A DNA stretch of 64,000 nucleotides from an uncultured Bacilli bacterium. Lineage in GTDB: Bacteria > Bacillota_I > Bacilli_A > RF39 > UBA660. The DNA is taken from positions 28,950 through 92,949 of the forward strand of contig CANQON010000001.1 of NCBI GenBank assembly GCA_947625505.1, in the 5' to 3' direction. The notes below the pieces were generated by a model. It did not search any database. It was not told the origin of the DNA and saw nothing but the letters and a program-made list of their open reading frames with translations. Both the position numbers and the translations under genes were made by a program. Positions 1-64,000 of this stretch are shown piece by piece. Position 1 is the first letter of the stretch. Each line of letters begins with the position of its first letter.

Positions 1-28
1 AGATTCTTATACATTAACTCATGAGACG

Positions 29-613
29 ATGCATTATTATAACTTCGATGATGTAGGGATGAGTGATAATTGGCATTTAATGACAGAGACTTTTTCTATC
101 TTGATGGAGTTACTACAAAAGAAATGGTTTGCTAGCTTTAGTATTCCTAAACGTGATTATAAAAATAATGAAATAGATACTTTGTATGCTTTAAAGATTA
201 AAGCAATACGTCTAGATTTTGAAATAAGATTAATTATTACTTATTTAGAAAATGGCTATATAGATGAATATTTATTTGCTCGTTTATTAGAAGGATATAA
301 TGAATTTTATGCAGAAGAAGTAGAAGAAGATATTATAGATGTAATTAGGAATGATGAATTAAATTTTTCTATGTTGCAACGTGATATTATTGGAGGATGT
401 CTTTCTTCATACATGTATGAACGTATTTTAAATAAGCCTAGTCGTATTGCAGAACTAATTAATTTAAATGAGTATGTTAAAGAAATGGATTTTGAAGATA
501 GTTTATTATACTTAGGATTAGACTTTGAAGATGAAGAAACTTTATTACTTGATTCTAAAAGTTTAAATAAAATAAAGAGTGCATATGTTAAAAGAGTAAA
601 AAATATGTACTAG
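29..613 (+). CDS. hypothetical acidic protein, 194 aa
   Basis: Intact ORF with AT-rich codon usage like its neighbours. No motif recognised. Confidence 0.5.
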   Translation: MHYYNFDDVGMSDNWHLMTETFSILMELLQKKWFASFSIPKRDYKNNEIDTLYALKIKAIRLDFEIRLIITYLENGYIDEYLFARLLEGYNEFYAEEVEEDIIDVIRNDELNFSMLQRDIIGGCLSSYMYERILNKPSRIAELINLNEYVKEMDFEDSLLYLGLDFEDEETLLLDSKSLNKIKSAYVKRVKNMY

Positions 614-626
614 TGGGGTGTAGGTT

Positions 627-1640
627 ATGGAAATAGTAGGAACATTAGAAGATTATGTTGATGACTATAGTTGCGCTGTTTATAGTGCTTTTCCTAAAAT
701 GTTTAAATATTTAAATTTACATAATGTTTATGGTAATTATTTTGAACAATTATTAGGAGCTGTAGAACAAGATATACCTTCAGATTATGAATATGAATGT
801 GAAATTGATTTTTTAGCTTGTTACAATTTATGTCTAGATATATTATCATCTTTAGGTAATAACTATGTTACTAAATTTAAACAATGGATGAATGATGGAA
901 CAATTAATTTTATAGAAGATGAAGATAGTTTTTCACATACAACTGTTTCTGATAATCATCTAGAAATTAATATTGCTAAAAACTATACTATTGAAGATGT
1001 TTTTGGACTTATTCATGAATTTTTTCATGGTATGCATTTAGAACAATTTGATAATAATTTAAATAATGAAGATTGGTATTTAACAACTGAATGTATCGCT
1101 ATGACAGGGGAATTTTATAGTGTTTTCTATTTCCTAAAAAATAATATTATGACTGATGATACTAAGATGTATCTAAAAAAATTATTAATGAATGGTTATT
1201 ATAAAGCTGATAATTCTTTAGTAGATGGTATATTACTAGAAGTATATGATAATATTGGTACTTTTGATGATAAAGAAGTAATAAACTTTTTAAAGCAAGC
1301 TCGTCTTCCTATAGAATATAAAAACATTATTGATAGTATTAATGAAGAACATGAGTTAAACTATCATGAAGGATTTACTTATACAATTGGTTTTCCTATT
1401 TCGATAATGCTTGCTAAAAAAATGATTGATGATTCAAGTTATATTAATTTATTTAATAAGCAATTTAGTGATATAAAAAGATATGATGCTTCTACATTTT
1501 TAAGTGGTTTTGGACTTCAAGATATATTAACAGATGTTGACTTTATTTATGATGTTATGGTATATATCGATAGTTTATCAGAATCATTATTTAAAGAAGA
1601 TAATATTTCTTTAAAAGAGTATTTAATAGAGATGAGGTAA
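627..1640 (+). CDS. hypothetical protein with an HExxH motif (possible M3-like zinc metallopeptidase), 337 aa
   Basis: RBS GGGGTGTAGG lies before the ATG. The internal motif LIHEFFHGMH fits HExxH. Family not resolved by eye. Confidence 0.45.
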   Translation: MEIVGTLEDYVDDYSCAVYSAFPKMFKYLNLHNVYGNYFEQLLGAVEQDIPSDYEYECEIDFLACYNLCLDILSSLGNNYVTKFKQWMNDGTINFIEDEDSFSHTTVSDNHLEINIAKNYTIEDVFGLIHEFFHGMHLEQFDNNLNNEDWYLTTECIAMTGEFYSVFYFLKNNIMTDDTKMYLKKLLMNGYYKADNSLVDGILLEVYDNIGTFDDKEVINFLKQARLPIEYKNIIDSINEEHELNYHEGFTYTIGFPISIMLAKKMIDDSSYINLFNKQFSDIKRYDASTFLSGFGLQDILTDVDFIYDVMVYIDSLSESLFKEDNISLKEYLIEMR

Positions 1641-1642
1641 TT

Positions 1643-2521
1643 ATGGTTATTGTTATTACAGGACCTACTTGTGTAGGAAAAACTAAATTAAGTATTGAAT
1701 TAGCTAAATTATTAAATGGTGAAATAATAAATGCTGATAGTACACAAGTATATCGTAATATGAATATTGGTACGGCTAAAGTTACGGAAGAAGAAAAATG
1801 TGGAATACCTCATCATTTATTTGATATATGTGATGTTAAAGAAAATTATACTGTTTATGACTATCAAAAAGATGCTAGAAAATGGATTGATGATATAACT
1901 AAAAGAGGAAAGACACCTATTTTAGTTGGAGGAACAGGATTATATATTAAAGCAGCATTATATGATTATTCTTTTACTAATGAAGATCAAACTTATGACT
2001 ATACAAATTATACTAATGATGAATTATATCAAGAACTAATTAAGTTAGATCCTAATACGAATATTCATCCTAATAATCGTAAAAGAGTAGAAAGAGCTTT
2101 AACATATATTCGGAATAATGGGGTCTCTATAAGTAGTAATGCCAATGGTAATGAATTATTATATGATACTATTTTTATTGGCTTAACAACTGATCGAGAT
2201 AATTTATATAATCGTATTAATAAAAGAGTAGATGTCATGATGCAACAAGGACTACTTGAAGAAGCTAAATATTTTTTTGATTTGGGTATTAAATCCAAAG
2301 CGATTATGACACCAATATGTTATAAAGAATTATTTGCTTACTTTAATAATGAAATATCCTTAGATGAAGCTTTAGATTTAATAAGACAAAGAAGTCGCAA
2401 ATATGCTAAAAGACAATATACATGGTTTAATCATCAATTACCTGTTACATGGTTTGATGTTGATTTTAATGATTTTAATAATACCATTGCTGATGTGTAC
2501 GAGTATATAAAAAAGAGTTAA
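1643..2521 (+). CDS. miaA: tRNA dimethylallyltransferase
   Basis: The N-terminal P-loop GPTCVGKT and the stretch INADSTQVYRNMNIGTAKVT are typical of MiaA. Length is 292 aa. Confidence 0.9.
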   Translation: MVIVITGPTCVGKTKLSIELAKLLNGEIINADSTQVYRNMNIGTAKVTEEEKCGIPHHLFDICDVKENYTVYDYQKDARKWIDDITKRGKTPILVGGTGLYIKAALYDYSFTNEDQTYDYTNYTNDELYQELIKLDPNTNIHPNNRKRVERALTYIRNNGVSISSNANGNELLYDTIFIGLTTDRDNLYNRINKRVDVMMQQGLLEEAKYFFDLGIKSKAIMTPICYKELFAYFNNEISLDEALDLIRQRSRKYAKRQYTWFNHQLPVTWFDVDFNDFNNTIADVYEYIKKS

Positions 2522-2544
2522 AAACTCTTTTTCTTAAATTAAAT

Positions 2545-3246
2545 TTATAAAGATGCTAATAGTTGCATAATTAAAGCAAAATTATTGTGAATAGCATGTA
2601 AACTTATAGGAACAAAAATATTATCGGATTTAACTAAGGTATAAGCAAATACACATCCAGGAACACTATAAGGTATAATATATAACCAATCAATAAGAGT
2701 AGGATTAGTACCAATAATATGCATAGATCCAAATATTAATCCTGAAAGAATAATAAAGATATATTTATTATAATCTTTAGTACCAATTATTTTATAAAAA
2801 CATAATCTAAATACTAATTCTTCTATTATAGGAGCTAGAACTCCTGCTAAGATAAAGGTAAAGATATGACTAGTTTCAAATAATGTTCTAACACTTTCTT
2901 CATTAGATGCAATAGCACCATTATTAATCATGATAATAATAAGATTAGAGACATACATTAATAGTAAAGCAACGCCCCAATATTTTATGTAGTTTTTTAA
3001 ATAATATTTAATATTGGCAATGTATTTATTAAAGTGGCGACTAATTGTTTGACGAAGGATTAAGACAATGATAACAATCTGTACTACTTCATACCATATA
3101 TTAAATAAGAATATTAGATTCATATTTTTAGTTATATCAAAAGGTAATATATAAGCTATAATATCTAGAATAGGAATACTATTTAATAATAGATAAGCTA
3201 TAATAGCGCATATACCTCTGATTGCATCTTTAGCTCTTTCACTCAT
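2545..3246 (-). CDS. CPBP-family (CAAX protease-like) intramembrane metalloprotease
   Basis: Multi-TM protein carrying the three CPBP motifs: EExxxR (IEELVFR), FxxxH (FGSMH) and HxxxN (HAIHN). Confidence 0.75.
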   Translation of the reverse strand: MSERAKDAIRGICAIIAYLLLNSIPILDIIAYILPFDITKNMNLIFLFNIWYEVVQIVIIVLILRQTISRHFNKYIANIKYYLKNYIKYWGVALLLMYVSNLIIIMINNGAIASNEESVRTLFETSHIFTFILAGVLAPIIEELVFRLCFYKIIGTKDYNKYIFIILSGLIFGSMHIIGTNPTLIDWLYIIPYSVPGCVFAYTLVKSDNIFVPISLHAIHNNFALIMQLLASL

Positions 3247-3322
3247 TTTATCACTTCCACTATTATTAATTATAACAAAAAAAAGGAAAAAAATTATAAA
3301 AATGTATGAAATATAAAAAAAG

Positions 3323-3333
3323 TATGATATAAT
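3323..3333 (+). promoter_or_regulatory. extended -10 promoter (TGaTATAAT) for the rimP-nusA-infB operon
   Basis: TGATATAAT begins at 3325 and lies about 60 nt upstream of the rimP ATG. Confidence 0.5.
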
Positions 3334-3352
3334 ATGAGCAGTTGTGAAGCAA

Positions 3353-3384
3353 AGAGTGGGAATACCACTCTTTAATATTTATTT
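3353..3384 (+). promoter_or_regulatory. leader hairpin plus U-tract (candidate attenuator) in the nusA-operon leader
   Basis: A 7-bp stem AGAGTGG/CCACTCT with a 5-nt loop is followed by TTTAATATTTATTT. It sits between the -10 and the rimP RBS (GGAGGT). Confidence 0.45.
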
Positions 3385-3393
3385 GGAGGTAAT

Positions 3394-3648
3394 ATGAATA
3401 TAATTGAAGAAGTAACTAAATTAATTAGTAAACCTGTTACTGATGCAGGATATATAATTGATGAAGTTATGTATGTAAAAGAGGATGGTAATAACTTTTT
3501 AAGAGTTATTATTACCAAAAATGGCATCATTGATGTTGAGGATTGTGTTACCGTAAGTAATATAATTAATCCTTTATTAGATGAAGCTGACTTAATAGAA
3601 GAAACATATATTTTAGATGTATGTTCTAAAGAGAAGGGAGCTGAATAA
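3394..3648 (+). CDS. rimP: ribosome maturation factor RimP, short form (N-terminal domain only, 84 aa)
   Basis: Its position upstream of nusA and its sequence align with the RimP N-terminal domain (…FLRVIIT…DVEDCVTVSNIINPLLDE…YILDV). It stops where the C-terminal domain would begin. nusA, with its own RBS, follows 2 nt later. Confidence 0.6.
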   Translation: MNIIEEVTKLISKPVTDAGYIIDEVMYVKEDGNNFLRVIITKNGIIDVEDCVTVSNIINPLLDEADLIEETYILDVCSKEKGAE

Positions 3649-3649
3649 A

Positions 3650-4843
3650 ATGGATAAGGATGAATTTAAAAAAGCATTAGATATTTTAGTTAAAGAAAAA
3701 GATATATCTAAAGAATATGTCTTAGAAGCTATGACTTTAGCTTTAACAAGTGCATATAAGAAAAATTATCACTCTTTATCTAATGTACGTGTTGATATTA
3801 ATGGTGATACTGGAGAAATCAAAGTATTTTCTTATCGTACTGTCGTATTAGATAAAGAACACAAAGTATCATTAGATGAAAATGATTATGAAGATGACTC
3901 ATTAGAGGGAATTACTTCATTTGCAGAATTAGAAAATATGGAATTTGATGATGAAGAAGAAACAGATGCTTATGAGCCATTTATCTATGATGAACGTATT
4001 CATATTACTTTAGAGGATGCAAGAAAGATTGATCCTAATATTCAAGTAGGTGATACGATTGAAAAAGAAGTAACACCACGTGATTTTGGACGTGTTGCAG
4101 CCGCAACTGCTAAACAAGTAATTGTTCAAAAGATTCGTGAAGCTGAAAGAAATAATATTGCAGCTGAATTTGAAGAAAAAGAAAATGAAATGATTACAGG
4201 TACAGTTGAAATGGAAGATGAGAATAACTATTTTATTGATTTGGGCAAAACACAAGGATTACTTCCAAAATCAGAAATTATACCTGGTGAAACTATTAAA
4301 ATGGGTTCTAATATTAAAGCTTATATTAATAAAGTTAGTATTAATTCTAAGGGCGCTTTAATATTACTTACTCGTAAACATTTTGGATTTGTTAAAAGAT
4401 TATTTGAGCTTGAAATACCAGAGATAAATGAAGGAATAGTTTTAATCTATAGTATTGCTCGTGATCCAGGTAATCGTACTAAAATAGCTGTTTACTCTGA
4501 AAATAGTAATGTTGATCCAATTGGTGCTTGTATAGGTGAAAGAGGATCTAGAATTAACGCTATTATCAAAGAATTAAATGGTGAAAAAATAGATGTTATT
4601 GCTTACAATAAGTCACAAGAAGAATTTATAGCGAATGCTTTAAGTCCAGCTAAAAATGTTAGAGTCTTTATTATTGATGAAAAAAATAAAGAAGCTTTAG
4701 TTGTTGTTGATGATGAAAATCTTTCCTTAGCTATTGGTAAGAAAGGTTTAAATGTTCGTTTAGCTTCTCGTTTAACACATTATAAATTAGATGTTAAGAC
4801 AACCGAACAAGTTAAAGAAGCTGGAATTAATATCTTAGAGTAG
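3650..4843 (+). CDS. nusA: transcription termination/antitermination factor NusA
   Basis: RBS GAGAAGGGAG precedes the ATG at 3650. The N-terminus MDKDEF…ALD resembles NusA, and S1 and KH regions are present (GACIGERGSRINAIIKELNGEKIDVI). Confidence 0.9.
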   Translation: MDKDEFKKALDILVKEKDISKEYVLEAMTLALTSAYKKNYHSLSNVRVDINGDTGEIKVFSYRTVVLDKEHKVSLDENDYEDDSLEGITSFAELENMEFDDEEETDAYEPFIYDERIHITLEDARKIDPNIQVGDTIEKEVTPRDFGRVAAATAKQVIVQKIREAERNNIAAEFEEKENEMITGTVEMEDENNYFIDLGKTQGLLPKSEIIPGETIKMGSNIKAYINKVSINSKGALILLTRKHFGFVKRLFELEIPEINEGIVLIYSIARDPGNRTKIAVYSENSNVDPIGACIGERGSRINAIIKELNGEKIDVIAYNKSQEEFIANALSPAKNVRVFIIDEKNKEALVVVDDENLSLAIGKKGLNVRLASRLTHYKLDVKTTEQVKEAGINILE

Positions 4844-4850
4844 GTGAAAT

Positions 4851-5108
4851 ATGAAGACAAAAAAAATACCTATGCGTACTTGTGTTATAAGTAAGGAAAA
4901 ATTACCTAAGCAAGAACTATTACGTATTGTTCGTACACCTGAAGGTAAAGTAGTGATTGATGAAACTGGACGTACGAATGGTCATGGAGCATATGTTAAA
5001 AAAGATATAAATGTCATTAACAAAGCTCGTACTAGTAAGATATTAGAACGTATTATGGAGACTAAAATAGATGATGAAATATATGATATGTTAGAAAAAA
5101 AGTGTTAG
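4851..5108 (+). CDS. ylxR: YlxR/RnpM family RNA-binding protein (DUF448)
   Basis: RTCVISKEKLPKQELLRIV…GRTNGHGAYV matches the YlxR signature, and the gene sits in the conserved position between nusA and infB. Confidence 0.8.
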   Translation: MKTKKIPMRTCVISKEKLPKQELLRIVRTPEGKVVIDETGRTNGHGAYVKKDINVINKARTSKILERIMETKIDDEIYDMLEKKC

Positions 5109-5129
5109 ATAGAAAGAAGGTGCTTACTC

Positions 5130-7235
5130 ATGATGAGTGTATTAGAATATGCGTTAGATGTTGATAGAACAGTAGAAGAAGTATTAAGACTATGTGATAA
5201 ATTAAACATTGATGCTAACTCTGAAGATGATATGTTAGATGAAGAAGCTATTACAGAGTTAGATAGTGAAATTGCTAATGAAACTTATGATGAAGAAGAA
5301 AATGATGAAATTGAAGATGAGATTATCGAAAAGGAAAAGAATAAAATAGATGATCTTGTTAACGGTGGAAAAGCTAAGAAGAATACAACTCTTAAACCTG
5401 CTAAAAATACTAAGAAAGAACTAGCTAAAAAGAAAAAAGAGATGTATAAAAGTAAGGAAAAATTAATCAGTAATGCACCAGTTGAAAATAAAGATGATGT
5501 TATTTATAAAGAGGGAATGACAATAGGAGCTTTAGCTAAAGAGTTAGGTGTCGAAGCTGCTGAACTAATTAAAAAATTATTTACTTTAGGTACTTTAGCA
5601 ACTATTAATAATGTTATTGATTTTGATAATGCATCATTACTTGTTATGGATTATGGAAAAGAATTAAAAAGGGAAGAAAAAAGAGATGAAACAAAGTTTG
5701 AAGACTTTGTTATTGTAGATAACGAAGAAGATTTAGTAAAGAGACCTCCTGTTGTTACTATCATGGGACATGTTGATCATGGTAAAACAACTTTATTAGA
5801 TACAATTAGAAAAACGAATGTAGCTTTAGGAGAAGCAGGAGGAATTACGCAAGCTATAAGTGCTTATCAAGTTGATTATAAAGGTGAAACAATTACCTTT
5901 ATTGATACACCTGGACATGCTGCTTTTACAGAAATGCGTGCTAGAGGAGCTAGTATAACGGATATTGTTATCATTATTGTAGCAGCTGATGATGGTGTAA
6001 TGCCTCAAACAAAAGAAGCTATTGATCACGCTAAAGCTGCTAATGTACCTATTTTAGTAGCAATCAATAAAATAGATAAGCCAGGAGCTAATGTTGAAAG
6101 AGTAATGACAGAATTAGCTGATTATGGATTAACTCCAGATACATGGGGTGGAGATACTATATTTACTAATATCTCAGCTAAAGTAGGAACAGGTATTGAT
6201 ACATTACTTGAAAATATTTTGTTAGTTGCCGAAATGGAAGGATATAAAGCTAATCCTAATCGATATGCTAGTGGTAGTGTTGTAGAAGCTACTTTAGATA
6301 AACAAGTAGGTCCTGTTGTTACTTTATTAATTCAAAATGGTACTTTAAGAATAGGCGATCCTATTGTTGTAGGTAGTGCTCATGGTAAAGTACGTACTTT
6401 AAAAAATGACAAAGGTGAAGAAATAACTAGTGCTTATCCATCACAACCTGTTGAAATAACAGGATTAAATAAGACACCAAAAGCAGGAGATAAATTTATG
6501 GCTTTTGAATCTGAAAAACAAGCTCGTAGTATTGGTGAAGCTCGTGAAACAGAAGAAAGATTAAATAATAATAAAACAACTAGTTTAACTCTTGAGGATG
6601 TATTTGCTAAAATACAAGATGGTGTTAAAGAAGTAAATGTTATTATTAAAGCTGATGTTAATGGTAGTGCTGAAGCTGTTAAATCATCATTAGAAAAGAT
6701 TGAAGTTGATGGTGTAAGAGTTAAAGTTGTTAGAAGTAGTGTAGGTGCTATTACAGAAAGTGATATTGTTTTAGCTAGTGCTAGTAATGCTATTATTATA
6801 GGATTTAATATTAGACCTAATAATACAATTAAAGATTATGCTAAAGAACAAGGTGTAGAAATTAGATTATATGATATTATCTATAAAGCTGTTGAAGAAA
6901 TGGAAGCTGCTATGAAGGGTATGTTAGATCCTGAATATGAAGAACAAGTATTAGGAGAGGCTGAAGTAAGACAATTATTTAAATTCTCTAAAGTTGGTAC
7001 TATAGCAGGATCTTATGTAACAGAAGGTGTTATTAAAAATAATGCTAAAGCACGTGTTATACGCGATAGTACAGTTATTTATGATGGCGTTATCGGATCT
7101 ATCCAAAGAGAAAAAGATGCTGTTAAAGAAGTTAAAAAGGGATTAGAATGTGGTATTACAATTGCTAACTTTAATGATATTAAAGAAGGCGATATGATTG
7201 AAGCATATGAAATGGTAGAAAAAGTTAGAGCTTAA
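5130..7235 (+). CDS. infB: translation initiation factor IF-2
   Basis: G-domain motifs [12 protein letters not shown] and DTPGH, plus the IF-2 C-terminal domains, with the expected synteny. Length is 701 aa. Confidence 0.95.
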
Positions 7236-7257
7236 ATTATAGTTATGAGGTGATAAT

Positions 7258-7602
7258 ATGAGTATTAAGATTGATCGTTTAAATAACATTATTATGCGTG
7301 AGATAAGTATGATATTGCAAACAGAAATAAAAGATAGTGATATTAAGTTTGTTACTGTAACAGCTGTTAAGACTACCTCTGATTTAAGTTACTCAAAGAT
7401 TTATGTTACCTGTTTAAATGATGCTAAAAGAAATGAAACGATGAAAGCTTTAAATAATGCTAGTGGCTTTATTAGAAAAGTATTAGCTGATCGTATTGAA
7501 GTAAGACATATTCCTAAGTTAGAGTTTGTTTTTGATGGCTCTATTGAATATGGACAAAGAATTGAAGAAAAGATAAAAGAAATACATAAAGAAGATCAAT
7601 AA
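7258..7602 (+). CDS. rbfA: ribosome-binding factor A
   Basis: 114 aa, lies downstream of infB, and contains the RbfA-like stretch KFVTVTAVKTTSDLSYSKIYV. Confidence 0.9.
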   Translation: MSIKIDRLNNIIMREISMILQTEIKDSDIKFVTVTAVKTTSDLSYSKIYVTCLNDAKRNETMKALNNASGFIRKVLADRIEVRHIPKLEFVFDGSIEYGQRIEEKIKEIHKEDQ

Positions 7603-7647
7603 GATCTTCTTTTTTTGAAATAAAAAGTAAGTTCTAAGAACTTACTT
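7591..7647. terminator. bidirectional intrinsic terminator region (two hairpins)
   Basis: GAAGATC-aataa-GATCTTC followed by T7 serves the + strand. AAGTAAGTTC-taa-GAACTTACTT flanked by an A/T run serves the convergent minus gene. Confidence 0.7.
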
Positions 7648-8599
7648 TGGCTTCACGATAGAAATTTTGATTATAATTATGCTCATGTGTATCAGCTTTT
7701 AATAATTGTTTTGTATCTATTAAGAAGTAATCATGAATAATAATTTGTGAGCCTGTATTAGTAACAGGATCATCCCAAGTAGCATCTAAATGTAACCATT
7801 TATCATTAATTCTAACTAGGTTCCAAACATGTTTATCAGCTGATATTCGGATATTTTGTACACCTAATTTAGTCATATAGATAGACATAATATCACTATA
7901 TCCTCCACATAAAGCAATATGATTTTTTAATAAGCCAGTAGCTGTATGACTTTCACTATTTTCATACTCTTCATCGCTCATATTATTAGCTCTTTCTTTA
8001 TCATATTTAGTGTTATTAATTATATAATCGTGAAATGTTTTAATTTTATCTTCAGTCGTTAAATCTTCCTTAATATTCTTTTGAACAATATTATCAATTT
8101 CATTATTTATAAAAGCAATATCATCTTCACTATATTGTTTTTTAACTTTGATTAATACTTTTCCATAATTATTCATAACAACAGTTAATTTTTGATAAGA
8201 ATTATATGGATGAACTAAGTTATTAATGTCTGCTAAAACATCATATGTTGATGAATCTTTAACATTAGGAATTAAAGTATCAATATCAGCTAAACAACTA
8301 CGATAGTCTTCATCGCAATAGAAGTAAAATTCTTCAACGCCACTATCTAGTATAGTATAAATAATATTTAAAAGGTGTTGATAATTTTTAGCAACAAAGT
8401 CATCGGTAATTTGAACAAACTCATAATTTTTGTTTAATGAATAGTTGTTTTTCTCAATTTCTATGGTTGCATTTTTATTATAAATATAATTATCGATAAT
8501 ATAGGTTGATATTTCTTCATTATAGACAATGACTAAAATAATTAAAGCAAAAAAGATTAAATTAAGCAAAATTTTGAAGATATTTCTTTTACGCTTCAT
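7634..8599 (-). CDS. membrane-anchored transglutaminase-like (Cys-His-Asp) domain protein
   Basis: An N-terminal TM helix is followed by a C…H…D triad region: ALCGGYSD … HVWNLVRI … DATWDD. Confidence 0.55.
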   Translation of the reverse strand: MKRKRNIFKILLNLIFFALIILVIVYNEEISTYIIDNYIYNKNATIEIEKNNYSLNKNYEFVQITDDFVAKNYQHLLNIIYTILDSGVEEFYFYCDEDYRSCLADIDTLIPNVKDSSTYDVLADINNLVHPYNSYQKLTVVMNNYGKVLIKVKKQYSEDDIAFINNEIDNIVQKNIKEDLTTEDKIKTFHDYIINNTKYDKERANNMSDEEYENSESHTATGLLKNHIALCGGYSDIMSIYMTKLGVQNIRISADKHVWNLVRINDKWLHLDATWDDPVTNTGSQIIIHDYFLIDTKQLLKADTHEHNYNQNFYREAKVSS

Positions 8600-8650
8600 T
8601 TATCATCACCAAACTAATTGTATCATAGATAGTCAAAAAAAAGGAGTATT

Positions 8651-8914
8651 TTACTCCATTTCATTAACTTTTTTTGTTAAACGAGATTTGTTACGTGCAC
8701 TAGTGTTTTTACTTGTAACACCATTCTTTGCTGCTTTATCAATACATTTTACAGCAACTTTTAAGTTAGCTTGTGCTTCTTCTTTATTTTTACTAGCTAC
8801 AGATCTTTCTACTTTTTTAATAGCGTTTTTCATACTAGCTTCATATTCATTATTAACTTTTTGCTTTTTAATATTTACTAAAACTCTTTTTTCAGCATTC
8901 TTAAGATTTGGCAT
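8651..8914 (-). CDS. rpsT: 30S ribosomal protein S20
   Basis: MPNLKNAEKRVLVNIKK… is S20-like and basic. A perfect RBS GGAGGTG lies 6 nt upstream of the ATG at 8914; the longer listed ORF has no RBS. Confidence 0.9.
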   Translation of the reverse strand: MPNLKNAEKRVLVNIKKQKVNNEYEASMKNAIKKVERSVASKNKEEAQANLKVAVKCIDKAAKNGVTSKNTSARNKSRLTKKVNEME

Positions 8915-9050
8915 AATATTCACCTCCAAGTTCACATACATACATATTTTAACAAAAATATATTAAAAATGCAAACAAAATAAGCACTTTTAAAAAAATA
9001 ATTATGTCATAAAAATAATTTTTTCGTAAACATTAATAATGGTGATTTAA

Positions 9051-10052
9051 ATGAATCATGAAGTTGATTTAAGTAATTATAATGTACATACGGATTTAAT
9101 GATTGAAGCTGTATCTGATGTCAAAGAAATAAAGATGAATAAATCCGTTATTAATGGTATTAAAGTTACGGAGATAAAACTTAATAAAGAAGAAGCTAAA
9201 CTAGTTAATAAAAAAGAGGGTAATTATATAACTATTGAATTTGATGATGTTACTGATAGTGTAAATAGTAAAAAAGTTTTAAAGATATTTATCCGGGAAT
9301 TAAAGAAATTTGTAAAATTAGATAAGAAAGATGATTTGGTATTAGTTGTAGGATTAGGTAATTCTTCATCAACACCTGATTCTTTAGGACCCTTGGTTGT
9401 TAATGGTATTACGGTAACTAATCATTTATATGAACTTAATATGGTTGATCCACATTATCAAAGAGTAAGCGCTATTACACCTAGCGTAATGGGAAAAACA
9501 GGTATTGAGACAAGTGAAATTATTAAAAGTATTGCTTTACTTATTCATCCTAAATTAATTATTGTTATTGATGCTTTAGCGAGCACTTCAATTGAACGTT
9601 TAAATAAGACTATTCAAATTACTGATAGTGGTATATATCCTGGTAGTGGGATAGGTAATAAAAGAAAAGAAATAAGTAAAGAAGTATTAGGTATACCTGT
9701 AGTAGCGATAGGTATTCCTACTGTTGTTGACGCAATTACTATCGTCAGTGATACGATTAATTATATGATAAAACACTATATTTATTCTAAAGAACATATT
9801 AATATTCCTAAATATAAACTAATTACTAATAATAATTATTTAAAAGAAGATATTTCTATTAATAGTCAAGATAAAGAAATACTTTTAGGATTAATTGGTA
9901 GATTAAGTGATGAAGAATTAAAAATACTTCTTAATGATGTATTAAGTCCTATAGGTTATAATTTAATAGTAACCCCAAAAGAAATAGATTACTTAATTGA
10001 TTGTTTATCAAAGATAATTTATACAGGTATCAATACTATATTAAAAGATTAA
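9051..10052 (+). CDS. gpr: germination protease (spore protease Gpr)
   Basis: Conserved Gpr blocks are present: LVVGLGNSSSTPDSLGP, VSAITPSVMGKTGIETSEII, IVIDALAS, TIQITDSGIYPGSGIGNKR and GIPVVAIGIPTVVDA. Confidence 0.85.
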   Translation: MNHEVDLSNYNVHTDLMIEAVSDVKEIKMNKSVINGIKVTEIKLNKEEAKLVNKKEGNYITIEFDDVTDSVNSKKVLKIFIRELKKFVKLDKKDDLVLVVGLGNSSSTPDSLGPLVVNGITVTNHLYELNMVDPHYQRVSAITPSVMGKTGIETSEIIKSIALLIHPKLIIVIDALASTSIERLNKTIQITDSGIYPGSGIGNKRKEISKEVLGIPVVAIGIPTVVDAITIVSDTINYMIKHYIYSKEHINIPKYKLITNNNYLKEDISINSQDKEILLGLIGRLSDEELKILLNDVLSPIGYNLIVTPKEIDYLIDCLSKIIYTGINTILKD

Positions 10053-10107
10053 TAGACTTTTAAATTATTATAAATCATGTTATAATATACCCGAAAGGGC
10101 TGATAGT

Positions 10108-11421
10108 ATGAAACGACCTGTTGTTGCTTTATTAGGTAGACCTAATGTTGGTAAAAGTACAATATTTAATCGCTTAGTAGGTAAAAAGATTTCTATTATT
10201 GAAGATACACCTGGTATTACTAGAGATCGTATTTATGGTACTGTTGATTATCAAGACTATTCTTTTCATTTAATTGATACAGGAGGAATAGATTTAGATA
10301 ATGCTGAATTTAACGATGAAATAAAAGTACAAGCTGAATTAGCTATCGATGAAGCAGATGTTATCATATTTGTTGTTGATGCTAAAGAAGGATTAACGGC
10401 TAATGACTTCGCTGTACGTGATATGCTAATGAAAAACAATAGTAAAGTTATTGTTGCTATTAATAAATGTGATAGTAAAGCTATTCAAGAAACAGAATAT
10501 GAATTCTATGAATTAGGTTTTGATAAATATTTAAAAGTCAGTGGTGAACAAGGTACAGGCATATATGAACTATTAGAAGAAATAGTTAGTGAGTTTGAAC
10601 CTATTAAAGAAGAATATTCTAAAGATACTTTAAAATTTTCTATTATAGGTCGTCCTAATGTAGGTAAGAGTAGTTTAGTTAATGCTTTACTTAATGAAGA
10701 TCGTGTTATTGTAAGTGATGTAGCAGGAACAACTAGAGATGCTATCGACACTCCATTTACATATCATGGACAAAGTTGTGTAGTTATCGATACAGCAGGT
10801 ATACGTAAAAAAGGAAAAGTTTATGAGAGCGTTGAACGATATAGCTTATTACGTAGTATGAAAGCTATTGATCGCTCTGATGTATGTTGTATTGTTATTA
10901 ATGCTGAAGAAGGTATTATCGAACATGATAAGCATATAGCAGGATATGCTTTAGATGCAGGAAAAGCTGTTGTTATTGTTGTTAACAAATGGGATGTTAT
11001 TGATGATAAGGATAGCGCAATGCGTAAATGGAAGAAAGATATTGAGAATAATTTCCAATTTATGACTTATGCACCTGTTGTCTTTTTATCAGCTAAAAGT
11101 AAAAAAAGAATTCATACTTTAATGCCTGAAATATTAAGAGCATATGAAAATAGTAAGCGTGAGGTTAAGACTAGTGTTTTAAATGAAGTAATAACAGATG
11201 CTTATAATTTAAATCCTCCACCTAGTTATAAAGGTAAGAGACTTAAAATATATTTTTCAACACAAGTTAGTACTTGTCCTCCAACTTTTAATATTCAAGT
11301 TAATAGTAAAGGACTTATTCATTTCTCATATGAAAGATATTTAGAAAATAAAATAAGAGAATCATTTGATTTTACAGGTACACCAATTGTTTTACAGTTT
11401 AAAAATAAAGGAGAACAATAA
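10108..11421 (+). CDS. der: ribosome-associated GTPase Der/EngA (tandem GTPase domains plus KH-like domain)
   Basis: Two G-domains, GRPNVGKST and GRPNVGKSS, each with a DTAG motif, are followed by a C-terminal KH domain. Length is 437 aa. Confidence 0.95.
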   Translation: MKRPVVALLGRPNVGKSTIFNRLVGKKISIIEDTPGITRDRIYGTVDYQDYSFHLIDTGGIDLDNAEFNDEIKVQAELAIDEADVIIFVVDAKEGLTANDFAVRDMLMKNNSKVIVAINKCDSKAIQETEYEFYELGFDKYLKVSGEQGTGIYELLEEIVSEFEPIKEEYSKDTLKFSIIGRPNVGKSSLVNALLNEDRVIVSDVAGTTRDAIDTPFTYHGQSCVVIDTAGIRKKGKVYESVERYSLLRSMKAIDRSDVCCIVINAEEGIIEHDKHIAGYALDAGKAVVIVVNKWDVIDDKDSAMRKWKKDIENNFQFMTYAPVVFLSAKSKKRIHTLMPEILRAYENSKREVKTSVLNEVITDAYNLNPPPSYKGKRLKIYFSTQVSTCPPTFNIQVNSKGLIHFSYERYLENKIRESFDFTGTPIVLQFKNKGEQ

Positions 11422-11422
11422 T

Positions 11423-12103
11423 ATGGAAAAAAATAAAAAGGATTATATTAAAGCTGCCAAAATAAATGTTTTTGTTGTATGCATTGTTTTAGTAATTACA
11501 TTTATTATACTTGGAAATGCTTCATCAACAGTTCAAAAGGAATTAAATAACGACAAGAAAAGTAATACACCTACAATAAATGATCAAGTAGAAGATAAGA
11601 CTGATGATAAAGAAGTAGATAATAATACTTCAAGTGTTAAAGATAAGGAAATTAATACGGAAAATAATACATCAACACCTAATAATTCAAGTACTTCAAA
11701 TAATACAAGTAATCAGAATAATAACACTAATAACCAAAATAATAATAGTAGTAGTAATAATCAAAGTACTAGTAGTAATAGTCAAACTAGTAAACCAGTT
11801 GAGACAACAAAACCAACTGTTGATAATAGTAAGACATTAACAGAATCAAAAATAACAAAGAATGGTATATATATTTCAAATAAATGTGGAGATGTTCAAG
11901 CTCAAGTAATTGATGAATTTTATCAAGACAATAAGTATGTATATTATTTTAATACATTAAGAAGTAATTGTATTTATGTTGGCATTAATGGAGCCGAATT
12001 CACTGTAAAATTTGCTTTAAATGAGGGAAAAGTAACGATGGCTGAATTAGAAAAAGCAGGTTTCTCTTGTTTAAAAAAAGAACGCAATTTAGTAACACGT
12101 TAG
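11423..12103 (+). CDS. membrane-anchored protein with an Asn/Ser/Thr-rich low-complexity linker and a Cys-containing C-terminal domain
   Basis: RBS AAAGGAG precedes the ATG at 11423. One N-terminal TM helix is followed by NNTSTPNNSSTSNNTSNQNNNTNNQNNNSSSNNQSTSS and then a globular tail. Confidence 0.5.
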   Translation: MEKNKKDYIKAAKINVFVVCIVLVITFIILGNASSTVQKELNNDKKSNTPTINDQVEDKTDDKEVDNNTSSVKDKEINTENNTSTPNNSSTSNNTSNQNNNTNNQNNNSSSNNQSTSSNSQTSKPVETTKPTVDNSKTLTESKITKNGIYISNKCGDVQAQVIDEFYQDNKYVYYFNTLRSNCIYVGINGAEFTVKFALNEGKVTMAELEKAGFSCLKKERNLVTR

Positions 12104-12149
12104 TGTTACTTTTTTTATACTTTCTCATAAGATATATTAGGAGGTATAT

Positions 12150-12392
12150 ATGGCTTTTTCTGATGGATTTTTTAATCGTATTGAATCCAAAACTAAAGTA
12201 GATAAAAATACTATTCTTGAATTAGCACGTGAATTACAAGAAAATGACTTAAAAAATGAGAGTACATTAAGAAATGTTATTCAAAAATTAAGTCAAATGA
12301 CAGGTAAACCTGTAAGTCAGGAACAAGAAAATAAAATTATTAATGCCGTTATGCAAGACAAAGTACCAAAAGACGTTGATAAGATGTTTTAA
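12150..12392 (+). CDS. spoVIF: stage VI sporulation protein F-like (YjcC/SpoVIF family)
   Basis: At 80 aa, the pattern FFNRIESKT.V…ILELAR.LQ…DE.TLRNVIQKL.QMTGK.V…E.KII parallels B. subtilis SpoVIF. Confidence 0.6.
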   Translation: MAFSDGFFNRIESKTKVDKNTILELARELQENDLKNESTLRNVIQKLSQMTGKPVSQEQENKIINAVMQDKVPKDVDKMF

Positions 12393-12394
12393 TG

Positions 12395-12421
12395 AGAAAT
12401 AATAATTCTCTTTTTTTTTAG
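12395..12421 (+). terminator. intrinsic terminator after spoVIF
   Basis: An imperfect hairpin GAGAAAT…ATTCTC is followed by T9. Confidence 0.45.
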
Positions 12422-12463
12422 ACTATTTTCTTGTATACTATATATAGAATTGGAGGTACTAAA

Positions 12464-13453
12464 ATGTGGAAAATCGGTAATGTAGAAATACCTAATCAAG
12501 TCGTTTTAGCGCCTATGGCAGGTATAAGTAATAATGCTTATCGTAAGATTATTAAAGAAATGGGATGTGGCTTAATCGTTGCGGAAATGGTGAGTGATAA
12601 AGCTTTAATGTATCATAGTAAAAAGACTCAAGATTTACTATATATGACAGAAGATGAAAGACCTATTGCGCAACAAATATTTGGTAGTGATATTGAATCT
12701 TTTGTTATTGCTGCTAAATATATTGAAGAGAATATGCATCCTGATATTATAGATATAAATATGGGATGTCCTGTACCTAAAGTAGCTTTAAGAGCTCAAG
12801 CAGGTAGTGCTTTACTTAAAAATCCTCATAAAATATATGAAATAGTTAAAGCTATTGTAGATAATGTTAGTATACCTGTAACTGTTAAAATAAGAAGTGG
12901 ATGGGATGAAAACAGTATTAATGCTGTTATGGTTGCCAAAGAAATAGAAAGAGCAGGGGCTAGCGCAATAACTATTCATCCTAGAACACGTAGTCAAGGA
13001 TATAGTGGTAAAGCTGATTGGAATATTATTAAACAAGTAAAAGATGCAGTAGCAATTCCTGTTATAGGTAATGGTGATATTAAATCTTGTTATGATGCTA
13101 AAAGAATGCTTGATGAAACAGGCTGTGATGCTATTATGATTGCTCGTGGTGTTCTAGGTAATCCTTGGTTAATTAAAGAATGTGTTGATTATTTAGAAAA
13201 AGGTATAATGCCTAAAGAAGTAACAATTGAAGAAAAAATAGAAATGATTAAAAAGCATTTAAATAATTTATTAGAGACCAAACCTTATAAAGTAGCTATG
13301 TTAGAAATAAGAACGCATGCTGCTTATTATGTTAAGGGATTGCCTAATGGTAAAGAATTAAAAGCTGATATTTTTAAAACAAAAGACAAAGATGAATTAA
13401 TTAATTTATTAGATAAATATATGGAGGAATATAATGAGAATAAAAAGGACTAG
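12464..13453 (+). CDS. dusB: tRNA-dihydrouridine synthase
   Basis: RBS GGAGGT precedes the ATG at 12464. The stretch LAPMAGISNNAYRKI…GCGL and the TIM-barrel Dus motifs are present. Confidence 0.85.
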   Translation: MWKIGNVEIPNQVVLAPMAGISNNAYRKIIKEMGCGLIVAEMVSDKALMYHSKKTQDLLYMTEDERPIAQQIFGSDIESFVIAAKYIEENMHPDIIDINMGCPVPKVALRAQAGSALLKNPHKIYEIVKAIVDNVSIPVTVKIRSGWDENSINAVMVAKEIERAGASAITIHPRTRSQGYSGKADWNIIKQVKDAVAIPVIGNGDIKSCYDAKRMLDETGCDAIMIARGVLGNPWLIKECVDYLEKGIMPKEVTIEEKIEMIKKHLNNLLETKPYKVAMLEIRTHAAYYVKGLPNGKELKADIFKTKDKDELINLLDKYMEEYNENKKD

Positions 13454-14033
13454 AGCTTTTATTATTGATTTTATTATTATGATACTAGTTTTTTATGCTA
13501 TTAATACTATTATTCCCCCTAATCGTCATGTTAAAGAATTACAAGCTAAAGAAAATGAAGTATTAGAGGCATATACATCTAGACAAATAACTTTTGATGA
13601 ATACTTTGATACATATAGTGAATTAATATATCAAATTGATGCATCACAGAAATTACCTAATTTATGTTACTTAGTGTTTATTATTTTATATTTTATATTA
13701 TTACCTTTCTTATGGAAGGGAAGAACAATAGGTAGTTTTTTAAATGGTATTCAAATAGAAAGATTTGATAAAGGATACTTATATTTACATCAATTATTTA
13801 TGCGTTATATGGTCGTTATAGGATTAGGGTATTTGATTATTCGTCATATTGGAATCTTTTTTATTCCTAGTAAGTACTATTTCTTGGTTATATCGATAGT
13901 TGGAATACTACAAATTGTAGTAGCGATTTTCTCCGCTAATATGATTATGTTTAGTAAAGAAAAAAGGGGTATCCAAGACTTAATTAGTAATACGGAAATG
14001 ACAAAAATTATAAATGTAAAAAAAACTAAATAA
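13434..14033 (+). CDS. RDD-like small integral membrane protein
   Basis: RTRAFIIDFIIMILV at the N-terminus is followed by 3–4 TM segments. The assignment is tentative. Confidence 0.4.
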   Translation: MRIKRTRAFIIDFIIMILVFYAINTIIPPNRHVKELQAKENEVLEAYTSRQITFDEYFDTYSELIYQIDASQKLPNLCYLVFIILYFILLPFLWKGRTIGSFLNGIQIERFDKGYLYLHQLFMRYMVVIGLGYLIIRHIGIFFIPSKYYFLVISIVGILQIVVAIFSANMIMFSKEKRGIQDLISNTEMTKIINVKKTK

Positions 14034-14056
14034 CACTAGTATTTATTTAGTTTTTT
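14019..14056 (+). terminator. intrinsic terminator
   Basis: ACTAAATAA-cactagtat-TTATTTAGT is followed by T7. Confidence 0.6.
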
Positions 14057-14059
14057 TGA

Positions 14060-15595
<1,536 letters not shown>

Positions 15596-15596
15596 T

Positions 15597-16133
15597 ATGC
15601 TTTTATATGTTGTAAGACATGGACAAACAGAGTGGAATTTAGAACATCGTTGTCAAGGTATAAGTGATATACCTTTAACAGAACAAGGTATAAATGAAAC
15701 TAAAAAATTAAAAGAATTAGTCGATAAACTTGATATAGATATTGTTTATTCTTCACCTTTATCAAGAGCTCGTGATACAGCAAAAATATTAATAGGTAAT
15801 AGACTACCTATTAATATTGATGATCGCCTTACTGAACGTGATTGGGGTATGAATGAAGGCATGCTAGTATCTGATTTAGATCAGTATGATTGTTGGGATG
15901 TAATTTTAAATACGGGTGTTCAAGGTATTGAAAAAGTCCAAGATTTTATGAAGCGTATATCTGAATTTTTAGAAGATATCAGAGCCAAATATCCTGATAA
16001 AAATATCCTTGTGGTTGCTCATAGTGCTGTCTTAAGAGTAATCCATTATTTATTAGGTACAATACCTGAAGATGGCGATTTAACGAAAATAAATGTTCCT
16101 AATTTAAGAATTATTGAATATGAGGTAAAATAA
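15597..16133 (+). CDS. histidine phosphatase (phosphoglycerate mutase) family protein
   Basis: The RHG catalytic motif (LYVVRHGQTEWN) and a conserved downstream His (VVAHSAVLR) are present. Confidence 0.8.
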   Translation: MLLYVVRHGQTEWNLEHRCQGISDIPLTEQGINETKKLKELVDKLDIDIVYSSPLSRARDTAKILIGNRLPINIDDRLTERDWGMNEGMLVSDLDQYDCWDVILNTGVQGIEKVQDFMKRISEFLEDIRAKYPDKNILVVAHSAVLRVIHYLLGTIPEDGDLTKINVPNLRIIEYEVK

Positions 16134-16561
16134 TGAAAAAGTATTTAGTTATAATATTGTTACTAGTTTTATTCCTAACAGGTTGTATTAATAAAAAGCA
16201 TGAAATTCAATATGGTTTAGGTAATCAAGATATTGTTATTTCTTATCGCGAAAGAAAGAGTAATAGTCCTAATGCTATTGAATACCAAGTAGATTTATTT
16301 AATACGAAAGTAATTCGTTATGGCTATAGCAATGAAGATGGTTTTAAATCAGTCGATTTAAATAATGAACAATATAATGAGATTATTAAATATGCATTTA
16401 GTGATGAATTTAAGAATTTGGATCATGAATTAGGTAAAGATGAAGGAACATATGAATCAATAACTTTATACTATGATTATAAACAATTTAAAGTATCAGG
16501 TTATGATATTGATAATGAGACATTTATTAAATTAAAAAATTTGTTATTAAATTATGAGTAG
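16133..16561 (+). CDS. hypothetical lipoprotein
   Basis: A signal peptide is followed by the lipobox FLTGC. Confidence 0.6.
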   Translation: MKKYLVIILLLVLFLTGCINKKHEIQYGLGNQDIVISYRERKSNSPNAIEYQVDLFNTKVIRYGYSNEDGFKSVDLNNEQYNEIIKYAFSDEFKNLDHELGKDEGTYESITLYYDYKQFKVSGYDIDNETFIKLKNLLLNYE

Positions 16562-16574
16562 AAAGAAGGAAAAA

Positions 16575-17771
16575 ATGAAAATATTATGTGTTAATGCTGG
16601 TAGTTCATCATTAAAATTTCAATTATTTGAAATGCCAGAAGAAAAAGTATTAATTAGTGGTTACATTGAAAAAATAGGTTCTGAAGATAGTTTTTGGAAT
16701 ACTAAGATTAATGGTGAAAAAATCCGTGGAGAAAAATTTGTTAAGGATCACACCGAAGCTGTACAAGTATTAATTGATGAATTATTTAAACATCATGCTA
16801 TTGAAAGCATGGATGAAATAAAAGGAATAGGACATCGTGTTTTACATGGAGGAGAAAAATATTCTGATTCTGTATTAATTACTGATGAGGTAATTCAAAG
16901 TATTAAAGATTTAACTAAGTTAGGTCCTCTACATCATCCAGGTAATTTAGCAGGTATTGAAGCTATGAAAAAAGCTTTACCAGAAGTACCTATGGTAGCT
17001 GTTTATGATACAGCTTTTCATCAAACAATGCCTAAATTAAATTATATTTATCCTGTACCTTATGAATGGTATACTAAATATGGTGTACGTCGTTATGGGT
17101 TCCATGGTACAAGTCATAAATATATTACCCAAGCTGTACAAAAGATGTTAGGTAAAGAAGACGTAAATGTTATTAGCTGTCATATTGGTAGTGGTAGTAG
17201 TATTTGTTGTATTAAAGATGGTAAATCATATGATACTACTATGGGATTAACACCATTAGATGGTTTAATGATGGGTACACGTTGTGGCGCTATTGATCCA
17301 TCTATCATTGAATATGTATGTAAAGAATCTGGTATGAGTGTTGAAGAAGTAACAACTATCTTAAATAAGAAAAGTGGTTTACTAGGTGTCAGTGAAAAAT
17401 ATGCTGATCATCGTGATATTGAAGATGCTATGAATAATGGCGATGAACAAGCTCATTTAGCTAATGATATGTATATTGAACGTATTGTTAAATATATTGC
17501 TGAATACTATGTTAAATTAGAGGGTAAAGTAGACGCTATCGTCTTTACAGCAGGATTAGGAGAGAATGCTCGTGAATTTAGACAAGCTATTATCTCTAAA
17601 TTAGAATGTATTGGTTTAAAACTTAATGAAGAAGAAAATATGGCTATCGCAAGTTATAAGGATAAACATGAAGGATTAATATCAGCAGAAGATTCAACAG
17701 CTCCTATTTATGTTATTCCAACAGATGAAGAAGTAATGATAGCTCGTGATACTTATAACGCTATCAAATAA
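16575..17771 (+). CDS. ackA: acetate kinase
   Basis: RBS AAGGA precedes the ATG at 16575. MKILCVNAGSSSLKFQLF and the acetate/propionate kinase signatures are present. Confidence 0.95.
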   Translation: MKILCVNAGSSSLKFQLFEMPEEKVLISGYIEKIGSEDSFWNTKINGEKIRGEKFVKDHTEAVQVLIDELFKHHAIESMDEIKGIGHRVLHGGEKYSDSVLITDEVIQSIKDLTKLGPLHHPGNLAGIEAMKKALPEVPMVAVYDTAFHQTMPKLNYIYPVPYEWYTKYGVRRYGFHGTSHKYITQAVQKMLGKEDVNVISCHIGSGSSICCIKDGKSYDTTMGLTPLDGLMMGTRCGAIDPSIIEYVCKESGMSVEEVTTILNKKSGLLGVSEKYADHRDIEDAMNNGDEQAHLANDMYIERIVKYIAEYYVKLEGKVDAIVFTAGLGENAREFRQAIISKLECIGLKLNEEENMAIASYKDKHEGLISAEDSTAPIYVIPTDEEVMIARDTYNAIK

Positions 17772-17797
17772 AAATACGAATTATTCGTATTTTTTTC
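17772..17797 (+). terminator. intrinsic terminator after ackA
   Basis: ATACGAA-tta-TTCGTAT is followed by T7. Confidence 0.75.
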
Positions 17798-17842
17798 TTT
17801 ATGAGATAAGTTATTTATAGTATAATTATTAGAGTAGGTGAT

Positions 17843-18640
17843 ATGGTGAAAGTAATGAGTATCAATTGTCAAAACAACGCAGTTAATCGCCAAGGAGGCA
17901 GAGGATTAGAAGGCTATGATTATAGTCTTATGTTAGCAAATCATATCATAGATAATGAATATGATTTAGTTGGCACCCAAGAAATGTCTTATCGTTTTAC
18001 GGAAAAATTAAAATCTTATTTACCTAATTATCTTTTTTCTGGTAAATATCGTAACAAATTAGCTATATTCAAAAAGTTAATACCTAAATTACAAGGTTTA
18101 ATAGAAAATAACAATGTTATATCTAAAGATCAAGTTATGTATGAAAAGACTTTTACTTTACCATGGTTTCCTCATAATTTTAAGGATATTAAATACGCAA
18201 TTAAAAGAAAATCTTTAATGCGTAGGATAGCGACAGTAGTTCTTATTAATACTAAAGAATTAGGATACATATATATCGTTAATACCCATTTAGATTATGC
18301 TTTAAAAAGTATTCAGGAAAGACAACTAGAGAAATTATATCAAGCTATTAATAAATATCGTAAAGAATATCCTGTTATTCTAACAGGCGACTTTAATATG
18401 GAATATATGAATCCTATCTTTGAAAACTTTATTCATAAGTTAGAAAATATAGGTATTAAAAGAGTACCAATTGATGATAAAACTGATGCGCTAAAATATC
18501 GTCATAAAAGTGCGATAGATCATATCTTTATTCCTAGTGAATATGAAGTTATGGATAGTGGAACAGTTAAAGATGAAAATATTCGTGGCGTAACAGATCA
18601 TTTAGCTGTTTATGTAGAATTTAAAAAAGTAGAATTGTAG
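17843..18640 (+). CDS. endonuclease/exonuclease/phosphatase (EEP) family protein
   Basis: EEP motifs are present: TQEM, GDFN and the C-terminal DH (VTDHLAV). The exact start is uncertain among 17843, 17846 and 17855. Confidence 0.7.
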   Translation: MVKVMSINCQNNAVNRQGGRGLEGYDYSLMLANHIIDNEYDLVGTQEMSYRFTEKLKSYLPNYLFSGKYRNKLAIFKKLIPKLQGLIENNNVISKDQVMYEKTFTLPWFPHNFKDIKYAIKRKSLMRRIATVVLINTKELGYIYIVNTHLDYALKSIQERQLEKLYQAINKYRKEYPVILTGDFNMEYMNPIFENFIHKLENIGIKRVPIDDKTDALKYRHKSAIDHIFIPSEYEVMDSGTVKDENIRGVTDHLAVYVEFKKVEL

Positions 18641-18681
18641 GTAAATGTATGATAAAATTATGGTATAGAAGGGGTGATATA

Positions 18682-19656
18682 ATGCGTATATATCGCCAAA
18701 TATATAAGAAAATAAAAAAATATGATCATATCTTTATAGCGCATCATATAGGACCTGATCCCGATGCTTTAGGAAGTTCATTTGGCTTAAAAGATATAAT
18801 AAAAAATACTTTTCCTAAAAAAAATGTATATGTTGTTGGAAGTAGTGCTTCTAAATTTCGTTATTTAGGAGTACCTGATCATGTTGATGAAACTTTATTT
18901 TCATCATCTTTATTAATTGTTTTAGATACCCCTGATTTAAAAAGAGTAGATGGTGTAAGTCCTAGTGGTTTTAAAGATACAATTAAAATAGATCATCATC
19001 CTTTTATTGAAAAGTTTTGCAATCTTGAATATATTGATGATACAGCTTCTAGTGCTTCACAACTTGTTATGGAATTAACAAAACATACAAGACTTAAAAT
19101 GACTAAGATAGCTAGTATGTGTTTATTTACAGGGTTAGTTGCTGATACGGAAAGATTTTTATATGATTATACAACACCTAAAACTTTTGAATTAGTTGCG
19201 GATATGATTAAAGAAACTAATTTAAAGTTTACCGATTTATATTTACCTATGTATTTAAGACCTTTAAAAGATATACGTTTTAAGGGATATATTATGGCTA
19301 ATATGACCATTACAGATAATGGTTTTGCTTACTTAAAAATCCCTGATGAAATATTAACAGAATATGATGTTGATGCGGCAACAGCAGGTAACTTAATAAA
19401 TGATTTTAATTATATAAATGAGGTAATAGCATGGGGATTCTTCTCTAGTGATAAAGTCAATAATAATATTAGGGGATCTATTAGATCTAGAGGTCCTATT
19501 ATTAATGAAGTATTAACACCTTATGGTGGAGGAGGACATGCTTTAGCAGCTGGTGTTAAAGCTCCTAACTTTGAAATAGTTGATGAAATAATTAAAGATT
19601 TAGATAAGGCATGTGCCAAATATAAAGAAGAAAATATGAAGGTAAGTGAGGAATAA
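18682..19656 (+). CDS. nrnA: DHH/DHHA1 phosphoesterase, NrnA-like (nanoRNase / pAp phosphatase)
   Basis: DHH-family motifs (HHIGPDPDALGS, IDHHP) and the DHHA1 motif GGGGHALAAG are present. RBS AAGGGGTGA precedes the ATG at 18682. Confidence 0.8.
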   Translation: MRIYRQIYKKIKKYDHIFIAHHIGPDPDALGSSFGLKDIIKNTFPKKNVYVVGSSASKFRYLGVPDHVDETLFSSSLLIVLDTPDLKRVDGVSPSGFKDTIKIDHHPFIEKFCNLEYIDDTASSASQLVMELTKHTRLKMTKIASMCLFTGLVADTERFLYDYTTPKTFELVADMIKETNLKFTDLYLPMYLRPLKDIRFKGYIMANMTITDNGFAYLKIPDEILTEYDVDAATAGNLINDFNYINEVIAWGFFSSDKVNNNIRGSIRSRGPIINEVLTPYGGGGHALAAGVKAPNFEIVDEIIKDLDKACAKYKEENMKVSEE

Positions 19657-19657
19657 G

Positions 19658-20566
19658 ATGACAGAGTTATCTAAAAAAATACTTGATGATTATCAAGTAC
19701 GAAGAACAAAAGAACAAAAATTACGTTTTATTAATTTATTAAAAGAATATATACCTGATTTACATGTAGAGGAGGGAGGATTCTTACATAATCGCAATAT
19801 TGTCGTAGGAGATCCTAATACATCTAAGGTAATTATAGGTGCTCATTATGATACGTGCGCTATTTTACCTATGCCTAACTTTGTTATGCCTAAAAATATT
19901 ATTATCAGTATATTATATAGTTTTGTTTTAGTATTTGTTTTATCAATACCTTTCTTTTTAGTAGGAACAGTAGTATTATACTTTTATAGTAATGAAAATA
20001 TCATTTTAATATTAGAACTTTTATATCTTTTATATATTACTTTGGTTATGTTAATAGGAGTTCCTAATAAACATACAGCTAATGATAATACATCAGGAGT
20101 AATATCTTTATGTGAAATGATTATGCATATGACCGAAGAAGAAAGAAAAGATGTTACTTTTGTCTTCTTTGATAATGAAGAGAATGGCCTATTTGGCTCA
20201 GCTTTCTTCGCTAAAGAACATAAAAATATTCTTAAAGACAAATTAGTTATCAACATTGATTGTGTATCTGATGGTAATCATTTCTTAATAATTGAGAATA
20301 AAAAAGCAAAAAGTAAGTATCATGATCAAGTTATGAACATCTTTCGTAGTATGAATAATAAAGTTATCCACATTGAAAATTCTAGTACAACATATTATCC
20401 ATCAGATCAGTTAAACTTTCCAACATATATCGCTTGTTCAACGATGAATAAAAATAAATTAGGATTATATATGAATCGTATTCATACGAAAAGAGATATT
20501 ATTTTTGATGAAAGTAATATTACTTATTTAACAAATAGATTACAAGAATTAATAAAGAATATCTAA
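19658..20566 (+). CDS. M28-family zinc peptidase homologue with an internal two-TM hydrophobic insertion
   Basis: M28 motifs are present (GAHYDT, ANDNTSGV, FFDNEENGLFGS), but about 60 hydrophobic residues lie between the HxD and DNxSG motifs. Confidence 0.6.
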   Translation: MTELSKKILDDYQVRRTKEQKLRFINLLKEYIPDLHVEEGGFLHNRNIVVGDPNTSKVIIGAHYDTCAILPMPNFVMPKNIIISILYSFVLVFVLSIPFFLVGTVVLYFYSNENIILILELLYLLYITLVMLIGVPNKHTANDNTSGVISLCEMIMHMTEEERKDVTFVFFDNEENGLFGSAFFAKEHKNILKDKLVINIDCVSDGNHFLIIENKKAKSKYHDQVMNIFRSMNNKVIHIENSSTTYYPSDQLNFPTYIACSTMNKNKLGLYMNRIHTKRDIIFDESNITYLTNRLQELIKNI

Positions 20567-20586
20567 TTTATTAGATATTTTTTTAT
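20558..20586 (+). terminator. intrinsic terminator
   Basis: AATATCTAAT/ATTAGATATT palindrome followed by T7. Confidence 0.7.
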
Positions 20587-20637
20587 TTATAGAAGATAAA
20601 AATTTCATAATTTAATGCGTAAAAGAGTATGGAAGAT

Positions 20638-20650
20638 ATGCTATAATGGA
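20638..20650 (+). promoter_or_regulatory. extended -10 promoter (TGcTATAAT) upstream of polC
   Basis: TATGCTATAATGG lies about 35 nt upstream of the RBS-supported polC start at 20685. Confidence 0.45.
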
Positions 20651-20684
20651 TGTATACGAAGATGATAACTTAAGAGGTGATAGT

Positions 20685-23600
20685 ATGAATGCTAATTTAA
20701 AAAAATTATTTGATAAAATAGAACTTGAAGAAGAATACTATCAGTATTTTGATAATGCTAATTTAAAAAAAATATCATGTACCAAAGATAAAAATGAGTA
20801 TACTTTTATTGTTGAAATAGAAAAGACTTTACCTGTAGATGTTTATGCTCATCTTATTATGAAGATAAAACATGCTTATGATGATATTAGTAAGACTATT
20901 ATTGCTTTTAAGGCTAAAGAACAAGATTTATCTTTAGTACAAGCATATTATGAATATTTAATGTTACGCTATAGTTATAAATGTCCTATCTTAGAGACAT
21001 TTACGGATTATCATGCAACAATTGATAATCGTACTTTAACTATTGAAGTAAGTAATTTAGCTGAACAAAATAAAATATTAAGTATTGAAAAAAATATTAT
21101 TCTTGATTTTAAACGTATGGGGTATGATGTCGCTTCTTTAGATACTAAGATGGTGGAAACAGAATCTGTTATTGAAGCTGTAGATGAAGTCGTTGTACCT
21201 AAAGAGCGTTTAGAGAAAAAAGATGAAGTACCTGTTGAAGATAAAAAAGAATTTTTTAAGAAAAATTATAAACCAAAACCGATTGAAACAGAAGATCATC
21301 CTGATGCTGTTTTAGGACGTATTATAGATACATTTCCTGTTAGATTAGATTCAATTACAGGACCTACTAATGGTGTTACTATTGAAGGAGAACTATTTGG
21401 TATTGATGTTCGAGAAACGAAAACAGATCTTGTTATATATACTTTAAAAATAACTGATTATACCGATAGTATCTTTGGTAAAATATTCGTTAATGGTGAA
21501 GAAGAAAATAAAAGAATATCTAAATTATTAAAGACAGGTAATTGGTATAAATTTAGAGGTAATGTAAAAGAAGATAAATATTCTAATGAAGATGTCTTAA
21601 GTTTAACCGATATAAATAAAACAGTTCATGAAAAAGAACAGATAATTGATGATGCACCTATTAAAAGAGTAGAACTTCATGCTCATACCATGATGAGTCA
21701 AATGGATGGTTTAACTAAATTAGACTTAGGTAAACATACTTGTGAGCTTGTATCACGTACGATTGATATGGGATATCGTGGCGTCGCTATTACCGATCAT
21801 AATGGTTGTCAAGCCTTCCCAATCGCTTATGGTATTATTAATTCTTATAATAAAGGGATTCGTAAATCTTTAAAAGGTAAAAAAGAAGAATTAGAAGGAA
21901 AACTAAATGATCCTGAATGTACGGAAGATAAAGAAGTATTACAAAAAGAATTAGATAAAGTATTAGAAGATATTAAGAATCCTCCTATCTTTAAAGGATT
22001 ATATGGAACAGAATTAACTTTAGTTGATGATACTGTTAATATTGTATATCGACCTAGTGATGAACCTTTAATGGCCTCTACCTATGTTGTTTTCGATACC
22101 GAAACAACAGGATTTAATGCTGCAGGCGATGACCAAATGATTGAAATAGGCGCTGTTAAAATATGTGAAGGCAATATTGTTGATCGTTTTGATGAATTAA
22201 TAGATCCTAAAAGACCAATACCTAAAAAGATTACCGATTTAACATGTATTACTGATGATATGGTAAAAGGTAAAGATGATGAAGAAACAGTTACAAAACG
22301 TTTCTTAGAGTGGACTGGTAATTTACCTATGGTAGCGCATAATGCTAAATTCGATATTTCTTTTGTTGAAATGGCAATGCGTAAATATGGCTTAGGGGAA
22401 TTTACCAATACTGTTATTGATACATTAGAATTATCGCGTACTTTAGATCAAGGTTATGCACGTCATAGCTTATCAGCTTTAGTAAAAAGATATAATGTTG
22501 AGTGGGATGAAGATGCTCATCACCGTGCTGATTATGATGCCGAAGGAACAGCTAATGTCTTCCATAAAATGTTACAAAAATTAGTTAGCCAAAACTTTAA
22601 AGTTATTAGTGATTTAGATCGTTTAATATCTAAAGATGAAATATATAAATTTGGACGTACTTTTCACTTTAATGCGATTGCGCTTAATAAGAAAGGATTA
22701 CAAAATTTATTTAAAATTATTTCTTTAGCTAATACTATCTATTTATATAAAACCCCTAGAATCTTACGTAGTAAATTAAATGAATTAAGAGAAGGATTAT
22801 TAATAGGTAGTAGTTGTTACGAATCCGAAGTATTTATCGAAGCTCGCAGTAAAGAAGGAGAAGAATTAACCAATATTATTAACTTCTATGATTATGTCGA
22901 AGTACAACCTCCAGAAGTATATAATCATTTAATTCAAACTAATGATTTTGCTGATGAACACGAACTTGAAAATCATATTCGTAAAGTCGTTGATGCTACT
23001 AAAGAAGCAGGTAAAATTATTGTTGCGACAGGTGACGTTCATCACTTTGAACGTGGAGATAAAATCTATCGTGAAATAATTATTAATCAAAAAGTACCTG
23101 GAGGAGGAAGACATCCTTTAGCTAAATCATCTATAACTAATATTCCATCACAACATTATCGAACAACGCGTGAAATGTTAGATGATTTTGAATTCTTAGG
23201 TGATGATTTAGCTTATGAAATTGTTGTTACTAATACGAATAAAGTATTGGATATGGTAGATGAGATTGAAGTAATTATTGATACAGGAGGAGTACCTTTC
23301 TCACCACGTGTTAAAAGTGATGATGGAAAAAGCTATCTAGACTGTCCAAGAGTAGTAACTGACTTAGTATATGATAAAGCAGCTTCTTGGTATGGAGATC
23401 CTTTACCTCATAATATTGAAGAACGTATCGCTAAAGAATTATATGGTGATATTGTTTATAAAACATGGAAAGAAATAATTCAAAAAGAAGATCCTGATAT
23501 AAGTGATGAAGAACTAGAAAATCAAACGTTTGCTAAACTCCATGAAACCGTTGTTAAAGGCTTTGATGCTGTTAAAGAATTATTGAGTAATCACTTTAAA

Positions 23601-25457
23601 GATAATTGGAAAGAAGAAGATGGTGAATGTACTGATGAAGCCTTAAAGAAAAAGGTTGCTAAAGAACTAGGAGGTATCATCGGTGGAGGATTTGATCCTA
23701 TTTATTTAATTGCGCAACGTTTAGTTAAACACTCTAATGATGATGGCTATTTAGTAGGATCCCGTGGATCAGTTGGATCAAGTTTTGTTGCTACTATGAT
23801 GGGTATAACAGAAGTAAATCCTTTACCTGCTCATTATCGTTGTACAAAATGTTTAACAAGTATTTTTCAAGATGAAAATGGTAAAGAGTTAGGTGCTGAT
23901 TATTCAAGTGGTTTTGATTTACCTGATAAATTATGTCCTAAATGTGGAGAGCCTTTATATAAGGATGGACAAGATATGCCATTTGCGACTTTCTTAGGAT
24001 TTAATGCTGATAAAGTACCAGATATTGATCTTAACTTCTCTGATTTAAATCAAGCATCAGCTCATGAATATACAAAAGTATTATTTGGTGTTGATAATGT
24101 TTATCGTGCAGGTACAATAGGTACTGTAGCAGATAAGACTGCTTATGGTTTTGTAAAAGGGTATTGTGAAGATCATAATATAGTTATGCGTAGTGCGGAA
24201 ATAGAGCGTTTAGCGCTTGGTTGTACAGGTGTTAAAAGAACAACAGGACAACATCCTGGAGGTATAGTTGTAGTTCCTGATTATATGGATGTATCAGAAT
24301 TTACACCATTCCAATTCCCAGCTGATGATCCAACTAGTGCATGGCGTACAACTCACTTTGATTACCATGCTATCGATCAAGATTTATTAAAACTCGATAT
24401 ATTAGGACATTCTGATCCAACACAGTTACGTATGATACAAGATTTAACAGGAACAGATATTTTAAAAGTACCTATGGATGATAAAGATACAATGAGTATT
24501 TTTACATCTACTAAAGCTTTAGGAGTTACAACAGAACAAATTATGAATGAAACAGGTACATTAGGTATTCCTGAATTTGGTACACCATTTACCATTAGTA
24601 TGGTTGCCGAAACAAAACCTACTACTTTTGCTGAATTAGTTAAAATATCTGGTTTATCACATGGTACTGATGTATGGTTAGGTAATGCTCAAGAATTAAT
24701 TAAAAATAAAGTTGTACCTTTTAAAGAGGTTATTGGATGTCGTGATGATATCATGGTTTATCTTATGTATCATGGTGTTGAACCTATTAAAGCATTTAAG
24801 ATAATGGAATTTGTTCGTAAAGGAAAAGCTAGTAAAGAGCCTGATACTTGGGCACAACATAAAGAAACAATGGAAAAAGCAGGTATTGATAAATGGTTTA
24901 TTGATTCTTGTGGTAAGATTAAGTACATGTTCCCAAAAGCTCATGCGGCAGCATATGTTATGAGTGCTTTTAGAATTGCTTGGTATAAAGTTCATATGCC
25001 TGTTTATTTTTATGCATCATGGCTTACTAGTAAAGCTACGGATGTAGATGTTGAAACAATGATTAAAGGTTATGACGCTATTAAAGCTAAAATAATTGAA
25101 ATACAAAATAAAGGTTATGAAGCTACTAATAAAGAGATGGGAACTTTAGAAAGTTTAAAGGTATGTTTAGAAGCAACAGCTAGGGGGATTAAATTTTTAC
25201 CTGTTGATTTAGAACATAGTGATGCAACGGTATGGGGTGTAAGAGATGATACGTCGATATATCCTCCATTTGCGGCTATTGATGGACTTGGAGATACTGT
25301 TGCGAAAAATATTGTGGAAGAAAGAAATAAGTCACCATTCTTAAGTATTGAAAACTGTCAAAAACGTGCGAAAATTTCAGGAACTTTAATTGATAAGATG
25401 CGTTTAATGGGATTATTTGATGGTATGGAAGAGTCTAATCAAATGAGTTTATTTTAG
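20685..25457 (+). CDS. polC: DNA polymerase III PolC-type (Gram-positive replicative polymerase with inserted proofreading exonuclease)
   Basis: 1590 aa. The exonuclease motifs (VVFDTETTGF … HNAKFDISF … HRADYDA) are embedded in the PHP/pol domain. RBS AGAGGTGA precedes the ATG at 20685. Confidence 0.95.
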   Translation: MNANLKKLFDKIELEEEYYQYFDNANLKKISCTKDKNEYTFIVEIEKTLPVDVYAHLIMKIKHAYDDISKTIIAFKAKEQDLSLVQAYYEYLMLRYSYKCPILETFTDYHATIDNRTLTIEVSNLAEQNKILSIEKNIILDFKRMGYDVASLDTKMVETESVIEAVDEVVVPKERLEKKDEVPVEDKKEFFKKNYKPKPIETEDHPDAVLGRIIDTFPVRLDSITGPTNGVTIEGELFGIDVRETKTDLVIYTLKITDYTDSIFGKIFVNGEEENKRISKLLKTGNWYKFRGNVKEDKYSNEDVLSLTDINKTVHEKEQIIDDAPIKRVELHAHTMMSQMDGLTKLDLGKHTCELVSRTIDMGYRGVAITDHNGCQAFPIAYGIINSYNKGIRKSLKGKKEELEGKLNDPECTEDKEVLQKELDKVLEDIKNPPIFKGLYGTELTLVDDTVNIVYRPSDEPLMASTYVVFDTETTGFNAAGDDQMIEIGAVKICEGNIVDRFDELIDPKRPIPKKITDLTCITDDMVKGKDDEETVTKRFLEWTGNLPMVAHNAKFDISFVEMAMRKYGLGEFTNTVIDTLELSRTLDQGYARHSLSALVKRYNVEWDEDAHHRADYDAEGTANVFHKMLQKLVSQNFKVISDLDRLISKDEIYKFGRTFHFNAIALNKKGLQNLFKIISLANTIYLYKTPRILRSKLNELREGLLIGSSCYESEVFIEARSKEGEELTNIINFYDYVEVQPPEVYNHLIQTNDFADEHELENHIRKVVDATKEAGKIIVATGDVHHFERGDKIYREIIINQKVPGGGRHPLAKSSITNIPSQHYRTTREMLDDFEFLGDDLAYEIVVTNTNKVLDMVDEIEVIIDTGGVPFSPRVKSDDGKSYLDCPRVVTDLVYDKAASWYGDPLPHNIEERIAKELYGDIVYKTWKEIIQKEDPDISDEELENQTFAKLHETVVKGFDAVKELLSNHFKDNWKEEDGECTDEALKKKVAKELGGIIGGGFDPIYLIAQRLVKHSNDDGYLVGSRGSVGSSFVATMMGITEVNPLPAHYRCTKCLTSIFQDENGKELGADYSSGFDLPDKLCPKCGEPLYKDGQDMPFATFLGFNADKVPDIDLNFSDLNQASAHEYTKVLFGVDNVYRAGTIGTVADKTAYGFVKGYCEDHNIVMRSAEIERLALGCTGVKRTTGQHPGGIVVVPDYMDVSEFTPFQFPADDPTSAWRTTHFDYHAIDQDLLKLDILGHSDPTQLRMIQDLTGTDILKVPMDDKDTMSIFTSTKALGVTTEQIMNETGTLGIPEFGTPFTISMVAETKPTTFAELVKISGLSHGTDVWLGNAQELIKNKVVPFKEVIGCRDDIMVYLMYHGVEPIKAFKIMEFVRKGKASKEPDTWAQHKETMEKAGIDKWFIDSCGKIKYMFPKAHAAAYVMSAFRIAWYKVHMPVYFYASWLTSKATDVDVETMIKGYDAIKAKIIEIQNKGYEATNKEMGTLESLKVCLEATARGIKFLPVDLEHSDATVWGVRDDTSIYPPFAAIDGLGDTVAKNIVEERNKSPFLSIENCQKRAKISGTLIDKMRLMGLFDGMEESNQMSLF

Positions 25458-25483
25458 GAGAAATTTAATTTCTCCTTTTTTTT
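25457..25483 (+). terminator. intrinsic terminator after polC
   Basis: GGAGAAA-tttaa-TTTCTCC followed by T8. Confidence 0.8.
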
Positions 25484-25569
25484 GCGTGTCAAATTTTTGA
25501 TATGTGAGTGTAAAGTTAACAATTATTAATTGACATTAAATGGACGATGATATAAATTGATAATAGGAG

Positions 25570-25839
25570 ATGGTCAAAGTGAATAATACTTTAGTTGTAA
25601 AAAATGCTGATGGTAATGAATTAACAATCAATGTTATAGATATAGTTGAAGAAACGACAAATAATAAGCAATATATTTGTTATACCATTGGTGATATGCC
25701 TGATGTTTTAATTTCTAATTTAGTTGAAAATGATGAAAGCTATACTTTAGAAAAAGTAACTGAAGAAGAAAGAGCAGCTGTTGAAGCAATATTGAGTGAA
25801 GATGCAAGTGAAGCATCAGATGCTGTAGAGGAATCTTAG
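25570..25839 (+). CDS. DUF1292 family small acidic protein
   Basis: 89 aa. The pattern …DGNELTINVIDIVEE…KQYICYTI… is typical of Bacillota DUF1292 proteins. Confidence 0.55.
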   Translation: MVKVNNTLVVKNADGNELTINVIDIVEETTNNKQYICYTIGDMPDVLISNLVENDESYTLEKVTEEERAAVEAILSEDASEASDAVEES

Positions 25840-25855
25840 ATTGGTTGGTTAAATT

Positions 25856-27283
25856 ATGAATAATAATACAAGTGATTTAAGAAATTTTGTCGCTTTTTAC
25901 TCTGTATATAATGGTAGTGCTTATGAGGACTATGAAAAAATAGTTCATGATAATCTTTCTTTTGAAGAGAAAAAGACGGCAGTTAATAAACTTATTGAAG
26001 ATAAAATTATTCAACTGAAGACTTTATTAGATCAAGTAAATAAAATATCTAATTTAATAGGTAGTCGCTTGACTAATGATCTCCGAGTATGCATTAACTC
26101 TAATATTAATTTATTAGAAGCTATGGGAAGTGAATTAGGTAATCTAAAAGATGAAGCTGATATTGAGGCAGCTTTAGAGCATTTCACTTCATCATACAAA
26201 AATAGTTCTAACGAACTTGAAGGATATATTTCACAAGCTGATAAAAGCTTCCATGATGCATTATATTATGCGGTTAGGTATAAAGTTGCAACTATCGAAG
26301 AGTTAGAAAACTTTAGACAAATGGATGGCTTATCAGATGATGAAATAAAGATGATTGATGATACTATTCGTCAATTAAAAGAAGATGGTTTGGTGGAAGA
26401 AGGTCAAAAAAATGCTGAGCAAACTGCCGTAGAAGATGAAAAGGGGAAAGAATCTGAAACGATTGATCTTCCTCCACAGGAAACCGTTGTTGAAGAGACT
26501 GTTCAAGATAGTGCTTCTGAAGAAAATACTAAACCTTTAACTTTAGAAGAAAGAATTAATCAAATTCAGTATCAACCTGGAGTAAATTATGGTGATCAAG
26601 TATCAGAAGTAAGAATAGCTTTTGAAATAGAACAATTAAGCCCACAGATAGAGGCTTTAACAAAGAAGAAAGAAGAAAAGGGAAAACTAACTTTTAAAGA
26701 TGCTGTATTATTACAATCTCTTATAACACGTGTAGCAGAGTTAGAACAAATGTCATTTGAATTACAACATAAAGATATGAAACGTGAAGAGCAAATGACT
26801 AAAACTAATGAAAAAATGGATGACACATCTAAAGGAATTACAACAGAACAAGAGAAAAGAGAACAATATCAGAGTAAGTTATTTAAATATGTTTCTTCAC
26901 GTAAAGAACAAAAGCTTCAAGCTAAATTAGAAAAGTTACGTTCTAAAATGGCTGTTATTCAAGATAGTCAAAGAAAATCTATTATGGTAGAATTTGATAA
27001 GTTAAATCAAAAATTGATTAAAACTTCAATGAAGAAAGCTAAAAAACAAGTTAGAAAAGAACGTTTAGATGAAAAAATAGAGCAATTAAGAGCTTTAAAA
27101 GATAGTGTAGTTAAGGAAGTACAAAACATTCAAAGTGATGCTAAGTTAAGACGTGTGCCTACTCCTCAATTAGAAGAAAGAGTAGAAAGAATGCGTCAAA
27201 AACCTGTTCAGTTATTAGGAGCAAGCAATGTTATTTATTTACCAGCTCCTGTCGAAGAAGAAGCTTTACAAATGGCAGCATAA
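25856..27283 (+). CDS. hypothetical coiled-coil protein, 475 aa
   Basis: A long K/E-rich region with heptad periodicity is present. No catalytic motif was recognised. Confidence 0.5.
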   Translation: MNNNTSDLRNFVAFYSVYNGSAYEDYEKIVHDNLSFEEKKTAVNKLIEDKIIQLKTLLDQVNKISNLIGSRLTNDLRVCINSNINLLEAMGSELGNLKDEADIEAALEHFTSSYKNSSNELEGYISQADKSFHDALYYAVRYKVATIEELENFRQMDGLSDDEIKMIDDTIRQLKEDGLVEEGQKNAEQTAVEDEKGKESETIDLPPQETVVEETVQDSASEENTKPLTLEERINQIQYQPGVNYGDQVSEVRIAFEIEQLSPQIEALTKKKEEKGKLTFKDAVLLQSLITRVAELEQMSFELQHKDMKREEQMTKTNEKMDDTSKGITTEQEKREQYQSKLFKYVSSRKEQKLQAKLEKLRSKMAVIQDSQRKSIMVEFDKLNQKLIKTSMKKAKKQVRKERLDEKIEQLRALKDSVVKEVQNIQSDAKLRRVPTPQLEERVERMRQKPVQLLGASNVIYLPAPVEEEALQMAA

Positions 27284-27284
27284 C

Positions 27285-27316
27285 AAAAAAGTCTATACAT
27301 GAGTATAGACTTTTTA
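27285..27316. terminator. bidirectional intrinsic terminator
   Basis: GTCTATAC-atga-GTATAGAC is flanked by an A6 run upstream and a T5 run downstream, between convergent genes. Confidence 0.75.
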
Positions 27317-27330
27317 TTAATTAAAATAAA

Positions 27331-27513
27331 TTAAGCAGCTTTACGATCAAGCTTTGATAATGTTCTTTTTTCTCTTGCACTAGTTAAAAATTTAGTTCCA
27401 TCAGCCATAGTTACAGATACTAAGTTAACTTTTTGTTGATGCTTAGTAGCGCGGCATGAATGTGATCTTCTATTTCCAGCAAGTGGCTTTTTACTTGTTA
27501 CTTTTGTTGCCAT
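27331..27513 (-). CDS. rpmB: 50S ribosomal protein L28
   Basis: 60 aa. MATKVTSKKPLAGNRRSHS…KVNL…VSAREKRTLSK aligns with L28 (…TGK.P..GNNRSHA.N.TKR…NL…). Confidence 0.75.
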   Translation of the reverse strand: MATKVTSKKPLAGNRRSHSCRATKHQQKVNLVSVTMADGTKFLTSAREKRTLSKLDRKAA

Positions 27514-27597
27514 AATTAACCTCCATTCAAAGTTTTTTTCTTCCTATGCCATATGATTTTAACATATTTATAATTGAAAGTCAAATATTTTAGGGGA

Positions 27598-28008
27598 TTA
27601 AGAACACCAAAAAATATCATCTTTATCTAGTGAGTTTATAAATTCGTTTAACTCAAGAGACTCATTCATACTGACAGTATAAGTTTTATCATTTTCAATA
27701 ACAACTTGATAGTTCATAAAATGTTCTTCATCCATAGGATATTCTTTTATCTTAGTAATTAAATTATCGATATCATAGTTATATTTACCTTTATGAATTA
27801 AAGGATTTTCATGCTCTGTGTATGCGCCTTTAATAACTTCATAAGTATTATTATCATATACAACTAAAGCATTGGAAAAACAATTTCTAGATACATCCGT
27901 AATTGTCATTACTTTATTATGTTCTTCTTTATTTAAAAAGTAATATCCTGCTAAGATTAAAGCTAAAATAACAATGATTGTTACAGCGCTAATTAAGTAT
28001 TTTTTCAT
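27598..28008 (-). CDS. hypothetical membrane-anchored protein
   Basis: An N-terminal TM anchor is followed by a 110-aa extracytoplasmic domain. Confidence 0.5.
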   Translation of the reverse strand: MKKYLISAVTIIVILALILAGYYFLNKEEHNKVMTITDVSRNCFSNALVVYDNNTYEVIKGAYTEHENPLIHKGKYNYDIDNLITKIKEYPMDEEHFMNYQVVIENDKTYTVSMNESLELNEFINSLDKDDIFWCS

Positions 28009-28107
28009 TCTATCACCAACATAATTATAAAATAATTTTTTTAAGGGCGCAATGAATATTTAAAAAGTTAATAAAATATTGTAAAATAATGATAAGGAGG
28101 GTTAATA

Positions 28108-31035
28108 ATGAAGTATGTTCCACTTTATATTAAAACTGATAATTCATTTCAGCAATCATTAATAAAAATAGAAGATTTAATAACTAAAGCTTTAGAATAT
28201 AACATTACAGCCCTTACCATTACTGATAACAATATGTATGGTGTAATGGATTTTTATCATGCCTGTAAAAAGAATAATATTAAACCTATCGTAGGTTTAG
28301 AAGTAAAATATAAAGATGTTAATATTATCTTATATTGTATAAATTATAAAGGTTATCAAAATCTTATTAAGTTGAGTACATTATTATCAGAAAAAGAGAT
28401 TACTTTAAATGATTTAGAGAAGTATTCTAGTGCTTTAATATTATTAGTACCTTATGATTCTGCAAGTGTTTATAATGAGATTAAAGGATTATATAAATAT
28501 ATATATAAGACATATAAAAATAAAGAAGAAAAAGAACATATTGATGGAGAAGCATTATATATGAAAGAAACATTATATCTTAATAAAGAAGATAGTGTTT
28601 ACATGAAATATTTAGTAGCTCTTGAAGAGGGTACTACTTTAGATAATGTTAGTACTAATAAATTAGATAACTATTTACATAACTATGATGAGGTAAAAGA
28701 ATTAGATAATAGTGATATAAATAGTCTTATATATGATTTATGTAATTTAGAAATAACTTTTCATCAAAATTTAATGCCTATATATAAAAATGATGAAGGT
28801 ATCGATAGCTATTCTTATCTAAAGAAAAAATGTATTGAGGGAATTAAAAAGCGTTTTGGTAGTGAGATAGGTAGTAAATATCAAGAAAGATTAAAATATG
28901 AATTAGATGTAATAAATAAAATGGGCTTTTGTGATTACTTTTTAATTGTTTATGACTACATTAAGTATGCTAAAGAACATAATATTATTGTAGGTCCTGG
29001 AAGGGGTAGTGCGGTAGGATCTTTAGTTGCTTATGTTTTAGGTATTACTGATATTGATCCTTTAAAATATAATTTATTATTTGAAAGGTTTTTAAATGTT
29101 GAACGTATTAGTATGCCTGATATTGATGTTGACTTTGAACATAGTAAACGTGAAGAAGTTATTAATTATTGTAAAGAAAAATATGGTATGAAAGCTGTTG
29201 CACCTATTATTGCTTTTGGTACGTTAGGAGCAAGACAAGTAATACGTGATATAGCACGCGCTATGGATTTAGATTTACCTATTGTTGATAGTTTATGCAA
29301 ATTATTAGACGCTAAAAAATCATTAAAAGAAAATTTAATTAATCCTAAGGTTAGAGCTTATCTTGAACGTTATGATAATTTAGATACTTTATATGAAGTG
29401 GCAACTAAGTTTGAAGGATTAAAACGTCATACAACTATTCATGCTGCAGGAATAGTTATGTCACGCTATGATTTAGATGAAGTAATACCATTAGATAAAA
29501 GTCATGAAGACTTTTATGTTAGTGGTTATGATATGACTTATTTAGAAGAGATAGGTTTACTTAAAATGGACTTTTTAGCTATTAAGTATTTAACAATTAT
29601 TCATGAAATAATTGATGATATTAATAAGACTTATCATACAAATATAACGTTTGATAATATTCCTTTTAATGATCCTAAAGCTTTAAAGATATTTGAAGAC
29701 GCTAATACTTTAGGTATCTTTCAATTTGAATCTGATGGAATGATTAATTTCTTAAAAAGATTAAAAGCTAATTCTTTTAATGATATATGTGCTGCTATTG
29801 CGTTATATCGTCCTGGACCTATGCAAAATATTCCTTTATATATTAAAAGAAAGAATGATAAAGAAAAGATTGATTACTATAATGAAGCTTTAGAGCCTAT
29901 CTTAAAAGATACTTATGGTATTATGATATATCAAGAACAAATTATGCAAATAGCTAATGTTTTAGCTGATTACTCCTTAGGTGAAGCTGATATTTTAAGA
30001 AAAGCTATGAGTAAGAAAAAGAAAGATTTATTACTACAAGAAGAAAAACGTTTTAAAGAACGTGGATTAAAAAAAGGATATAGTGAACAATTATTAGATA
30101 AGATTTATGCTATGATGTTAAAGTTTGCTGAATATGGATTTAATAAATCCCACTCTGTTGGCTATTCCTTGGTATCATATCGTATGGCTTATTTAAAAGC
30201 ATATTATCCTGAAATCTTTATATCTAATTTATTATCAACTGAGATGAATGATGATACTAAATGTAAGAAATATATGTATGAATGTAAAAAGATGCATATT
30301 AATATTTTAAAGCCTGATATTAATAAAAGTTCTACGAAATACATTAAAGAAGATAAAGGAATTAGATATCCTTTAACTAGTATTAAAAATGTAGGAATAA
30401 ATGCTGTTAATACTATTGTTGAAGAAAGAGCTTTAGGAATATTTACAAGTATCTTTGATTTTATTAAAAGATGCTATGGAAAAGTTATTAATCGTAAAGT
30501 TTTAGAATCACTTATTTATGCAGGTGTCTTTAGTTCTTTTAAATATAATATTGCTACTTTAATCCATAATTTAGATGCTATTATTAATTATGGAGAATTA
30601 ATTAAGGATTTAGATGAAGAGTTTGCTTTAAAACCTGATATTGAAGTTATCGATGAATATGATACGAAAATTCTTATGGAAAAAGAATTAGAACTATTTG
30701 GTTTATACTTAAGTAATCATCCTGTAACGGATTTAAAAGGTAAATATCCACAAACAATATCTTTATCTGATATTGAAGAATATTTTGACAAAAATATAGA
30801 TGCGATTGTATGCGTTGATAGTATTAAAGAAATTAATACTAAAAATGGAGATAAAATGGGATTTATTATTGGTAGTGATGAATCATCAAATATCGATATT
30901 ACTTTATTCCCTAAAATATTTAAAAGTATTCCTCATATTGAAAAAGGAGATATTATATGTGTTAAAGGACATGTTGAGAAAAGGTTTGATAAGTATCAGA
31001 TTGTTTGTTCTAAAATTATTAAATTAAAACAATAA
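28108..31035 (+). CDS. dnaE: DNA polymerase III alpha subunit, DnaE-type
   Basis: RBS AAGGAGGG precedes the ATG. The N-terminal PHP domain is followed by the pol III alpha core (GPGRGSAVGSLVAYVLGITDIDP, FERFLNVERISMPDIDVDF). Length is 975 aa. Confidence 0.9.
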   Translation: MKYVPLYIKTDNSFQQSLIKIEDLITKALEYNITALTITDNNMYGVMDFYHACKKNNIKPIVGLEVKYKDVNIILYCINYKGYQNLIKLSTLLSEKEITLNDLEKYSSALILLVPYDSASVYNEIKGLYKYIYKTYKNKEEKEHIDGEALYMKETLYLNKEDSVYMKYLVALEEGTTLDNVSTNKLDNYLHNYDEVKELDNSDINSLIYDLCNLEITFHQNLMPIYKNDEGIDSYSYLKKKCIEGIKKRFGSEIGSKYQERLKYELDVINKMGFCDYFLIVYDYIKYAKEHNIIVGPGRGSAVGSLVAYVLGITDIDPLKYNLLFERFLNVERISMPDIDVDFEHSKREEVINYCKEKYGMKAVAPIIAFGTLGARQVIRDIARAMDLDLPIVDSLCKLLDAKKSLKENLINPKVRAYLERYDNLDTLYEVATKFEGLKRHTTIHAAGIVMSRYDLDEVIPLDKSHEDFYVSGYDMTYLEEIGLLKMDFLAIKYLTIIHEIIDDINKTYHTNITFDNIPFNDPKALKIFEDANTLGIFQFESDGMINFLKRLKANSFNDICAAIALYRPGPMQNIPLYIKRKNDKEKIDYYNEALEPILKDTYGIMIYQEQIMQIANVLADYSLGEADILRKAMSKKKKDLLLQEEKRFKERGLKKGYSEQLLDKIYAMMLKFAEYGFNKSHSVGYSLVSYRMAYLKAYYPEIFISNLLSTEMNDDTKCKKYMYECKKMHINILKPDINKSSTKYIKEDKGIRYPLTSIKNVGINAVNTIVEERALGIFTSIFDFIKRCYGKVINRKVLESLIYAGVFSSFKYNIATLIHNLDAIINYGELIKDLDEEFALKPDIEVIDEYDTKILMEKELELFGLYLSNHPVTDLKGKYPQTISLSDIEEYFDKNIDAIVCVDSIKEINTKNGDKMGFIIGSDESSNIDITLFPKIFKSIPHIEKGDIICVKGHVEKRFDKYQIVCSKIIKLKQ

Positions 31036-31036
31036 A

Positions 31037-31063
31037 AGAAGATTATGCAAATAATCTTTTTCT
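31037..31063 (+). terminator. intrinsic terminator after dnaE
   Basis: AAGATTAT-gcaa-ATAATCTT followed by TTTTT. Confidence 0.7.
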
Positions 31064-31153
31064 CGTTAATTTTGTCTTTTTAAAATACTTTTCTTTTTTT
31101 GATAAATATGTTAGAATTAAGTATAGTGATAATTATACTAAGGAGGAAATAAA

Positions 31154-31570
31154 ATGGGTTTCATGAAAAAAATATTTGATGGAGATGAAAAGACAGATAT
31201 CTTCAGTGACGATGAAAATCAATTTTATGAAATGGATACAAAAGAATTAGAAGAAATGGCTTCTCAACCAGGTGGCTCTAAGATGATATTACTTGAACCT
31301 AGAGCATTCTCTGAATCACAACAAATAGCTGATCATTTAAAGAAGAGAAATACCGTTGTAATCAACTTACGTAGAGTTACATCAGATCAAGCCAAAAGAA
31401 TTATTGACTTTGTTAGTGGATCTGTTTATGCCTTAAAAGGACATATAGAAAAAATAGGTAGTGGCATTTTCTTATGTACTCCTAATAATGTTAATATTCA
31501 AGGTAAAATAACTTCTGAGAAAGAAGCTAAAGAAGTATATAATAATGATGACATTGATATTGATTGGTAA
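31154..31570 (+). CDS. sepF: cell division protein SepF
   Basis: …[66 protein letters not shown]… is a strong match to the SepF core. Confidence 0.85.
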
Positions 31571-31596
31571 AGTATTGAATTTATAAAAAAGTTATG
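31566..31596 (+). promoter_or_regulatory. sigma-A-type promoter (TTGAAT, 17-nt spacer, TACAAT with upstream TG)
   Basis: TTGAATttataaaaaagttatgtTACAAT lies upstream of divIVA. It is followed by the inverted repeat CCACGTAACG…CGTTATGTGG. Confidence 0.45.
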
Positions 31597-31668
31597 TTAC
31601 AATATATGCCACGTAACGAGATAACGTTATGTGGTTATTAGTATTTTAGTAAGCAATGTGGTGACTGT

Positions 31669-32142
31669 ATGGATAAATTTAGTTCGGCACTTCGCGGATA
31701 TGATAAAAAAGAAGTTAATGCTTTTATCGATAAAATTATTACGCAAGTGGAAAGCATGGTAAAAGAAATCGAAGAAAAAGATAAAAAAATAGAGAAGCTA
31801 CAAAAAGTAGCGAAAAAAAATCAACTTGTGGCAAAAAAATTATCAGCTAAAATAGAAGTATTAAATAATGAAATAGAAATGCTTAATCAAAAAGAAAACT
31901 TTAGTAAAGAATATGATCGTACGATGGTTGATTTAGCTAAATCTAAATCGGAAGCTAAAAAGATTATGGCTAATGCTAAAGCTAAAGGAGAAAAAATAGT
32001 TAAGCAAGCCGAAGAAAATGCAGATGCTATTACTCAAGAATGTTTATTAAATGCTAAAAAGAAAGAAATGGAATTAAATACTTTAAAAAGTGAAATAGAT
32101 AAATTGAAGCAAATGAAAGAGACGTTATATTATGGATCTTAA
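31669..32142 (+). CDS. divIVA: DivIVA-domain cell-division protein
   Basis: MDKFSSALRGYDKKEVNAFIDKI… is the DivIVA N-terminal signature, followed by coiled-coil. The gene sits in the conserved position after sepF and before ileS. Confidence 0.7.
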   Translation: MDKFSSALRGYDKKEVNAFIDKIITQVESMVKEIEEKDKKIEKLQKVAKKNQLVAKKLSAKIEVLNNEIEMLNQKENFSKEYDRTMVDLAKSKSEAKKIMANAKAKGEKIVKQAEENADAITQECLLNAKKKEMELNTLKSEIDKLKQMKETLYYGS

Positions 32143-32145
32143 AGA

Positions 32146-32299
32146 GAGTCTACGTTAGGTGGAAGTAGATAGGGAAGTAATATATGTATCACTCTGGATG
32201 CTAAAGAGGTAACGCTTTATAGTTTTTAGTGCATAATGAATATTATGAAATAGGATGGTACCACGTGGAAAGCGTTCCTATACTCATAATATTTTTTTT
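32146..32299 (+). promoter_or_regulatory. candidate T-box riboswitch leader (tRNA-Ile-responsive), ending in an intrinsic terminator
   Basis: AGAGAG lies at the 5' end. The T-box-like motif AAATAGGATGGTACCACG (32248–32265) matches the consensus AAUUAGGGUGGNACCGCG at 15 of 18 positions. It lies inside a 12-bp interrupted hairpin (32243–32289) followed by TATTTTTTTT. The location, between divIVA and ileS, matches Bacillus synteny. Confidence 0.55.
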
Positions 32300-32314
32300 G
32301 ATATGAGGTGAGAT

Positions 32315-32857
32315 ATGAAGACAGAATATGAAGTCAGAGTATTAAATATTGATACTAGTCATTTACTTAGTAAATTAGAAGAATTACAAGCTATTAAAAA
32401 GGGTGAGTATTTCCAAAGAAGATATATCTATGATTTTAAACCAAAGATAGAAGGTAAATGGATAAGACTTAGAACTAATGGTATTGAGACAACTCTAACG
32501 ATTAAGAATCGTTATGATGATCAAAAAATAGGTGGTACTCTAGAATTAGAAGAAAAAGTTGAAGACTTTGATAAAACACATCTCATCTTAAAAGAGTTAG
32601 GTTATGATGAAATAGCCTATCAGGAGAATAAACGGATATCCTATTTAATAGGAGATATAGAAATAGATATTGATTCATGGCCTATGATTCCTACTTATGT
32701 TGAGATTGAAGGGCCTAATGAAGAAAAAGTAGAAAAATATATTCAATTACTAGAATTAAGTAATTATGAACAAACATGTGAGGGTGTAAATAAAGTATAT
32801 GCACGTTATGATATCGATTTACATTCTTATAAAGAATTAAGATTTGAGGAGGGTTAA
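32315..32857 (+). CDS. CYTH-like domain protein (CyaB/triphosphatase fold), 180 aa
   Basis: N-terminal EYEVRV (the ExExK-like motif), RLR, and acidic β-strand motifs (EIEIDIDS…YVEIEGP) are present. RBS GAGGTGAG precedes the ATG. The end overlaps the ileS start. Confidence 0.5.
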   Translation: MKTEYEVRVLNIDTSHLLSKLEELQAIKKGEYFQRRYIYDFKPKIEGKWIRLRTNGIETTLTIKNRYDDQKIGGTLELEEKVEDFDKTHLILKELGYDEIAYQENKRISYLIGDIEIDIDSWPMIPTYVEIEGPNEEKVEKYIQLLELSNYEQTCEGVNKVYARYDIDLHSYKELRFEEG

Positions 32858-32858
32858 A

Positions 32859-35800
32859 ATGAAAAATTTTAAAGAATTAGATAAAAGATCTGTTAATGAA
32901 GTAGAAACAGCTATCCTAGAGAGTTGGGGTAGTATTAATAAAATGCATGATAAACAAGTAGAATTAAATAAAGATAATAAAACCTTTGTTTTCTATGATG
33001 GGCCTGCTTTCGCTAATGGTTTTCCAGGCTTACATCATATGGTAGCTAAAAACTTAAAAGATGCTGTTACAAAATATCATGTTATGAATGGTAAAAAAGT
33101 AATTCGTAAAATAGGATGGGATACTCATGGATTACCAATTGAAAATCATGTTGAAAAGAAATTAGGTATTTCATCTAAAAAAGAAATTGAAACATTAGGA
33201 GTTGCTAAATTTAATGAAGAATGTCGTAAAAGTGTACGTGAAAATGAATCAGCTTTTACGGATTTAACTAGTAAAATGGGACAATTCTTTGATGTAGAAA
33301 ATCCATATTTAACATATAAGAATGAATATATTGAAACTGAATGGTGGATATTAAAAGAGATGTTTAAGAAAAACATGTTCTATGAAGGTACAAGAGTTGT
33401 TCCTTATTGTCCACATTGTGGTACAGGTTTAGCTACCCATGAAGTAGCGCAAAATTATCAAACAGATACAGCTATTACTGTATATGTACCATTTAAGAAA
33501 AAAGATGAAGATGTTTATTTCTTAGTATGGACAACAACACCATGGACTTTAATTGCGAATGTAGCCCTTTGCGTTAATCCAAACGAAGAATATGTTTTAG
33601 CTGAATCTAAAGGTAATAAGTTTATTGTTGCTAAAGCTTTACTTAAGACTGTTTTAGGAGAAGAGGCAACTATTTTAGAAACATATAAAGGTAAAGATTT
33701 AGAGTATCAAGAATATGAACAATTAATTCCATCATTTGATGTTGATAAAAAAGGATTCTATGTTACTTGTGATGAGTATGTAACAATGGAAGATGGTACT
33801 GGTATAGTACATATAGCACCTGCTTTTGGTGAAGATGATGCTAACGTTGGTAAGAAATATGATTTACCTTATTTAAATCCTGTTGGTAAAGATGGATGTT
33901 ATGTTGGTGGATTATGGGATGGTAAATTCGTTCATGATGTTAATGAAGAAGTTGTTGATTATTTAAAAGCTAATGATAAATTATTTAGAAAACAAAAAGT
34001 AGCGCATGAATATCCACATTGTTGGCGTTGTGATACTCCATTAATTTATTATTCTATGCCAAGTTATTATATTAAAGTTAGTGAAATGACTGATAAGTTA
34101 GTTAAAGCTAATGCTAAAGTACATTGGTATCCTGCTCATGTTGGGGAAAAGAGATTTGCTAACTGGTTAGCTAATGCTCGTGATTGGAATGTATCACGTA
34201 GTCGTTATTGGGGTAGTCCTATTCCATACTTTAAATGTTCTTGTGGACATACCCATATGGTTGGATCTATTGCTGAACTTCGTGAAATGGCAACAACTAA
34301 AATAGGTGATGATTTAGATTTACATAAACCATATATTGATGAAGTTCATTTAAGATGTCCTAAATGTGGTGGCGAAATGACACGTATTCCAGATGTTTTA
34401 GATTGTTGGTTTGATTCTGGATCTATGCCTTTTGCACAATATCATTATCCTTTTGAAAATAAGGAGTTATGGGAATCACAATTTCCAGCTGATTTCATTT
34501 GTGAAGGTATTGATCAAACAAGAGGATGGTTCTATACTTTAATGGTAATATCAGTCTTTGTTAAAGGATGTTCACCATTTAAAAATGTTTTAGTAAATGA
34601 TTTACTTCTTGATGCTGAAGGCAAAAAGATGAGTAAGTCACGTGGTAATATTGTTGAACCTTTCTCAACAATTAAAGAGTATGGTGCTGATACTGTTAGA
34701 TTCTATTTATTATATGTATCACCTGTATGGACACCTTTAAAATTTGATATGAATGGGTTAAAAGAAGTTTATTCTAAATTCTTTAATCCATTAAAGAATA
34801 CTTATAATTTCTTTGCTATGTATGCTAATATCGATGAAATAGATATTGATAAATGTAAAGTACCTTATAGCAAGAGAGAAGAAATTGATCGTTGGTTACT
34901 TTCTAAATATAATAAGTTAGTTAAAGATGTACGTGCTTCTTTTGATGAATATGATTTAAATAAAGTTGTTCATTATTTATCTAATTTCGTATCAGAAGAT
35001 TTATCTAACTGGTATATTAGACGTAATCGTAATCGTTTCTGGGGTAGTAAATTAGATAATTCTAAAAAGAGTGTTTATTTAACAACCTATGAAGTACTAT
35101 CTAGTTTAGCTCGTTTAATCGCACCTATTACACCATTCTTAGCTGAAGAGTTATATCGTAATTTAACAGGTGAAGAGTCAGTACATTTTACTAGTTATCC
35201 AAAATGTGATAATAAGTTAATTGATGAACATGTTGAAATGCGTATGGATTTAGTAAGAAGTTTAATATCTGTAGGACGTTATGTACGTGAAGAAACAAAG
35301 ATTAAAGTTCGTCAACCACTTAAAGAAGCTTTAATTGATGGTAAGAATAAAGATTTAATTGAAGATTTAGTACCACTTATTTCCGAAGAGTTAAATATTA
35401 AAGAAGTATTATTTGTTGATGATTTAAATGAATATATGAATATTTCTTTAAAACCTAATTTTAAAGAAGTAGGTAAGGTATTTGGACCTTTAATGAAAGA
35501 ATTCCAAACTAATCTAGAAAAATTAAGTAGTGCTGATATTAATAAATTACAAAAGGGTGAAAATATCACCATGACATTAGGAGGAGAAGATAAAGAAATT
35601 ACTCCTGATATGATTGATTTACGTATATCTTCTAAAGAAGGATTTAATGTTGGTATGGAGAATAATAATTTTATGATTATTGATACTACTTTAACTGAAG
35701 ATTTAATATTAGAAGGTATTGCTCGTGAATTAGTTTCTAAAGTTCAAAATATGCGTAAACAAGCTAATTTTGAAATAACTGATCGTATTAATTTATATTA

Positions 35801-35954
35801 TAAAGCTGATGAATTAGCTACGAAAGCAATATTAGAATATAAAGATTTCATTATGAATGAAACTTTAGCTCTTAAATTAGAAGAAAAAGCTGATTTAGAA
35901 GAAACAGTAGATTTAAATGGTCATGAAGGTAAATTAAAAGTAGAAAAGGCATAA
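32859..35954 (+). CDS. ileS: isoleucine--tRNA ligase
   Basis: About 1030 aa. RBS GGAGGG precedes the ATG at 32859. Class I motifs are present (HIGH-like …GLHHM…, KMSKS = KMSKSRGN), together with the editing domain. Confidence 0.95.
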   Translation: MKNFKELDKRSVNEVETAILESWGSINKMHDKQVELNKDNKTFVFYDGPAFANGFPGLHHMVAKNLKDAVTKYHVMNGKKVIRKIGWDTHGLPIENHVEKKLGISSKKEIETLGVAKFNEECRKSVRENESAFTDLTSKMGQFFDVENPYLTYKNEYIETEWWILKEMFKKNMFYEGTRVVPYCPHCGTGLATHEVAQNYQTDTAITVYVPFKKKDEDVYFLVWTTTPWTLIANVALCVNPNEEYVLAESKGNKFIVAKALLKTVLGEEATILETYKGKDLEYQEYEQLIPSFDVDKKGFYVTCDEYVTMEDGTGIVHIAPAFGEDDANVGKKYDLPYLNPVGKDGCYVGGLWDGKFVHDVNEEVVDYLKANDKLFRKQKVAHEYPHCWRCDTPLIYYSMPSYYIKVSEMTDKLVKANAKVHWYPAHVGEKRFANWLANARDWNVSRSRYWGSPIPYFKCSCGHTHMVGSIAELREMATTKIGDDLDLHKPYIDEVHLRCPKCGGEMTRIPDVLDCWFDSGSMPFAQYHYPFENKELWESQFPADFICEGIDQTRGWFYTLMVISVFVKGCSPFKNVLVNDLLLDAEGKKMSKSRGNIVEPFSTIKEYGADTVRFYLLYVSPVWTPLKFDMNGLKEVYSKFFNPLKNTYNFFAMYANIDEIDIDKCKVPYSKREEIDRWLLSKYNKLVKDVRASFDEYDLNKVVHYLSNFVSEDLSNWYIRRNRNRFWGSKLDNSKKSVYLTTYEVLSSLARLIAPITPFLAEELYRNLTGEESVHFTSYPKCDNKLIDEHVEMRMDLVRSLISVGRYVREETKIKVRQPLKEALIDGKNKDLIEDLVPLISEELNIKEVLFVDDLNEYMNISLKPNFKEVGKVFGPLMKEFQTNLEKLSSADINKLQKGENITMTLGGEDKEITPDMIDLRISSKEGFNVGMENNNFMIIDTTLTEDLILEGIARELVSKVQNMRKQANFEITDRINLYYKADELATKAILEYKDFIMNETLALKLEEKADLEETVDLNGHEGKLKVEKA

Positions 35955-35970
35955 GCCTTTTTTATTTTTT
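35944..35970 (+). terminator. intrinsic terminator after ileS
   Basis: AAGGC-ata-GCCTT followed by TTTTTATTTTTT. Confidence 0.7.
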
Positions 35971-36023
35971 GACAAATAAAAAATAATTTGTTATTATAGC
36001 TCACAAAAAAAGGGGGAATAAAG

Positions 36024-37151
36024 ATGAAAAAACATACTTGTACATCACTTTATATAGATAATATTCCTATTTATGTTATTGATGATGAAATAAAGCCATT
36101 AAAAGAAGAACTAGAATCATTCTTAGATGGTATGGATTATATGAAAAGTAAAGAGTTTTCTTTAAATACTTTATTTCCTCATGAAATACAAGCTAATAAT
36201 ATAATTGAAGGATATCAAGATGATGCATCTTTTATTGACGCTATTATTCATCATACCGTAAAAATTAATGATGAAAAACGTAAAAAACGTATCTTAAATT
36301 TATATCGTGGATACAAATATATTTTTGAAGGTAAAGATATAAATGAAGATACTTTACGACATTTATATAAAATATTATCTGAAGGTTTATTAGATACTTA
36401 TGATTTAAGACATATGGGTAAATACTATAGACAGGCACCTGTATATATTTATTATTCCTCTAATATTGGCATAGCTCCTGATGAAGGAGTTGATTATCAC
36501 TTAATAAGAGAAAAGATGCAACTGTTATTAGCGTTTTTAAATGAAACACCTACTGATTGTTTAACGGATACTTTTTTAGTATCGCAATTAGCTAAAATAT
36601 ATTTTTATTATATTCATCCTTATTTTGATATTAATGGACGAACAGCTCGTACAACAGCTATGTGGCATTTATTAAATAAGGAAGCTTATCCTTTTATTAT
36701 TTTTAATAGAGGCATCCAACTTGCTAAACAAGAATACTATAAAGTTATACGTGATGTAAAAAAGTATCGTAACGCTACATTCTTTTTAAACTATATGATG
36801 ATAGGTGTTAAAAAGGAATTAGAAAAAGAATATATTATTGACATGATTACCCAAAGTTCAGGTAAATTATCAACACTTGAATATCAAACATTACAATATA
36901 TATTGTCAATGAGAGGAGAGTGGACTTATTATGACTTTGCTAGCTATTATAATCATGCGAACGATAAAAAATCGCGCCCAGAGGTTATCCAAACAATGAT
37001 TGAACCTTTAATAGATAAAGGAATAATCATACCAGGAAGAACAACAAAGTGTAGTAAAGAACAGAATAGATTCTTTACTTTAAATGAAGCAAAATATGAA
37101 ATAGATCCTGACAAAGTAAAAAGAATAAGTTTAGTAACAAAAGATCATTAG
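36024..37151 (+). CDS. Fic/DOC family protein (putative AMPylase)
   Basis: The Fic motif HPYFDINGRTAR matches HPFx[DE]GNGRxxR with Gly replaced by Ile. It is monocistronic, between two terminators. Confidence 0.75.
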   Translation: MKKHTCTSLYIDNIPIYVIDDEIKPLKEELESFLDGMDYMKSKEFSLNTLFPHEIQANNIIEGYQDDASFIDAIIHHTVKINDEKRKKRILNLYRGYKYIFEGKDINEDTLRHLYKILSEGLLDTYDLRHMGKYYRQAPVYIYYSSNIGIAPDEGVDYHLIREKMQLLLAFLNETPTDCLTDTFLVSQLAKIYFYYIHPYFDINGRTARTTAMWHLLNKEAYPFIIFNRGIQLAKQEYYKVIRDVKKYRNATFFLNYMMIGVKKELEKEYIIDMITQSSGKLSTLEYQTLQYILSMRGEWTYYDFASYYNHANDKKSRPEVIQTMIEPLIDKGIIIPGRTTKCSKEQNRFFTLNEAKYEIDPDKVKRISLVTKDH

Positions 37152-37272
37152 TTGTCTACTAAACGTCAAATTATTAAATAAATATGAAAATAATATGCTT
37201 GTTTTAATTAAAGAAGGTAATATTATTTTCTTTTTTTTATACTTTTTGATATAATTAAATATAGGTGTAGAT

Positions 37273-38307
37273 ATGAAAAATATATATGGAGAAACATTAA
37301 AAGAATTAGAACAATATTTTATTGATAAAAATGAAGGTAAATTTAAAGCTACACAAGTCTTTGAATGGTTATATAAAAAACGTGTTAAAACATTTCAAGA
37401 TATGAAGAATGTTAGCTTAAAAACTATTAATGATTTAACTAATGATTTTAGTATAGAACCTTTAGAAATAATTACCAAAAAAACGGATATTGATGTTTCA
37501 AAATATTTATTTAAACTAAGTGATAATAATAAAATTGAAGCAGTTTTAATGAATCATGATTATGGAAATAGTTTATGTATATCTACCCAAGTTGGGTGTA
37601 ATATGGGATGCCACTTTTGTGAAAGTGGTAGATTAAAAAAGGTACGTAATTTAGAAGCTAGTGAAATGGTAAGACAAATATTAGCTGTTGAAGAAGATTT
37701 AAATATACGTATATCACATATTGTCTTAATGGGTATAGGAGAACCTTTTGATAACTATGATAATGTCATATCTTTTGTTGATATTGTTAATACACCAAAA
37801 GGTATTGATATTGGTAGTCGTCATATTACAATATCTACTTGTGGATTAATTCCTAAAATAGAAGAATTTATGAATTATGATAAACAAGTTAATTTAGCTA
37901 TATCATTACATGCACCTAATAATAAAATTAGAAATAGTATTATGAAAATTAATAAAGCTTATCCTTTAGAAAAATTAATACCAACAGTAAAAAGATATGT
38001 TGATAAAACAAAACGCCGAGTAACTTTTGAATATATTATGTTAAAAGGTATTAATGATTCAGTGGATAACGCTATAGAATTAAGTAAATTATTAAAAGAT
38101 ATTAATTGTTATGTTAATTTAATACCTTATAATGAAACTAGTCATATCGAATATAAAAAAAGCAGTAAAGATCAAATTCTAAAGTTTTATGATACATTAA
38201 AGAAAAATGGTATTAATGTAACAATAAGACGTGAGTTTGGTAGTAAGGTTAAAGCAGCATGTGGACAATTAAGATCTAACTATGAGGAGGCACAAAATGA
38301 AGTATAA
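37273..38307 (+). CDS. rlmN: 23S rRNA (A2503-C2) / tRNA methyltransferase RlmN (radical SAM)
   Basis: The CxxxCxxC cluster GCNMGCHFCESG and a C-terminal Cys are present. The gene sits in the conserved position upstream of prpC-prkC. Confidence 0.9.
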   Translation: MKNIYGETLKELEQYFIDKNEGKFKATQVFEWLYKKRVKTFQDMKNVSLKTINDLTNDFSIEPLEIITKKTDIDVSKYLFKLSDNNKIEAVLMNHDYGNSLCISTQVGCNMGCHFCESGRLKKVRNLEASEMVRQILAVEEDLNIRISHIVLMGIGEPFDNYDNVISFVDIVNTPKGIDIGSRHITISTCGLIPKIEEFMNYDKQVNLAISLHAPNNKIRNSIMKINKAYPLEKLIPTVKRYVDKTKRRVTFEYIMLKGINDSVDNAIELSKLLKDINCYVNLIPYNETSHIEYKKSSKDQILKFYDTLKKNGINVTIRREFGSKVKAACGQLRSNYEEAQNEV

Positions 38308-39031
38308 CTTTTTAACAGATCCTGGAAAAATAAGAGAACGTAATGAAGATTGCGTTACGATTGTGGAAAATCCTGCTCATGAAATACTTATGTGTGTAGC
38401 TGATGGAATGGGTGGACATAAAGATGGAGAAATAGCTTCTAATATAGCTATTACCCACATTAGTAAAAGATTTGCATCTATTAGTAGTGTTGGTAATAAA
38501 GAAGACGCTATAAACTGGATACAAAGTACAGTTAGTGAAGCTAATGCCTTAATATTTAAGTATGTAGCTGAGCACCCTGAAAGTACAGGTATGGGAACAA
38601 CTGTTGTACTAGCCATATTAACCCCATCATTCCTATTATTTGGTAATATTGGTGATTCGTCAGGATATGTTATTAAAAACAATAAATTACATAAGATTAC
38701 GGTTGATCATACATTAGTTAATTTATTAGTTAAAAGTGGTGATTTGACTTTAGAAGAAGCTAAAGATCATCCACGTAAAAACGTTTTAATGAAAGCCTTA
38801 GGTGCGAATACTAATGTAGAAATAGATATTTTTAATGTTGAACTTAATATTGAAGGTATTATGTTATGTAGTGATGGTTTAACAAATATGTTAACAGAAG
38901 AACAAATTACTAAAGTTTTAAATAGTGATAGTTCAATTGAAGATAAATTAAATAAATTAATATTTAAAGCAAATAATCGTGGAGGAAATGACAATATATC
39001 AGTAGCTTTACTTTATAGGGAGGAAAACTAG
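38297..39031 (+). CDS. prpC: PP2C-family Ser/Thr protein phosphatase (PrpC/Stp)
   Basis: RBS GAGGAGG precedes the ATG at 38297. PP2C motifs are present: ADGMGGH, DSSGY and SDGLTN. It is paired with prkC. Confidence 0.85.
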   Translation: MKYNFLTDPGKIRERNEDCVTIVENPAHEILMCVADGMGGHKDGEIASNIAITHISKRFASISSVGNKEDAINWIQSTVSEANALIFKYVAEHPESTGMGTTVVLAILTPSFLLFGNIGDSSGYVIKNNKLHKITVDHTLVNLLVKSGDLTLEEAKDHPRKNVLMKALGANTNVEIDIFNVELNIEGIMLCSDGLTNMLTEEQITKVLNSDSSIEDKLNKLIFKANNRGGNDNISVALLYREEN

Positions 39032-39032
39032 T

Positions 39033-40778
39033 ATGATAATTAAAGGTCAAAAAATAGATGGACGTTATCAAATAATTCGTACCATAGGTGAAGGTGGTAT
39101 GGCTAATGTCTATTTGGCATATGATACAATCTTAGATCGTGAAGTAGCTGTTAAAATATTACGTGGTGATTTAGCTAGTGATGAAAAATTTGTAAAAAGA
39201 TTTCAACGAGAAGCTAAAGCAGCTAGTTCCCTAAATCATCCAAATATTGTAGAAATGTATGATGTAGGAGAAGATGATGGTAACTATTTTATCGTTATGG
39301 AATATGTTAATGGTAAAACTTTAAAAAGTTTAATTAAGAAAAGGGGAGCTTTATCATTATCAGAAACCATTGATATTATGTTACAATTAACAAGTGGTAT
39401 AGCTTGTGCACATGAGAGTTTTATTATTCATCGTGATATTAAACCACAAAATGTTATGATTTTAGAAGATGGAAGAGTTAAAATTACTGACTTTGGTATT
39501 GCTGTAGCGTTAAATAGTACGGAGTTAACGCAAACAAATTCTGTTATGGGATCAGTACATTATTTGCCTCCAGAACAAGCTAATGGAAATACAGCTACTG
39601 TTAAAAGTGATATTTATTCTTTAGGTATTTTAATGTATGAGTTATTAACAGGTAAGTTACCATTTAAAGGTGATAATGCTGTTGAGATAGCTATTAAACA
39701 GATGAAAGATCCGATTCCAAGTATCGTTGAGGAAAATGCTAATATACCTCAAAGTGTTGAGAATGTTGTTTTAAAAGCGTGTGCTAAAAACCCAAATAAT
39801 CGTTATGATTCTGTTGCTGAAATGCATGAAGATTTAAAAACGGTATTATCTGAAGCACGTAAAGATGAGAAAAAAGTTGTTTATGAATACCCTGAAGGAG
39901 ATTTAGAAACAAATAATAAAGATAACGATGATGAAAATAAAACAATTGTTATGGATAAAATTCAAGATACCGACATAGAGGTTAAGGAAGGTAAGAGTGA
40001 AGTGAAGAAATTTAAATGGTTAGTTGCTATTGTAGGACTTGTTACTTCAATAGTTGTAATTGGATTATTAGTTGCCTTTTTTGGATTATTAAATTCTGCT
40101 AAAACGAAATCTGTTGTTTTACCAGAAATTCATGGTAAAACTAAAGAAGCAGCAGGAGAATCTTTAGATGATATTGGAGTATATTATTCTTGGGAGTCAG
40201 CACCTAGTAGTGATGTTGAAGAAGGATTAATCATTGGATATCGTGATCATAAAGAAGGATCTAAAGTTAAAGAAGGTAGTTCGGTTGTTGTTACCGTATC
40301 TAGTGGTTTAGGCGGAATTGAAATAGGAGATTACTATCGTAGAAATGTCGATGTTGTTAAAATAGAATTAGAAAATGCAGGTTTAAAAGTTGTTTTAACA
40401 TCTAAGAAGATATCTAAAGAAGAATACATGAAAGATCATCCAGAAGAAAAAGAAGAACCATTTGAAGGTATGGTTTTATCTCAAAGTGTTGAAAAAGGAA
40501 GCCGTTTAGATGCAGGACGTCCTATAGAACTTGTATATGCTACTTTGATAACTGTATATCCTGATTTCTTAGATGGAACTTATGATAAAGCTAAAATTCA
40601 AACATTCTGTGATGACAATAAGATTACTTGTCAATTTGAAACAACACCTTCTGATAAACCTGCAGGAACAATATTATCACAAGGACGTTCAGCAGGTACA
40701 GAAGTAAAAGAAGGAGTAACCTTAAGAATTGTTATAGCAGGAGCTCCTACTTCTGATGATGATACATCTGAGGAATAA
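39033..40778 (+). CDS. prkC: PASTA-domain Ser/Thr protein kinase PrkC
   Basis: The Hanks kinase core (HRDIKPQN, DFGIA, SVHYLPPE) is followed by one TM helix and about 3 extracellular PASTA repeats. Confidence 0.9.
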   Translation: MIIKGQKIDGRYQIIRTIGEGGMANVYLAYDTILDREVAVKILRGDLASDEKFVKRFQREAKAASSLNHPNIVEMYDVGEDDGNYFIVMEYVNGKTLKSLIKKRGALSLSETIDIMLQLTSGIACAHESFIIHRDIKPQNVMILEDGRVKITDFGIAVALNSTELTQTNSVMGSVHYLPPEQANGNTATVKSDIYSLGILMYELLTGKLPFKGDNAVEIAIKQMKDPIPSIVEENANIPQSVENVVLKACAKNPNNRYDSVAEMHEDLKTVLSEARKDEKKVVYEYPEGDLETNNKDNDDENKTIVMDKIQDTDIEVKEGKSEVKKFKWLVAIVGLVTSIVVIGLLVAFFGLLNSAKTKSVVLPEIHGKTKEAAGESLDDIGVYYSWESAPSSDVEEGLIIGYRDHKEGSKVKEGSSVVVTVSSGLGGIEIGDYYRRNVDVVKIELENAGLKVVLTSKKISKEEYMKDHPEEKEEPFEGMVLSQSVEKGSRLDAGRPIELVYATLITVYPDFLDGTYDKAKIQTFCDDNKITCQFETTPSDKPAGTILSQGRSAGTEVKEGVTLRIVIAGAPTSDDDTSEE

Positions 40779-40779
40779 T

Positions 40780-41610
40780 ATGCAAGGAAGAATTGTTAAG
40801 CAAATAAGCAATGATTATACTGTAGCTTTAGATAATCAAGAACTAGTTACTTGTAAAGCTAGAGGAAAATTTCGTAATTTACATATTACTCCTTTAGTAG
40901 GAGATATTGTTAATATTGATTATCAAAATAAATATATTTTAGAAATATTAGAAAGAAAAAATGAATTAATTAGGCCTAGTATTGCTAACGTTGATCAAGC
41001 TGTTATTATTACTAGTGTTCATATACCTAATTTTTCATCTAATCTTTTGGATAAACTATTAGTTATAATAGAATATAATAATATTAAACCAATTATATGT
41101 TTTACTAAACTAGATCTTATTGATGAAGAATATAAAAAAGAAATTGATACTTATATTAATTATTATCGTAAGATAGGATATCAAGTATTTGTTAATACTG
41201 ATGAAAAAATAAAGGAAATATTTAAAGATAAAGTTACTGTTTTTGCAGGGCAAAGTGGAGCAGGTAAAAGTACTTTAATTAATCGTTTAGATGCAAGTTT
41301 AAATCTTGAAACAGGTGAAGTATCCGAAGCATTAGGACGTGGTAAACATACAACAAGACATGTTGAATTAATACCTGTTTTAGGAGGATTAATTGCTGAT
41401 ACACCTGGCTTTTCTGCATTAACATTTGATAATATGAGTACAGCCGATATTCGTGATAATTTTATTGAATTTAATACTTATCGTGATAAATGTGAATATC
41501 AAGATTGTATGCATCAAAGTGAAGTTAATTGTGAAATAAAAAGACAAGTTGATAATGGTGAAATATTGTTATCACGTTATGAAAATTATCTAAAATTTAT
41601 TGAAAAGTAG
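40780..41610 (+). CDS. rsgA: ribosome small subunit-dependent GTPase A (RsgA/CpgA)
   Basis: A circularly permuted GTPase (…GQSGAGKSTLINRL…) with a C-terminal zinc-finger Cys/His cluster. RBS GAGGAA precedes the ATG at 40780. Confidence 0.9.
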   Translation: MQGRIVKQISNDYTVALDNQELVTCKARGKFRNLHITPLVGDIVNIDYQNKYILEILERKNELIRPSIANVDQAVIITSVHIPNFSSNLLDKLLVIIEYNNIKPIICFTKLDLIDEEYKKEIDTYINYYRKIGYQVFVNTDEKIKEIFKDKVTVFAGQSGAGKSTLINRLDASLNLETGEVSEALGRGKHTTRHVELIPVLGGLIADTPGFSALTFDNMSTADIRDNFIEFNTYRDKCEYQDCMHQSEVNCEIKRQVDNGEILLSRYENYLKFIEK

Positions 41611-41682
41611 ATATTATCTACTTTTTGTTTGCTTTTAAACCTATTGTTTTGTATACTTATAATAGAAGGAAGGCGTAAGAAA

Positions 41683-42291
41683 ATGATTTCAATTTCATTA
41701 CTTAATATTAAAGATGATAATGATAAAATTATTAAAATTGATAATTTAAAAACAGATTATTTACATATTGATATAATGGATGGATTATTTGTTAACAATA
41801 AAGTTGATTTTTTAGAGTTACCTAATGTTACAACTAAAAGAGATATTCATTTAATGGTTTATAATGTTAAAGATTATGTTGACTATTATAAAAAATATCA
41901 ACCTGAATATATAACTTTTCATTTAGAGGCTATCGATAATATTGAAGAGATGATTAATTATATTAAGGCACTTAATATCAAAGTTGGAATCTCTATTAAA
42001 CCTAATACACCTGTCGAAGATTTAAAGCCTTATTTAGATAAAGTAGATTTGGTTTTAGTAATGAGTGTTGAACCTGGTTTAGGAGGACAAAAGTTTATGG
42101 AAAATAGTCAAGCCAAAATTGAAGAATTAGATACCATTCGTAAAGAACATAATTATCAATATGTTATAGAAGTTGATGGAGGTATAAATAATATTACAAA
42201 AGCAATGTGTAAGGGTGCTGATATCTTAGTTGTTGGTAGTTATATTACTATGAGTGATAACTATGAAGAACGCTTAGCTTCAATGCTTTAA
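41683..42291 (+). CDS. rpe: ribulose-phosphate 3-epimerase
   Basis: LHIDIMDG and the …VDGGI… barrel motifs are present. The gene sits in the conserved position after rsgA. Confidence 0.85.
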   Translation: MISISLLNIKDDNDKIIKIDNLKTDYLHIDIMDGLFVNNKVDFLELPNVTTKRDIHLMVYNVKDYVDYYKKYQPEYITFHLEAIDNIEEMINYIKALNIKVGISIKPNTPVEDLKPYLDKVDLVLVMSVEPGLGGQKFMENSQAKIEELDTIRKEHNYQYVIEVDGGINNITKAMCKGADILVVGSYITMSDNYEERLASML

Positions 42292-42357
42292 ATATTCATT
42301 ATTTTACTTGCTTAAAAGAGGTTTTTATTATATACTATATAACGTGGGAGATGAATT

Positions 42358-43620
42358 ATGGAAAAAAAGAACGAAAAAGAAATTATTATAAAAATTGAAG
42401 GTGCTGATTGGGAAAAAATATTAGATGAAGCATTTAAAAAAGCTAATCGTAAAGCTAAAATAGCTGGTTTTCGTCCTGGTAAAGCTCCAAAAAATGTCTA
42501 TATAAAACATTATGGAAAAGAAAGTCTATATTATGAAGCTTCTAATAAAGCTATTGAAGTAGCATATGATCGTTTATTAGAAGAAAATGAAGATTTACAA
42601 ATTGTTACAGAACCTACTGTTAATATTAATAGTATTGATGATTCTGGTATTGAGTTTAAGTTCTTATTAACTTTAAAACCAGAAGTAAAATTAGGAAAAT
42701 ACAAAGGTTTAAAGATTAAGAAAGATAAAGTAGAAGTAACACAAGAAGAAATAGATCATTCAATTGAACATATGCGTGAGCATTATAAAGAGAATGTTAC
42801 TAAAGAGGGTAAAATTAAAAAAGGTGACATTGCTGTTATCGATTTTGAAGGATTTAAAGATGGTGTAGCATTCCCTGGAGGAAAAGGAGAAAATTATTCC
42901 TTAGAAATTGGAAGTAATACATTTATTCCTGGTTTTGAAGATAAACTAATTGGTTTAAAAGCAGGTGATGAGAAAGAAATTAAACTTACTTTCCCAGAAG
43001 ATTATCATGCTGAAGACTTAAAAGGACAAAAAGTTGTATTCAAAGTTAAAGTTAATGAAGTTAAAGAAGTTGTTATTCCAGAATTAGATGCCGATTTCTT
43101 TGCTGATTTAGGTATGGAAGGTATCGATAGTAAAGAAGCTTTAGAAAAACAAGTAAAAGAAAATTTAACAGCGCAAAAAGAAAAAGAAGCAGAAGATAAA
43201 TGGACAGAAGATTTATTAGCAGAAGTAACAAAAAACTCAGAGTTAGATGTACCAGAAGCTATGATTAATGATGAACAAAATAGAATGATTAGAGAGTATA
43301 GTCAAAATTTACAAATGCAAGGTATATCTTTAGATCAATTCTATAAGTTTACTGGAATGACCGAAGAATCATTAAAAGCTGAATATAAAGAACAAGCAGC
43401 TAAGAGAGTTACATATCGTTTAATATTAGATGCTATTATCGAAGCTGAAAAAATTGATGCTACTGAAGAAGAAGTTAATAAAGAAATTGAAGAGTTATCT
43501 AAAAAGTATAATATGACAACAGAAGAATTTACTAATAACTTTGGTAGTGAAATGATGAAGTACGAATTAAAAGCTCGTAAAGCATTTAACTTATTAAAAG
43601 GAATTAAAGATGATAAATAA
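42358..43620 (+). CDS. tig: trigger factor
   Basis: The ribosome-binding signature GFRPGKAP is followed by the FKBP-like PPIase domain and the C-terminal domain. Length is 420 aa. Confidence 0.95.
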   Translation: MEKKNEKEIIIKIEGADWEKILDEAFKKANRKAKIAGFRPGKAPKNVYIKHYGKESLYYEASNKAIEVAYDRLLEENEDLQIVTEPTVNINSIDDSGIEFKFLLTLKPEVKLGKYKGLKIKKDKVEVTQEEIDHSIEHMREHYKENVTKEGKIKKGDIAVIDFEGFKDGVAFPGGKGENYSLEIGSNTFIPGFEDKLIGLKAGDEKEIKLTFPEDYHAEDLKGQKVVFKVKVNEVKEVVIPELDADFFADLGMEGIDSKEALEKQVKENLTAQKEKEAEDKWTEDLLAEVTKNSELDVPEAMINDEQNRMIREYSQNLQMQGISLDQFYKFTGMTEESLKAEYKEQAAKRVTYRLILDAIIEAEKIDATEEEVNKEIEELSKKYNMTTEEFTNNFGSEMMKYELKARKAFNLLKGIKDDK

Positions 43621-43622
43621 AA

Positions 43623-43653
43623 AGACATCCTAATTTAAAGGATGCCTTTTTTC
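43623..43653. terminator. bidirectional intrinsic terminator
   Basis: GACATCCT-aatttaa-AGGATGCC is followed by TTTTTT on the + strand and an A/T run on the – strand, between convergent tig and ftsW/rodA. Confidence 0.75.
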
Positions 43654-44763
43654 TATCTTCGTAATATTAAGGATAATACCAATAATAATCATATAACTTA
43701 AAAGACTAGAACCTCCGTAGCTTATAAAGGGTAGGGTAATACCCGTAATAGGAAGTAAGCCAAAAGTCATACCAATATTTTGTATTTGTTGATATATTAA
43801 CATAGCTACTGTGCCTCCAATAATATATTTATGAATATTATTTTTAGCTTTATAAGCAATATTAATAAGTCTTAAATCTAATATTAATAATAAGCCTAAA
43901 AGAAGGATAGAACCTATAAAACCAAAGTTTGATGCATATACAGCAAAGATAAAGTCTGTTTGTGGTTCAGGAAAATAGATAGGGGTGTTATTTAGTCCAA
44001 AACCTAGTAATCCACCAGATCCTATAGCTGTAATACCGTTTTCTAATTGGTATCCACTGCCACTAGACCAATCAAGTAAACGATCAACTCTTAAGAAGAA
44101 ACTTGTACCAAATAGTTGTATAAATAATTCTTGATTAAGAAAATAAATGGAAACAATTCCTCCAACTAAGAATGTTGCTAATCCTATAATAGCTATAAAC
44201 CATCGATAGCGTATACCTGATATAAATAACATAATAATAGTGATTAATAAATAAATGATAACAACACCAGTATCAGGTTGTAAGAAAGTTAAAAGACTAG
44301 GAATACCTACGATGATAGCAATTCTAATTAAAAAGAAAAATTCTTCACGAATGGTAGGATGAGGATAATCTTCATGAAATTTATTAATAGTAGTACTTAA
44401 AGTTAAAATTAATATTATTTTCATAAATTCACTAGGTTGAAAGACACCAACATGAGGTATTTTAAACCAACAACGAGCATTATTAACAGGTTCTCCAAAT
44501 ATTAGAAGCAAGATTAAAGATATAATGCCTCCAATATATAAGTATTTACTAATCTTCATAATATTTTTATTATCAATAAAATAAATACCAATAATAGCTA
44601 ATATACCGATTATATACCATATTAATTGTTTAATAGTATAGTTATCAGCACTAGTTCCTAATAATGTTTCAGCACTATTAATACTAATTAAGCTAATAAT
44701 AGATAAGGCAATAATAATTATGAGAAGTATATAATCAAATTTTATTTTTCTTAAGATACCCAT
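43630..44763 (-). CDS. SEDS-family peptidoglycan glycosyltransferase (FtsW/RodA/SpoVE)
   Basis: About 10 TM helices. SEDS signatures are present (…GSGGLLGFGL…, C-terminal …LPITGITLPFISYGGSS…). RBS AGAGGTGA precedes the ATG at 44763. Confidence 0.85.
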   Translation of the reverse strand: MGILRKIKFDYILLIIIIALSIISLISINSAETLLGTSADNYTIKQLIWYIIGILAIIGIYFIDNKNIMKISKYLYIGGIISLILLLIFGEPVNNARCWFKIPHVGVFQPSEFMKIILILTLSTTINKFHEDYPHPTIREEFFFLIRIAIIVGIPSLLTFLQPDTGVVIIYLLITIIMLFISGIRYRWFIAIIGLATFLVGGIVSIYFLNQELFIQLFGTSFFLRVDRLLDWSSGSGYQLENGITAIGSGGLLGFGLNNTPIYFPEPQTDFIFAVYASNFGFIGSILLLGLLLILDLRLINIAYKAKNNIHKYIIGGTVAMLIYQQIQNIGMTFGLLPITGITLPFISYGGSSLLSYMIIIGIILNITKIEKRHPLN

Positions 44764-44899
44764 TAAATCACCTCTAAATATATTACAACAATTAAACTTA
44801 TTATACAATTAAAAAGCAAAAATAATATATATAAATGTCGATTTTGTTTTCATAAAAAAATTTGGAATTTTAAAAGTTTTATAGTATAATGTTTTCTAG

Positions 44900-45232
44900 G
44901 TGATGTTAATGGATCCTATATTAATAAAATATATTTCAATAATATTAATATTGTTAATTGTTGCAATCGCTATTGCGAGAACAAAGAAAAAAGACTTTCG
45001 TTTAGAAGCTAATAAGTTAGTTGAATTATTAGGAGGTAAAGATAATATTGTTAATTATTCCTTTAATAAATCCCGTTTCATAGTTGATTTAAAAGATGTT
45101 AATTTAGCTAATAAGGAAGCTATCCAAAAAATGGGGGCTCAAGGTATTGTCGAAATTGATAATCAATTAAAGATTATTTTAGGAGAAAATGCTAAACAAA
45201 TAAAAAAATATATTCGTGAATTAGATGAGTAA
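44900..45232 (+). CDS. membrane-anchored PTS EIIB-like domain protein lacking the phospho-Cys
   Basis: One N-terminal TM helix. LVELLGGKDNIVNYSFNKSRFIVDLKDV…AIQKMGAQGIVEIDNQLKIILGENAKQI parallels the glucose-family EIIB fold (…LGGKENI…C.TRLR…GA.GV…Q.IIG…), but the catalytic Cys position is occupied by Asn/Phe. Confidence 0.45.
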   Translation: MMLMDPILIKYISIILILLIVAIAIARTKKKDFRLEANKLVELLGGKDNIVNYSFNKSRFIVDLKDVNLANKEAIQKMGAQGIVEIDNQLKIILGENAKQIKKYIRELDE

Positions 45233-45248
45233 TAACTCATCTTTTTTT
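45223..45248 (+). terminator. intrinsic terminator
   Basis: GATGAGT-aata-ACTCATC followed by T8. Confidence 0.75.
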
Positions 45249-45285
45249 TCGACATTATACGACAGCAATTTTCGCTATAATTAGC

Positions 45286-46452
45286 ATGGTGATGAATATG
45301 AATTGGTTTGAAAAAATAATAATTAGTATGTTGTTATTAACGTTTCCTTTATTTTGTTATTTATTTCATATTGTTACGAATAAAAATATTGATGAAAAAC
45401 ATCGTGATTTATGTTTAGAATTTGCTTTAATAAGTATATATTATTTAAATGTTAAGTATCAATTAAATGACTTATATACTGTTTTATTAGCTACCATACC
45501 AATTGCTTTTGCTTATCGAAAAAAATTTTATTTAGTAACATTAATTCTTATTTTAGTATCTTTTATTTTATATTATAGTAATGATTATTTTTTATTATTA
45601 ATAATGAATATTATTATGATTATTTCTTTTAGTATTAATAAGAATTTCCGTCGTTACTTAATAGGTTTTACATTACTTAGTATTACATGCTTAATAATAC
45701 TTAATCAAAGTAATATTATCTATTTAGTTGCCTACTTATTGTTAGCTGATTTTGCTAACTACACATTAACTAAGGGAGAAGATTTGATTAATTATCATAT
45801 CGAGTATAAAGATTTAAAGAAAGAGCATGAAATTAGAAACTCTTTATTTAAGATAACCCATGAAATAAAAAATCCTTTAGCGGTTTGTAAAGCTTATATA
45901 GATATGTTTGATTATAATGATATAAAATGCGCTCAAAAATATATTCCTATTATTTCTAGTGAAATAGATAATTTGCTTGTTTTATTACAAGATTTCTTAC
46001 TGGTTAATAAAGATAATATTAATTTTGATATTATGGATATAAATATCTTATTAGAAGATATTGTAAGATCAATGGGGGAATTAAATAGAATTGATATTAC
46101 TTTGGAAACCGTTGATGAAGAAATATATATTAATGGTGATTATAATCGTTTAACACAAGTTCTTACTAATCTAGTAAAGAATAGTTATGAAGCAAATGCT
46201 GATGATATTATTATTAGGCTATCTCTTACTAGTGATAACGTTTTAATTGAAATAGTTGATAATGGAGATGGAATATCCGAATTAGATAAAGATAAAATAT
46301 ATACACCATTTTATACGACGAAAAAGAATGGCACAGGACTAGGGGTTTCTTTATCAAAAGAAATTATTGAAGCTCATAATGGTACTTTAGAATATTATAG
46401 TAATAATCAAGGTACAACAGCTAAAATTCTATTACCCCAACTAGTAATATAG
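45286..46452 (+). CDS. orphan multi-TM sensor histidine kinase (HisKA + HATPase_c; KinB-like architecture)
   Basis: 5–6 N-terminal TM helices. H-box ITHEIKNPL, N-box LVKNSYEA, G1 DNGDGI and G2 GTGLGVS are present. No adjacent response regulator is seen. The start is uncertain: TATAAT sits immediately upstream, so the transcript may be leaderless. Confidence 0.8.
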   Translation: MVMNMNWFEKIIISMLLLTFPLFCYLFHIVTNKNIDEKHRDLCLEFALISIYYLNVKYQLNDLYTVLLATIPIAFAYRKKFYLVTLILILVSFILYYSNDYFLLLIMNIIMIISFSINKNFRRYLIGFTLLSITCLIILNQSNIIYLVAYLLLADFANYTLTKGEDLINYHIEYKDLKKEHEIRNSLFKITHEIKNPLAVCKAYIDMFDYNDIKCAQKYIPIISSEIDNLLVLLQDFLLVNKDNINFDIMDINILLEDIVRSMGELNRIDITLETVDEEIYINGDYNRLTQVLTNLVKNSYEANADDIIIRLSLTSDNVLIEIVDNGDGISELDKDKIYTPFYTTKKNGTGLGVSLSKEIIEAHNGTLEYYSNNQGTTAKILLPQLVI

Positions 46453-46494
46453 ATAAATTATCTAAAACGTGATAAAATTATTATAGGTGATGAT

Positions 46495-47988
46495 ATGAAA
46501 CCATTAGTATTATGTATTATGGATGGTGTAGGAGAGAGAAAAGAATTACATGGAAATGCTGTAAAACAAGCTGATACTCCTATTTTAGATATGTTAAAAG
46601 GTAAATATGGATATAGTTTATTAGAAGCAAGTGGAACAAAAGTAGGACTACCAGAAGGCCAAATGGGTAATAGTGAAGTAGGTCATATGAATATTGGTGC
46701 AGGTAGAATTATTTATCAACCACTAGAACTAATCAATAACGCTATTAAAGATCAAACTTTTTACCAAAATGAAGAATTATTAAGAGCTATTAATCATGTA
46801 AAAAGATATAATTCAAAATTACATATTATGGGATTAATTAGTGATGGGGGAGTACACTCACATATTAATCATTTATTAGCTATATTAGATATGTGTAAAT
46901 TAAATAATGTTAGTAATATATATTTACATTTGTGTACAGATGGAAGAGATGTTGATCCTCATAGCGCCTATAGTTATATAGCTCGAGTTGAAGATAAGTT
47001 AAGAGAAGTAGGAGGCATTATTGCAACTATAAGTGGTAGATATTATACTATGGATCGTGATAATAATTATGATCGTTTACAAAAAGGGTATGATGCTATT
47101 GTTTATGGTAATGGATTAAGTAGTAATTCTCCTAAAGAAGCTATTGATATGAGTTATCAAAATGATATTAGTGATGAATTTATTGTACCAACAGTCTTTA
47201 CTGATAAAGGTACAGTAGATGATAATGATGCTTTTATTACTTTTAACTTCCGTAAAGATCGTTTACGTGAATTATTTACAGCTTTAACTAATCCTAATTT
47301 TAATGATATGCCTGTTAAAAAAATTAATAATTTATATGTACTTACGATGTTACCTGTTGTTGAATCTGTAATAGCGCCTCATGCTTTTGATGATCCAAAT
47401 CCTCATCATATATTAGGAGAAGTATTAGCTGATAATGGATTAAAACAATTACGTATTGCGGAAACAGAAAAGTATGCACATGTTACCTTCTTCTTTGATG
47501 GAGGAAAAGAAGTAGATTATCCAAATGAGAAGAAAATACTTATTCCTTCTCCTAAAGTAGCGACTTATGATTTAAAACCTGAAATGAGTGCTTATGAAGT
47601 AACAGAGAATTTAATTAATGAATTACCTTTCGTTGATGTTGTTATTTTAAATTTTGCTAATGGCGATATGGTAGGACATACAGGAGTATTTGATGCTGCT
47701 GTTAAAGCTGTGGAAGTTGTTGATGAATGTATTGGTAAAATATATGATAAAGTTGTTAGCTTAGAAGGTACTTTATTTATTATAGCTGATCATGGTAATA
47801 GTGATTATATGTTAGATGATGATGATAATGTTATAACAAGTCATTCAACTAGTTTAGTACCTTGTATTATTACTAAAGAGGGTATTAAATTAAAAAATGG
47901 TAAATTAGCAGATGTAGCGCCAACAATGTTACGTTTATTAAATATTGAGATACCTAGTGAAATGACAGGAGATGTCTTAATTGGCTAG
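46495..47988 (+). CDS. gpmI: 2,3-bisphosphoglycerate-independent phosphoglycerate mutase
   Basis: Catalytic and metal-binding motifs are all intact: IMDGVG, GNSEVGH, SDGGVHSH, TDGRDVDP, NGDMVGHTG and IIADHGNSD. Confidence 0.95.
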   Translation: MKPLVLCIMDGVGERKELHGNAVKQADTPILDMLKGKYGYSLLEASGTKVGLPEGQMGNSEVGHMNIGAGRIIYQPLELINNAIKDQTFYQNEELLRAINHVKRYNSKLHIMGLISDGGVHSHINHLLAILDMCKLNNVSNIYLHLCTDGRDVDPHSAYSYIARVEDKLREVGGIIATISGRYYTMDRDNNYDRLQKGYDAIVYGNGLSSNSPKEAIDMSYQNDISDEFIVPTVFTDKGTVDDNDAFITFNFRKDRLRELFTALTNPNFNDMPVKKINNLYVLTMLPVVESVIAPHAFDDPNPHHILGEVLADNGLKQLRIAETEKYAHVTFFFDGGKEVDYPNEKKILIPSPKVATYDLKPEMSAYEVTENLINELPFVDVVILNFANGDMVGHTGVFDAAVKAVEVVDECIGKIYDKVVSLEGTLFIIADHGNSDYMLDDDDNVITSHSTSLVPCIITKEGIKLKNGKLADVAPTMLRLLNIEIPSEMTGDVLIG

Positions 47989-48547
47989 TGTTAATTTCTC
48001 ATATGCTAATGCTTTTGAATTATATACGAGAATGTTTTCTAATATCTCAGCTTTTTCTTTAATAGCTTTAGCACTCCTTTTCTTTATTATTATTTTAATG
48101 GTTAATATAGAAAATCGTAATATGCATTTTATCTTTACAGCTTTAAATACGCTTTTAGTTCTTTATATAATTATTGTATATGGAAAAGATATTATTAATA
48201 ATATTGATACTTTCTTTAAGACTAATATATTTAAGAATATTTATTTCTTTTTAATGAATACTGTTATTTCTTTAGTTTTGATTAATCAAAAAATAGTAAG
48301 TTCTAAAACACCAAAAGGTATTAAATATGTAGCTAGTATCTGTTTCTATTTTATTGCTTTAAATGCTATATTAATGCTATTTATGTCTAATGTTTTAGAA
48401 CATATTATCTTATTAGTTTTAGGTAATACTTATCCGATGATTTATTTTGGTAATATTGCGTCTTTCATTATTTATGGATTATTATTACTATATTATTTGT
48501 TGTGTGCTCCAAAGAAACATAAACATCGTTTTGGTAGCCATGTATAA
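47981..48547 (+). CDS. hypothetical polytopic membrane protein, 188 aa
   Basis: 5–6 hydrophobic helices. It overlaps the end of gpmI by 8 nt. Confidence 0.5.
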   Translation: MASVNFSYANAFELYTRMFSNISAFSLIALALLFFIIILMVNIENRNMHFIFTALNTLLVLYIIIVYGKDIINNIDTFFKTNIFKNIYFFLMNTVISLVLINQKIVSSKTPKGIKYVASICFYFIALNAILMLFMSNVLEHIILLVLGNTYPMIYFGNIASFIIYGLLLLYYLLCAPKKHKHRFGSHV

Positions 48548-48569
48548 GGCATCTTTATGATGCTTTTTT
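48547..48569 (+). terminator. intrinsic terminator
   Basis: AGGCATC-tttat-GATGCTT followed by TTTTTT, then TTGACA, a 17-nt spacer and TATACT as promoter for engB. Confidence 0.65.
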
Positions 48570-48622
48570 GACAAAGATATGTATAAATGATATACTTAAT
48601 ACGATTTTAAGGAGGGAGAAAC

Positions 48623-49204
48623 TTGAAAATAAATGATGTAGAACTTGTCATAAGTGCAGTTAGACGTAGTCAATATCCTACTGATGAAAAACCCGAATAT
48701 TTATTAGTAGGAAGATCAAATGTTGGCAAAAGTAGTTTTATTAACACTCTTATTAATCGTAAAAATTATGCACGTACTTCTGCAACTCCAGGTAAAACAC
48801 AAACGATTAACTTTTATTTAGTTAATGATGAGTTTTATTTAGTAGATGCTCCCGGATATGGTTTTGCAGCTTTAAGTAAAGCTAAACAAAAGAAATTTGG
48901 ATTAATGATGGAAGATTATTTACAAAATCGTCCTAATTTAAAACAAGTATTTATGCTAGTAGATTTTCGTCATAAACCTACAAAAGACGATTTAATGATG
49001 TATGATTATTTGAAACATTATAAAATACCTGTAACAATTGTTGCTACTAAAACTGACAAAGTAGGAATTACATCACAACAAAAGCAAAGAACAAGTTTAT
49101 TAAATGATTTAGATTTAGTAGTTGGTGATGACTTTGTAATGTTTTCTAATGTAACTAAATTAGGTAGAGATGAAGTATACCAAAAGATAGAAATGACAAA
49201 ATAG
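48623..49204 (+). CDS. engB: ribosome biogenesis GTPase YihA/EngB (YsxC)
   Basis: TTG start preceded by RBS GGAGGGAG. G1 is GRSNVGKSS, and the TPGKTQ and DAPGYG motifs are present. Confidence 0.9.
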   Translation: MKINDVELVISAVRRSQYPTDEKPEYLLVGRSNVGKSSFINTLINRKNYARTSATPGKTQTINFYLVNDEFYLVDAPGYGFAALSKAKQKKFGLMMEDYLQNRPNLKQVFMLVDFRHKPTKDDLMMYDYLKHYKIPVTIVATKTDKVGITSQQKQRTSLLNDLDLVVGDDFVMFSNVTKLGRDEVYQKIEMTK

Positions 49205-49246
49205 TACATTCTATCTTTTTTTTCATACACTATTATGGGTGAATGT

Positions 49247-49675
49247 ATGAGAGTAGATAATATTGATGACCAAATAATTGTTTATTTAACTAATATTATC
49301 AATGAGGATTTAGAAATAATATGTGAACAAGTAATTAATAAATTAAAAAAATATTATGGAATCGAATTGAAAGGCTTTTATGAAGTAACTATATATTATG
49401 ACTTAAATTATGGTATGGTTTTAGTATTTAATTTAGAAGATTTAGATTTATATTATGATTATAGTAAAGTAGATTTACACATAATAAAAAAGGATAGTAC
49501 TTTTTTATTAGAAATAAAAGATATTTTAGATATAGCTACAGATGAATATTATTTTTATAATGATAAGTATTATCTATCTATTAAAGATATTAATGTTAAT
49601 AATTTAGAATTTGGTAAATTAGTATATGATACAGAAGAAATATTAAAGAAAGCAATTGTATGTAAAATACCATAA
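49247..49675 (+). CDS. hypothetical cytoplasmic acidic protein, about 142 aa
   Basis: RBS GGGTGAA precedes the ATG at 49247. The N-terminus MRVDNIDDQIIVYL… weakly recalls the N-terminal segments of MecA-type adaptors; this is not a confident assignment. Confidence 0.45.
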   Translation: MRVDNIDDQIIVYLTNIINEDLEIICEQVINKLKKYYGIELKGFYEVTIYYDLNYGMVLVFNLEDLDLYYDYSKVDLHIIKKDSTFLLEIKDILDIATDEYYFYNDKYYLSIKDINVNNLEFGKLVYDTEEILKKAIVCKIP

Positions 49676-49697
49676 AAGGTATATCAATTTTGCAAAA

Positions 49698-49710
49698 AGA
49701 GTGATATAAT
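49698..49710 (+). promoter_or_regulatory. extended -10 promoter (TGaTATAAT) at the head of the T7SS-like locus
   Basis: GAGTGATATAATTTTA lies about 30 nt upstream of the RBS AGGGTGA and the ATG at 49737. Confidence 0.45.
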
Positions 49711-49736
49711 TTTAATGAGTAAAATAGGGTGATAAG

Positions 49737-51329
49737 ATGAACGAAAAGAAAACAGTATTATTTTTAATGAATGGATTTGGAACTGAATCCGCTAAATCAT
49801 TTGAAGTATATTCTAAAGAAGTAATGCCTACTTTTGATACACTTATTAACGCTTATCCATTTAAATTATTATTTGCATCAGGTGAATTAATAGGCGCTAA
49901 TAAAAATGAAGTATCAAATTTTAAGACAGGATACTATAACTTTAGTAGTTTTGGACATCCAAGTAAAAAAGAAGATGTTTTAAATAGTAAAATAGCTGCT
50001 AATGAATTTAATAATAATCCTGTTATCAATAATAGTATTGATATAGCTGTTCAAAATAAGTCTAATTTACACATTGTATTTACTTTAGGTGATAAGGTAA
50101 ATAATGAAAGATATGAACATTTAAAACAATATTTAGAATTAGCTGTATCTAAAAACGTTGGTAAGATATATGTACACCTTATTTTAGGTGATAGTAGTAC
50201 AAGAGGATTAAAAATAGGAAGTCAATGCTTAACTAATTTTAAAAATAGAGTTTTACGTTATTATCCTCAAATTATTGTTGCATCACTAGCAGGAAGAATG
50301 TATGTAAAAAATGGATCTGCTAATGATATTGCTAACTATTATCGTATGATGGTTAGTGCCGTAGGAGAAATATGGACAGATTACGAAGCAACTTTAACAA
50401 AAAAATATGAACACGGTATGAATGATGATAATATGATTGCATTCTTAACTATACGTGAAAATATGTTACTTGAAGGTGACAGCATCTTTATGTTTAACTA
50501 TAGTAACAATATAGCAAGACAATTTTTAGATGTTGTTATAAATCCAAAAAAGTATTTTCCAACTAGTAATGTACCAGAAAATATTCATATTAACTCTTTA
50601 TTTACTATTAATAATTTGCCTCAAATACCACGTGCTTTTGAGGATGCTGTACCAGATACTTATTTATTAGATAAAATACCTGATACAAAAAAAGTCTTAA
50701 TTATGGCTACTAAAGAGCGTATACCTTATGTTAGTAAAACATTAAATGGATTTAGGCCTTCATTTAAAAGCAATGTTAGTGTATGGCCAATAGAAGATCG
50801 TAAAAAGAGATTTCAAAGCATTAGTCAGTATTTAGCTGCCTATATTAATCAAGATATATATGATTTAATAATCGTTGATTGTGAATTATATGATGAAGGT
50901 GCTGATGAACGTACGATAGCTAAAGTAATAGATAACATGAAAGAATTAGATAAATGTTTAAATATTACTTATCATCGTGCTATGGATAAGAATTATCGTT
51001 TAATAGCAACTTCATTATATGGAATTAAACAAAGATTTAAGTTAACAGCAACTATGGAATTAGTTGATTTATCACAAAAGACCCCATTCTTACTTGTTGA
51101 TAAAGAAATAAGAAGATTAGATATAGTCTTTAAAAATGAGGGAACATTTATTGATGTAGCTCGTTTAATTGCGATATCTTTTGGTTCTCAAATGTCAAAT
51201 AACTTAATTCAAATAGAAACAGTCGAAGAAAAGAAAAGTAGTAACAAAAAGAAATATATTATATTAGCTATACCAATAGCTATCTTATTAATATTGGTTA
51301 TAGCGTATATTTATATGATGTATTTTTAA
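49737..51329 (+). CDS. catalytically degenerate iPGM (GpmI) paralogue with a C-terminal TM anchor; first gene of the T7SS-like locus
   Basis: It aligns along its length with the window's own GpmI: VLFLMNGFGTE vs VLCIMDGVGER; LLFASGE vs LLEASGT; LHIVFTLGD…KIYVHLILGD vs LHIMGLISDGG…NIYLHLCTDGRD; LIIVDCELYDEGADERTIAKVIDNMKELDKC vs VVILNFANGDMVGHTGVFDAAVKAVEVVDEC. The catalytic Ser motif and the metal ligands DH/GH/DHG are lost. It ends with a hydrophobic helix, KKYIILAIPIAILLILVIAYIYMMYF. Confidence 0.7.
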   Translation: MNEKKTVLFLMNGFGTESAKSFEVYSKEVMPTFDTLINAYPFKLLFASGELIGANKNEVSNFKTGYYNFSSFGHPSKKEDVLNSKIAANEFNNNPVINNSIDIAVQNKSNLHIVFTLGDKVNNERYEHLKQYLELAVSKNVGKIYVHLILGDSSTRGLKIGSQCLTNFKNRVLRYYPQIIVASLAGRMYVKNGSANDIANYYRMMVSAVGEIWTDYEATLTKKYEHGMNDDNMIAFLTIRENMLLEGDSIFMFNYSNNIARQFLDVVINPKKYFPTSNVPENIHINSLFTINNLPQIPRAFEDAVPDTYLLDKIPDTKKVLIMATKERIPYVSKTLNGFRPSFKSNVSVWPIEDRKKRFQSISQYLAAYINQDIYDLIIVDCELYDEGADERTIAKVIDNMKELDKCLNITYHRAMDKNYRLIATSLYGIKQRFKLTATMELVDLSQKTPFLLVDKEIRRLDIVFKNEGTFIDVARLIAISFGSQMSNNLIQIETVEEKKSSNKKKYIILAIPIAILLILVIAYIYMMYF

Positions 51330-51411
51330 TTTTATCTTTTAATTAAAAATGAAATGTGATATCATTATAGAGTAGAAGACTATAAGATAAAGGAATATAG
51401 AGGGTGAGAGT

Positions 51412-51663
51412 ATGAATAAAGTTCTTGTTAATATATACGTACCTCTTATTGAACAAGAATACAATTTATTTATCCCAGTTAATCGTAAGATTGGCTTGGT
51501 GAAAAAAATAATTGGTCATTCAATTGTTGAATTATCTGACGGAAATTATCAAATAGAGGGCTACTTCAACCTTTATAATAAAACGACAAATCGTGTTTAT
51601 GATGATGATACTTATGTAATAAATACCGATATTCGTAATGGTTCTAAACTTATCTTATTGTAG
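51412..51663 (+). CDS. YukD/EsaB-like ubiquitin-fold T7SS protein
   Basis: 83 aa. The YukD/EsaB pattern is present (VLVNIYVP…YNLFIPVN.KIG.V…NTDIRNGSKLILL). RBS GAGGGTGAG precedes the ATG. Confidence 0.7.
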   Translation: MNKVLVNIYVPLIEQEYNLFIPVNRKIGLVKKIIGHSIVELSDGNYQIEGYFNLYNKTTNRVYDDDTYVINTDIRNGSKLILL

Positions 51664-51679
51664 TTAGGAAAGGTGAGTT

Positions 51680-51958
51680 ATGGATAATATTTATATTGAT
51701 TATAATCAAGGAGCTACTTTAGGTCATAAGATTCAAGGTGAATCTACAGACTTAAAAAATCTTCTTGATCGATTAAGGGAAATACAAGAGCAATTAAAAC
51801 CAATGCTTAATGATAGTAATGATGAAAAATATGTAAAAACAATTGATGGTGAATTAAAAGTTATGGAAAAATTAGCTGAGACAATAGATGAAACAGGAAG
51901 CTTCTTAGTTAATGTTTCTAATGCTTATCAAGATGCTGCTGAAAGCATTCATAGTTAG
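51680..51958 (+). CDS. small Esx/WXG100-superfamily-like helical protein lacking the WxG motif
   Basis: 92 aa, predicted helical hairpin, no Trp. It is directly upstream of a bona fide WxG gene within a T7SS locus. RBS AAAGGTGA precedes the ATG. Confidence 0.5.
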   Translation: MDNIYIDYNQGATLGHKIQGESTDLKNLLDRLREIQEQLKPMLNDSNDEKYVKTIDGELKVMEKLAETIDETGSFLVNVSNAYQDAAESIHS

Positions 51959-51966
51959 GTGATATT

Positions 51967-52227
51967 ATGGATAATAAATTAACTTATTCAGAAATAATTT
52001 CATTAGCTGGAAACTTAAAAATGGTTTCTGGACAAATAGAAGATTTACTATCAGTTTTAAAAGAACAAGACTATGCAAGAATTGGTGACGGAGGAGATGT
52101 TTGGACAGGAGATGCCGCATTAATGGCACGCCAAACATTCGATGAATTAGTTACTCGCTTTCCAGAATTTATTAATTCAATAAATGATTACGCTGACTAT
52201 TTAGTTAATGTCGTAGCGTCAAGATAG
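51967..52227 (+). CDS. WXG100 (EsxA/YukE-like) protein
   Basis: 86 aa with a central W-x-G (GGDVWTGDAALMARQTF) between two predicted helices. RBS AGGTGA precedes the ATG. Confidence 0.7.
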   Translation: MDNKLTYSEIISLAGNLKMVSGQIEDLLSVLKEQDYARIGDGGDVWTGDAALMARQTFDELVTRFPEFINSINDYADYLVNVVASR

Positions 52228-52243
52228 TTGTAGGAGGAAATAT

Positions 52244-53191
52244 ATGAATAATGAGGTTGGAGAAAAATTTTTACCAATAGGCTCAGTAGTAATGTTAAAG
52301 GGTGGTACTAAAAGAGCAATGATTACAGGATTCTGTTCTGTAGCCCAAGATGATGCACAAAAAACATATGATTATAGTGGATGTATATATCCTGAAGGAT
52401 ATATATCATCTAATCAAGTATGCTTATTTGATCATGATCAAATTGAAAAAGTATATTTTGTAGGATATGAAGACGAAGAAGAAAAAGCTTTTAAAGAAAA
52501 ATTAAAAACTTTAGTAGAAGCAAATAATAATCAAGCAAATGGAGGAGTAGTACCTAGTACTGTGCCAACAATTCCAGATATGAGTGTTCCTACACAACCA
52601 AGTACGATGGCAGTACCAGGAGTACCAAGTGTACCTGAGATGCCAGGTATGATACCACAAGCACCTGTACCAGATATGGGTATGCCAATGCAACCAAGTA
52701 CACCAGTAATGTCGACAGTACCAAGTGTACCTGAAATGCCAGGCATGATGCCACAAGCACCAGTACCAGATATGGGTATGCCAGTGCAACCAAGTATGCC
52801 AGTAATGCCAACAGCACCAAGTGTGCCTGAAATGCCAGGCATGATGCCACAAGCACCTGTACCAGATATGGGTATGCCAGTGCAACCAAGTACACCAGTA
52901 ATGCCAACAGTACCAAGTGTGCCTGAAATGCCAGGCATGATACCACAAGCACCAGTACCAGATATGGGTATGCCAGTGCAACCAAGTACACCAGTAATGC
53001 CAACAGTACCAAGTGTACCTGAAATGCCAAGTATGATGCCACAAGTACCACAAGCGCCAATGCCTATGGCTCCAGAAGTACCTCCAATGGCAGGACTTGC
53101 TCCATCACCATTTGGAATGCCAACTTCTCAACCACAAGTACCTGGTATGCCAACAGTTCCACCTGTTGATCCAAATAACCAAAATATGTAA
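52244..53191 (+). CDS. DUF4176-like N-terminal domain fused to a Pro/Met-rich 32-aa tandem-repeat tail
   Basis: The N-terminus FLPIGSVVMLKGGTKRAMITG…YDYSGCIYPEGY…VYFVGYEDEEE resembles the T7SS-associated DUF4176. Residues about 128–270 are 4.5 copies of PSVPEMPGM[IM]PQAPVPDMGMP[VM]QPS[TM]PVM[PS]T[VA]. RBS AGGAGG precedes the ATG. Confidence 0.55.
   Translation: MNNEVGEKFLPIGSVVMLKGGTKRAMITGFCSVAQDDAQKTYDYSGCIYPEGYISSNQVCLFDHDQIEKVYFVGYEDEEEKAFKEKLKTLVEANNNQANGGVVPSTVPTIPDMSVPTQPSTMAVPGVPSVPEMPGMIPQAPVPDMGMPMQPSTPVMSTVPSVPEMPGMMPQAPVPDMGMPVQPSMPVMPTAPSVPEMPGMMPQAPVPDMGMPVQPSTPVMPTVPSVPEMPGMIPQAPVPDMGMPVQPSTPVMPTVPSVPEMPSMMPQVPQAPMPMAPEVPPMAGLAPSPFGMPTSQPQVPGMPTVPPVDPNNQNM
52560..53060 (+). 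repeat. in-frame 96-bp tandem repeat of about 4.5 near-identical copies (unit starts 52625, 52721, 52817, 52913, 53009) plus a degenerate leading copy
   Basis: The unit ccaagtgtacctgaaatgccaggcatgatgccacaagcacc[ta]gtaccagatatgggtatgcca[ag]tgcaaccaagta… repeats directly with only a few substitutions per copy. Confidence 0.9.
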
Positions 53192-53194
53192 ACG

Positions 53195-53222
53195 AAAAGT
53201 ATTTTATAAATACTTTTTTTTT
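53195..53222 (+). terminator. intrinsic terminator between the substrate module and essC-1
   Basis: AAAGTATTT-tat-AAATACTTT followed by T10. Confidence 0.75.
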
Positions 53223-53230
53223 GTTATAAT
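53222..53230 (+). promoter_or_regulatory. extended -10 promoter (TGtTATAAT) for essC-1
   Basis: TTGTTATAAT lies 37 nt upstream of the essC-1 ATG. Confidence 0.45.
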
Positions 53231-53266
53231 AGATATAGTATGTTAAAAGAATAAGGATGGGATAGT

Positions 53267-56200
53267 ATGTTAGTATCATTAATTAAAAGTACGAGAATCA
53301 ATACGTTAACTTTACCTAATAGAATTATAGGTAACTATTGGGTTACAGATTATGATGATAATAATAATGAACAAAATTTAATTAGTATTGAAGCTCAAGA
53401 TGGGGCATGGCGTCTTATAAGTAATGATGATATTGCTGTTGTAGAAAATAATGCTGAAAGAGATTATGTCTATTTAAAAGAATATGCTTTTTACTTATTA
53501 AAATTTAAGCAAACTAATACATACTTACTATTATATTGTTCTCCTGTCTATGATAAAACTTTTAAAAGATATTATATTGGTTCTAATCAAGAGATTACTA
53601 TTGGTAATAATAATGCTAATGCCATATACTATGATAATTCGGGTGTTGATAATGTACATGCTAAATTAGCTTACTATTCAGGTAGTTTTATTGTTACTGA
53701 TAATAATAGTCGTTTAGGAGTATATGTTAATAAAATACGTGTTCAAAAACAACAAAAGTTAGAAAATGGGGATATTATATTTATTGCGGGTTTAAAAATA
53801 ATTGTTTTAATTGAAGATAATGTTCCAATTATTATTGTTAATAATCCTGATGGATTAGTTAGATGTCAATCTAATGTTTTAAAAGCTCAAGAGTTAAAAA
53901 CAATAGAAAATCCTAGTGAGTTATTAAATACAGTTGATGATCCTGATGATGTTTTAGATGTGGATTTATATAAAGAAGATGATTATTTTCATAAAAAACC
54001 ACGTTTTAAGTCTAATGTTAAGACATTAGATATTCAAATAGATGCTCCTCCTAGTGCTGAAAAGAGTGAAGAGATGCCTGTTATGTTAACATTAGGGCCT
54101 ATGGTAACAATGGGAGTATCATCAGCTGTTATGAGTATTACAGCTGTTACTAATGTTTTAGCGCATAATAGTACTTGGGGACAAGCTATGCCTGCTATTG
54201 CGATAGGTACAGCTATGTTAGGTAGTTTAATATTATGGCCTTCTTTAACAAGACGTTATGAAACAAAAAGAAAACAACGTAAAGAAGAAATAAGACAATT
54301 AAAGTATAGTCAATATATTGAAGGTAAACGTCAAACAATAGTTGAAACTATTCGTACTCAAAGACAAATTTTAGCTGAAAATAATTTATCTTTAGAAGAG
54401 TGTCAACAAGTTATTTTAAAGCGTAAAATGAATTTATGGGAACGTAAATATGGTGATGAAGATTTCTTAGTTGTTAACTTAGGATCTGGTGTATTACCTA
54501 TGGATATTAATATTCAATATCCTGAAGAACATTTTTCTTTAGAAGATGATAATTTAAGAGAAATGGTTATGCGTTTAGGTAGTGAACCTAAAAACCTAGC
54601 TGATGTTCCTTTAACTATTTCTTTATATGAAAAAAATATTTTAGCGCTTATTGGTACTAAAAAATTAAATAAATCATATATTGATCGTTTAATTTTACAA
54701 TTAGTAACATTCCATAGTTATGATGAACTAAAGATTGTTGTCTTTACTTCTAAAAATAATGAAGAGAGTTGGGATTATATAAAGATTCTTCCTCATTGTT
54801 GGAGCAATGATAAATCAATACGTTTCTTTGGTACAACAAATGATGAGATAAAAGAAGTATGTTATCATTTAGATCGTGAATTATCTTCACGTAGAGATGA
54901 AGAAGAACAAGTAAAAAGTAATTCACCTTATTATTTAATTATTACAGACTCTATTAAAACAATACGTAGTTTTGATGTTATTAAAGATATATTAGGATTA
55001 CAAGAAAATTATGGCTTTGGATTATTAATTATGAATGATCGCGTATCTAATTTACCTACAGAGTGTAAGGCTTTTATTAATGTATCAGAAAAGAATTCTG
55101 ACTTATTTGAGAATGTCTTAAATACTAATCATTTAAACTTCCGTATTGATTTTGATACGAATATTAATATGTATGAATGTGCGAAAGTATTAGCTAATAT
55201 GCCTATTGAAATAGGTGATGATAGTGAAGCTTTACCTAATAAGTATGGTTTCTTAGAAATGTATAATGTAGGTAAAGTAGAACAGTTAAACTCACTTAAT
55301 AGATGGCAAAAGAATAATCCTATTTTAACCTTACAAGCTCAAGTTGGAGTTGGTAAGGGAGGAGAAAAAATAAATCTTGATTTACATGAAAAATTTCATG
55401 GACCACATGGATTAGTAGCAGGATCTACAGGTAGTGGTAAATCAGAATTTATTATTACTTATATCTTATCAATGGCTGTTAACTATCATCCTAATGAAGT
55501 TCAATTTATTTTAATAGATTATAAAGGAGGAGGTCTAGCTGGAGCTTTTGAAAATAAAGAAACAGGTATTAGACTACCTCATTTAGCAGGGACAATTACT
55601 AACCTTGATACTAGTGAGATGAATCGTGCTTTAGCATCTATTGAATCAGAATTAAAAAGAAGACAAAGAATTTTTAATGAAGCTAGAGAGTTATCTGGTG
55701 AAAGTACGATTGATATATATAAATATCAAAAATTATATCGTAATGGAGTAGTTAAAGAACCTATAGCGCACTTATTTATCATTAGTGATGAGTTTGCTGA
55801 ATTAAAGAGTCAACAACCTGAATTCATGCAACAACTTATCAGTACAGCGCGTATAGGAAGATCTTTAGGTGTTCACCTTATTTTAGCAACGCAGAAACCT
55901 GCTGGTATTGTTGATAATCAAATATGGAGTAATACGCGTTTTAGAGTATGCTTACGTGTTCAAGAAAAAAGTGATAGTAATGATGTTATTAAATGCCCAG
56001 ATGCTGCTTTAATTAAACAGACAGGTCGTTTCTATTTACAAGTAGGATATAATGAAATATTTGAATTAGGACAATCAGCATGGTGTGGAGGTAAATATTA
56101 TCCTGCTGAAAAATTAAAGAAAACAGTTGATACTTCAATTGACTTTGTCGATAATGTAGGCTTTGTTATTAAGTCTGCTGAAAAAGATAAACATAAAGAT

Positions 56201-57901
56201 AGTGATAAAGCTCAAGGTGAAGAATTAAATAATGTTGTTGCATATTTATCTAATATAGCTGCAACCGAAGGAATTAGTGTTAAACAATTATGGTTAGATC
56301 GTATTCCTGATTATATTACAGTAGCTGCTTTAATGCGTAAATATGATATTAAGCCAAGTAAGAATTATATCGCGCCTATTATTGGTGAATATGATGATCC
56401 ATCTAATCAAAGACAAGATATTTTACGTATTCCTTTTGTAAATGATGGAAATGGTATTGTTTATGGAGTTAGTGGAAGTGGTAAAGAAAATTTAATTAGT
56501 TCAATGATTTTCTCTTCAATGTACCTATATACTCCAGAAGAATTAAATTATTATGTTCTAGATTTTGGATCTGAAACATTAAAAGTATTTGATAGTTGTC
56601 CATTAGTAGGAGATGTTTTACTTGCTAATGATAAAGATAAAATAGCTAATTTATTTAAGTTATTATCTAATAAAGTAGAAGAACGTAAAAAGTTATTTGC
56701 TCCTTATGGAGGAAGCTATGAATACTATATGGAAAATAGTGATAACAAATTGCCTGTTATTGTTGTAATAATAAATAACTTTGAAGTATATGATGATAGT
56801 TATCTTACATATGAAGAGTTGTTATTATCACTTACAAGAGAAGGATCTAAATATGGTATTTACTTCTTCTTATCTGTTAATACACCTAATGGTGTAAGAT
56901 TCAAAATGCGTCAAAACTTTAATCAAGAATTCGTTTTACAACAAAATAATGAAAATGATTATACAGCTATTTTGGGTAATGTTAAAAAGAATTATCCATC
57001 TAAGATTAAGGGTAGGGGTATTATTAAGAAAAATGATATTATATATGAATTCCAAACAGCATACCCTGCACCTAAAAATAAAGAAAGTTATACCTTTATT
57101 AAGGAACAATGCGAGACATGCGCTAAAGAATTTGATAAAGTGGCAGAACATGTTCCAACCTTACCTGATCATATAGCTTTCAAAGATGTAAAACACGAAT
57201 TAGGTAAGAGTGACGCTATGATAATTGGTTATAATAAAGAGACATTAGATATTGTAAAATATGACTTTACACATAAACCAGTTACTCTTATTACTGCTCA
57301 AGACATTAGTATGGCTAGTCACTTTGTTAGACCATTAATTAAACAATTTGCATCTTTAAATAAATGTGATGTCTTAGTTATTGATGCCGAAGAATTACAA
57401 TTAACAATGGGTATTGGTAACCTTAAATATGTTGATGTTAACTTTGATGATAATTTTACTAAATTAGAAAAATTTATTAATGATTATTATCAACAATATC
57501 TTGATAGTGATTATGATAGACACATATTTGAAAATGAAAGACCTGCAACAATATTTATTTGTGGCTTAGAAAGCTTTAGAAATAAATTAGGTATTGAAAA
57601 CAAAAATAAATTTGGCCAACTTTTTGAACATGCTAAAGATTTAGGTATCGTTAACTTTGTTATAGTTGAAAGTGCTGATAAACTTAAGAAATTTGAGACA
57701 GAAAGTTGGTATAAATCAGCTGTTAATAATACAACAGGTATTTGGGTAGGAAATGGTGTTTCTGAACAATTTATCTTGAAGTTAACTAAAGTAACAAAAG
57801 AAATAAGAGAAGATATTCCAGATAACTTCTGTTATGTAATAGCTAGAGGTAAACCAATTCTTACACAATTTATTGAAAGTTTTGATATTTTAAATGATTA
57901 G
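53267..57901 (+). CDS. essC: T7SS FtsK/SpoIIIE-family ATPase EssC/YukB, paralogue 1 (1544 aa)
   Basis: N-terminal FHA-like domains are followed by 2 TM helices (about aa 270–330) and three ATPase domains. D1 Walker A is GPHGLVAGSTGSGKSEFIITYILSMAVNYHP, with …ILATQKP…GRFYLQVGY. D2 is YGVSGSGKENL. D3 is degenerate. Confidence 0.9.
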   Translation: MLVSLIKSTRINTLTLPNRIIGNYWVTDYDDNNNEQNLISIEAQDGAWRLISNDDIAVVENNAERDYVYLKEYAFYLLKFKQTNTYLLLYCSPVYDKTFKRYYIGSNQEITIGNNNANAIYYDNSGVDNVHAKLAYYSGSFIVTDNNSRLGVYVNKIRVQKQQKLENGDIIFIAGLKIIVLIEDNVPIIIVNNPDGLVRCQSNVLKAQELKTIENPSELLNTVDDPDDVLDVDLYKEDDYFHKKPRFKSNVKTLDIQIDAPPSAEKSEEMPVMLTLGPMVTMGVSSAVMSITAVTNVLAHNSTWGQAMPAIAIGTAMLGSLILWPSLTRRYETKRKQRKEEIRQLKYSQYIEGKRQTIVETIRTQRQILAENNLSLEECQQVILKRKMNLWERKYGDEDFLVVNLGSGVLPMDINIQYPEEHFSLEDDNLREMVMRLGSEPKNLADVPLTISLYEKNILALIGTKKLNKSYIDRLILQLVTFHSYDELKIVVFTSKNNEESWDYIKILPHCWSNDKSIRFFGTTNDEIKEVCYHLDRELSSRRDEEEQVKSNSPYYLIITDSIKTIRSFDVIKDILGLQENYGFGLLIMNDRVSNLPTECKAFINVSEKNSDLFENVLNTNHLNFRIDFDTNINMYECAKVLANMPIEIGDDSEALPNKYGFLEMYNVGKVEQLNSLNRWQKNNPILTLQAQVGVGKGGEKINLDLHEKFHGPHGLVAGSTGSGKSEFIITYILSMAVNYHPNEVQFILIDYKGGGLAGAFENKETGIRLPHLAGTITNLDTSEMNRALASIESELKRRQRIFNEARELSGESTIDIYKYQKLYRNGVVKEPIAHLFIISDEFAELKSQQPEFMQQLISTARIGRSLGVHLILATQKPAGIVDNQIWSNTRFRVCLRVQEKSDSNDVIKCPDAALIKQTGRFYLQVGYNEIFELGQSAWCGGKYYPAEKLKKTVDTSIDFVDNVGFVIKSAEKDKHKDSDKAQGEELNNVVAYLSNIAATEGISVKQLWLDRIPDYITVAALMRKYDIKPSKNYIAPIIGEYDDPSNQRQDILRIPFVNDGNGIVYGVSGSGKENLISSMIFSSMYLYTPEELNYYVLDFGSETLKVFDSCPLVGDVLLANDKDKIANLFKLLSNKVEERKKLFAPYGGSYEYYMENSDNKLPVIVVIINNFEVYDDSYLTYEELLLSLTREGSKYGIYFFLSVNTPNGVRFKMRQNFNQEFVLQQNNENDYTAILGNVKKNYPSKIKGRGIIKKNDIIYEFQTAYPAPKNKESYTFIKEQCETCAKEFDKVAEHVPTLPDHIAFKDVKHELGKSDAMIIGYNKETLDIVKYDFTHKPVTLITAQDISMASHFVRPLIKQFASLNKCDVLVIDAEELQLTMGIGNLKYVDVNFDDNFTKLEKFINDYYQQYLDSDYDRHIFENERPATIFICGLESFRNKLGIENKNKFGQLFEHAKDLGIVNFVIVESADKLKKFETESWYKSAVNNTTGIWVGNGVSEQFILKLTKVTKEIREDIPDNFCYVIARGKPILTQFIESFDILND

Positions 57902-57904
57902 AAA

Positions 57905-57931
57905 AAAGATAATTATATTATCTTTTTTTAT
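57905..57931 (+). terminator. intrinsic terminator between essC-1 and essC-2
   Basis: AAGATAAT-tat-ATTATCTT followed by T8. Confidence 0.75.
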
Positions 57932-57962
57932 TGGTTAAATAGTGTATTTTTGCTTTATATTA

Positions 57963-57971
57963 TGGTATAAT
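57963..57971 (+). promoter_or_regulatory. extended -10 promoter (TGgTATAAT) for essC-2
   Basis: TATGGTATAAT lies about 30 nt upstream of the essC-2 start. Confidence 0.45.
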
Positions 57972-57999
57972 ATTTGATGAGAATAGGGGTCGTGTGATT

Positions 58000-60900
58000 A
58001 TGCTGATATCAATAATGGATAACGACAAATTGACGAAGTTTAATTTACCTGAAAAAGTAGAAGAAACTTTCCTTATTAAGTATCGCCCTGTCAATTCTAA
58101 TATTGACAAGGATATTAATGTGGAATCATCTAATGGTAAATGGTATTTAAAAAGTAATGGTAGTATTGATGTTGCTATCGATAATAAAATTATTGATAAA
58201 GCAGTACTAGAAGAATATAATCAGTATTTTCTATCAGTAAGTGGACAAAAAATATACTCTATCCTATATTGTTCTCCTTCAAATGAAGAAAAACAAAAAT
58301 ATAAATTTAATACGGATCATATAACAATAGGTAAGGATACTAATTCTACTATTTGTTATCAAAATAATTTAATGGCACCTACACATGCAACAATATATTG
58401 TCAAAATAATACTTGGTTTATCAAAAGTAGTGATTTAGATTGGGCTCGTGTTTATGTTAATAATGTACGTGAATATAATGCTAAGTTACATGTAGGGGAT
58501 GTTATTTTTATAAATGGGTTAAAGATTATTTGGATGAATAGTTTTATCGTAATTAATAATCCTAAAGGAGAAGCTAATATATCTAATATTTTGACACCTT
58601 ATGCTGAAGAAAATGTTGATAATACTAAATATTCTGAAATATCAGAGGATGAAGAGAATGTTCCTTTATATGATGAAAAAGAATATTTTAGTCATGTTCC
58701 TAGACTTCGTACAGTATTTGAAACAGATACTGTAGAGATTGATGAACCTCCAATGTCTCAAAATGTTGAAGATCAACCTTTTATTGCAACAATTGGTACT
58801 TCACTTATGATGCTTGCTTCAACATTAGTTATGGGCTCATCTATATTAAATAGTATTAGTAATGGAACTGCTAATATCATAATGATTATTCCACAAGCAG
58901 CTATGATTATTGCAATGATTATTGCAACGATTGTTCTTCCTAAATATCTTCGTAAATATCAACGTTCTAAAAGAGACGAAAAAGAAGCTTTAAGGCAAAA
59001 AAAGTATACCAATTATTTAAATGATAAAGAAGCTAAAATCAAATCTTTATTAAAAGCAAAACAACAAGTTTTAAATGAAAACTTTCCTATGCTAAATGAA
59101 GCTATTGTTACTGTAAATAATCGTACTAGAAGACTATGGGAAAAAGAAATAAAGGATGATGATTTCTTAACAATACGTTTAGGCTTAGGTAATATGCCAT
59201 CTAATATTACGATTAATGCTGCTAAAGAAAGATTTACCCTAGATGATGATAATTTAAGAGCTCGTGTTCATGCAATTGTAGATCACTCTAAAATACTTGA
59301 AAATGTTCCTGTTACTTTTTCCTTTGCTGAAAAGAATATTTCAGCTATTATAAGTGAAGGACATTATAATAAGAAATATATTGATGGCTTAATCCTTCAG
59401 ATTTTAGCATATCATAGTCCTGCTGATTTAAAGATTGTCTTACTTACTAATTATGCTAATACGAATAGATGGAGTTATTTAAAGTTTGCTCCACATTGTT
59501 GGACTGATGACCGAGAGATGCGTTTTTATGCTGATGATATGGAAGAAATGAAGAATATATCATCATATCTTGAAAACGAATTAAATAAAAGAAAAGCATT
59601 ATTAGAAAATAATGATAATAAAGATATTAAAAGACAAGATGGATTTAAAAACTTTTCACCATATTACTTAATCATTACTGATGACTATCGTAATACTAAG
59701 AATGTTCAGTTTTTATCAACATTCTTACACGAAGAAGAAAACTATGGTTTTTCTTTATTACTAGTTGATGATTCTATGCGTAATATGCCTAATGAATGTG
59801 ATACATTTATTGATGTTTTAGATAAAAATAGTTGTATCTTTCAAAAGGAATTAAGTAGTCAAACACAAACGAATTTTATTAATGAGTATGTTGATTCTGT
59901 TAATATGGATGATATAGTCTTTAAGTTAGCTAATATTCCTGTTGCATCTAGAGAAATGATGAGTTTATTACCTAAATCTATTTCTTTCTTAGAAATGTAT
60001 AATGTAGGTAATATCAAACAATTAAATATTTTAAATAGATGGAAGACAAGTAATCCTGTTATTACACTTGAAGTTCCTGTTGGAGTACATCCTAGTGGAG
60101 AATTATTTAAATTAAATCTACATGAAAAATTTCATGGACCACATGGTTTAATTGCAGGATCTACAGGTAGTGGTAAATCCGAATTTATTATTACTTACAT
60201 CTTATCTATGGCTATTAACTATCATCCTGATGATGTTCAATTTGTATTAATAGACTATAAAGGTGGAGGCTTAGCAGGAGCATTTGAAAACCGTGAAAGT
60301 GGAGTTCAAATACCTCATTTAGCAGGTACGATAACTAATTTAGATACTAATGAAATGAATCGTACTTTAGTATCTATTCAAAGTGAGTTAAAACGTCGTC
60401 AAGCTAAATTTAATGAAGCTCGTGATCGCTTAGATGAAAGTACGATTGATATTTATAAATATCAGAGATATTATCATGAAGGATTACTAGATGAACCTAT
60501 TGCACATTTATTTATTATATGTGATGAGTTTGCGGAATTAAAGAGTCAACAACCTGAATTCATGCAACAACTTATTAGTACATCACGTATAGGTCGTTCT
60601 TTAGGAGTTCACCTTATTTTAGCAACGCAGAAACCTACGGGAGTTGTTAATGATCAAATATGGTCTAACTCAAGATTTAAAGTATGTTTAAAAGTACAGA
60701 GTCGTAGTGATAGTATGGAAATGTTAAAGCGTCCTGAAGCGGCATCAATTAAAGATACAGGACGTTTCTATTTACAAGTAGGCTATGATGAATTATTTGA
60801 ATTAGGTCAATCAGCATGGTGTGGTGCTAAATATATTCCAACTGAACGTATAAAGAAAAAACAAGATGATTCAATAACTTTTGTAGATAATACTGGATAT

Positions 60901-62595
60901 GTAATTAAAAATGTTAATGATATTCATCGTAAAGAAGATTCTGTATCAAAAGGGGAACAATTAACAAATATTGTTAAATACTTATCAGAGTTAGCTGAAA
61001 AAGAGAATTATCATCCACATCGTTTATGGTTAAATAAAATACCTGATGTTATTTATGTAGATGAGTTAAAGAAAAAATATAATTATAAACCAAAACGTTT
61101 TGTTATGGATTCTATAATAGGGGAGTATGATGATCCATCTAATCAAAAACAAGATGTTGTTAAATTAAACTTATCTAGTGATGGCAATGCTTTAATATAT
61201 GGCTTACCTACTACAGGTAAAGAAAACTTATTAGCAACCATTATCTATTCAATGGTAACAGATCATAGTGTAGATGAATTAAATATGTATATTATGGATT
61301 TTGGAGCTGAAACATTACGTATGTTTCAAAATATTCCTCATATAGGTGATTTAGCTTACATTGAAGATGAAGAAAAAATAATTAAATTATTAGAATTAAT
61401 CGATAATGAAATAGAATTACGTAAGAATTTATTTGTTGACTATGCAGGTAGTTATATTGATTATTGTACGAATAGTGGAAATACTTTACCTACAATTGTT
61501 ATAATGATTAATGGTTATGAAAACTTCCAAGAAAATTTTGGTAAATATGAAGATAGTCTTTATACACTTATTCGTGAAAGTAATAAATATGGTATTTATT
61601 TTATAGTAGCGACATCTGTTAATAGTTGTATTCGTAGTCGTTTACTTCAAAACTTTAATAATCGTTTATCTATGCAACTATCTGATCCAATGGATTATCG
61701 TATTTTACTTAATGCTCCAAAAGATTTAAATCCTGCTCATAATTATGGACGTGGTATTGTTCGTATTAATGATACAGGTTTTGAATTCCAATCAGCATTT
61801 ATAACAGATAAAAATAGAATAGGTGACGCTATTAAGATATTAAGTGCACGTTTAAGTAATTATTATAAACGTCGTGCTCCTAAGATACCAATTTTACCTA
61901 AAAAGGTAATTGATAGTAGTTTACCAATACCTAAGTCATTAGATCAGGTACCTATTGGTGTATTAAAGAAGAATGTAGAACCTGCTTATTATGATTTTGA
62001 ACGTAGTAAATATACAACAATTGGTACTAATATCTTAGATGATAAATTGCCATTCTTTAATGCTTTATTACGTAAATTAAGTGCTATACCAAATTTAAGA
62101 ATTAAAGTAATTGATGCTTATCAAGCATATCAACCACAGATACCGAATGTTACTGTTTATAGTAAAGATTTTGATCAAGTTATTAACATGATGTATCAAG
62201 AACTTGATATTGAAGAAAAACAAAATTATAAAACATTATATTTTGTAGTTGGTATTGGACAGTTAAAAGTAAGATTAAGTAAAGAAGCTCAAACTAAATA
62301 TATGACTATTTTAGGATCATTAAAGAATTTTATTAATAGTTATTTTATCGCTATTGATAGTATTCAAGCTTTACGAAGTCTTGAGTTAGATAGTTGGTAT
62401 CGTAATAATGTCTCTAGATCTGATGGTATATGGTTAGGTGATGGCTTTGGTAGTCAAAGTATTATTAAAGTTTCTAACTTTACTTTAGAAGATCGTAAAG
62501 TAAGCTATCCAGAAATTGCTTATATTGCTAATAAGGGAAAATATGAATTTGTTAAATATATGATTGAAGAGGAGACTGATCAAGATGAGGAATAA
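58000..62595 (+). CDS. essC: T7SS FtsK/SpoIIIE-family ATPase EssC/YukB, paralogue 2 (about 1532 aa)
   Basis: Same architecture as paralogue 1. D1 is nearly identical ([52 protein letters not shown]), while the FHA region, the D2 P-loop (GLPTTGKEN) and the C-terminal D3 have diverged. RBS TAGGGGT precedes the ATG at 58000, which aligns with the paralogue-1 N-terminus (MLVSLI vs MLISIM). Confidence 0.9.
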   Translation: [1531 protein letters not shown]

Positions 62596-62839
62596 AGTAT
62601 TAGTCGAAATTACTGTTCCCGAAATAGATCAAACATATAATGCTTTTTTACCTATTAATAAAAAAGTAGGGAATATACTAGTCTTGATTACTAAAGCTAT
62701 AAGTGATATGAGTAATAATAATTATCAAGTATCAACTACTAATGCTTTATATAATCGTATAACAGGTGAAAAATATAACACAGATGATTTAATACGTGAG
62801 ACAAATATTAGAAATGGTACTAAATTAGTATTATTATAG
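62585..62839 (+). CDS. second YukD/EsaB-like ubiquitin-fold protein, translationally coupled to essC-2
   Basis: It is a paralogue of 51412–51663 (VLVEITVPEIDQTYNAFLPINKKVG…ETNIRNGTKLVLL). Its start overlaps the essC-2 stop by 11 nt. RBS GAGGAG lies inside essC-2. Confidence 0.65.
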   Translation: MRNKVLVEITVPEIDQTYNAFLPINKKVGNILVLITKAISDMSNNNYQVSTTNALYNRITGEKYNTDDLIRETNIRNGTKLVLL

Positions 62840-62893
62840 AAGAATTATATAATTCTTCTTTTTTTACAAAAAAAATAAGGTAAAACCTTATTT
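62838..62893. terminator. convergent pair of intrinsic terminators
   Basis: + strand: GAAGAATTAT/ATAATTCTTC palindrome followed by T7. – strand: AATAAGGT-aaa-ACCTTATT with T8 on the complementary strand. Confidence 0.8.
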
Positions 62894-63199
62894 TATGATT
62901 TGTATTCTTTCTTTAATTACGGTTGCATCAATTTTATCAAAAAGATCACAAACTTCTAAAGAAGTATTATTCATTTCAACAATGCTAGTATTAACATAGT
63001 CTTTAATAAGCACACAATTACCTTTAACTTTACGTATTGCCTCAGGCAAAGCATTTAAATAAGTTCGGTAACTAAATCCTGATGGAATATCTAATCCTTC
63101 AGCTATATTAATAGCTGAAATTAATTCATCGATACCATCATCAATAACAGGCATAAAATAAGATTTTAAGCCATTCGTATTAATAAGTAATTTACTCAT
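62888..63199 (-). CDS. small helical protein (about 103 aa) in the minus-strand Esx-like cluster
   Basis: It overlaps the upstream gene by 8 nt (coupled). It is acidic and predicted alpha-helical. No WxG. Confidence 0.5.
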   Translation of the reverse strand: MSKLLINTNGLKSYFMPVIDDGIDELISAINIAEGLDIPSGFSYRTYLNALPEAIRKVKGNCVLIKDYVNTSIVEMNNTSLEVCDLFDKIDATVIKERIQIIK

Positions 63200-63506
63200 T
63201 ATTTATTTCTACCTTTCGCATAGTCGTTTCAATTTTCTCAGCTGTTTCTTGAAATAGCATACCGAATCTTTTTAAGTTATTATATAAGTTTATATATATT
63301 TCTTTTTCTTGCGTGACTTGAGCGATATATCTATCTGCATCATCACCTTGCCAACCATCTTCACGAGTATTTAAATTACTAATATAAGTAAAAATTGTTT
63401 CAATTATTTCTTCATAGTCATCTGCTAAAGCTACGATATCTTGACCACAAGATTTTATTTTTTTAGTATCACAATCAATACTAGTCATTATTTCTTGTTC
63501 CTCCAT
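63192..63506 (-). CDS. WXG100-like protein (104 aa) with a central WxG
   Basis: …TREDGWQGDDADRYIAQV… is a central W-Q-G between two helical segments, the WXG100 (EsxA/Lap-like) hallmark. Confidence 0.55.
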   Translation of the reverse strand: MEEQEIMTSIDCDTKKIKSCGQDIVALADDYEEIIETIFTYISNLNTREDGWQGDDADRYIAQVTQEKEIYINLYNNLKRFGMLFQETAEKIETTMRKVEINNE

Positions 63507-63520
63507 ATAATAGTAGCATC

Positions 63521-63835
63521 CTATATTTTATCAGCATTTAAATCCAATTCATGAAGACGTGTTATTTCAATATTTAGTTGAGCAATACGACTATTTATCG
63601 TTGGTATTATTTTAGTAATTAGAATATTGTAGATATTATTAATAGAATCAACACTATCTTTTAATTTACTATTATCAGCAATATCACTATCAATACGGTA
63701 GTATTTACCTAATTGATTAGTGGCACTTTCAATATTCGTTGTACTAGTATTTAAGTGTGAACAAATACTTTTTATATTATCCATTAATTTATAATATCTA
63801 TTACGTTCATATTCTAATTCTGATATTAAAGACAT
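63521..63835 (-). CDS. small helical protein (104 aa), Esx/Lap-like helper candidate
   Basis: RBS GGAGG is 6 nt upstream of the ATG. Coiled-coil-like composition and the same size class as its neighbours. Confidence 0.5.
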   Translation of the reverse strand: MSLISELEYERNRYYKLMDNIKSICSHLNTSTTNIESATNQLGKYYRIDSDIADNSKLKDSVDSINNIYNILITKIIPTINSRIAQLNIEITRLHELDLNADKI

Positions 63836-63847
63836 TGTAAGCCTCCG

Positions 63848-64000
63848 CTACATTTTACCTTCAAATGAGAAGCTAGTAGCATCTCCACGTACATCTGTAT
63901 CGACAGCTTCACTTTTAGCACTATATTCTTCTTTAGCTGTTTTTAAAGCTTGAATAGTAGCATCAATACGATGAATAACACCAGTTTTAACTGTTTCACA
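63848..64000 (-). CDS. 3' end of a minus-strand gene truncated by the window edge
   Basis: The reverse-complement reads …CETVKTGVIHRIDATIQALKTAKEEYSAKSEAVDTDVRGDATSFSFEGKM followed by TAG. The next gene begins 12 nt downstream. Confidence 0.4.
   Translation of the reverse strand, partial: CETVKTGVIHRIDATIQALKTAKEEYSAKSEAVDTDVRGDATSFSFEGKM

Follow-up and report, generated by a model that had tools for sequence, protein, structure and literature searches.

The locus examined here raises the question of what a protein with the fold of a sugar phosphotransferase (PTS) EIIB domain does once its phosphorylatable cysteine is gone, and whether it acts together with the orphan histidine kinase encoded directly downstream. 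Both genes lie in a 64-kb window (the whole stretch of DNA analysed) from an uncultured Bacilli bacterium of the RF39 lineage. Sporulation is predicted for RF39 and for uncultured orders related to it (PMC10868615). The genes discussed below are as follows.

9051–10052: gpr
12150–12392: SpoVIF gene
43630–44808, minus strand: RodA-type SEDS gene (PF01098), divergent from the EIIB-like gene and its conserved neighbour
44909–45232, plus strand: gene for a Cys-less, membrane-anchored EIIB(Glc)-like protein of 107 aa, with a transmembrane (TM) helix at residues 4–22, a Lys-rich juxtamembrane stretch and an EIIB-fold domain at about 36–105
45298–46452, plus strand: orphan histidine kinase of 384 aa, with seven predicted TM helices followed by DHp (His188) and HATPase_c

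The EIIB-like protein and its family

Independent gene calls on identical and related contigs start the EIIB-like gene at ATG 44909, with the SD sequence AGGTGA just 5' of it, and gene calls likewise start the kinase at ATG 45298, with GGTGA just 5'. Both open reading frames of the preliminary description exist, albeit with starts (a GTG at 44900, and 45286) that are on this evidence probably three and four codons too early, respectively.

That description had proposed a membrane-anchored EIIB(Glc) fold and suggested Pfam PF00367 as a check, and profile searches, an AF2 model and Foldseek all bear the proposal out. The protein alone matches PF00367 at E=9.6e-6 and 25.4 bits, slightly below the gathering score of 27 bits, and 28 of 30 family members match it. 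The EIIB parts of the NCBIfam NagE and PtsG models match at E about 1e-10; NagE, a GlcNAc transporter, gives the best NCBIfam match, with PtsG only marginally behind. Searches with phmmer find IIB-Glc in the PDB at E=1.6e-5, and a profile of the family does so at E=4.9e-16. The AF2 model (pLDDT 82) contains a b-b-a-b-b-a domain, a four-stranded sheet with helices, and its top seven Foldseek matches in the PDB are all IIB-Glc (E 1e-6 to 4e-4), with target-normalised TM-scores of 0.14–0.81, the low end being full-length PtsG models. The closest structures are IIA-IIB and Mlc-IIB complexes. As judged by profile and structure model, the protein is a PTS EIIB of the glucose-class (PF00367) fold carried on a single N-terminal TM helix. 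The residues RTKKKDFR follow directly after this helix, so that by the positive-inside rule the EIIB domain is predicted to be cytoplasmic.

The phosphorylatable cysteine had been described as replaced, and this is clearly the case. In both the phmmer and the family-profile alignments, DACITRLRV of the E. coli protein is aligned with SFNKSRFIV, placing Asn52 (Asn55 in the earlier 110-aa numbering) at the position of Cys421, and there is no Cys anywhere in the protein. None of 30 diverse family members has Cys in the active-site column, which is variable (N, E, T, L, H, S, K, D) and offers no conserved nucleophile, and phosphate carriage by the canonical Cys is impossible. Other parts of the active site are retained; the LGGxxNI motif is kept in the family, and the Ser-Arg pair that corresponds to Thr423-Arg424 is nearly invariant in the 30 diverse members. 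The position of Arg426, a residue required for phosphotransfer in E. coli, is Ile in this protein and Ile or Val in the family. With its phosphorylatable Cys gone, the EIIB-like protein is best regarded as a pseudo-phosphocarrier, a membrane-tethered protein-binding module and not a transport enzyme.

Relatives are present in at least 562 species-level genomes, all of uncultured small-genome gut Bacilli, as found by scanning with a closer alignment of 11 sequences, the 30-sequence family alignment being too diverse for this use. Median identity to the window proteins across species is 71% for the EIIB-like protein, 61% for RodA and 39% for the kinase. In genomes of ~1.5 Mb, the very high conservation of the EIIB-like protein indicates an important membrane function. 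Conservation in the family extends to the C-terminal half of the TM helix and to the juxtamembrane stretch (IAIAI-K/R-x-KK-DF-x-LEANKL), which suggests specific contacts rather than a simple anchor.

Where database names are given to family members they are 'PTS transporter subunit EIIB' or 'hypothetical protein', and the former misstates the function of a protein that cannot carry phosphate. The EIIB-like proteins are a large family, so far without a name of its own, and with hundreds of gut MAGs carrying the gene they deserve one. A relationship to the orphan EIIB found in minimal Mycoplasma genomes is possible; a homology search from the family's most distant members returned only proteins of uncultured Bacilli MAGs and no Mycoplasma names. 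Three database entries that appear to be EIIB-kinase fusion proteins (P0099, P0136 and P0030) are gene-calling artefacts in which TGA is read as Trp. We note that 'EIIB-like', as used in the literature, nearly always denotes the galactitol-type domains of AtxA/Mga regulators, which have another fold.

The orphan kinase and the expression signals of the two genes

The kinase has HisKA and HATPase_c domains with an intact H-box, and H188, N291, G323/G325 and G345/G347 are invariant in 40 homologues. It has no PAS or HAMP domain. The structure model places seven helices before DHp, where five or six had been counted previously, and the last of them is continuous with the DHp helix. An earlier likening to KinB fares no better: only the generic catalytic core matches, with nothing specific to KinB. 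With the KinD model the score is 91.8 bits (cut-off 775), over the catalytic core only, and the NCBIfam models give no family-level match that would make the kinase an orthologue of KinA-E. Foldseek with the kinase model likewise returns generic catalytic cores only, the 7-TM part being without a match.

The claim that the kinase has no partner response regulator holds within the 64 kb, in which tblastn with CheY, Spo0F, OmpR and Spo0A finds no receiver domain (best E about 3), and the DNA flanking related loci has no receiver domain either. Several independent assemblies agree on the gene order, so the missing regulator is not an assembly artefact. The presence of gpr and spoVIF, as claimed from the outset, is confirmed at the positions listed above, and the sporulation genes of the lineage in the window and related loci together comprise gpr, spoVIF, spoIVA and cotZ; spo0A was not seen in this one genomic neighbourhood, i.e. 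the window and the related-locus DNA. The SEDS neighbour was considered as SpoVE-like, but it scores best as RodA (277 bits with the RodA model, ahead of FtsW and SpoVE), and a 'sporulation-only' neighbourhood is thus rejected.

The two genes carry separate expression signals, which are these.

44836–44842, plus strand: lone 0A box, near consensus (TGTCGAT), between rodA and the EIIB-like gene
44862–44890, plus strand: promoter of the EIIB-like gene, TTGGAA-17-TATAAT, 10/12 in a consensus scan
45223–45249, plus strand: intrinsic terminator serving the EIIB-like gene; its 8-bp stem overlaps the stop codon, and a T-run follows
45248–45264, plus strand: pair of Spo0A-type boxes in tandem, TTCGACA-TTA-TACGACA (10-bp period; TGTCGAA in reverse complement)
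45271–45277: third, degenerate box copy TTCGCTA
45276–45281, plus strand: kinase promoter −10 hexamer, TATAAT, 11 nt past box 2, as read from sequence

The promoter core of the EIIB-like gene, TATAGTATAAT at 44880–44890, is kept across species; of 88 loci, 60 have TA[TG]A[GA]TATAAT 5' of the gene and 82 have a −10-like hexamer there, regardless of the upstream gene. Most loci also have a hairpin and T-run at the equivalent position with differing stems, 62/88 passing a strict rule. Since promoter and terminator are both its own and both conserved, the EIIB-like gene is not in an operon with the kinase. It had been placed between two strong terminators, but there is one only (45223–45249), the 5' side being a divergent promoter region shared with rodA. 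No RNA family is found by Rfam within 43500–46600.

The tandem boxes resemble the 0A box, a TGTCGAA core that occurs in tandem copies with 3-bp spacing (PMC3485338, PMC2731898). In its conserved form the pair at the kinase promoter reads TTCGACA-N3-TTCGACA, and 45248–45264 is the sole match to the tandem box in the window at up to two mismatches. At least one box is present at the kinase promoter in all 54 kinase-bearing loci and the tandem pair in 41 of them, whereas none of 21 loci without a kinase has the pair; in 926 kb of related DNA there are 46 tandem matches (≤1 mismatch), all of them at the kinase-promoter site. There is no −35 hexamer at 17-nt spacing in the kinase promoter, and the 11-nt spacing from box to TATAAT-like hexamer recurs in related loci. 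The boxes sit roughly at −40 and −30 relative to the inferred transcription start, and Spo0A presumably binds them, although a box near −30 could signal repression and not activation. The single box at 44836–44842 is a perfect TGTCGAA in the nearest relatives (loci L008, L015, L016 and L020) and is missing from most other loci. A perfect TGTCGAA within the EIIB-like coding sequence (45148–45154, the I-V-E of GIVEID) was considered as an internal Spo0A site, but ATTGTCGAA is kept in only 10 of 78 orthologues and the match is thus due to chance.

The earlier suggestion of a candidate sporulation kinase gains independent support from these conserved tandem boxes, taken with the absence of a regulator in the 64 kb and the presence of gpr, spoVIF, spoIVA and cotZ. 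For the related order Erysipelotrichales, the absence of a Bacillus-type sporulation sensor kinase has been reported (PMC10868615).

Association with the kinase and competing explanations

In the sub-clade that includes the window, the kinase lies directly downstream of the EIIB-like gene in 52 of 73 species-level loci, 61–139 nt past the stop codon, and the genes beyond the kinase vary among those 52; 21 of the 73 genomes have the highly conserved EIIB-like gene and no adjacent kinase. Two kinase orthologues at 41–43% identity likewise have an EIIB-like gene directly upstream. Sister subfamilies of the EIIB-like protein adjoin unrelated genes (RDD/TyrRS, CYTH/Maf/RNase J, NAD kinase) and no kinase, so the ancestral role of the family cannot depend on the kinase. 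Distances for the EIIB-like protein and the kinase are correlated (r=0.71; 0.61 as a partial correlation controlling for RodA), the data points not being independent, whereas correlation of the EIIB-like protein with RodA is low (partial 0.12); by rank, the mirror-tree comparison gives a Spearman value of 0.46 for EIIB-like/kinase versus 0.57 for the kinase and RodA. Taken as a putative kinase accessory of the KapB/KbaA, YycH/I or LiaF type, the EIIB-like protein does not share an operon with its kinase, a conserved terminator and a separate kinase promoter lying between the genes.

The explanation that we favour, albeit tentatively and at somewhat less than an even chance, is that a dead EIIB stands beside a Spo0A-controlled orphan sporulation kinase and acts as the kinase's membrane modulator or signal input. 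The EIIB-like protein would be bitopic, with a short N-terminus outside and the TM helix running straight into the cytoplasmic, Cys-less domain, and would be produced from its own promoter with the transcript stopping at its own terminator. The 7-TM kinase would be expressed from an activator-type promoter whose two Spo0A boxes and missing −35 hexamer suggest Spo0A control. It would most likely phosphorylate Spo0A, the lineage having no sporulation kinases of the Bacillus type, and Spo0A~P would feed back on kinase expression. In this sub-clade the dead EIIB would most likely touch the kinase at the membrane as a modulator or signal-input partner, on the model either of unphosphorylated EIIA-Ntr binding KdpD or PhoR, or of membrane-tethered IIB-Glc capturing Mlc.

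A serious competitor, itself well short of probable, holds that the dead EIIB is an autonomous, constitutive housekeeping membrane protein with its partner elsewhere, for example in the membrane-targeting machinery or another conserved membrane complex, and that adjacency to the kinase, which would still be a Spo0A-controlled orphan, is a gene order inherited in one sub-clade. The gene's own conserved promoter and terminator are as this explanation would have them, as are a protein far better conserved than the kinase and a family that persists without an adjacent kinase in 21/73 loci and in the sister subfamilies; by analogy, the orphan EIIB MG_129/MPN_268, which has been linked to FtsY (bioRxiv 10.1101/2025.07.01.662654), may indicate the kind of partner involved. 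Nevertheless, adjacency is held in 52/73 loci despite changing genes further downstream, and distances of the EIIB-like protein correlate better with those of the kinase than with those of RodA.

Participation in PTS signalling is unlikely. The dead EIIB would in that case dock EIIA(Glc) or HPr at the membrane and, accepting no phosphate, serve as a decoy or scaffold that reports or buffers PTS state, the kinase being optional. Retention of the fold and of the active-site-loop neighbours (LGGxxNI, Ser-Arg), a cytoplasmic, membrane-tethered domain with the geometry of IIB in EIICB, and IIA-IIB and Mlc-IIB complexes as nearest structures would all fit, whereas replacement of Arg426 by Ile/Val does not. 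Neither the window nor about 90 related loci contain a gene for EI, HPr, EIIA or EIIC, and tblastn for HPr and EIIA-Glc finds nothing; this counts weakly against PTS signalling, as it concerns one genomic neighbourhood and says little genome-wide. A role with the divergent RodA-type SEDS protein in cell-wall synthesis or its regulation, possibly by descent from a GlcNAc/MurNAc-type EIIB, seems very unlikely to us: in 50 of 76 species-level loci RodA is the adjacent, divergent gene, which makes it roughly as constant in position as the kinase, the NagE EIIB is the best NCBIfam match, albeit by a small margin over PtsG, and these lineages may scavenge wall precursors (PMC10868615), but the partial distance correlation is only 0.12, the sister subfamilies are not beside RodA, and divergent housekeeping genes commonly share intergenic regions by chance. 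Sequence homology to EIIB would also be expected of a phosphocarrier working through another residue or of a decaying fragment of a PTS-transporter pseudogene; both are effectively refuted, the one by a protein with no Cys, a variable Cys column and no conserved nucleophile, the other by an intact gene with its own expression signals, under strong purifying selection in at least 562 genomes.

A bolder form of our preferred reading, in which the dead EIIB modulates the kinase, is that the family is the signal-input subunit of the 7-TM orphan kinase, and that this is the Spo0A kinase that uncultured small-genome gut Bacilli (RF39/RFN20/ML615J-28-like) have long seemed to lack, set in a Spo0A positive-feedback loop. 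We regard this as improbable; if it were true, entry into sporulation would be gated by a rewired remnant of the sugar phosphotransferase system.

In the Erysipelotrichales-related uncultured orders, Bacillus-type kinases that could switch on Spo0A are lacking (PMC10868615). The conserved tandem 0A boxes mark one 7-TM orphan kinase as a candidate for this role, which makes the question directly testable. Sporulation capacity governs transmission of gut anaerobes, and the trigger in this abundant uncultured group is therefore of ecological value.

Comparison with known systems

The nearest structural counterpart is IIB-Glc of E. coli PtsG (PDB 1IBA, 1O2F, 3BP3, 3BP8), which has the same fold (Foldseek E 1e-6, TM-score up to 0.81), is likewise cytoplasmic and held at the membrane, and shares the LGGxxNI motif and the (T/S)-R loop. 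Membrane-tethered IIB-Glc also has a pure binding role in sequestering Mlc, as the title of PDB 3BP8 states. In contrast, the EIIB-like protein has Asn for Cys421 (variable across the family) and Ile for Arg426, and it is carried on its own single TM helix, not fused to EIIC, and encoded by a monocistronic gene with no EIIC or EIIA gene nearby.

By its published description, MG_129/MPN_268 is similar in being a small EIIB that stands alone, in a relative of the Bacilli with a reduced genome. Mycoplasmas are not known to have histidine kinases, RodA or sporulation. MG_129/MPN_268 belongs to M. genitalium and M. pneumoniae, which encode no stand-alone EIIA or EIIC, and it has been predicted to bind and cross-linked to FtsY, with moonlighting by protein binding proposed (bioRxiv 10.1101/2025.07.01.662654).

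The precedent for the proposed pairing of an EIIB-like protein with a kinase is EIIA-Ntr (PtsN), a PTS-fold protein that steers histidine kinases by binding and not by sugar phosphotransfer, controlling KdpD and PhoR through their transmitter (DHp) domain (PMC8534201). It differs in being a soluble, proteobacterial protein of EIIA fold that is still phosphorylatable, with its phosphorylation state as the signal. Cys-less EIIB(Gat)-like domains of the PRD virulence regulators AtxA, Mga and MafR are non-catalytic interaction modules (PMC8560693), and they too represent reuse of an EIIB-type PTS domain, although theirs is the galactitol-type fold, soluble and within DNA-binding regulators.

The kinase resembles Bacillus KinB (with KapB/KbaA) and the orphan sporulation kinases of Clostridia in being a membrane HisKA/HATPase_c protein with no adjacent regulator in an organism with sporulation genes. 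KinB needs small membrane or lipoprotein helpers. Unlike KinA-E and the Clostridia kinases, the kinase described here has seven predicted TM helices joined directly to DHp, and a conserved tandem 0A-box promoter. In C. difficile and C. acetobutylicum, direct control of Spo0A is attributed to orphan kinases (PMC3485338).

The kinase promoter is like those of spoIIG and spoIIE in having no usable −35 hexamer at 17 nt. These two B. subtilis promoters have over-long spacers and need Spo0A~P. Compared with known tandem-0A-box promoters, the putative Spo0A boxes of the kinase lie roughly at −40 and −30 from the inferred start. With the B. subtilis abrB, spoIIG/spoIIE and phage phi29/Nf promoters they share the TGTCGAA core, here on the opposite strand, in two copies with a 3-bp gap (PMC2731898, PMC3485338).

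A cysteine-less, membrane-anchored EIIB-like protein

Two ORFs share one strand; upstream of them, a RodA-type SEDS gene is transcribed divergently. The starts of the two ORFs had previously been placed a few codons early relative to the genes called in contigs identical or related to this one; those calls are followed here.

Features of the EIIB-like gene and kinase region, and sporulation genes of the window
9051-10052: gpr, germination protease Gpr (Peptidase_A25)
12150-12392: spoVIF, encoding SpoVIF
44909-45232, + strand: EIIB-like gene, ATG at 44909, 107 aa, Shine-Dalgarno AGGTGA, start as in the gene calls
45223-45249, + strand: EIIB-like gene terminator, hairpin and T-run at the stop codon
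45248-45264, + strand: tandem boxes TTCGACA-TTA-TACGACA, directly after the terminator T-run
45276-45281, + strand: -10 hexamer TATAAT, 11 nt past the box pair
45298-46452, + strand: histidine kinase gene, ATG at 45298, 384 aa, Shine-Dalgarno GGTGA, start as in the gene calls

Residues 4-22 of the EIIB-like protein make up a strongly hydrophobic helix, after which comes RTKKKDFR; by the positive-inside rule the C-terminal domain should therefore be cytoplasmic. By sequence comparison this domain is a genuine homologue of glucose-class EIIB: the NagE/PtsG models match over their EIIB parts at E about 1e-10, IIB-Glc in the PDB matches at E=1.6e-5 (single sequence query) or 4.9e-16 (family profile query), and Pfam PF00367 matches at E=9.6e-6, slightly below its gathering score. 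In the AlphaFold2 model (pLDDT 82) a single long helix (3-40) leads from the membrane directly into a b-b-a-b-b-a domain, and the best seven Foldseek matches in the PDB are IIB-Glc structures, Mlc/IIB and IIA/IIB complexes included. All alignments place SFNKSRFIV opposite E. coli DACITRLRV, such that Cys421 is replaced by Asn and Arg426 by Ile while Thr-Arg is kept as Ser-Arg; the protein contains no cysteine. Homology, model fold and Cys loss thus agree, and bear out the preliminary description of a membrane-anchored EIIB-like protein lacking the active-site Cys.

The family is large and has no name of its own. There are 5689 database matches at E<=1e-3, with 60-100% identity and lengths of 101-187 aa among the best 120, and a library clustered at 50% identity holds 519 representatives of the family. 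Thirty diverse members all share the TM helix, Lys-rich stretch and EIIB-like domain, and 28 match PF00367; GG..N never varies, the Ser of Ser-Arg hardly does, and the active-site column holds N, E, T, L, H, S, K or D, with Cys in none of the 30. Relatives occur in at least 562 species-representative genomes, one of them a closed 1.54-Mb chromosome; every one is an uncultured gut MAG, and the labels are Bacilli, Tenericutes, Erysipelotrichaceae or Acholeplasma sp. CAG:878. Where NCBI returned names, these are 'PTS transporter subunit EIIB' or 'hypothetical protein'. Across species-level loci the EIIB-like proteins have a median identity of 71% to the one in the window, comparable to trigger factor and iPGM at those loci, as against 61% for RodA and 39% for the kinase.

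A longer EIIB-like subfamily (120-134 aa) repeatedly has a CYTH-domain gene nearby, directly adjoining in loci L094 and L095 and separated by an NAD kinase gene in L090. Unusual architectures among database proteins include soluble proteins with 3-5 tandem canonical Cys-bearing EIIB domains and no EIIC (P0168, P0184, P0185, P0212, P0231, P0271), and a 942-aa EIICB with three B domains, the last with Cys replaced by Asn. An apparent EIIB-kinase fusion and C-terminal extensions (P0099, P0136, P0030) are artefacts of translating MAGs with genetic code 4, since some pipelines read TGA as Trp.

An orphan kinase with a putative Spo0A-controlled promoter

The kinase consists of HisKA and HATPase_c domains, with every catalytic box invariant across 40 homologues. 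Its model (pLDDT 84) has seven helices and no PAS or HAMP domain, and the last helix (140-203) runs on into the DHp helix carrying His188; conservation is 0.45 in the TM part versus 0.70 in the catalytic part. The earlier label 'KinB-like' reduces to an architectural analogy, because a structure search returned generic kinase cores only and the best-scoring sporulation-kinase model, KinD, scores far under its cut-off. The kinase does appear to be an orphan as proposed: tblastn with four response regulators found no receiver domain in the 64-kb window, and none is annotated in the related loci.

Conserved signals mark the EIIB-like gene as monocistronic, since it has its own upstream promoter motif (TA[TG]A[GA]TATAAT, 60/88 loci) and strong Shine-Dalgarno sequence (83/88), both regardless of the upstream neighbour, and its own terminator. 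A hairpin and T-run stand at its stop codon in nearly all loci (62/88 by a strict rule), the stem varying by species and the position constant. Of the two strong terminators described previously, this downstream one stands; the upstream one is instead the promoter region common to rodA.

TTCGACA, in the box pair past this terminator, is the reverse complement of the Spo0A binding (0A) box TGTCGAA, and Spo0A dimers use two boxes 3 bp apart (PMC3485338, PMC2731898). A further copy, the third and a degenerate one, lies within 45248-45281, and the TATAAT lacks a -35 hexamer at a spacing of 17 nt. All 54 species-level loci that have the kinase downstream carry at least one box (<=1 mismatch) at the 45248 spot, and 41 of them carry the pair; the pair occurs in none of the 21 loci without the kinase that have enough sequence. 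A search of both strands of 926 kb of related DNA places all 46 tandem matches (<=1 mismatch) at the kinase promoter, and at <=2 mismatches the whole window holds a single match; the spacer outside the boxes and -10 is not conserved. This distribution makes the boxes a phylogenetic footprint: they mark a regulator site that belongs to the kinase gene, and are probably Spo0A sites.

Two further box-like sequences occur nearby. One in the rodA/EIIB-like intergenic region (44836-44842) is TGTCGAT in the window, matches TGTCGAA perfectly in the four nearest relatives (L008, L015, L016, L020), and is not kept across the clade at large. A perfect TGTCGAA within the EIIB-like coding sequence (45148-45154) is probably due to chance, as its DNA is kept in only 10/78 orthologues.

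The presence of gpr and spoVIF confirms sporulation genes in a small-genome organism (window G+C 28%), and spoIVA and cotZ were found in relatives of the lineage. Sporulators have been predicted among the uncultured orders RF39, RFN20 and ML615J-28, and the related order Erysipelotrichales is reported to lack a Bacillus-model sporulation sensor kinase (PMC10868615). Given these genes and reports, the most economical reading is that a candidate Spo0A kinase is itself controlled by Spo0A; that the kinase feeds Spo0A has roughly an even chance.

Cys-rich ORFs adjoin the EIIB-like gene in five loci where the kinase is not adjacent; that of L096 is annotated as spore-coat CotZ (PF10612), and those of L040, L067, L080 and L085 are CotY/CotZ-like by eye.

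Genes beyond the kinase

The kinase gene is separated from gpmI (46495-47988) by only 42 nt (46453-46494), where direct reading finds no convincing terminator, only an all-A/T 7-bp hairpin; the kinase, gpmI and a 188-aa membrane protein may therefore be co-transcribed from the box-bearing promoter in this genome. A few genes past gpmI, 49737-51329 encodes a paralogue of cofactor-independent phosphoglycerate mutase that is divergent (107 bits, cut-off 331), 530 aa long and ends in a C-terminal TM helix; the relatives L005, L008, L014-L016, L020, L092 and L093 keep this arrangement. An EssC-type type VII secretion ATPase with an FHA-like N-terminus (53267-57901; NCBIfam, 1006 bits) is followed by a 1533-aa ORF of comparable size (57994-62595) and, on the opposite strand, by three ORFs of ~104 aa (62888-63835).

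Partnership or independent roles

The arrangement of EIIB-like protein and kinase is a real feature; its function is a proposal. The kinase lies directly downstream in 52/73 loci, 61-139 nt past the EIIB-like stop codon, with differing genes after it, and the EIIB-like gene is again upstream of two kinase orthologues with 41-43% identity. Pairwise distances of the two proteins correlate (r=0.71; partial correlation given RodA 0.61), although the rank correlation is modest (0.46), and the TM helix and juxtamembrane stretch are conserved in family alignments, as expected for a specific membrane contact. Against this, the two genes are transcribed from separate promoters and divided by a conserved terminator, 21/73 loci keep the EIIB-like gene without an adjacent kinase, RodA is about equally faithful as a neighbour (50/76), and the sister subfamilies adjoin RDD/TyrRS, CYTH/Maf/RNase J or NAD kinase genes. 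Weighing these observations, we regard a direct partnership as a tentative reading with somewhat less than an even chance, and an autonomous membrane role as nearly as likely. The latter may resemble the Mycoplasma orphan EIIB MG_129, which is predicted to bind FtsY.

In the mechanism proposed, the non-phosphorylatable EIIB fold is fixed rigidly to the cytoplasmic side of the membrane and would act as a binding module; its likeliest client in this sub-clade would be the 7-TM kinase, whose own synthesis would be set by Spo0A~P. The conserved putative Spo0A-box promoter on this orphan kinase is the added result, and makes the sporulation-kinase question testable. For an EIIB fold serving as a binding module there is a precedent in the capture of Mlc by IIB-Glc (PDB 3BP8), and a further one in PtsN, which binds the DHp domains of KdpD and PhoR (PMC8534201).

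Follow-up and report, generated by a model that had tools for sequence, protein, structure and literature searches.

The window, by which we mean the whole 64,000-nucleotide stretch of DNA that we analyzed from an uncultured Bacilli bacterium, contains a type VIIb secretion system (T7SSb) gene cluster, and a gene encoding a DUF4176 protein is placed inside it. The cluster runs from an 83-amino-acid (aa) ORF through two WXG100-like ORFs and the DUF4176 gene to two EssC paralogues, and the same gene order was found at L002, L003, L042, and L045, as well as at L041 as far as its contig end. The EssC paralogues, directly downstream of the DUF4176 gene, score 1005.8 and 973 bits (above the TIGR03928 cut-off of 778.4), and the WXG100-like ORFs directly upstream have sub-threshold Pfam and NCBIfam matches. 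The 83-aa ORF, at 51412, was considered as a YukD/EsaB candidate by its size and position only, and it had no Pfam or NCBIfam match even at an E value of 10. No homologues of EssB, EsaA, or EssA were detected near essC, and no LXG-size gene lies beside the DUF4176 gene in the window, which stops 1.4 kb past the second essC.

The DUF4176 gene (52244 to 53191, plus strand) encodes a 315-aa protein in which a DUF4176 domain is followed by a disordered Pro/Met-rich tail and a conserved C-terminal motif, an architecture drawn from the ORF list, Pfam, an AF2 model, and synteny. The gene occupies the same syntenic position in conspecific contigs and in other species. It is preceded by a Shine-Dalgarno-like AGGAGG (52232 to 52237, plus strand) that ends 6 nt 5' of the ATG, in the sequence ...gtAGGAGGaaatatATG. 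The spacer before essC contains an AT-rich hairpin and then a T9 run (53194 to 53222, plus strand; RNA fold of -7.6 kcal/mol, z = -3.2 versus shuffles), which together are weakly terminator-like. This feature is separate from the repeat finding described below, and it was missed by a terminator scan that requires G+C. Across 49.0 to 53.5 kb, a consensus scan for promoters and terminators returned fewer promoter-like sites than were present in shuffles and no G+C-rich terminator. No RNA family was identified when the whole window was scanned with Rfam, and the region therefore has no RNA explanation.

The first-pass annotation had called the N-terminus DUF4176-like, and every comparison we made agrees with that call. 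The domain occupies residues 9 to 83 (52268 to 52492, plus strand), where the PF13780 match covers profile positions 1 to 74 of 74 (E = 8.1e-29; score 99.9 bits, cut-off 25). In a phmmer search against the PDB, residues 8 to 89 aligned with residues 3 to 84 of 9DCS chain A (E = 5.5e-8), and the top 10 Foldseek matches in the PDB were all DUF4176 crystal structures (9DCS, 9DCT, and 9DCR; probability 1.00), with TM scores of 0.54 to 0.60 normalised to 9DCS. Weaker Foldseek matches went to Tudor, Sm, and CAP-Gly small barrels. The AF2 model has five strands and a helix within residues 11 to 90 (pLDDT 77 to 92), showing the antiparallel sheet and helices of the solved DUF4176 C-lobe fold. DSSP on the model places an alpha-helix at residues 78 to 99 (52475 to 52540, plus strand; EEEKAFKEKLKTLVEANNNQ), which is predicted to close the folded part; in this region D77, E79, and F83 are invariant among 67 homologues, and E80, K84, and L87 are nearly so. 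Pfam and NCBIfam found no domain in the 315-aa protein besides DUF4176.

DUF4176 proteins are dimeric and are needed for the stability of linked LXG toxins (PMC12478183; PMC12482557). LtcA and LtcB, the two characterised large members, bind a disordered amphipathic toxin segment and are reported not to be exported (PMC12478183; PMC12482557); the export evidence in the family comes from these two proteins only. At 315 aa, the window protein fits neither the small (70 to 130 aa) nor the large (200 to 250 aa, N-lobe plus C-lobe) size class of PMC12478183; it is a small-type DUF4176 domain with an added tail.

Residues 101 to 315 have no secondary structure in the AF2 model (pLDDT of roughly 44 to 62), and this Pro/Met-rich tail (P 29%, M 16%, V 14%) is predicted to be intrinsically disordered. 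Tandem Repeats Finder identified a single array within it, at 52621 to 53050 (period 96, 4.5 copies, 93% matches, 0% indels, score 741), in the same frame as the 315-aa ORF. Set in codon register, the array has four full 96-bp (32-codon) units (52622 to 53005, plus strand), with pairwise identities of 90.6 to 96.9%, each encoding the module VPSVPEMPGM[I/M]PQAPVPDMGMPVQPSTPVMPT. The first-pass annotation's description of about 4.5 near-identical 96-bp copies encoding an in-frame 32-aa module thus held up, its module being ours rotated by one residue. Self-identity at period 96 was 0.93, compared with 0.26 +/- 0.02 (maximum 0.33) in 1000 shuffles, and the array contains an exact 62-nt repeat with copies at 52859 and 52955. 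A partial fifth unit follows (53006 to approximately 53050, plus strand), in which about 13 codons of the unit are kept: its first 36 nt differ from unit 3 at 4 positions, with rapid divergence beyond. Upstream of the array, at approximately 52560 to 52621 (plus strand), a degenerate partial copy, VPTIPDMSVPTQPSTMAVPG, agrees with the unit consensus over its final two thirds at 19/32 plus 19/32 positions in an ungapped comparison, and it is older than the full units. Minus-strand ORFs of 135 to 180 aa across the array were rejected as stop-free by-products of the repeat.

We recovered six complete conspecific alleles, all of them from short-read metagenome SPAdes contigs at 4-5x coverage, and each is an intact ORF of either 315 aa (four full units) or 283 aa (three full units). 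One of these, L024 (ERZ27249395), carries a gene identical to that of the window, and L019 (ERZ27248973) likewise encodes a 315-aa product; the two short alleles are those of L020 (ERZ27249389) and L023 (ERZ27249300). Between strains, the array diverges by 1.6 to 6.7% compared with 0.02 to 0.7% in the flanks, a 3- to 30-fold excess. Sixteen distinct sequences occur among the 22 units, in mosaic combinations across units and strains. Each unit has 17 variable sites, 10 of which alter a residue. Among the ten Pro codons per unit, eight never change the residue (two of these vary, synonymously only) and two show P/S. Copy-number change between strains is probable, and the different allele lengths, the shuffled unit variants, and the excess of array divergence over that of the flanks all support the earlier suggestion of recent or ongoing change in the array. 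The suggestion that the product might be phase variable fared less well: since the unit is 32 codons long, copy changes keep the frame and cannot produce on/off switching, and all six complete alleles are open. A scan of JGI metagenome contigs for further alleles yielded 27 loci, none of the same species, and so added no copy-number data; matches at these loci reached no further than about residue 110 of the query, at 55 to 88% identity.

Every syntenic orthologue (WXG-like, DUF4176, essC) is also tailed. These tails are 84 to 434 aa long and mutually unalignable, and some have young in-frame repeats of their own: 120 nt x2 (94%), 51 nt x5.4 (91%), 144 nt x2 (92%), and 21 nt x4.7 (94%). A scan of genome contigs, covering one genome per species, supplied orthologues but no alleles from the window's own species. 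In other genomic contexts, close relatives are small proteins of 91 to 155 aa, and the 78 sequence homologues found range from 173 to 526 aa. When family representatives were clustered at 50% identity and the best 150 of 2299 were examined for tails, 48 of these 150 nearest representatives extended at least 60 aa beyond the domain, and other tailed subgroups end in conserved termini of their own (QFDENGTV[IV]SA, I[KR]PF[SGA]E, and IPGLxRL). No carrier of a similar tail outside DUF4176 was found, PF13780 being present in all 78 significant matches of the full-length query. The first-pass annotation's view of the fusion as unusual was therefore an overstatement; the domain-plus-tail protein is real but only moderately unusual, since proteins in this part of the family normally have a tail.

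The array gives way to a non-repeated Pro-rich stretch (53051 to 53164, plus strand; ...APEVPPMAGLAPSPFGMPTSQPQVPGMPTVPP in translation) that is partly alignable with the syntenic orthologues, and the protein then ends in VDPNNQNM-COOH (53165 to 53188, plus strand). Alignment of the last 60 residues gave the consensus [VIL][DN]-P-[ND]-[NG]-x-N-M, and the terminal [VIL][DN]PN[NG]xNM or a near variant, with which the syntenic orthologues all end, is common to seven sequences (the window protein, P0001, P0017, P0002, P0008, P0012, and P0019); the motif is short and within low-complexity sequence, and its conservation is based on these seven. It is confined to the DUF4176 protein in the window locus and in L003, L041, L042, and L019. 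Tails of 84 to 434 aa that are unalignable and have their own repeats, yet share a terminus, carry the signature of a domain, a variable linker, and a C-terminal peptide. Two other readings of the tail were discarded. The idea that the Met-rich tail binds Cu(I) or forms a "methionine bristle" was rejected because Met is not conserved, with orthologues having V, A, or I at like positions; within the species, tail Met codons swap with V, I, and T through single AT-biased changes. Recognition of a phosphorylated Thr-Pro by EssC FHA domains was set aside because the sole Thr-Pro per unit is polymorphic (T/M/I). Elsewhere in the window, a PASTA Ser/Thr kinase gene is present at 39033 to 40778.

Taking the head, tail, and terminus together, the reading we prefer, and consider somewhat better than an even bet, is that the protein is a cytoplasmic T7SSb accessory protein, an Ltc-like chaperone or adaptor with a variable linker that grows near-neutrally by repeats and a C-terminal docking peptide. 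The repeat, the identity of the domain, the predicted disorder, the synteny, the variable tail with its conserved end, and the differences between alleles are established, whereas we infer that the protein is cytoplasmic, that it acts as a chaperone, that its terminal motif docks, and what it docks onto. The protein would have three parts: a DUF4176 head (residues ~9 to 99), a disordered Pro-scaffolded linker of ~205 residues, and the terminal peptide VDPNNQNM. The head, probably a dimer as in the solved members, would hold a T7SS client by one of its hydrophobic or disordered segments. This chaperone mechanism is suggested by LtcA and LtcB, which dimerize, grip an LXG toxin by a disordered amphipathic segment, and are reported to be kept in the cell. 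The tail would act as a flexible tether, and the terminal motif may anchor the assembly to some other component encoded at the locus, with EssC as the obvious candidate given that the gene is invariably found directly upstream of essC. The 96-bp repeats would represent recent in-frame duplications of linker modules. If the linker is held to composition only, with the Pro skeleton retained and V/M/I/A/T filler interchangeable, then changes in unit number and the shuffling of variants would cost little, and unequal recombination, slippage, and gene conversion could bring about both between strains. The outcome of unit gain or loss would be length polymorphism. Against this explanation, the window has no LXG toxin client gene, the terminal motif is short and of low complexity, the copy-number differences come from low-coverage assemblies, and the elevated non-synonymous polymorphism of the array also fits diversifying selection on an exposed product.

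Two alternatives bear on whether the array varies and whether the tail matters. It is possible, although on balance we think it unlikely, that the array does not vary within the population and that its apparent differences in copy number and its mosaic units arose during assembly. Coverage of all the alleles is low, 6 of the 13 distinct contigs stop inside the array, and there are evident base errors in L034. The usual largest k-mer of metaSPAdes is 55, which the 62-nt exact repeat exceeds, and L020 misses precisely the unit between the two 62-nt copies, where assembler collapse is possible. However, the short allele of L023 is on a different haplotype, and its hybrid-unit junction lies elsewhere, at a point where related alleles share only ~34 nt. 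L020 has also lost 27 nt of spacer between 11-nt direct repeats, a change not expected of an assembler, so real slippage events have occurred in that lineage, and single-base unit variants recur at consistent unit positions across independent samples. We find it decidedly less plausible that the tail is functionless low-complexity sequence, drifting in length by slippage, and that the DUF4176 domain alone matters. The unalignable orthologue tails, the small size of close relatives in other contexts, and the independent origin of repeats in each lineage are all as that explanation would have them. Against it, a long in-frame open tail is retained at every WXG-like, DUF4176, essC locus, and in composition the tail is always built on Pro residues with hydrophobic filler, plus acidic residues in some orthologues. 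In addition, the extreme C-terminus is conserved although the whole of the sequence separating it from the domain varies, and other tailed subgroups have conserved termini of their own.

Two further alternatives would give the repeats a more specific role, and we consider both improbable. The tail could span or decorate the wall as part of a T7SS substrate or surface-exposed product, varying under diversifying selection from the host or phage, an explanation to which we give little credence. Pro-rich repeats are typical of wall-spanning regions in Gram-positive surface proteins, the gene neighbours WXG100-like genes, and a conserved unstructured C-terminus could serve as a T7 export signal; the array is also several-fold more polymorphic than its flanks, with over half of its variable unit sites changing a residue. 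Yet no signal peptide, transmembrane segment, LPXTG motif, or wall-binding domain was found in the 315-aa protein, whose N-terminus (MNNEVGEKFLPIGS...) lacks a signal-like h-region, and its folded part is the beta-rich fold of the DUF4176 chaperones, whereas T7 substrates form a helical hairpin. Where residues differ, they are exchanged conservatively (V/A, I/M, M/V, T/M/I, P/S, and G/S) and the Pro skeleton is kept, a pattern that fits relaxed constraint better than directed diversification, and LtcA and LtcB are reported not to be exported (PMC12478183). These same absences, the Ltc chaperone fold, and the retention of LtcA and LtcB also count against the first-pass annotation's surface or secreted product, wall-spanning spacer, or secretion plug. 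Equally slim, in our view, is the chance that each 32-aa unit is a binding site, with copy number tuning valency, such that the array is a multivalent platform recruiting partners or an autoinhibitory pseudo-client that folds onto the SH3-like DUF4176 barrel. Some small barrels of the Tudor/Sm/CAP-Gly type, to which the head shows its weaker Foldseek matches, bind Pro-rich peptides. An MPE[ML]P-like element that occurs once per unit here recurs in orthologous tails, as MPELMPVPEVEP once near the C-terminus (P0012 and P0019), as PVMPEMPP (P0002), and as SMPEV (P0001 and P0017), but this element is short, lies in biased sequence, and is without statistical support. Moreover, orthologues have very different tails at the same locus (acidic or Ala/Val-rich), and the Thr-Pro site that might have allowed FHA or kinase recognition is polymorphic (T/M/I).

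DUF4176 proteins were recently shown to be T7SSb toxin chaperones, with a division into "small" and "large" folded classes (PMC12478183). A third architecture, in which a long disordered tail links a small domain to a conserved terminal peptide, is what we see at this locus and in about a third of the nearest representatives, and we found no description of it in the papers mentioning DUF4176 that we searched. At this locus the architecture is fixed in a core position directly upstream of essC. Repeat polymorphism alone is ordinary for a disordered linker. If, as in our preferred reading of an Ltc-like accessory protein, the terminal peptide docks on the machine, then that peptide would offer a concrete handle, and the natural three- and four-unit alleles would be ready-made linker-length variants. 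A stronger version, which we regard as doubtful and raise only tentatively, holds that tailed DUF4176 proteins are an undescribed class of T7SSb machine-associated adaptors, with the head tethered to EssC or another core part and its reach or valency tuned by gain and loss of repeats. Since no EssB, EsaA, or EssA homologue was detected near essC in these uncultured gut Bacilli, the protein could, if this version is true, be a core component there instead of a helper to particular toxins.

Among characterized proteins, the closest is MQE10_09270 of Streptococcus intermedius GC1825 (PDB 9DCS), a small DUF4176 protein required for TelD stability (PMC12478183), with which the window protein shares an aligned domain, its best predicted-fold match, and a gene in a T7SSb locus. 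Known small members are 70 to 130 aa long, have no extension, and are mostly encoded beside DUF443 immunity genes, whereas the window protein has ~215 additional disordered residues and a conserved terminal motif and is encoded between WXG100-like genes and essC. With LtcA/LtcB (PDB 9DCR, 9DCT, and 9MNO), it shares the C-lobe fold and T7SSb association. Ltc proteins are 200 to 250 aa long and have a folded N-lobe ahead of the DUF4176 lobe; in the window protein, by contrast, the DUF4176 lobe comes first and the additional residues form an unstructured C-terminal part, and there is no adjoining LXG gene in the window.

Beyond the family, EspK has a long Pro/Ala-rich linker between a part that contacts the EccC ATPase and a part that binds substrate, the same tether logic that we propose here. 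EspK belongs to the mycobacterial ESX-1 system, a T7SSa, where it is the chaperone of the T7 substrate EspB (PMC12478183). It differs in that the folds are unrelated, the phylum and T7SS subtype are other than ours, and there are neither near-identical tandem repeats nor homology. As in phase-variable contingency loci with intragenic repeats, the tandem-repeat copy number here probably differs between strains, as judged from 4-5x short-read assemblies, but unlike those loci the 96-bp unit never shifts the frame, and the six complete alleles are open, leaving length polymorphism only. FtsZ has a C-terminal linker with a conserved peptide, and SSB has a disordered linker with an acidic tip. The likeness to these two is in architecture only, their proteins and partners being unrelated, and it lies in a linker that is free to vary between species and ends in a few conserved terminal residues.

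The 96-bp array lies in the DUF4176 gene, an ORF at 52244-53191 on the forward strand that encodes 315 aa and has AGGAGG 6 nt upstream. Tandem Repeats Finder detected a single strong array at 52621-53050 (period 96, 4.5 copies, 93% matches, 0 indels, score 741), and self-identity at period 96 was 0.93, compared with 0.26 ± 0.02 in shuffled sequences. In codon register, four full units occupy 52622-53005 (+), a fifth keeps the consensus for ~13 codons, and ~52560-52621 (+) holds a degenerate, older partial copy. The full units share 90.6 to 96.9% pairwise identity, and the array is in frame with the ORF, encoding the module VPSVPEMPGM[I/M]PQAPVPDMGMPVQPSTPVMPT. Local G+C rises to 0.34 at the array, versus ~0.24 to 0.32 elsewhere, because of CCA proline codons. 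The repeat had been correctly described and placed by the first-pass annotation.

That annotation's assignment of the N-terminal domain to DUF4176 also holds. The only Pfam domain in the protein is DUF4176 (PF13780, E=8.1e-29), with the full profile covered by residues 9-83, and these residues align with 9DCS, the crystal structure of a small DUF4176 protein from S. intermedius (E=5.5e-8). AlphaFold2, run with 67 homologues, gave a confident model of residues ~11-90 (pLDDT 77-92), with five strands and a helix spanning 78-99, and the top ten Foldseek matches in the PDB were all DUF4176 structures (9DCS, 9DCT, and 9DCR). By profile, sequence-to-structure match, predicted fold, and locus type, membership in the family is nearly certain. 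Residues 101-315 lacked secondary structure in the model (pLDDT ~44-62), and the tail, which is 29% Pro, 16% Met, and 14% Val, is likely disordered. Profile searches found no second domain in the protein, and its sequence contains no discernible signal peptide, transmembrane segment, or sorting motif.

The gene sits in a T7SSb locus of an uncultured low-G+C gut Bacilli member, the nearest genomes being "uncultured Bacilli" MAGs from rabbit and human gut and Candidatus Coprovivens. Upstream of ~49.2 kb are housekeeping genes (PolC, DnaE, IleRS, PASTA kinase, RsgA, trigger factor, FtsW, histidine kinase, iPGM, and GTPase), after which come a 146-aa ORF, a 530-aa iPGM-like ORF, an 83-aa ORF, two WXG100-like ORFs, the DUF4176 gene, and two EssC genes. 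These tandem, full-length EssC paralogues (53267-57901 and 57994-62595) both exceed the TIGR03928 EssC cut-off and carry FHA and FtsK/SpoIIIE domains. The WXG100-like ORFs gave sub-threshold matches only, and the 146-aa and 83-aa ORFs matched no profile. The iPGM-like protein, encoded near a bona fide iPGM gene (46495-47988), falls far short of the curated iPGM cut-off, and its C-terminal segment is hydrophobic; its gene and the 146-aa ORF, which together span 49235-51329, are syntenic with T7SS genes in five loci from other species (L002, L003, L041, L042, and L045). Profiles for EssB, EsaA, EssA, and YukD had no match between 49.2 and 64 kb, and no LXG toxin gene adjoins the DUF4176 gene within the window. 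In L045, a second EssC gene is also present a few genes downstream. Directly after the DUF4176 stop codon, an AT-rich 11-bp hairpin followed by T9 (53194-53230; -7.6 kcal/mol, z=-3.2) overlaps a TG-extended -10-like promoter match (53203-53230), an arrangement that may punctuate transcription where the small genes give way to essC. Beyond the second essC, three successive minus-strand ORFs of ~104 aa (62888-63835), one with weak WXG100 and EspA/EspE-like matches, probably encode small helical T7-related proteins.

The fusion of a DUF4176 domain to a tail had been considered unusual, a view that the wider family contradicts. All 78 sequence homologues (173 to 526 aa) carry PF13780, and the order iPGM-like, 83-aa ORF, two WXG-like ORFs, DUF4176, EssC recurs in L002, L003, L042, and L045, and in L041 up to the contig end. 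Every syntenic orthologue is tailed, with 84 to 434 residues after the domain. These tails are mutually unalignable and differ in composition (Pro/Val/Ala; Pro/Val/Ile/Thr; or Pro with Ala, Val, and acidic residues), and several hold young in-frame DNA repeats of their own, with periods other than 96: 120 nt (2.0 copies, 94% matches), 51 nt (5.4 copies, 91%), 144 nt (2.0 copies, 92%), and 21 nt (4.7 copies, 94%). In alignment, the orthologues share an extreme C terminus (VDPNNQNM, VDPNGQNM, LDPNNNNM, INPDNSNM, SVPNNM, or LPNNDNQNMQ), which no other ORF carries in the window, L003, L041, L042, or the conspecific contig L019. In a HMMER search of 1.84 billion representatives that used only the domain as query, 2299 family members were found; among the best 150 of these, 75 were small, 48 extended at least 60 residues past the domain, always in low-complexity sequence, 15 had two or more DUF4176 domains, and 12 had N-terminal extensions. 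Given the tails in homologues and syntenic orthologues alike, we conclude that the domain-plus-tail design is common and old in this branch, and that only the particular 96-bp array is young.

Different conserved termini characterize other tailed subgroups: QFDENGTV[IV]SA, [DS]I[KR]PF[SGA]E, and IPGLxRL (homologues P0020, P0034, P0039, P0043, P0062, and many others). The QFDENG group carries one to three repeats of an internal motif, PP[IV]GPGLPGYVAP, and relatives of 107 to 155 aa often end in xPF[AGS]. A distant subgroup (P0072-P0078, 339 to 377 aa) has a different C-terminal extension with many 14- to 18-aa "IISIPxxxYxx" repeats, which looks structured rather than disordered. Tailed genes of the QFDENG/KFDEE group (loci L038-L040 and L043) are not adjacent to essC and occur in effector-type modules, next to WXG100 genes and 650- to 1109-aa ORFs that have no annotation; sample ERZ27248973, the source of one of these contigs, also yielded a conspecific contig.

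Exact look-up of two small upstream proteins retrieved 13 distinct same-species contigs from separate metagenome assemblies. The DUF4176 gene was complete in six, encoding 315 aa in four and 283 aa, exactly one unit fewer, in two. L024 matches the window exactly. In L020, a single base differs from the window over the 5 kb upstream and another over 4 kb of essC, and unit 3 is missing; its spacer has also lost 27 nt between 11-nt direct repeats, ATAGTATGTTA (L020 7130-7177, window 53232-53258), just before the essC start, which removes AAGGATGG upstream of the ATG. The short allele in L023 is on a different haplotype and has a hybrid unit at another junction. The 22 full units have 17 variable positions and 16 distinct sequences, which mostly combine one shared set of biallelic sites in various ways, as expected of gene conversion or unequal exchange. 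Of the 10 proline codons in the unit, eight never change residue. Between strains, the array diverges by 1.6 to 6.7%, versus 0.02 to 0.7% in the flanks.

These two allele lengths, the mosaic units, and the excess divergence favor the suggested recent or ongoing copy-number change, which is likely but unproven because every conspecific contig was assembled from short reads at 4-5x coverage, six of the 13 contigs end inside the array, and the one unit that L020 lacks is flanked exactly by the two copies of a 62-nt exact repeat (52859 and 52955). Base errors add to this: L034 has several T-to-A changes near its contig end (6833-7416), including a premature stop at DUF4176 codon 44, most likely a low-coverage assembly error and not a pseudogene. 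An assembly artefact, which would account for the copy-number part of the variation only, is therefore a serious though less probable alternative. That the tail is functionless low-complexity sequence is doubtful, given that every syntenic orthologue keeps one and that the terminus is conserved. Still less probable is a secreted or surface-exposed product under diversifying selection: the high array divergence notwithstanding, export and anchoring signals are absent, the fold is that of a chaperone, and the substitutions are conservative; the proposal of a surface or secreted product is not supported. We give a similarly slim chance to the units being binding sites, as a multivalent platform or autoinhibitory pseudo-client; an MPE[ML]P-like element does recur in orthologous tails, without statistical support.

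DUF4176 proteins dimerize and stabilize T7SSb LXG toxins before export; LtcA folds a disordered amphipathic toxin segment into its own hydrophobic groove, and both LtcA and LtcB are retained in the cell (PMC12478183; PMC12482557). We lean, by a modest margin of confidence, toward a mechanism in which the DUF4176 head would do the same chaperone job for a putative client, the proline-scaffolded tail would be a flexible tether, and the conserved terminal peptide would dock on a fixed partner. EssC is the prime candidate because the gene is invariably adjacent to essC, although such docking is unproven. The repeat units would be duplicated linker modules and, with the linker constrained in composition only, could be gained, lost, and homogenized at little cost, giving length polymorphism without on/off switching. 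Since the units keep the reading frame, this is not a contingency locus, contrary to the suggestion of phase variation. The first-pass observation is real and its interpretation partly right; taken alone, the array is a case of ordinary linker evolution.

The 315-aa protein fits neither published DUF4176 size class: it joins a "small"-type domain to a C-terminal disordered extension, whereas in "large" Ltc proteins a folded N-lobe precedes the DUF4176 lobe. None of the papers we found describes a tailed, motif-tipped DUF4176 architecture in a core position upstream of essC, and this architecture offers a testable idea of how a T7SSb chaperone might couple to the machine. By analogy only, this architecture parallels that of mycobacterial EspK and the linker-plus-terminal-peptide designs of FtsZ and SSB.

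Follow-up and report, generated by a model that had tools for sequence, protein, structure and literature searches.

A 64,000-nucleotide stretch of DNA from an uncultured gut bacterium of the Bacilli (the window, at its full length) carries two compact type VII secretion gene modules, which abut each other and together extend from 51412 to ~1 kb past the window end. They probably are two evolutionarily distinct modules lying side by side, rather than a single system whose motor was duplicated, because their EssC ATPases fall into separate clades and each type occurs alone elsewhere with its own fixed gene module. Module 1 (51412-57901) consists of tsxB1, a WXG100-like pair, a DUF4176 gene and then essC1 (E1) behind its own predicted promoter. 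Module 2 (57963 to ~1 kb beyond the window end) has its own predicted promoter, essC2 (E2) and tsxB2, and six WXG100-like genes that form a convergent operon.

Two full-length EssC genes in tandem

The two motor genes are uninterrupted open reading frames on the + strand, at 53267-57901 (essC1, 1544 aa) and 57994-62595 (essC2). The true start of essC2 is most likely the ATG at 58000, giving 1531 aa (58000-62595), because the alignment with E1 begins there, at residue 1 of E2, and so does the public gene call. Both proteins score above the curated cut-off of the NCBIfam EssC model TIGR03928 (1005.8 bits for E1 and 973 bits for E2 against 778.4 bits, with residues ~231-1529 matched), so the sequence-only reading was right to describe two complete head-to-tail EssC genes. 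Each has an FHA domain (Pfam, E = 5e-11 in E1 and 2e-5 in E2), two hydrophobic segments (~280-328 in E1 and 263-313 in E2, from hydrophobic 19-mers) and two stretches matching Pfam FtsK_SpoIIIE, and profile searches matched both the EccCa-like and the EccCb-like half in both proteins. The closest solved structure to E1 is B. subtilis YukB (9qks, E = 1.5e-123). The D1 Walker A (GSTGSGKS) and Walker B (FII[SC]DEFAE) motifs are present in E1 and E2 and invariant over 26 relatives, and by motif D1 of both proteins is predicted to be catalytically competent. The reported D2 difference, GSGKE in one copy and TTGKE in the other, is confirmed; the P-loop of E2 (PTTGKE) and its Walker B (ING/INA) are unusual.

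E1 and E2 are 42% identical overall, with identities of 30-34% in the FHA region, 23% in the TM region, 37% in D0, 75% in D1, 42% in D2 and 24% in D3. This gradient from a conserved D1 to diverged flanks had been described correctly, but the accompanying statement that the D1 cores are almost identical is an overstatement. Moreover, D1 of E1 is 73-83% identical to that of any other EssC family member, so that 75% is the family-wide background and not evidence of gene conversion. Exact nucleotide matches between the genes are at most 41 nt long within the genome and reach 44 nt between genomes; essC1 and essC2 show no concerted evolution. Since the GKE motif of D2 and a D3 without a P-loop are likewise family-wide and specific to neither copy, the conserved D1, the D2 GKE and the degenerate D3 lend no weight to paralogue-specific specialization. 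The low identity of D3 nevertheless makes different substrate preferences plausible.

The tandem was found in three independent assemblies of the window species from different samples (the window, L055 and L056) and also in other species (L001 and L081), and is therefore not an assembly artefact. Apart from the tandem arrangement itself, nothing favors a second copy created by recent local duplication or by collapse or expansion during assembly. Both explanations are refuted by the 42% amino-acid identity, a dS of ~0.8 between the copies, their placement in separate clades with 100% bootstrap and the recurrence of the same junction in these assemblies and species, in agreement with the earlier argument against a trivial duplication.

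Both essC genes are under purifying selection: dN/dS against the L001 orthologues is 0.16 for essC1 and 0.20 for essC2, values that are approximate because dS is ~1, and by domain it ranges from 0.05-0.06 in D1 to 0.32-0.33 in D3. With uninterrupted reading frames as well, neither copy is a pseudogene in the window, as had been stated.

Signals and partner genes of each module

A hairpin, a T-run and a TGnTATAAT box lie upstream of each essC and are kept across species. Those of essC1 are a hairpin at 53196-53216, a T-run and an extended -10 box, TGTTATAAT, at 53222-53230 (+ strand), and the TTTTTTGTTATAAT core 5′ of essC1 is invariant in five species. Immediately 3′ of essC1, an A/T-rich hairpin (57903-57929, + strand) has a perfect 12-bp stem followed by a T-run and folds at -10.5 kcal/mol (z = -3.5); it is kept in L001 with another stem sequence whose arms are still complementary. 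The conserved hairpin and T-run are terminator-like, in line with the intrinsic terminator proposed at this place, but the stem has a single G-C pair and fails a G+C-based terminator scan. The extended -10 box proposed for essC2 is present at 57963-57971 (+ strand) as TGGTATAAT, followed by the RBS GGGG at 57986-57989. Its site is conserved in L001 as TGATATAAT and in L080 as TGTTATAAT; in L080, essC1 does not lie directly upstream of it. Across the window the extended -10 motif is not above chance (13 found versus 14.6 expected). It is the conservation across species of promoter-like and terminator-like signals that supports the proposal of a separate promoter and terminator for each copy. 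Two back-to-back hairpins at 62838-62894 separate the convergent units of module 2: 62838-62859 on the + strand, with U7 after it, and 62872-62894, which serves the - strand (fold of 62825-62900, -16.6 kcal/mol, z = -3.8).

Module 1 opens with tsxB1 (51412-51663, + strand), which encodes an 83-aa protein with no Pfam or NCBIfam match and no significant hit in a PDB profile search. Its AF2 model (mean pLDDT 90) has the EccD ubiquitin-like domain of the ESX-5 complex as top Foldseek match (7npt_D8, E = 1.2e-5) and also matches EccD1 Ubl (4kv2) and ubiquitin-like proteins. TsxB1 belongs to cluster c2, which adjoins EssC in 40 loci. The 84-aa ubiquitin-like TsxB2 of module 2 (gene call at 62585-62839, + strand) is 46-47% identical to it. 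By modeled fold rather than by sequence, TsxB is of EsaB/YukD type, with one copy per module. The last 11 nt of essC2 are also the first 11 nt of tsxB2, an overlap through which the two genes are predicted to be translationally coupled, and the overlapping EssC-c2 pair recurs in stand-alone E2-type loci.

The next two genes of module 1, also on the + strand, encode a 92-aa WXG100-like helical protein of cluster c0 without a WXG motif (51680-51958; PF06013 E = 0.0028, TIGR03930 E = 0.006) and an 86-aa WXG100 protein whose sequence shows a W-T-G motif (51967-52227; PF06013 E = 7e-4, NF035934 ESAT6_2 E = 9e-7). These matches are all below curated cut-offs, as are the WXG100 matches of several locus proteins of ~90-105 aa, among which WXG motifs occur. 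The DUF4176 gene that follows (52244-53191, + strand) is the only one of the whole double locus. Its product matches PF13780 above the cut-off (E = 8e-29, domain at residues 9-83) and has a Pro/Met-rich repetitive tail of varying length, the protein being 315 aa long in the window, 283 aa in L055, 449 aa in L011 and 526 aa in L015. DUF4176 has been described as a T7SSb toxin chaperone (PMC12478183).

Three of the six small (~103-aa) helical protein genes of module 2, those closest to essC2, lie within the window (ORFs at 62888-63835, - strand; clusters c6, c0 and c7); the block runs past the window end, and all six are seen in L055 and L056. Their order is the canonical E2-type c9-c8-c10-c7-c0-c6, inverted. 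The c0 member of module 2 has a G-W-Q-G motif, and hhalign against this WXG100-like cluster gave 96.6% for c9, 89% for c8 and 65% for c6; it also paired c34 with c10 at 97% probability.

Separate clades and stand-alone modules

In a neighbor-joining tree of 50 full-length EssC sequences, E1 and E2 belong to separate clades, each with 100% bootstrap and each with single-EssC loci within it. E1-type modules have the order ubiquitin-like gene (c2), two WXG100-like genes, DUF4176 gene and EssC, and no further EssC lies within 10 kb of the E1-type loci L011 and L015. All 12 stand-alone E2-type loci have the order EssC, c2, (c13), c9, c8, c10, c7, c0, c6 and DUF4176, the c13 lipoprotein being present in 11 of them. 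Gene neighborhoods thus show each module type as a stand-alone unit in other genomes; "alone" refers here to 10-kb flanks and to a single pattern scan of each MAG, and MAGs are not complete genomes. Both EssC types occur in at least one related MAG, on different contigs (L010 and L041). The tandem of two full-length EssC modules is a rare arrangement: in a set of roughly 80 EssC loci it was found in ~3-4 related species.

The sequence-only reading had started from a single machine, possibly with hetero-oligomeric EssC. Both EssC proteins would then work in one apparatus, as hetero-oligomers or as alternative motors on shared components, and provide two substrate-selectivity heads. In its favor are the immediate adjacency of essC1 and essC2, kept in at least three species at dS ~1, the good conservation of D1 between them, and the single DUF4176 gene of a double locus whose second module type always has its own when alone. 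However, the similarity in D1 does not exceed that across the family, and the regions expected to mediate oligomerization and membrane assembly have diverged more than any other part but D3 (TM 23%, N-terminus 30%, D0 37%). Each EssC comes with a ubiquitin-like partner and a WXG100 set of its own, each type is found without the other elsewhere, and the conserved signals before each essC predict separate transcription. On balance, a single apparatus is unlikely.

Module 2 of the tandem lineage lacks two genes of the stand-alone E2-type modules, DUF4176 (12 of 12) and the c13 lipoprotein (11 of 12). It may thus draw on components of module 1, in which case the modules would not be fully independent; the missing DUF4176 gene is a hint of such coupling. 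It is conceivable, if doubtful, that the modules have partly merged into an undescribed minimal subtype, a dual-motor type VII system without EssA, EssB or EsaA, in which two full-length EssC proteins that differ in D3 specificity have the single DUF4176 protein in common, possibly share envelope components and might even form mixed assemblies.

The same losses of c13 and DUF4176, together with the inversion of the small-gene block, would also fit a dispensable remnant in the course of being lost, with essC2 redundant or contributing little. At the syntenic site of L011 and L015 module 2 is absent and only homologues of c34 and c35 are left, E2 has its unusual D2 P-loop and Walker B, and essC2 of L081 has an in-frame TAA at codon 71. 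Yet this stop lies on a contig of 3.5x coverage and may be a sequencing error, whereas in the window species as well as in L001 and L080 the 4.6-kb reading frame stays open in DNA of 28% GC. Selection on essC2 (dN/dS 0.20 overall, 0.05 in D1), its intact D1 catalytic motifs and the conservation in relatives of its promoter, RBS and overlapping tsxB2 likewise speak against decay, which makes a remnant quite improbable.

Returning to the favored reading of two juxtaposed modules, each EssC would assemble its own homo-oligomeric membrane motor, and its highly divergent D3 (and D2) would recognize the small helical proteins of its own module, giving the cell two separately transcribed export routes. 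The adjacency of essC1 and essC2 would date back to the ancestor of a small clade of gut Bacilli and would later have been broken in some lineages, by absence of module 2 in L011 and L015 and by a 669-aa gene inserted between the two modules in L010 and L080.

Relation to known type VII systems

As in T7SSb EssC/YukB of Staphylococcus aureus, Bacillus subtilis and Geobacillus thermodenitrificans, both copies have an N-terminal FHA domain, two TM helices and three FtsK-like domains; their passing of TIGR03928, the B. subtilis YukB structure as best solved relative and the canonical D1 Walker motifs add to the likeness. The D2 Walker B is non-catalytic in both copies, and D3 is without a P-loop, as in the staphylococcal protein (PMC4925161). 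The locus differs in its two full-length copies in tandem, and canonical T7SSb loci encode essA, essB and esaA beside essC. Here EssB (YukC, PF10140 / TIGR03926) was not found in the locus ORFs, the other scanned window ORFs, 10 kb downstream (L055) or the neighbors of related loci, and EsaA (YueB) and EssA (YueC) were not found in the locus, the other scanned window ORFs or 10 kb downstream. The only membrane proteins nearby are two unannotated single-pass proteins of 256 aa and 391 aa, downstream of module 2.

Mycobacteria have several complete type VII systems per genome, ESX-1 to ESX-5, with distinct substrates, each with its own EccC motor, ubiquitin-like element and Esx pair. Those loci are dispersed and far larger (EccB, D, E and MycP), whereas the modules described here are minimal, directly abutting and of the firmicute EssC type.

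The premise that a single locus never holds more than one EssC C-terminal variant is inaccurate. In S. suis K56-WJ (EssC2/EssC3) and E. faecalis OG1RF (EssC2), extra essC copies with differing C-terminal domains lie in the same locus, and small effector genes of its own follow each copy (PMC12558993; 10.1101/2020.05.11.077669). Those copies are truncated, OG1RF EssC2 lacking the TM region and the S. suis copies being N-terminally truncated with a truncated D1 (PMC12558993; 10.1101/2020.05.11.077669), and the D1 sequence of the S. suis copies is identical to that of the full-length gene. In contrast, both copies here are full-length, diverged over their whole length and members of different clades. 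E2 as a truncated orphan of this kind was rejected, given both of its TM segments, a D1 only 75% identical and no long identical nucleotide tracts. The S. aureus essC1-essC4 and Listeria essC variants are similar in that D3 is the fastest-evolving part here and co-varies with the neighboring small-protein genes, which fits the idea of D3 as specificity determinant (10.1101/252353; PMC4788903). They are, however, allelic between strains with the N-terminal two-thirds nearly identical, whereas E1 and E2 coexist in one genome and differ throughout.

In the T7SSc-T7SSj systems of Garrett, Higginson and Palmer (bioRxiv 10.1101/2024.01.30.577966), a conserved trio consists of TsxA (WXG100), TsxB (ubiquitin-like) and TsxC (EssC-type ATPase). 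TsxB and TsxC are present here, with candidate TsxA proteins whose WXG100 matches are below curated cut-offs, and T7SSb membrane proteins were not found, but no described subtype has two TsxC genes; the locus is set apart as judged by gene content. Of the accessories, no Ser/Thr kinase, PPM phosphatase, DUF6382-FHA, vWA, EspG-like, Ig-rich TsxI or beta-propeller protein was found at the locus. T7SSc/d/e/f/j were rejected, as judged by gene content, because the cluster-encoded Ser/Thr kinase, PPM phosphatase or DUF6382-FHA is absent. T7SSg (two WXG100, TsgB, TsgC and TsgL), in which TsgC has no FHA and TsgL is a DUF5050 beta-propeller (Garrett et al., 10.1101/2024.01.30.577966), was rejected because both EssC proteins have an FHA domain and there is no DUF5050 match. 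Outside the cluster, ~12 kb upstream among housekeeping genes, a PASTA kinase is encoded at 39033-40778.

Two complete EssC genes from separate clades

EssC/EccC drives type VII secretion as its motor and gates its substrates. In the window (25-34% G+C), the first EssC gene, essC1 (53267-57901), is an uninterrupted long ORF encoding a protein of 1544 aa (E1), and it lies head to tail with a second, essC2, whose ORF spans 57994-62595. The most likely start of essC2 is ATG 58000, giving a protein of 1531 aa (E2), because the alignment with E1 begins there, a GGGG ribosome-binding site (57986-57989) is correctly spaced from it, and the public gene call agrees. Both proteins score above the curated cut-off of the NCBIfam EssC model TIGR03928 (1005.8 bits for E1 and 973 bits for E2, against 778.4 bits), match the Pfam FHA and FtsK_SpoIIIE families alike, and carry two hydrophobic segments at approximately residues 263-328; among solved structures, B. 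subtilis YukB is the nearest (9qks, E = 1.5e-123).

E1 and E2 are 42% identical overall, with 30-34% identity in the N-terminal FHA region, 23% in the membrane helices, 37% in D0, 75% in D1, 42% in D2 and 24% in D3. The gradient of divergence described in the sequence-only reading is thus real, but its description of the D1 cores as almost identical was overstated. D1 retains Walker A (GSTGSGKS) and Walker B (DEFAE) in both proteins. The D2 P-loop difference (GSGKE vs. TTGKE), previously taken as a sign of paralogue specialisation, does not bear that weight: the invariant G-x4-G-K is retained in both, EssC proteins across this gut Bacilli group share the Glu that follows the Lys as well as a Walker B lacking the acidic pair (INN[FY]E), and D3 is without a P-loop in every member. 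These are family traits that mark neither paralogue, and they agree with published descriptions of a non-catalytic D2 and of a staphylococcal D3 without ATP-binding motifs (PMC4925161).

Comparison with the orthologues in the related locus L001 (78% identical for E1, 70% for E2) gave Nei-Gojobori dN/dS values of 0.16 for E1 and 0.20 for E2, with the minimum in D1 (0.05-0.06) and the maximum in D3 (0.32-0.33), all approximate at a dS of ~1. We rejected a pseudogene reading of either gene on these values and on the intact ORFs and motifs. Decay of the downstream gene module, which begins at the essC2 promoter, is likewise improbable given the selection signal on essC2.

We collected 54 EssC loci from a one-genome-per-species scan, 23 more from a metagenome scan, among which there was no further tandem EssC, and 5 more from look-ups of closer homologues. 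A neighbor-joining tree of 50 full-length EssC proteins places E1 and E2 in two distinct clades, both with 100% bootstrap support and both populated by single-EssC loci. Their D1 identity is no higher than that of E1 with any other family member (73-83%), and the longest exact nucleotide match is 41 nt within the genome vs. up to 44 nt between genomes. The clade split, the background-level D1 identity and the short exact matches together argue against recent duplication and reveal no detectable gene conversion. Identical-codon use in D1 is slightly higher within the genome (0.73 vs. 0.52-0.66); concerted evolution of D1 was nevertheless rejected as unsupported, since exact matches within the genome do not exceed the between-genome ones in length. 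A recent duplication or an assembly artefact was rejected on the separate clades and on the recurrence of the tandem in independent assemblies and species.

Two gene modules and their components

Clustering of all ORFs from the EssC loci and comparison of their neighbourhoods revealed that each EssC clade has its own fixed neighbourhood. The E1-type module (window, L011 and L015) consists of an 83-aa gene of the ubiquitin-like cluster c2, two WXG100-like genes and a DUF4176-domain gene, followed by EssC. At 12 stand-alone loci, the E2-type module runs on one strand through EssC, an overlapping c2 gene, a lipoprotein gene (cluster c13, in 11/12), the small-gene block c9-c8-c10-c7-c0-c6 and one or two DUF4176 genes (12/12). 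Both arrangements coexist in the window: module 1 (51412-57901) is E1-type, and module 2, starting from the essC2 promoter, includes a second c2 gene (62585-62839) that is 46-47% identical to the first. On two contigs of the same species that reach past the window end (L055 and L056), six small genes lie on the opposite strand, and cluster identity and profile comparison identify them as the six families of the E2-type block in unchanged order, inverted en bloc. One of these assignments, c34 to c10, gave no match by BLASTP but was linked by profile-profile comparison (hhalign, 97% probability). Four of the six families (c9, c8, c10/c34 and c6) link to the WXG100-like cluster c0, weakly so for c6 and c34, and a fifth belongs to c0; c7 had no link to c0 by profile comparison.

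The c2 proteins have nothing significant in Pfam, NCBIfam or PDB profile searches, their sequence homologues are close relatives without annotation, and they were identified by fold search only. The AF2 model is a ubiquitin-like beta-grasp (pLDDT 90) whose best match is the ubiquitin-like domain of EccD from the ESX-5 complex, with EccD1 also matching; on these fold matches, c2 is the EsaB/YukD/TsxB-type component.

The c13 protein of stand-alone loci (seen in L005, at L005:14932-16596, and in L002, L003, L041 and L082) is a predicted lipoprotein of ~560 aa with a Cys-containing signal peptide and an HExxH motif, encoded after the ubiquitin-like gene and ahead of the small-gene block. Neither Pfam nor NCBIfam matches it, and the window lineage does not have it.

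Module 2 of the tandem lineage is without a DUF4176 gene, leaving a single one in the whole locus, in module 1 (52244-53191). Its product ends in a long, almost perfectly repetitive Pro/Met-rich tail (PVPDMGMPVQPS...) and varies in length (315 aa in the window, 283 aa in L055, 449 aa in L011 and 526 aa in L015). DUF4176 proteins are reported as T7SSb toxin chaperones (PMC12478183); the window protein differs from that short stand-alone format.

EssB, EsaA and EssA were found neither in the locus nor in ten other scanned window ORFs (housekeeping genes such as PolC, DnaE, IleRS, IF-2 and a PASTA kinase), the 10 kb downstream or candidate neighbours in related loci. EssB and EsaA were also not among the 25 commonest families listed in a bulk Pfam scan of 102 neighbouring proteins, which is weak evidence of absence. 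The accessory proteins that define T7SSc-j (10.1101/2024.01.30.577966) were not found in the cluster. Just past the window end, 3′ of module 2, are the genes of two single-pass membrane proteins without annotation (256 and 391 aa; L055:16987-18947), and homologues of the larger (cluster c35) persist in L011 and L015, both of which are without essC2. A suspected glucosaminidase-like motif in the 391-aa protein was unsupported by Pfam, NCBIfam and PDB sequence searches.

Transcription signals and the case for two export routes

Between essC1 and essC2, a perfect 12-bp A/T-rich hairpin is followed by a T-run (57903-57929; -10.5 kcal/mol, z = -3.5), and TGGTATAAT lies 3′ of it, ahead of essC2 (57963-57971). 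A cassette of the same kind precedes essC1 (hairpin at 53196-53216, a T-run, and TGTTATAAT at 53222-53230). Because a terminator scan demanding at least three G-C pairs found no G+C-rich terminators in 51-64 kb, the terminator calls come solely from conservation and folding. TGnTATAAT occurs 13 times window-wide vs. 14.6 expected by chance, with no excess. Taken singly, the intergenic hairpin or the TGnTATAAT box is unconvincing, but conservation changes this assessment. In L001, the hairpin is still present, its stem altered in sequence but with both arms able to pair, and the -10 box and RBS of essC2 are retained; the related contig L080 has the same promoter and RBS ahead of essC2 although essC1 is not immediately upstream. 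The core of TGTTATAAT is invariant in five species, and two back-to-back hairpins (62838-62894) part the convergent units 3′ of essC2 and its overlapping gene. From these conserved signals and hairpins, essC1 and essC2 can reasonably be read as separate transcription units.

The combination of perfect A/T-rich hairpin, T-run and TGnTATAAT recurs at 53196-53230, 57903-57971 and 62838-62894, and might partly terminate transcription before a promoter restarts it. Further TGnTATAAT sites lie just 5′ of ORF starts at 3325, 10078, 20639, 37247 and 49702.

The best-supported reading, which we regard as probable, is that the locus encodes two separately transcribed export routes, each with its own EssC motor and cognate small proteins. 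Each EssC would build its own membrane motor and, through its divergent D2 and D3, would recognise its module's small helical proteins. The sequence-only reading had instead proposed two selectivity heads on one shared machine, or an EssC1-EssC2 hetero-oligomer. Its best support is that module 2 of the tandem lineage has lost the DUF4176 gene kept by all stand-alone E2-type modules; we consider it unlikely beside two separate routes.

Distribution, history and comparison with known systems

Abutting essC1 and essC2 genes occur in the window species (three assemblies), L001 and L081. In L081, the D3 C-terminus of an E1-like gene lies directly 5′ of an essC2 of 60% identity. At codon 71 this essC2 is interrupted by an in-frame TAA (L081:903-1131), on a contig of 3.5x coverage; the gene caller split the gene into products of 70 and 1454 aa, and the stop reflects either a sequencing error or incipient loss. 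In L010, a protein of 669 aa that contains two ~310-aa internal repeats and has no family match is encoded 3′ of essC1 (L010:5062-7071), and a homologue precedes essC2 in L080 (L080:1-1371, called as 261 aa, cut by the contig end, plus 170 aa), which suggests that an E1-insert-E2 variant exists among relatives. L011 and L015 share the window's synteny 5′ of essC1, have no essC2, and retain only c34 and c35 homologues, inverted. Since L001 branches outside the group of window, L010, L011 and L015 in the E1 tree, ancestral adjacency with later loss would be the simplest history.

Mycobacteria carry paralogous ESX loci, which are the nearest analogy, whereas the window systems are minimal modules placed directly side by side. 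Substrate choice by the C-terminal domains of EssC is still debated, and comparative work on it would profit from a locus whose two EssC genes are both complete yet divergent; with a ubiquitin-like partner and small helical set for each EssC and one DUF4176 protein, such a locus could help show which parts are motor-specific and which shareable. With an uncultured organism and a locus known from sequence alone, the practical value is limited. Compact EssC-centred modules without canonical T7SSb membrane proteins in uncultured gut Bacilli would also widen the range of T7SS subtypes recognised recently, among which no T7SSc-j subtype with two EssC-type genes is described (10.1101/2024.01.30.577966). 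Extra in-locus essC copies in S. suis and E. faecalis OG1RF are truncated (PMC12558993; 10.1101/2020.05.11.077669), and those of S. suis share D1 sequence with the full-length gene (PMC12558993), whereas the window copies are neither truncated nor sharing D1 sequence. In S. aureus, essC variants are allelic, occurring between strains and diverging chiefly in D3 (10.1101/252353; PMC4788903).

Directly 5′ of module 1 lies a second, highly divergent copy of cofactor-independent phosphoglycerate mutase (49737-51329; TIGR01307, 107 bits vs. a cut-off of 331), with the normal copy 2 kb further upstream (46495-47988); the pair is conserved in L011 and L015, and the divergent copy could be a cluster-linked phosphatase/phosphotransferase, or unrelated. 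Among the PolC, DnaE and IleRS housekeeping genes are a 475-aa ORF with no Pfam match (25856-27283) and a 375-aa protein with a weak Fic/DOC match (36024-37151, E = 2e-5).

Follow-up and report, generated by a model that had tools for sequence, protein, structure and literature searches.

A six-gene array of small WXG100-like and orphan proteins beside an EssC-type ATPase gene in an uncultured Bacilli bacterium

The small minus-strand genes at the end of the window (the whole stretch of 64,000 nt that was analysed, from an uncultured Bacilli bacterium) were the distal half, C', D, E and F, of an operon of six tandem genes, A-B-C-D-E-F, encoding proteins of 107, 102, 106, 104, 104 and 103 aa. 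We think it probable that these six serve the adjoining type VII ATPase, most likely EssC2, as dedicated small substrates or co-substrates, and not as toxin-targeting factors. This kind of gene set is already known, and its arrangement is somewhat unusual.

The ORF list gave three minus-strand frames at 62888..63199, 63192..63506 and 63521..63835 (103, 104 and 104 aa), packed or overlapping as a first-pass annotation of the sequence had described them. These are gene F, the last gene of the operon, gene E (104 aa as listed) and gene D, respectively. The fourth frame, gene C, was open from 64000 to a TAG at 63848-63850, and its translation gave the 3' end of the gene (63848..64000; 50 codons and the stop), also as described before. 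E and F overlapped by 8 nt in the window, and this junction overlapped in five loci (by 8, 4, 1, 1 and 8 nt).

Near-identical metagenome contigs continued the locus beyond the window. Gene C encoded 106 aa at full length (L001 9668..9988), and two further small genes, A (107 aa) and B (102 aa), came before it, which disposed of the suggestion that the truncated gene might be the associated effector. Upstream of A was a promoter-like sequence, TTGACT-18-TATAAT with a TG extension (11/12 matches), which was graded strong.

At the other end, the minus-strand operon had a probable intrinsic terminator (62864..62894), a hairpin at 62872-62894 followed by U8 and overlapping the stop codon of F (RNA fold -15.7 kcal/mol, z = -5.05). 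On the plus strand, a separate hairpin at 62838-62859 with a U-run formed the probable terminator (62838..62865) of the operon of EssC2 and a small ORF (RNA fold -15.7 kcal/mol, z = -4.11). The two hairpins stand back-to-back, one per strand, and take the place of the shared bidirectional terminator proposed earlier. A consensus terminator scan detected neither of them, because the stems are A+T-rich. Rfam and tRNA scans of the window found no RNA genes.

Orthologues in at least eight independent loci, the dN/dS values, and a GGAGG 6 nt 5' of the gene D ATG indicated that D, E and F are real genes. Against three orthologues, dN/dS was 0.24-0.62 for these three and 0.06-0.62 over all six operon genes, which places all six under purifying selection. 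All six proteins were acidic (pI 4.3-5.6, with one F orthologue at 7.8 as the exception), and no TM-like segments were found in any of A to F. In A, B, C and E, a single invariant aromatic-x-Gly lay near the middle of the protein (residues 42-49).

Gene E carries REDGWQGDDADRY (ORF translation), in which the motif GWQGDD is the central WxG that had been noticed at first pass. Its true start is probably Met7 at 63488, giving 98 aa. We moved the start there since the orthologues begin at this position, a GGAGG lies upstream of it, and 150/150 distant homologues among the matches listed aligned from about Met7, most of them exactly at position 7.

Alone, E scored below threshold against both PF06013 (15.7 bits, cut-off 27.3, E 0.018) and TIGR03930 (18.2 bits, cut-off 44.85, E 0.0022), with full-length alignments in both cases, and a PDB search with its single sequence returned noise only. 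An exhaustive profile search collected 339 relatives of about 95 aa. PF06013 was matched by 24/73 aligned members of this family, the best at 5.7e-8. The family profile aligned full length to G. thermodenitrificans EsxA (3zbh, 3.9e-6), B. anthracis EsxB (4j42) and S. aureus EsxA (2vs0), and also matched CFP-10 (3fav_A), over a range of 3.9e-6 to 1e-3. This transitive homology, together with the profile matches to solved EsxA and EsxB, argued that E is a divergent WXG100 (ESAT-6/EsxA-like) protein. From the alignment to the solved structures we infer a helix-turn-helix hairpin, with W-Q-G at its turn. All four close orthologues had W-[QIKH]-G at residue 46, and the L020 orthologue had W-N-N instead of W-x-G.

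Genes A and B gave similar indications. A orthologues (4/4) matched NF035934 (ESAT6_2) over their full length at 5e-7 to 2e-9, and A of L008 was the sole member of the six families to beat the Pfam gathering score (29.1 vs 27.3 bits); the central motif of A is F-K-G. B had an invariant AW-x-G-x-D-x-D-x-Y, with W-x-G at residues 48-49, and its distant orthologues matched PF06013 at about 1.7e-4. These matches suggested that A and B are also WXG100-like, so that three of the six proteins appear to be ESAT-6/WXG100 relatives. For gene C, with an invariant central Y-K-G-F, the hints were weak (L013 orthologue against TIGR03930, E 0.0027). PDB searches gave noise only with the single sequence of A, and nothing or compositional coiled-coil matches only with shallow profiles of A, B, C, D and F.

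No C-terminal export motif (YxxxD/E, FxxxD or HxxxD/E) was common across the orthologues of the six families. H-x-x-D-E was present in B only (3/4 orthologues), and the F-x-F-x-G-K tail of C was missing in L013. An origin of the array by internal duplication or triplication (A~D, B~E and C~F by hhalign) was unsupported; the only match was a local one between B and E around the WxG, at 52% probability.

The D protein was modeled by AF2 as a helix-turn-helix hairpin with high confidence (pLDDT 91.2, pTM 0.74), a long antiparallel structure with helices at 3-44 and 55-103. Foldseek with this model returned generic hairpins only, none significant (E >= 0.19), including EsxA:EsxB (4lws), CFP-10 (3fav_C) and LapA3/LapA4 (8gmh). 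Hairpin folds are themselves generic, a point against the reading favored below. Searches with the D family found no matching family; its orthologues scored 34-78 bits.

F gave four helices by AF2 at low confidence (pLDDT 54), and Foldseek with this model found no meaningful match. The F family had an invariant central [IL]P-x-x-F loop. Its orthologues were 51-69% identical, the distant ones scored 59-62 bits against the family profile, and dN/dS was 0.27-0.44. No sequence matches to F were found in Pfam, NCBIfam, PHROG or PDB. These results pointed to F being a conserved orphan family.

Neither D nor F contains a WxG or matched the WXG100 HMMs at E <= 1, and profile-profile comparison rejected them as divergent WXG100 proteins (hhalign probability 7-9%). 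The earlier description of the cluster as small helical WXG-superfamily proteins was therefore right in part. It agrees with E as a WXG100 relative and with the predicted hairpin of D; it does not extend to a sequence relation of D and F to WXG100, and the F model did not demonstrate a hairpin.

The likeness of the array to the WXG100 family (EsxA-EsxB, or ESAT-6/CFP-10; PF06013/TIGR03930) lies in a length of about 100 aa, acidity, a central WxG at the helix-turn-helix turn, an adjoining EssC of the FtsK/SpoIIIE type, and the matches of E, A and B. Unlike that family, E falls under the curated thresholds, and D, F and possibly C have neither a WxG nor detectable sequence homology. The operon also differs in holding six different genes, whereas esxA is single in T7SSb and paired with esxB in mycobacteria.

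The cluster adjoined EssC in the window, L001-L008, L011, L015-L017 and L020, that is, in every locus extending far enough, and the link to a type VII system drawn at first pass was thus borne out. In the distant gut-metagenome loci L015 and L016 the A-to-F order was kept, with EssC and the YukD/EsaB-position small ORF alongside. L018 and L019 had all six families in the order A to F on contigs that end before any EssC. In L017 the order was D-E-F-A-B-C, and L020 had D-E-F only. The L017 order suggested that the array consists of two three-gene modules, A-B-C and D-E-F. The idea of additional substrate pairs had come near to this, although two triplets, not pairs, seem to be the unit. GTDB genome contigs and JGI metagenome contigs, scanned with patterns of E, F and C, yielded no relatives, and the close lineage is missing from both collections.

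The surroundings in the window were core chromosome (PolC, DnaE, SepF, DivIVA, IleRS and trigger factor), and the host is an uncultured low-GC spore-former. spoIVA directly abuts the cluster in L008 and lies one gene away in L020. This, with the lack of a family assignment for D and F, would agree with small proteins of a phage, regulatory or sporulation kind, unrelated to the T7SS genes and lying beside them by chance. However, the PHROG search gave no meaningful match, the location is core chromosome, linkage to EssC persists in lineages without an adjoining spoIVA, and three of the proteins, A, B and E, are related to WXG100. We regard such a chance neighborhood as largely refuted and very improbable.

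The conserved convergent neighbor of the array, EssC2 (57994..62595, plus strand), is an FHA and FtsK/SpoIIIE type VII ATPase, judged from Pfam domains on orthologous genes. Its 3' end is overlapped by the small ORF (62564..62839, plus strand; 84-91 aa), which is kept beside EssC in all related loci and was 51-52% identical to its counterparts in L015 and L017. The 91-aa product had no match in Pfam and PDB profile searches, leaving a ubiquitin-like fold unconfirmed, and we describe it by its EsaB/YukD position only.

EssC2 was 76% identical to the single EssC of L008, which adjoins the cluster there. The array-adjoining EssCs of L007, L015 and L017 were likewise nearer EssC2 than EssC1, the C-terminal 300 aa included. 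EssC1 and EssC2 were 42% identical overall and 27% over the last 300 aa, and the C-terminal region of EssC has been linked to substrate specificity (PMC10801868). These comparisons made EssC2 the most likely candidate for the cognate translocase of the array. The assignment is not universal, since D-E-F in L020 is paired with an EssC1-like ATPase.

No EssA, EssB, EsaA, kinase or phosphatase genes were seen around either EssC within the window, and the six genes equalled the core genes in how well their presence and order were conserved. Both observations would fit the proteins being part of an unusual T7SS apparatus, as structural or regulatory subunits that are not secreted and that might replace EssA, EssB and EsaA or gate EssC. 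We consider this improbable. All six proteins are soluble, acidic and without TM segments, and three of them belong to the WXG100 family, whose characterised members are exported. Moreover, between the window and L008 the six were more diverged than EssC (54-73% vs 76% identity), as is typical of substrates.

In about eight independent lineages the cluster had no LXG, toxin or immunity gene beside it, contrary to the accompanying LXG or Lap-type effector module expected at first pass. This absence applies to the neighborhood of the cluster; an effector may lie elsewhere in the genome. If the six were targeting factors or chaperones of the Lap type, whether cytoplasmic or exported with their cargo, they would act on one or more such effectors by binding the helical targeting domain and delivering them to EssC. 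Laps are typically encoded directly upstream of their effector, which makes the lack of an adjoining LXG or toxin gene in these lineages an argument against this role. The array is also conserved with the core ATPase and not variable like accessory toxin islands. DUF3130 (TIGR04197), DUF3958, DUF5344 and DUF5082 (Lap1, Lap2, Lap3 and Lap4, respectively) had been named for checking, and none was matched by any of A to F at E <= 1.

Lap1 (DUF3130/TIGR04197, the SACOL2603 family) is defined with conserved DxxTxxxGN and FxxxD motifs (PMC9600955). Reading of the A to F sequences found no DxxTxxxGN. FxxxD/E was present in F of the window, of L007 and of the P0005 orthologue, and missing from L008 and L011; it is not conserved. 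On the other hand, the non-WxG small helical D and F resemble Lap1-4 and S. aureus EsxB, EsxC and EsxD (PMC9600955, PMC10801868, PMC10653861), and for variant T7SS loci Garrett et al. 2024 read the small genes related to WXG100 as Laps (PMC11217815). LapA3/LapA4 (8gmh) were among the non-significant Foldseek matches of D. A long DUF4176 protein belongs to the same loci, and DUF4176 is a chaperone family for LXG toxins. On balance we hold a Lap-type role to be unlikely, if with some chance of being correct.

We favor small substrates or co-substrates of EssC2, which could work in three steps. First, every protein would be a helix-turn-helix hairpin, D by modeling, E by homology to solved EsxA/EsxB, and the others presumably so. 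Second, they would come together in the cytoplasm as hetero-oligomeric bundles of helices, in units A-B-C and D-E-F, each around a canonical WxG protein, B or E. The gene order, the permutation of the modules in one locus and the tight E-F coupling are the grounds for this step. Third, EssC would recognise the bundles through its divergent C-terminal ATPase region, and they would be exported as folded complexes, by extension from established knowledge of Esx dimers and LXG-Lap-Lap tripartite complexes. As the cluster has no toxin domain, the role would be EsxA-like (secretion-competence, structural or membrane-active) and not toxin targeting. Secretion and mutual binding of the six are predictions from sequence and gene context, and the organism is known from metagenomes alone.

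A bolder version may be put forward tentatively, and as a whole it is rather unlikely. Here the six proteins would form two tripartite helical 'shaft' complexes without toxins, A-B-C and D-E-F, with a WxG protein at the centre of each. In a compact and as yet unclassified T7SS variant of uncultured gut Bacillota, these complexes would serve as the main cargo, or as a needle-like part or conduit outside the cell. This variant would consist of an FHA-EssC, the small protein in the YukD/EsaB position and the long DUF4176 protein, without EssA, EssB and EsaA, and D and F would count as new families of hairpin partners.

Among known systems, the LXG-Lap-Lap complexes (Klein et al. 2022, 2024; PDB 8gmh) are similar in that three different small hairpin units would form one elongated bundle exported by EssC, with non-WxG hairpin partners in tandem genes. 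They differ from the present array, which has no LXG toxin or toxin domain, no Lap HMM match and no Lap1 motifs, and in which the triplets are conserved with core machinery and not attached to variable toxin cassettes. The ess locus of S. aureus likewise has several distinct small helical proteins, EsxB, EsxC and EsxD, only some of them bona fide WXG100 (partners of the EsaD nuclease; Yang et al. 2023, PMC10653861). Those serve an adjoining nuclease toxin with chaperone and immunity genes, whereas no such cargo is present here.

The variant loci T7SSc-j (Garrett, Higginson and Palmer 2024, PMC11217815) are also alike in that an EssC bearing FHA domains occurs together with a small YukD-like ORF and WXG100 genes; they are found in Bacillota, Clostridia among them, and carry extra WXG100 genes, e.g. 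TseA2 and TsgA1/A2. Unlike them, this window showed no subtype-defining PPM phosphatase, kinase, DUF6382-FHA, TadZ-AAA+ or EspG-like genes, and PMC11217815 does not describe six small genes as two triplets alongside a long DUF4176 protein.

The array flags loci that HMM-based annotation leaves as runs of hypothetical proteins, and D and F would add two unannotated families to the T7SS-associated repertoire. Small WXG100-like partners are now regarded as key to type VII cargo recognition, and the evidence on them comes nearly all from toxin-linked Lap and Esx proteins of a few cultured pathogens. A six-gene, two-triplet array beside EssC with no toxin attached would be a clean toxin-free case, in which one could ask what the bundles do alone and how the divergent EssC C-terminus selects them.

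An ORF list for 60000..64000 placed three minus-strand genes exactly where the first-pass annotation had put them: F (62888..63199, 103 aa), E (63192..63506, 104 aa, containing REDGWQGDDADRY) and D (63521..63835, 104 aa). E and F overlapped by 8 nt. A fourth gene, C, entered from the window edge on the same strand, and its last 50 codons ended in ...DATSFSFEGKM at a TAG (63848-63850). Among the distant homologues listed (n=150), the alignment to E began near Met7 in all and exactly at position 7 in most, and GGAGG lay 5' of this codon. This suggested that E probably starts at Met7 (63488).

Exact-protein look-up of D retrieved six long, near-identical ENA metagenome contigs (L001-L006) that extended the locus; position ~9836 of L001 corresponds to 64000 of the window. 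The partial fourth gene, previously suspected to be an effector, proved to be only 106 aa when complete (C, L001 9668..9988), and was preceded by B (9342..9650, 102 aa) and A (9007..9330, 107 aa). A strong promoter-like site of the sigma-70 type (TTGACT-18-TATAAT, TG-extended, 11/12 matches) was found ~55 nt upstream of A. The short C, with B, A and this promoter-like site preceding it, established A-B-C-D-E-F as an operon of six genes. The extended locus was free of LXG, toxin and immunity genes.

Upstream of A were, in order, two membrane-protein genes transcribed divergently from it (256 and 391 aa, L001 6891..8851), asnB, an ATP-grasp gene, alr, a sigma-factor-like gene and spoIVA. The 256-aa protein has an N-terminal TM segment. 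The 391-aa protein matched glucosaminidase (PF01832) weakly (E 2.7e-4) and may be a cell-wall hydrolase.

On the other side, D-E-F converge with the plus-strand operon of EssC2 (57994..62595), a T7SS ATPase, and a 91-aa small ORF in the YukD/EsaB position (62564..62839). The 48 nt between this operon and F held two distinct hairpins, one on the plus strand followed by a U-run (62838-62859; RNA fold versus shuffles, z = -4.1) and one on the minus strand followed by U8 (62872-62894; z = -5.1), which overlaps the F stop codon. The single shared bidirectional terminator proposed earlier was thus replaced by two separate hairpins, each folding far better than shuffles.

The GC content was 28%, and the remainder of the window was core chromosome (PolC, DnaE, SepF, DivIVA, IleRS and trigger factor). 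These surroundings, together with the lack of a PHROG match for F, essentially excluded that A-F are unrelated phage, regulatory or sporulation genes. The 64-kb window contained no tRNA genes and no Rfam families at gathering score. The stretch 5' of the IleRS gene (32844..35954), a plausible place for a T-box leader, was likewise empty at this cut-off.

The same cluster, at 38-73% protein identity and facing the small ORF and EssC in convergent orientation, was found in the close relatives L008, L011, L007 and L013, of which L007 and L013 are partial loci. In L013 the divergent neighbour was again a homologue of the 256-aa membrane protein, in the same position. In L008 (GCA_947624915.1) both membrane-protein genes were missing, A adjoined spoIVA directly, and the sole adjacent EssC was an EssC2 orthologue (76% identity).

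More distant loci (L014-L020) were reached from matches of the exhaustive search described below. L015/L016, from human-gut metagenomes, carried EssC, an 84-aa ORF, a 584-aa lipoprotein-like protein, six small genes on one strand (111, 109, 159, 101, 95 and 103 aa) and a 325-aa DUF4176 protein. The same six genes in L018/L019 were preceded by a 567-aa homologue of the lipoprotein-like protein. L017 had EssC, an 84-aa ORF, and genes of 109, 97, 107, 106, 99 and 86+ aa. Reduced forms were seen in L014 (three genes, C-D-E) and L020 (5924..8528; an 82-aa gene, then D-E-F of 103, 100 and 90 aa, convergent with EssC). In L020, one 118-aa gene separated the cluster from spoIVA, and W-N-N replaced W-x-G in the E orthologue.

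The distant genes were assigned without ambiguity by A-F profiles (E-values scaled to a nominal database size of 10^6 sequences) at 34-106 bits, with shuffled decoys at 12 bits or less. Exceptions, with weaker assignments, were A of L017 (27 bits), C and F of L015 (25 and 22 bits) and the weakly A-like 82-aa gene of L020 (19 bits). F of L017, at only 12 bits, was assigned from position and a shared P-x-x-F loop, and its truncated C, with no profile match, by eye. The order was A-B-C-D-E-F in L015 and L018, and D-E-F-A-B-C in L017. These profile-assigned orders indicated that the array is an ancient, conserved set that behaves as two three-gene modules, each with a single canonical WxG protein, B in A-B-C and E in D-E-F. 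Mutual duplication of the two modules was not supported by hhalign. The E-F junction overlapped in five loci and was a 10-11 nt gap in the distant ones.

The 567-584 aa protein lay just 5' of the six-gene array (L015 4584..6338, L018 4558..6261). Its N-terminal hydrophobic segment ends in LLSGC (lipobox-like); the protein also carries an HEIEH motif, with no Pfam match and no homologue within the window.

E matched PF06013 (E 0.018) and TIGR03930 (E 0.0022) over its full length, both below threshold. When 1.84 billion representatives were searched exhaustively with a profile, 339 relatives were recovered at E <= 1e-3, almost all 90-100 aa long. PF06013 was matched individually by 24 of the 73 aligned family members (best 5.7e-8), and the family profile matched the solved structures of EsxA (3zbh, 3.9e-6) and B. 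anthracis EsxB (4j42). It also matched S. agalactiae EsxA, S. aureus EsxA and M. tuberculosis CFP-10. These profile matches bore out the suggested WXG100-like nature of E, and identify it as a divergent WXG100 protein.

For A, all four orthologues matched NF035934 (ESAT6_2) over their full length (5e-7 to 2e-9), and that of L008 was above the Pfam WXG100 gathering score. B has an invariant AW-x-G-x-D-x-D-x-Y, and its distant orthologues matched PF06013 at ~1.7e-4. C gave weak family hints only. A single invariant aromatic-x-Gly was found at residues 42-49 in each of A, B, C and E. D had no family match in any orthologue tested, and F none to families or PDB. Profile comparison showed no relationship of D or F to the E/WXG100 profile. 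All six proteins were hydrophilic, without TM-like segments, and acidic (pI 4.3-5.6) except for one F orthologue (7.8); dN/dS across the six genes was 0.06-0.6.

The helical folds expected earlier were obtained in part. AlphaFold2 modelled D confidently as a long antiparallel hairpin (helices 3-44 and 55-103, pLDDT 91.2), while the four-helix model of F (pLDDT 54) was too low to interpret. Foldseek of the D model against PDB found generic hairpins only (E >= 0.19, none significant), EsxA:EsxB, CFP-10 and LapA3/LapA4 among them.

The main rival reading is that A-F may be Lap-type targeting factors, the small helical partners of LXG toxins, for an effector encoded elsewhere. The searches for Lap HMMs and motifs, which failed, weakened it: even at E <= 1, none of A-F matched DUF3130/TIGR04197, DUF3958, DUF5082 or DUF5344. 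It was weakened further by the loci themselves, as no toxin, LXG or immunity gene adjoined the cluster in any lineage found.

EssC2 was compared with EssC1 (53267..57901), the other T7SS ATPase of the window. The two were 42% identical overall and 27% across the last 300 residues. Published work ties the EssC C-terminal region to substrate specificity (PMC10801868, discussion). The array-adjacent EssCs of L007, L008, L015 and L017 were nearer EssC2, C-terminal region included; the lone exception was L020, where the C-terminus of the convergent EssC resembles that of EssC1 (43% versus 26% identity). We infer that EssC2 is the cognate translocase of A-F.

EssC1 has its own upstream module on the plus strand. 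It comprises another small ORF at the YukD/EsaB position (51412..51663, 83 aa, homologous to that after EssC2), two WXG100-like genes and a DUF4176 protein. The first WXG100-like gene (51680..51958, 92 aa) lacks Trp (PF06013 E 2.8e-3; hhalign probability 87% to the E family), and the second (51967..52227, 86 aa) has W-T-G in 'DVWTGDAA' (PF06013 E 7e-4). The ORFs shorter than 90 aa (83 and 86 aa) are easily overlooked. Proteins with DUF4176 are usually small chaperones of LXG toxins. Here the 315-aa protein (52244..53191; DUF4176 at residues 9-83, E 8e-29) has the domain fused to ~230 aa of Pro/Met-rich repeats of ~32 aa each (VPSVPEMPGMMPQAPVPDMGMPVQPS...), and its homologue is the 325-aa protein after the array in L015/L016.

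Within 44900..62839, around the tandem pair of FHA-EssC genes, EssA, EssB and EsaA were not seen. The pair has iPGM paralogues, a GTPase and a histidine kinase on its flanks. Of the two iPGM-like genes, the one at 46495..47988 is canonical. That at 49737..51329 directly precedes the first T7SS module; it is strongly diverged (iPGM_N E 1e-17) and carries a hydrophobic tail at the C-terminus.

The T7SSc-j of Garrett, Higginson and Palmer 2024 (PMC11217815) have FHA-EssC, the small ORF and WXG100 genes in common with the present loci. Extra small WXG100-related genes are read there as Laps beside candidate substrates. The T7SSc-j-defining kinase, PPM phosphatase, DUF6382-FHA, TadZ-AAA+ and EspG-like genes were not seen near EssC1 or EssC2. 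A six-gene, two-triplet array is absent from the subtype descriptions cited, as is the term DUF4176 from that paper. The present loci were compared with T7SSc-j by gene content, and a new subtype is not claimed.

The best supported reading is that A-F are core small substrates or co-substrates of the T7SS. Each would fold as a hairpin, and the hairpins would combine into heteromeric bundles for export by EssC, with A-B-C and D-E-F as plausible units. Esx dimers offer an analogy for such bundles, as does the tripartite LXG-Lap-Lap shaft solved by Klein et al. 2024 (PMC10801868), here without the toxin. A-F could also be non-secreted apparatus subunits, though this is less probable. Read as putative substrates, the six genes add E as a clear new member of WXG100, D and F as two partner families so far without annotation, and a conserved, toxin-free arrangement of T7SS small helical proteins.
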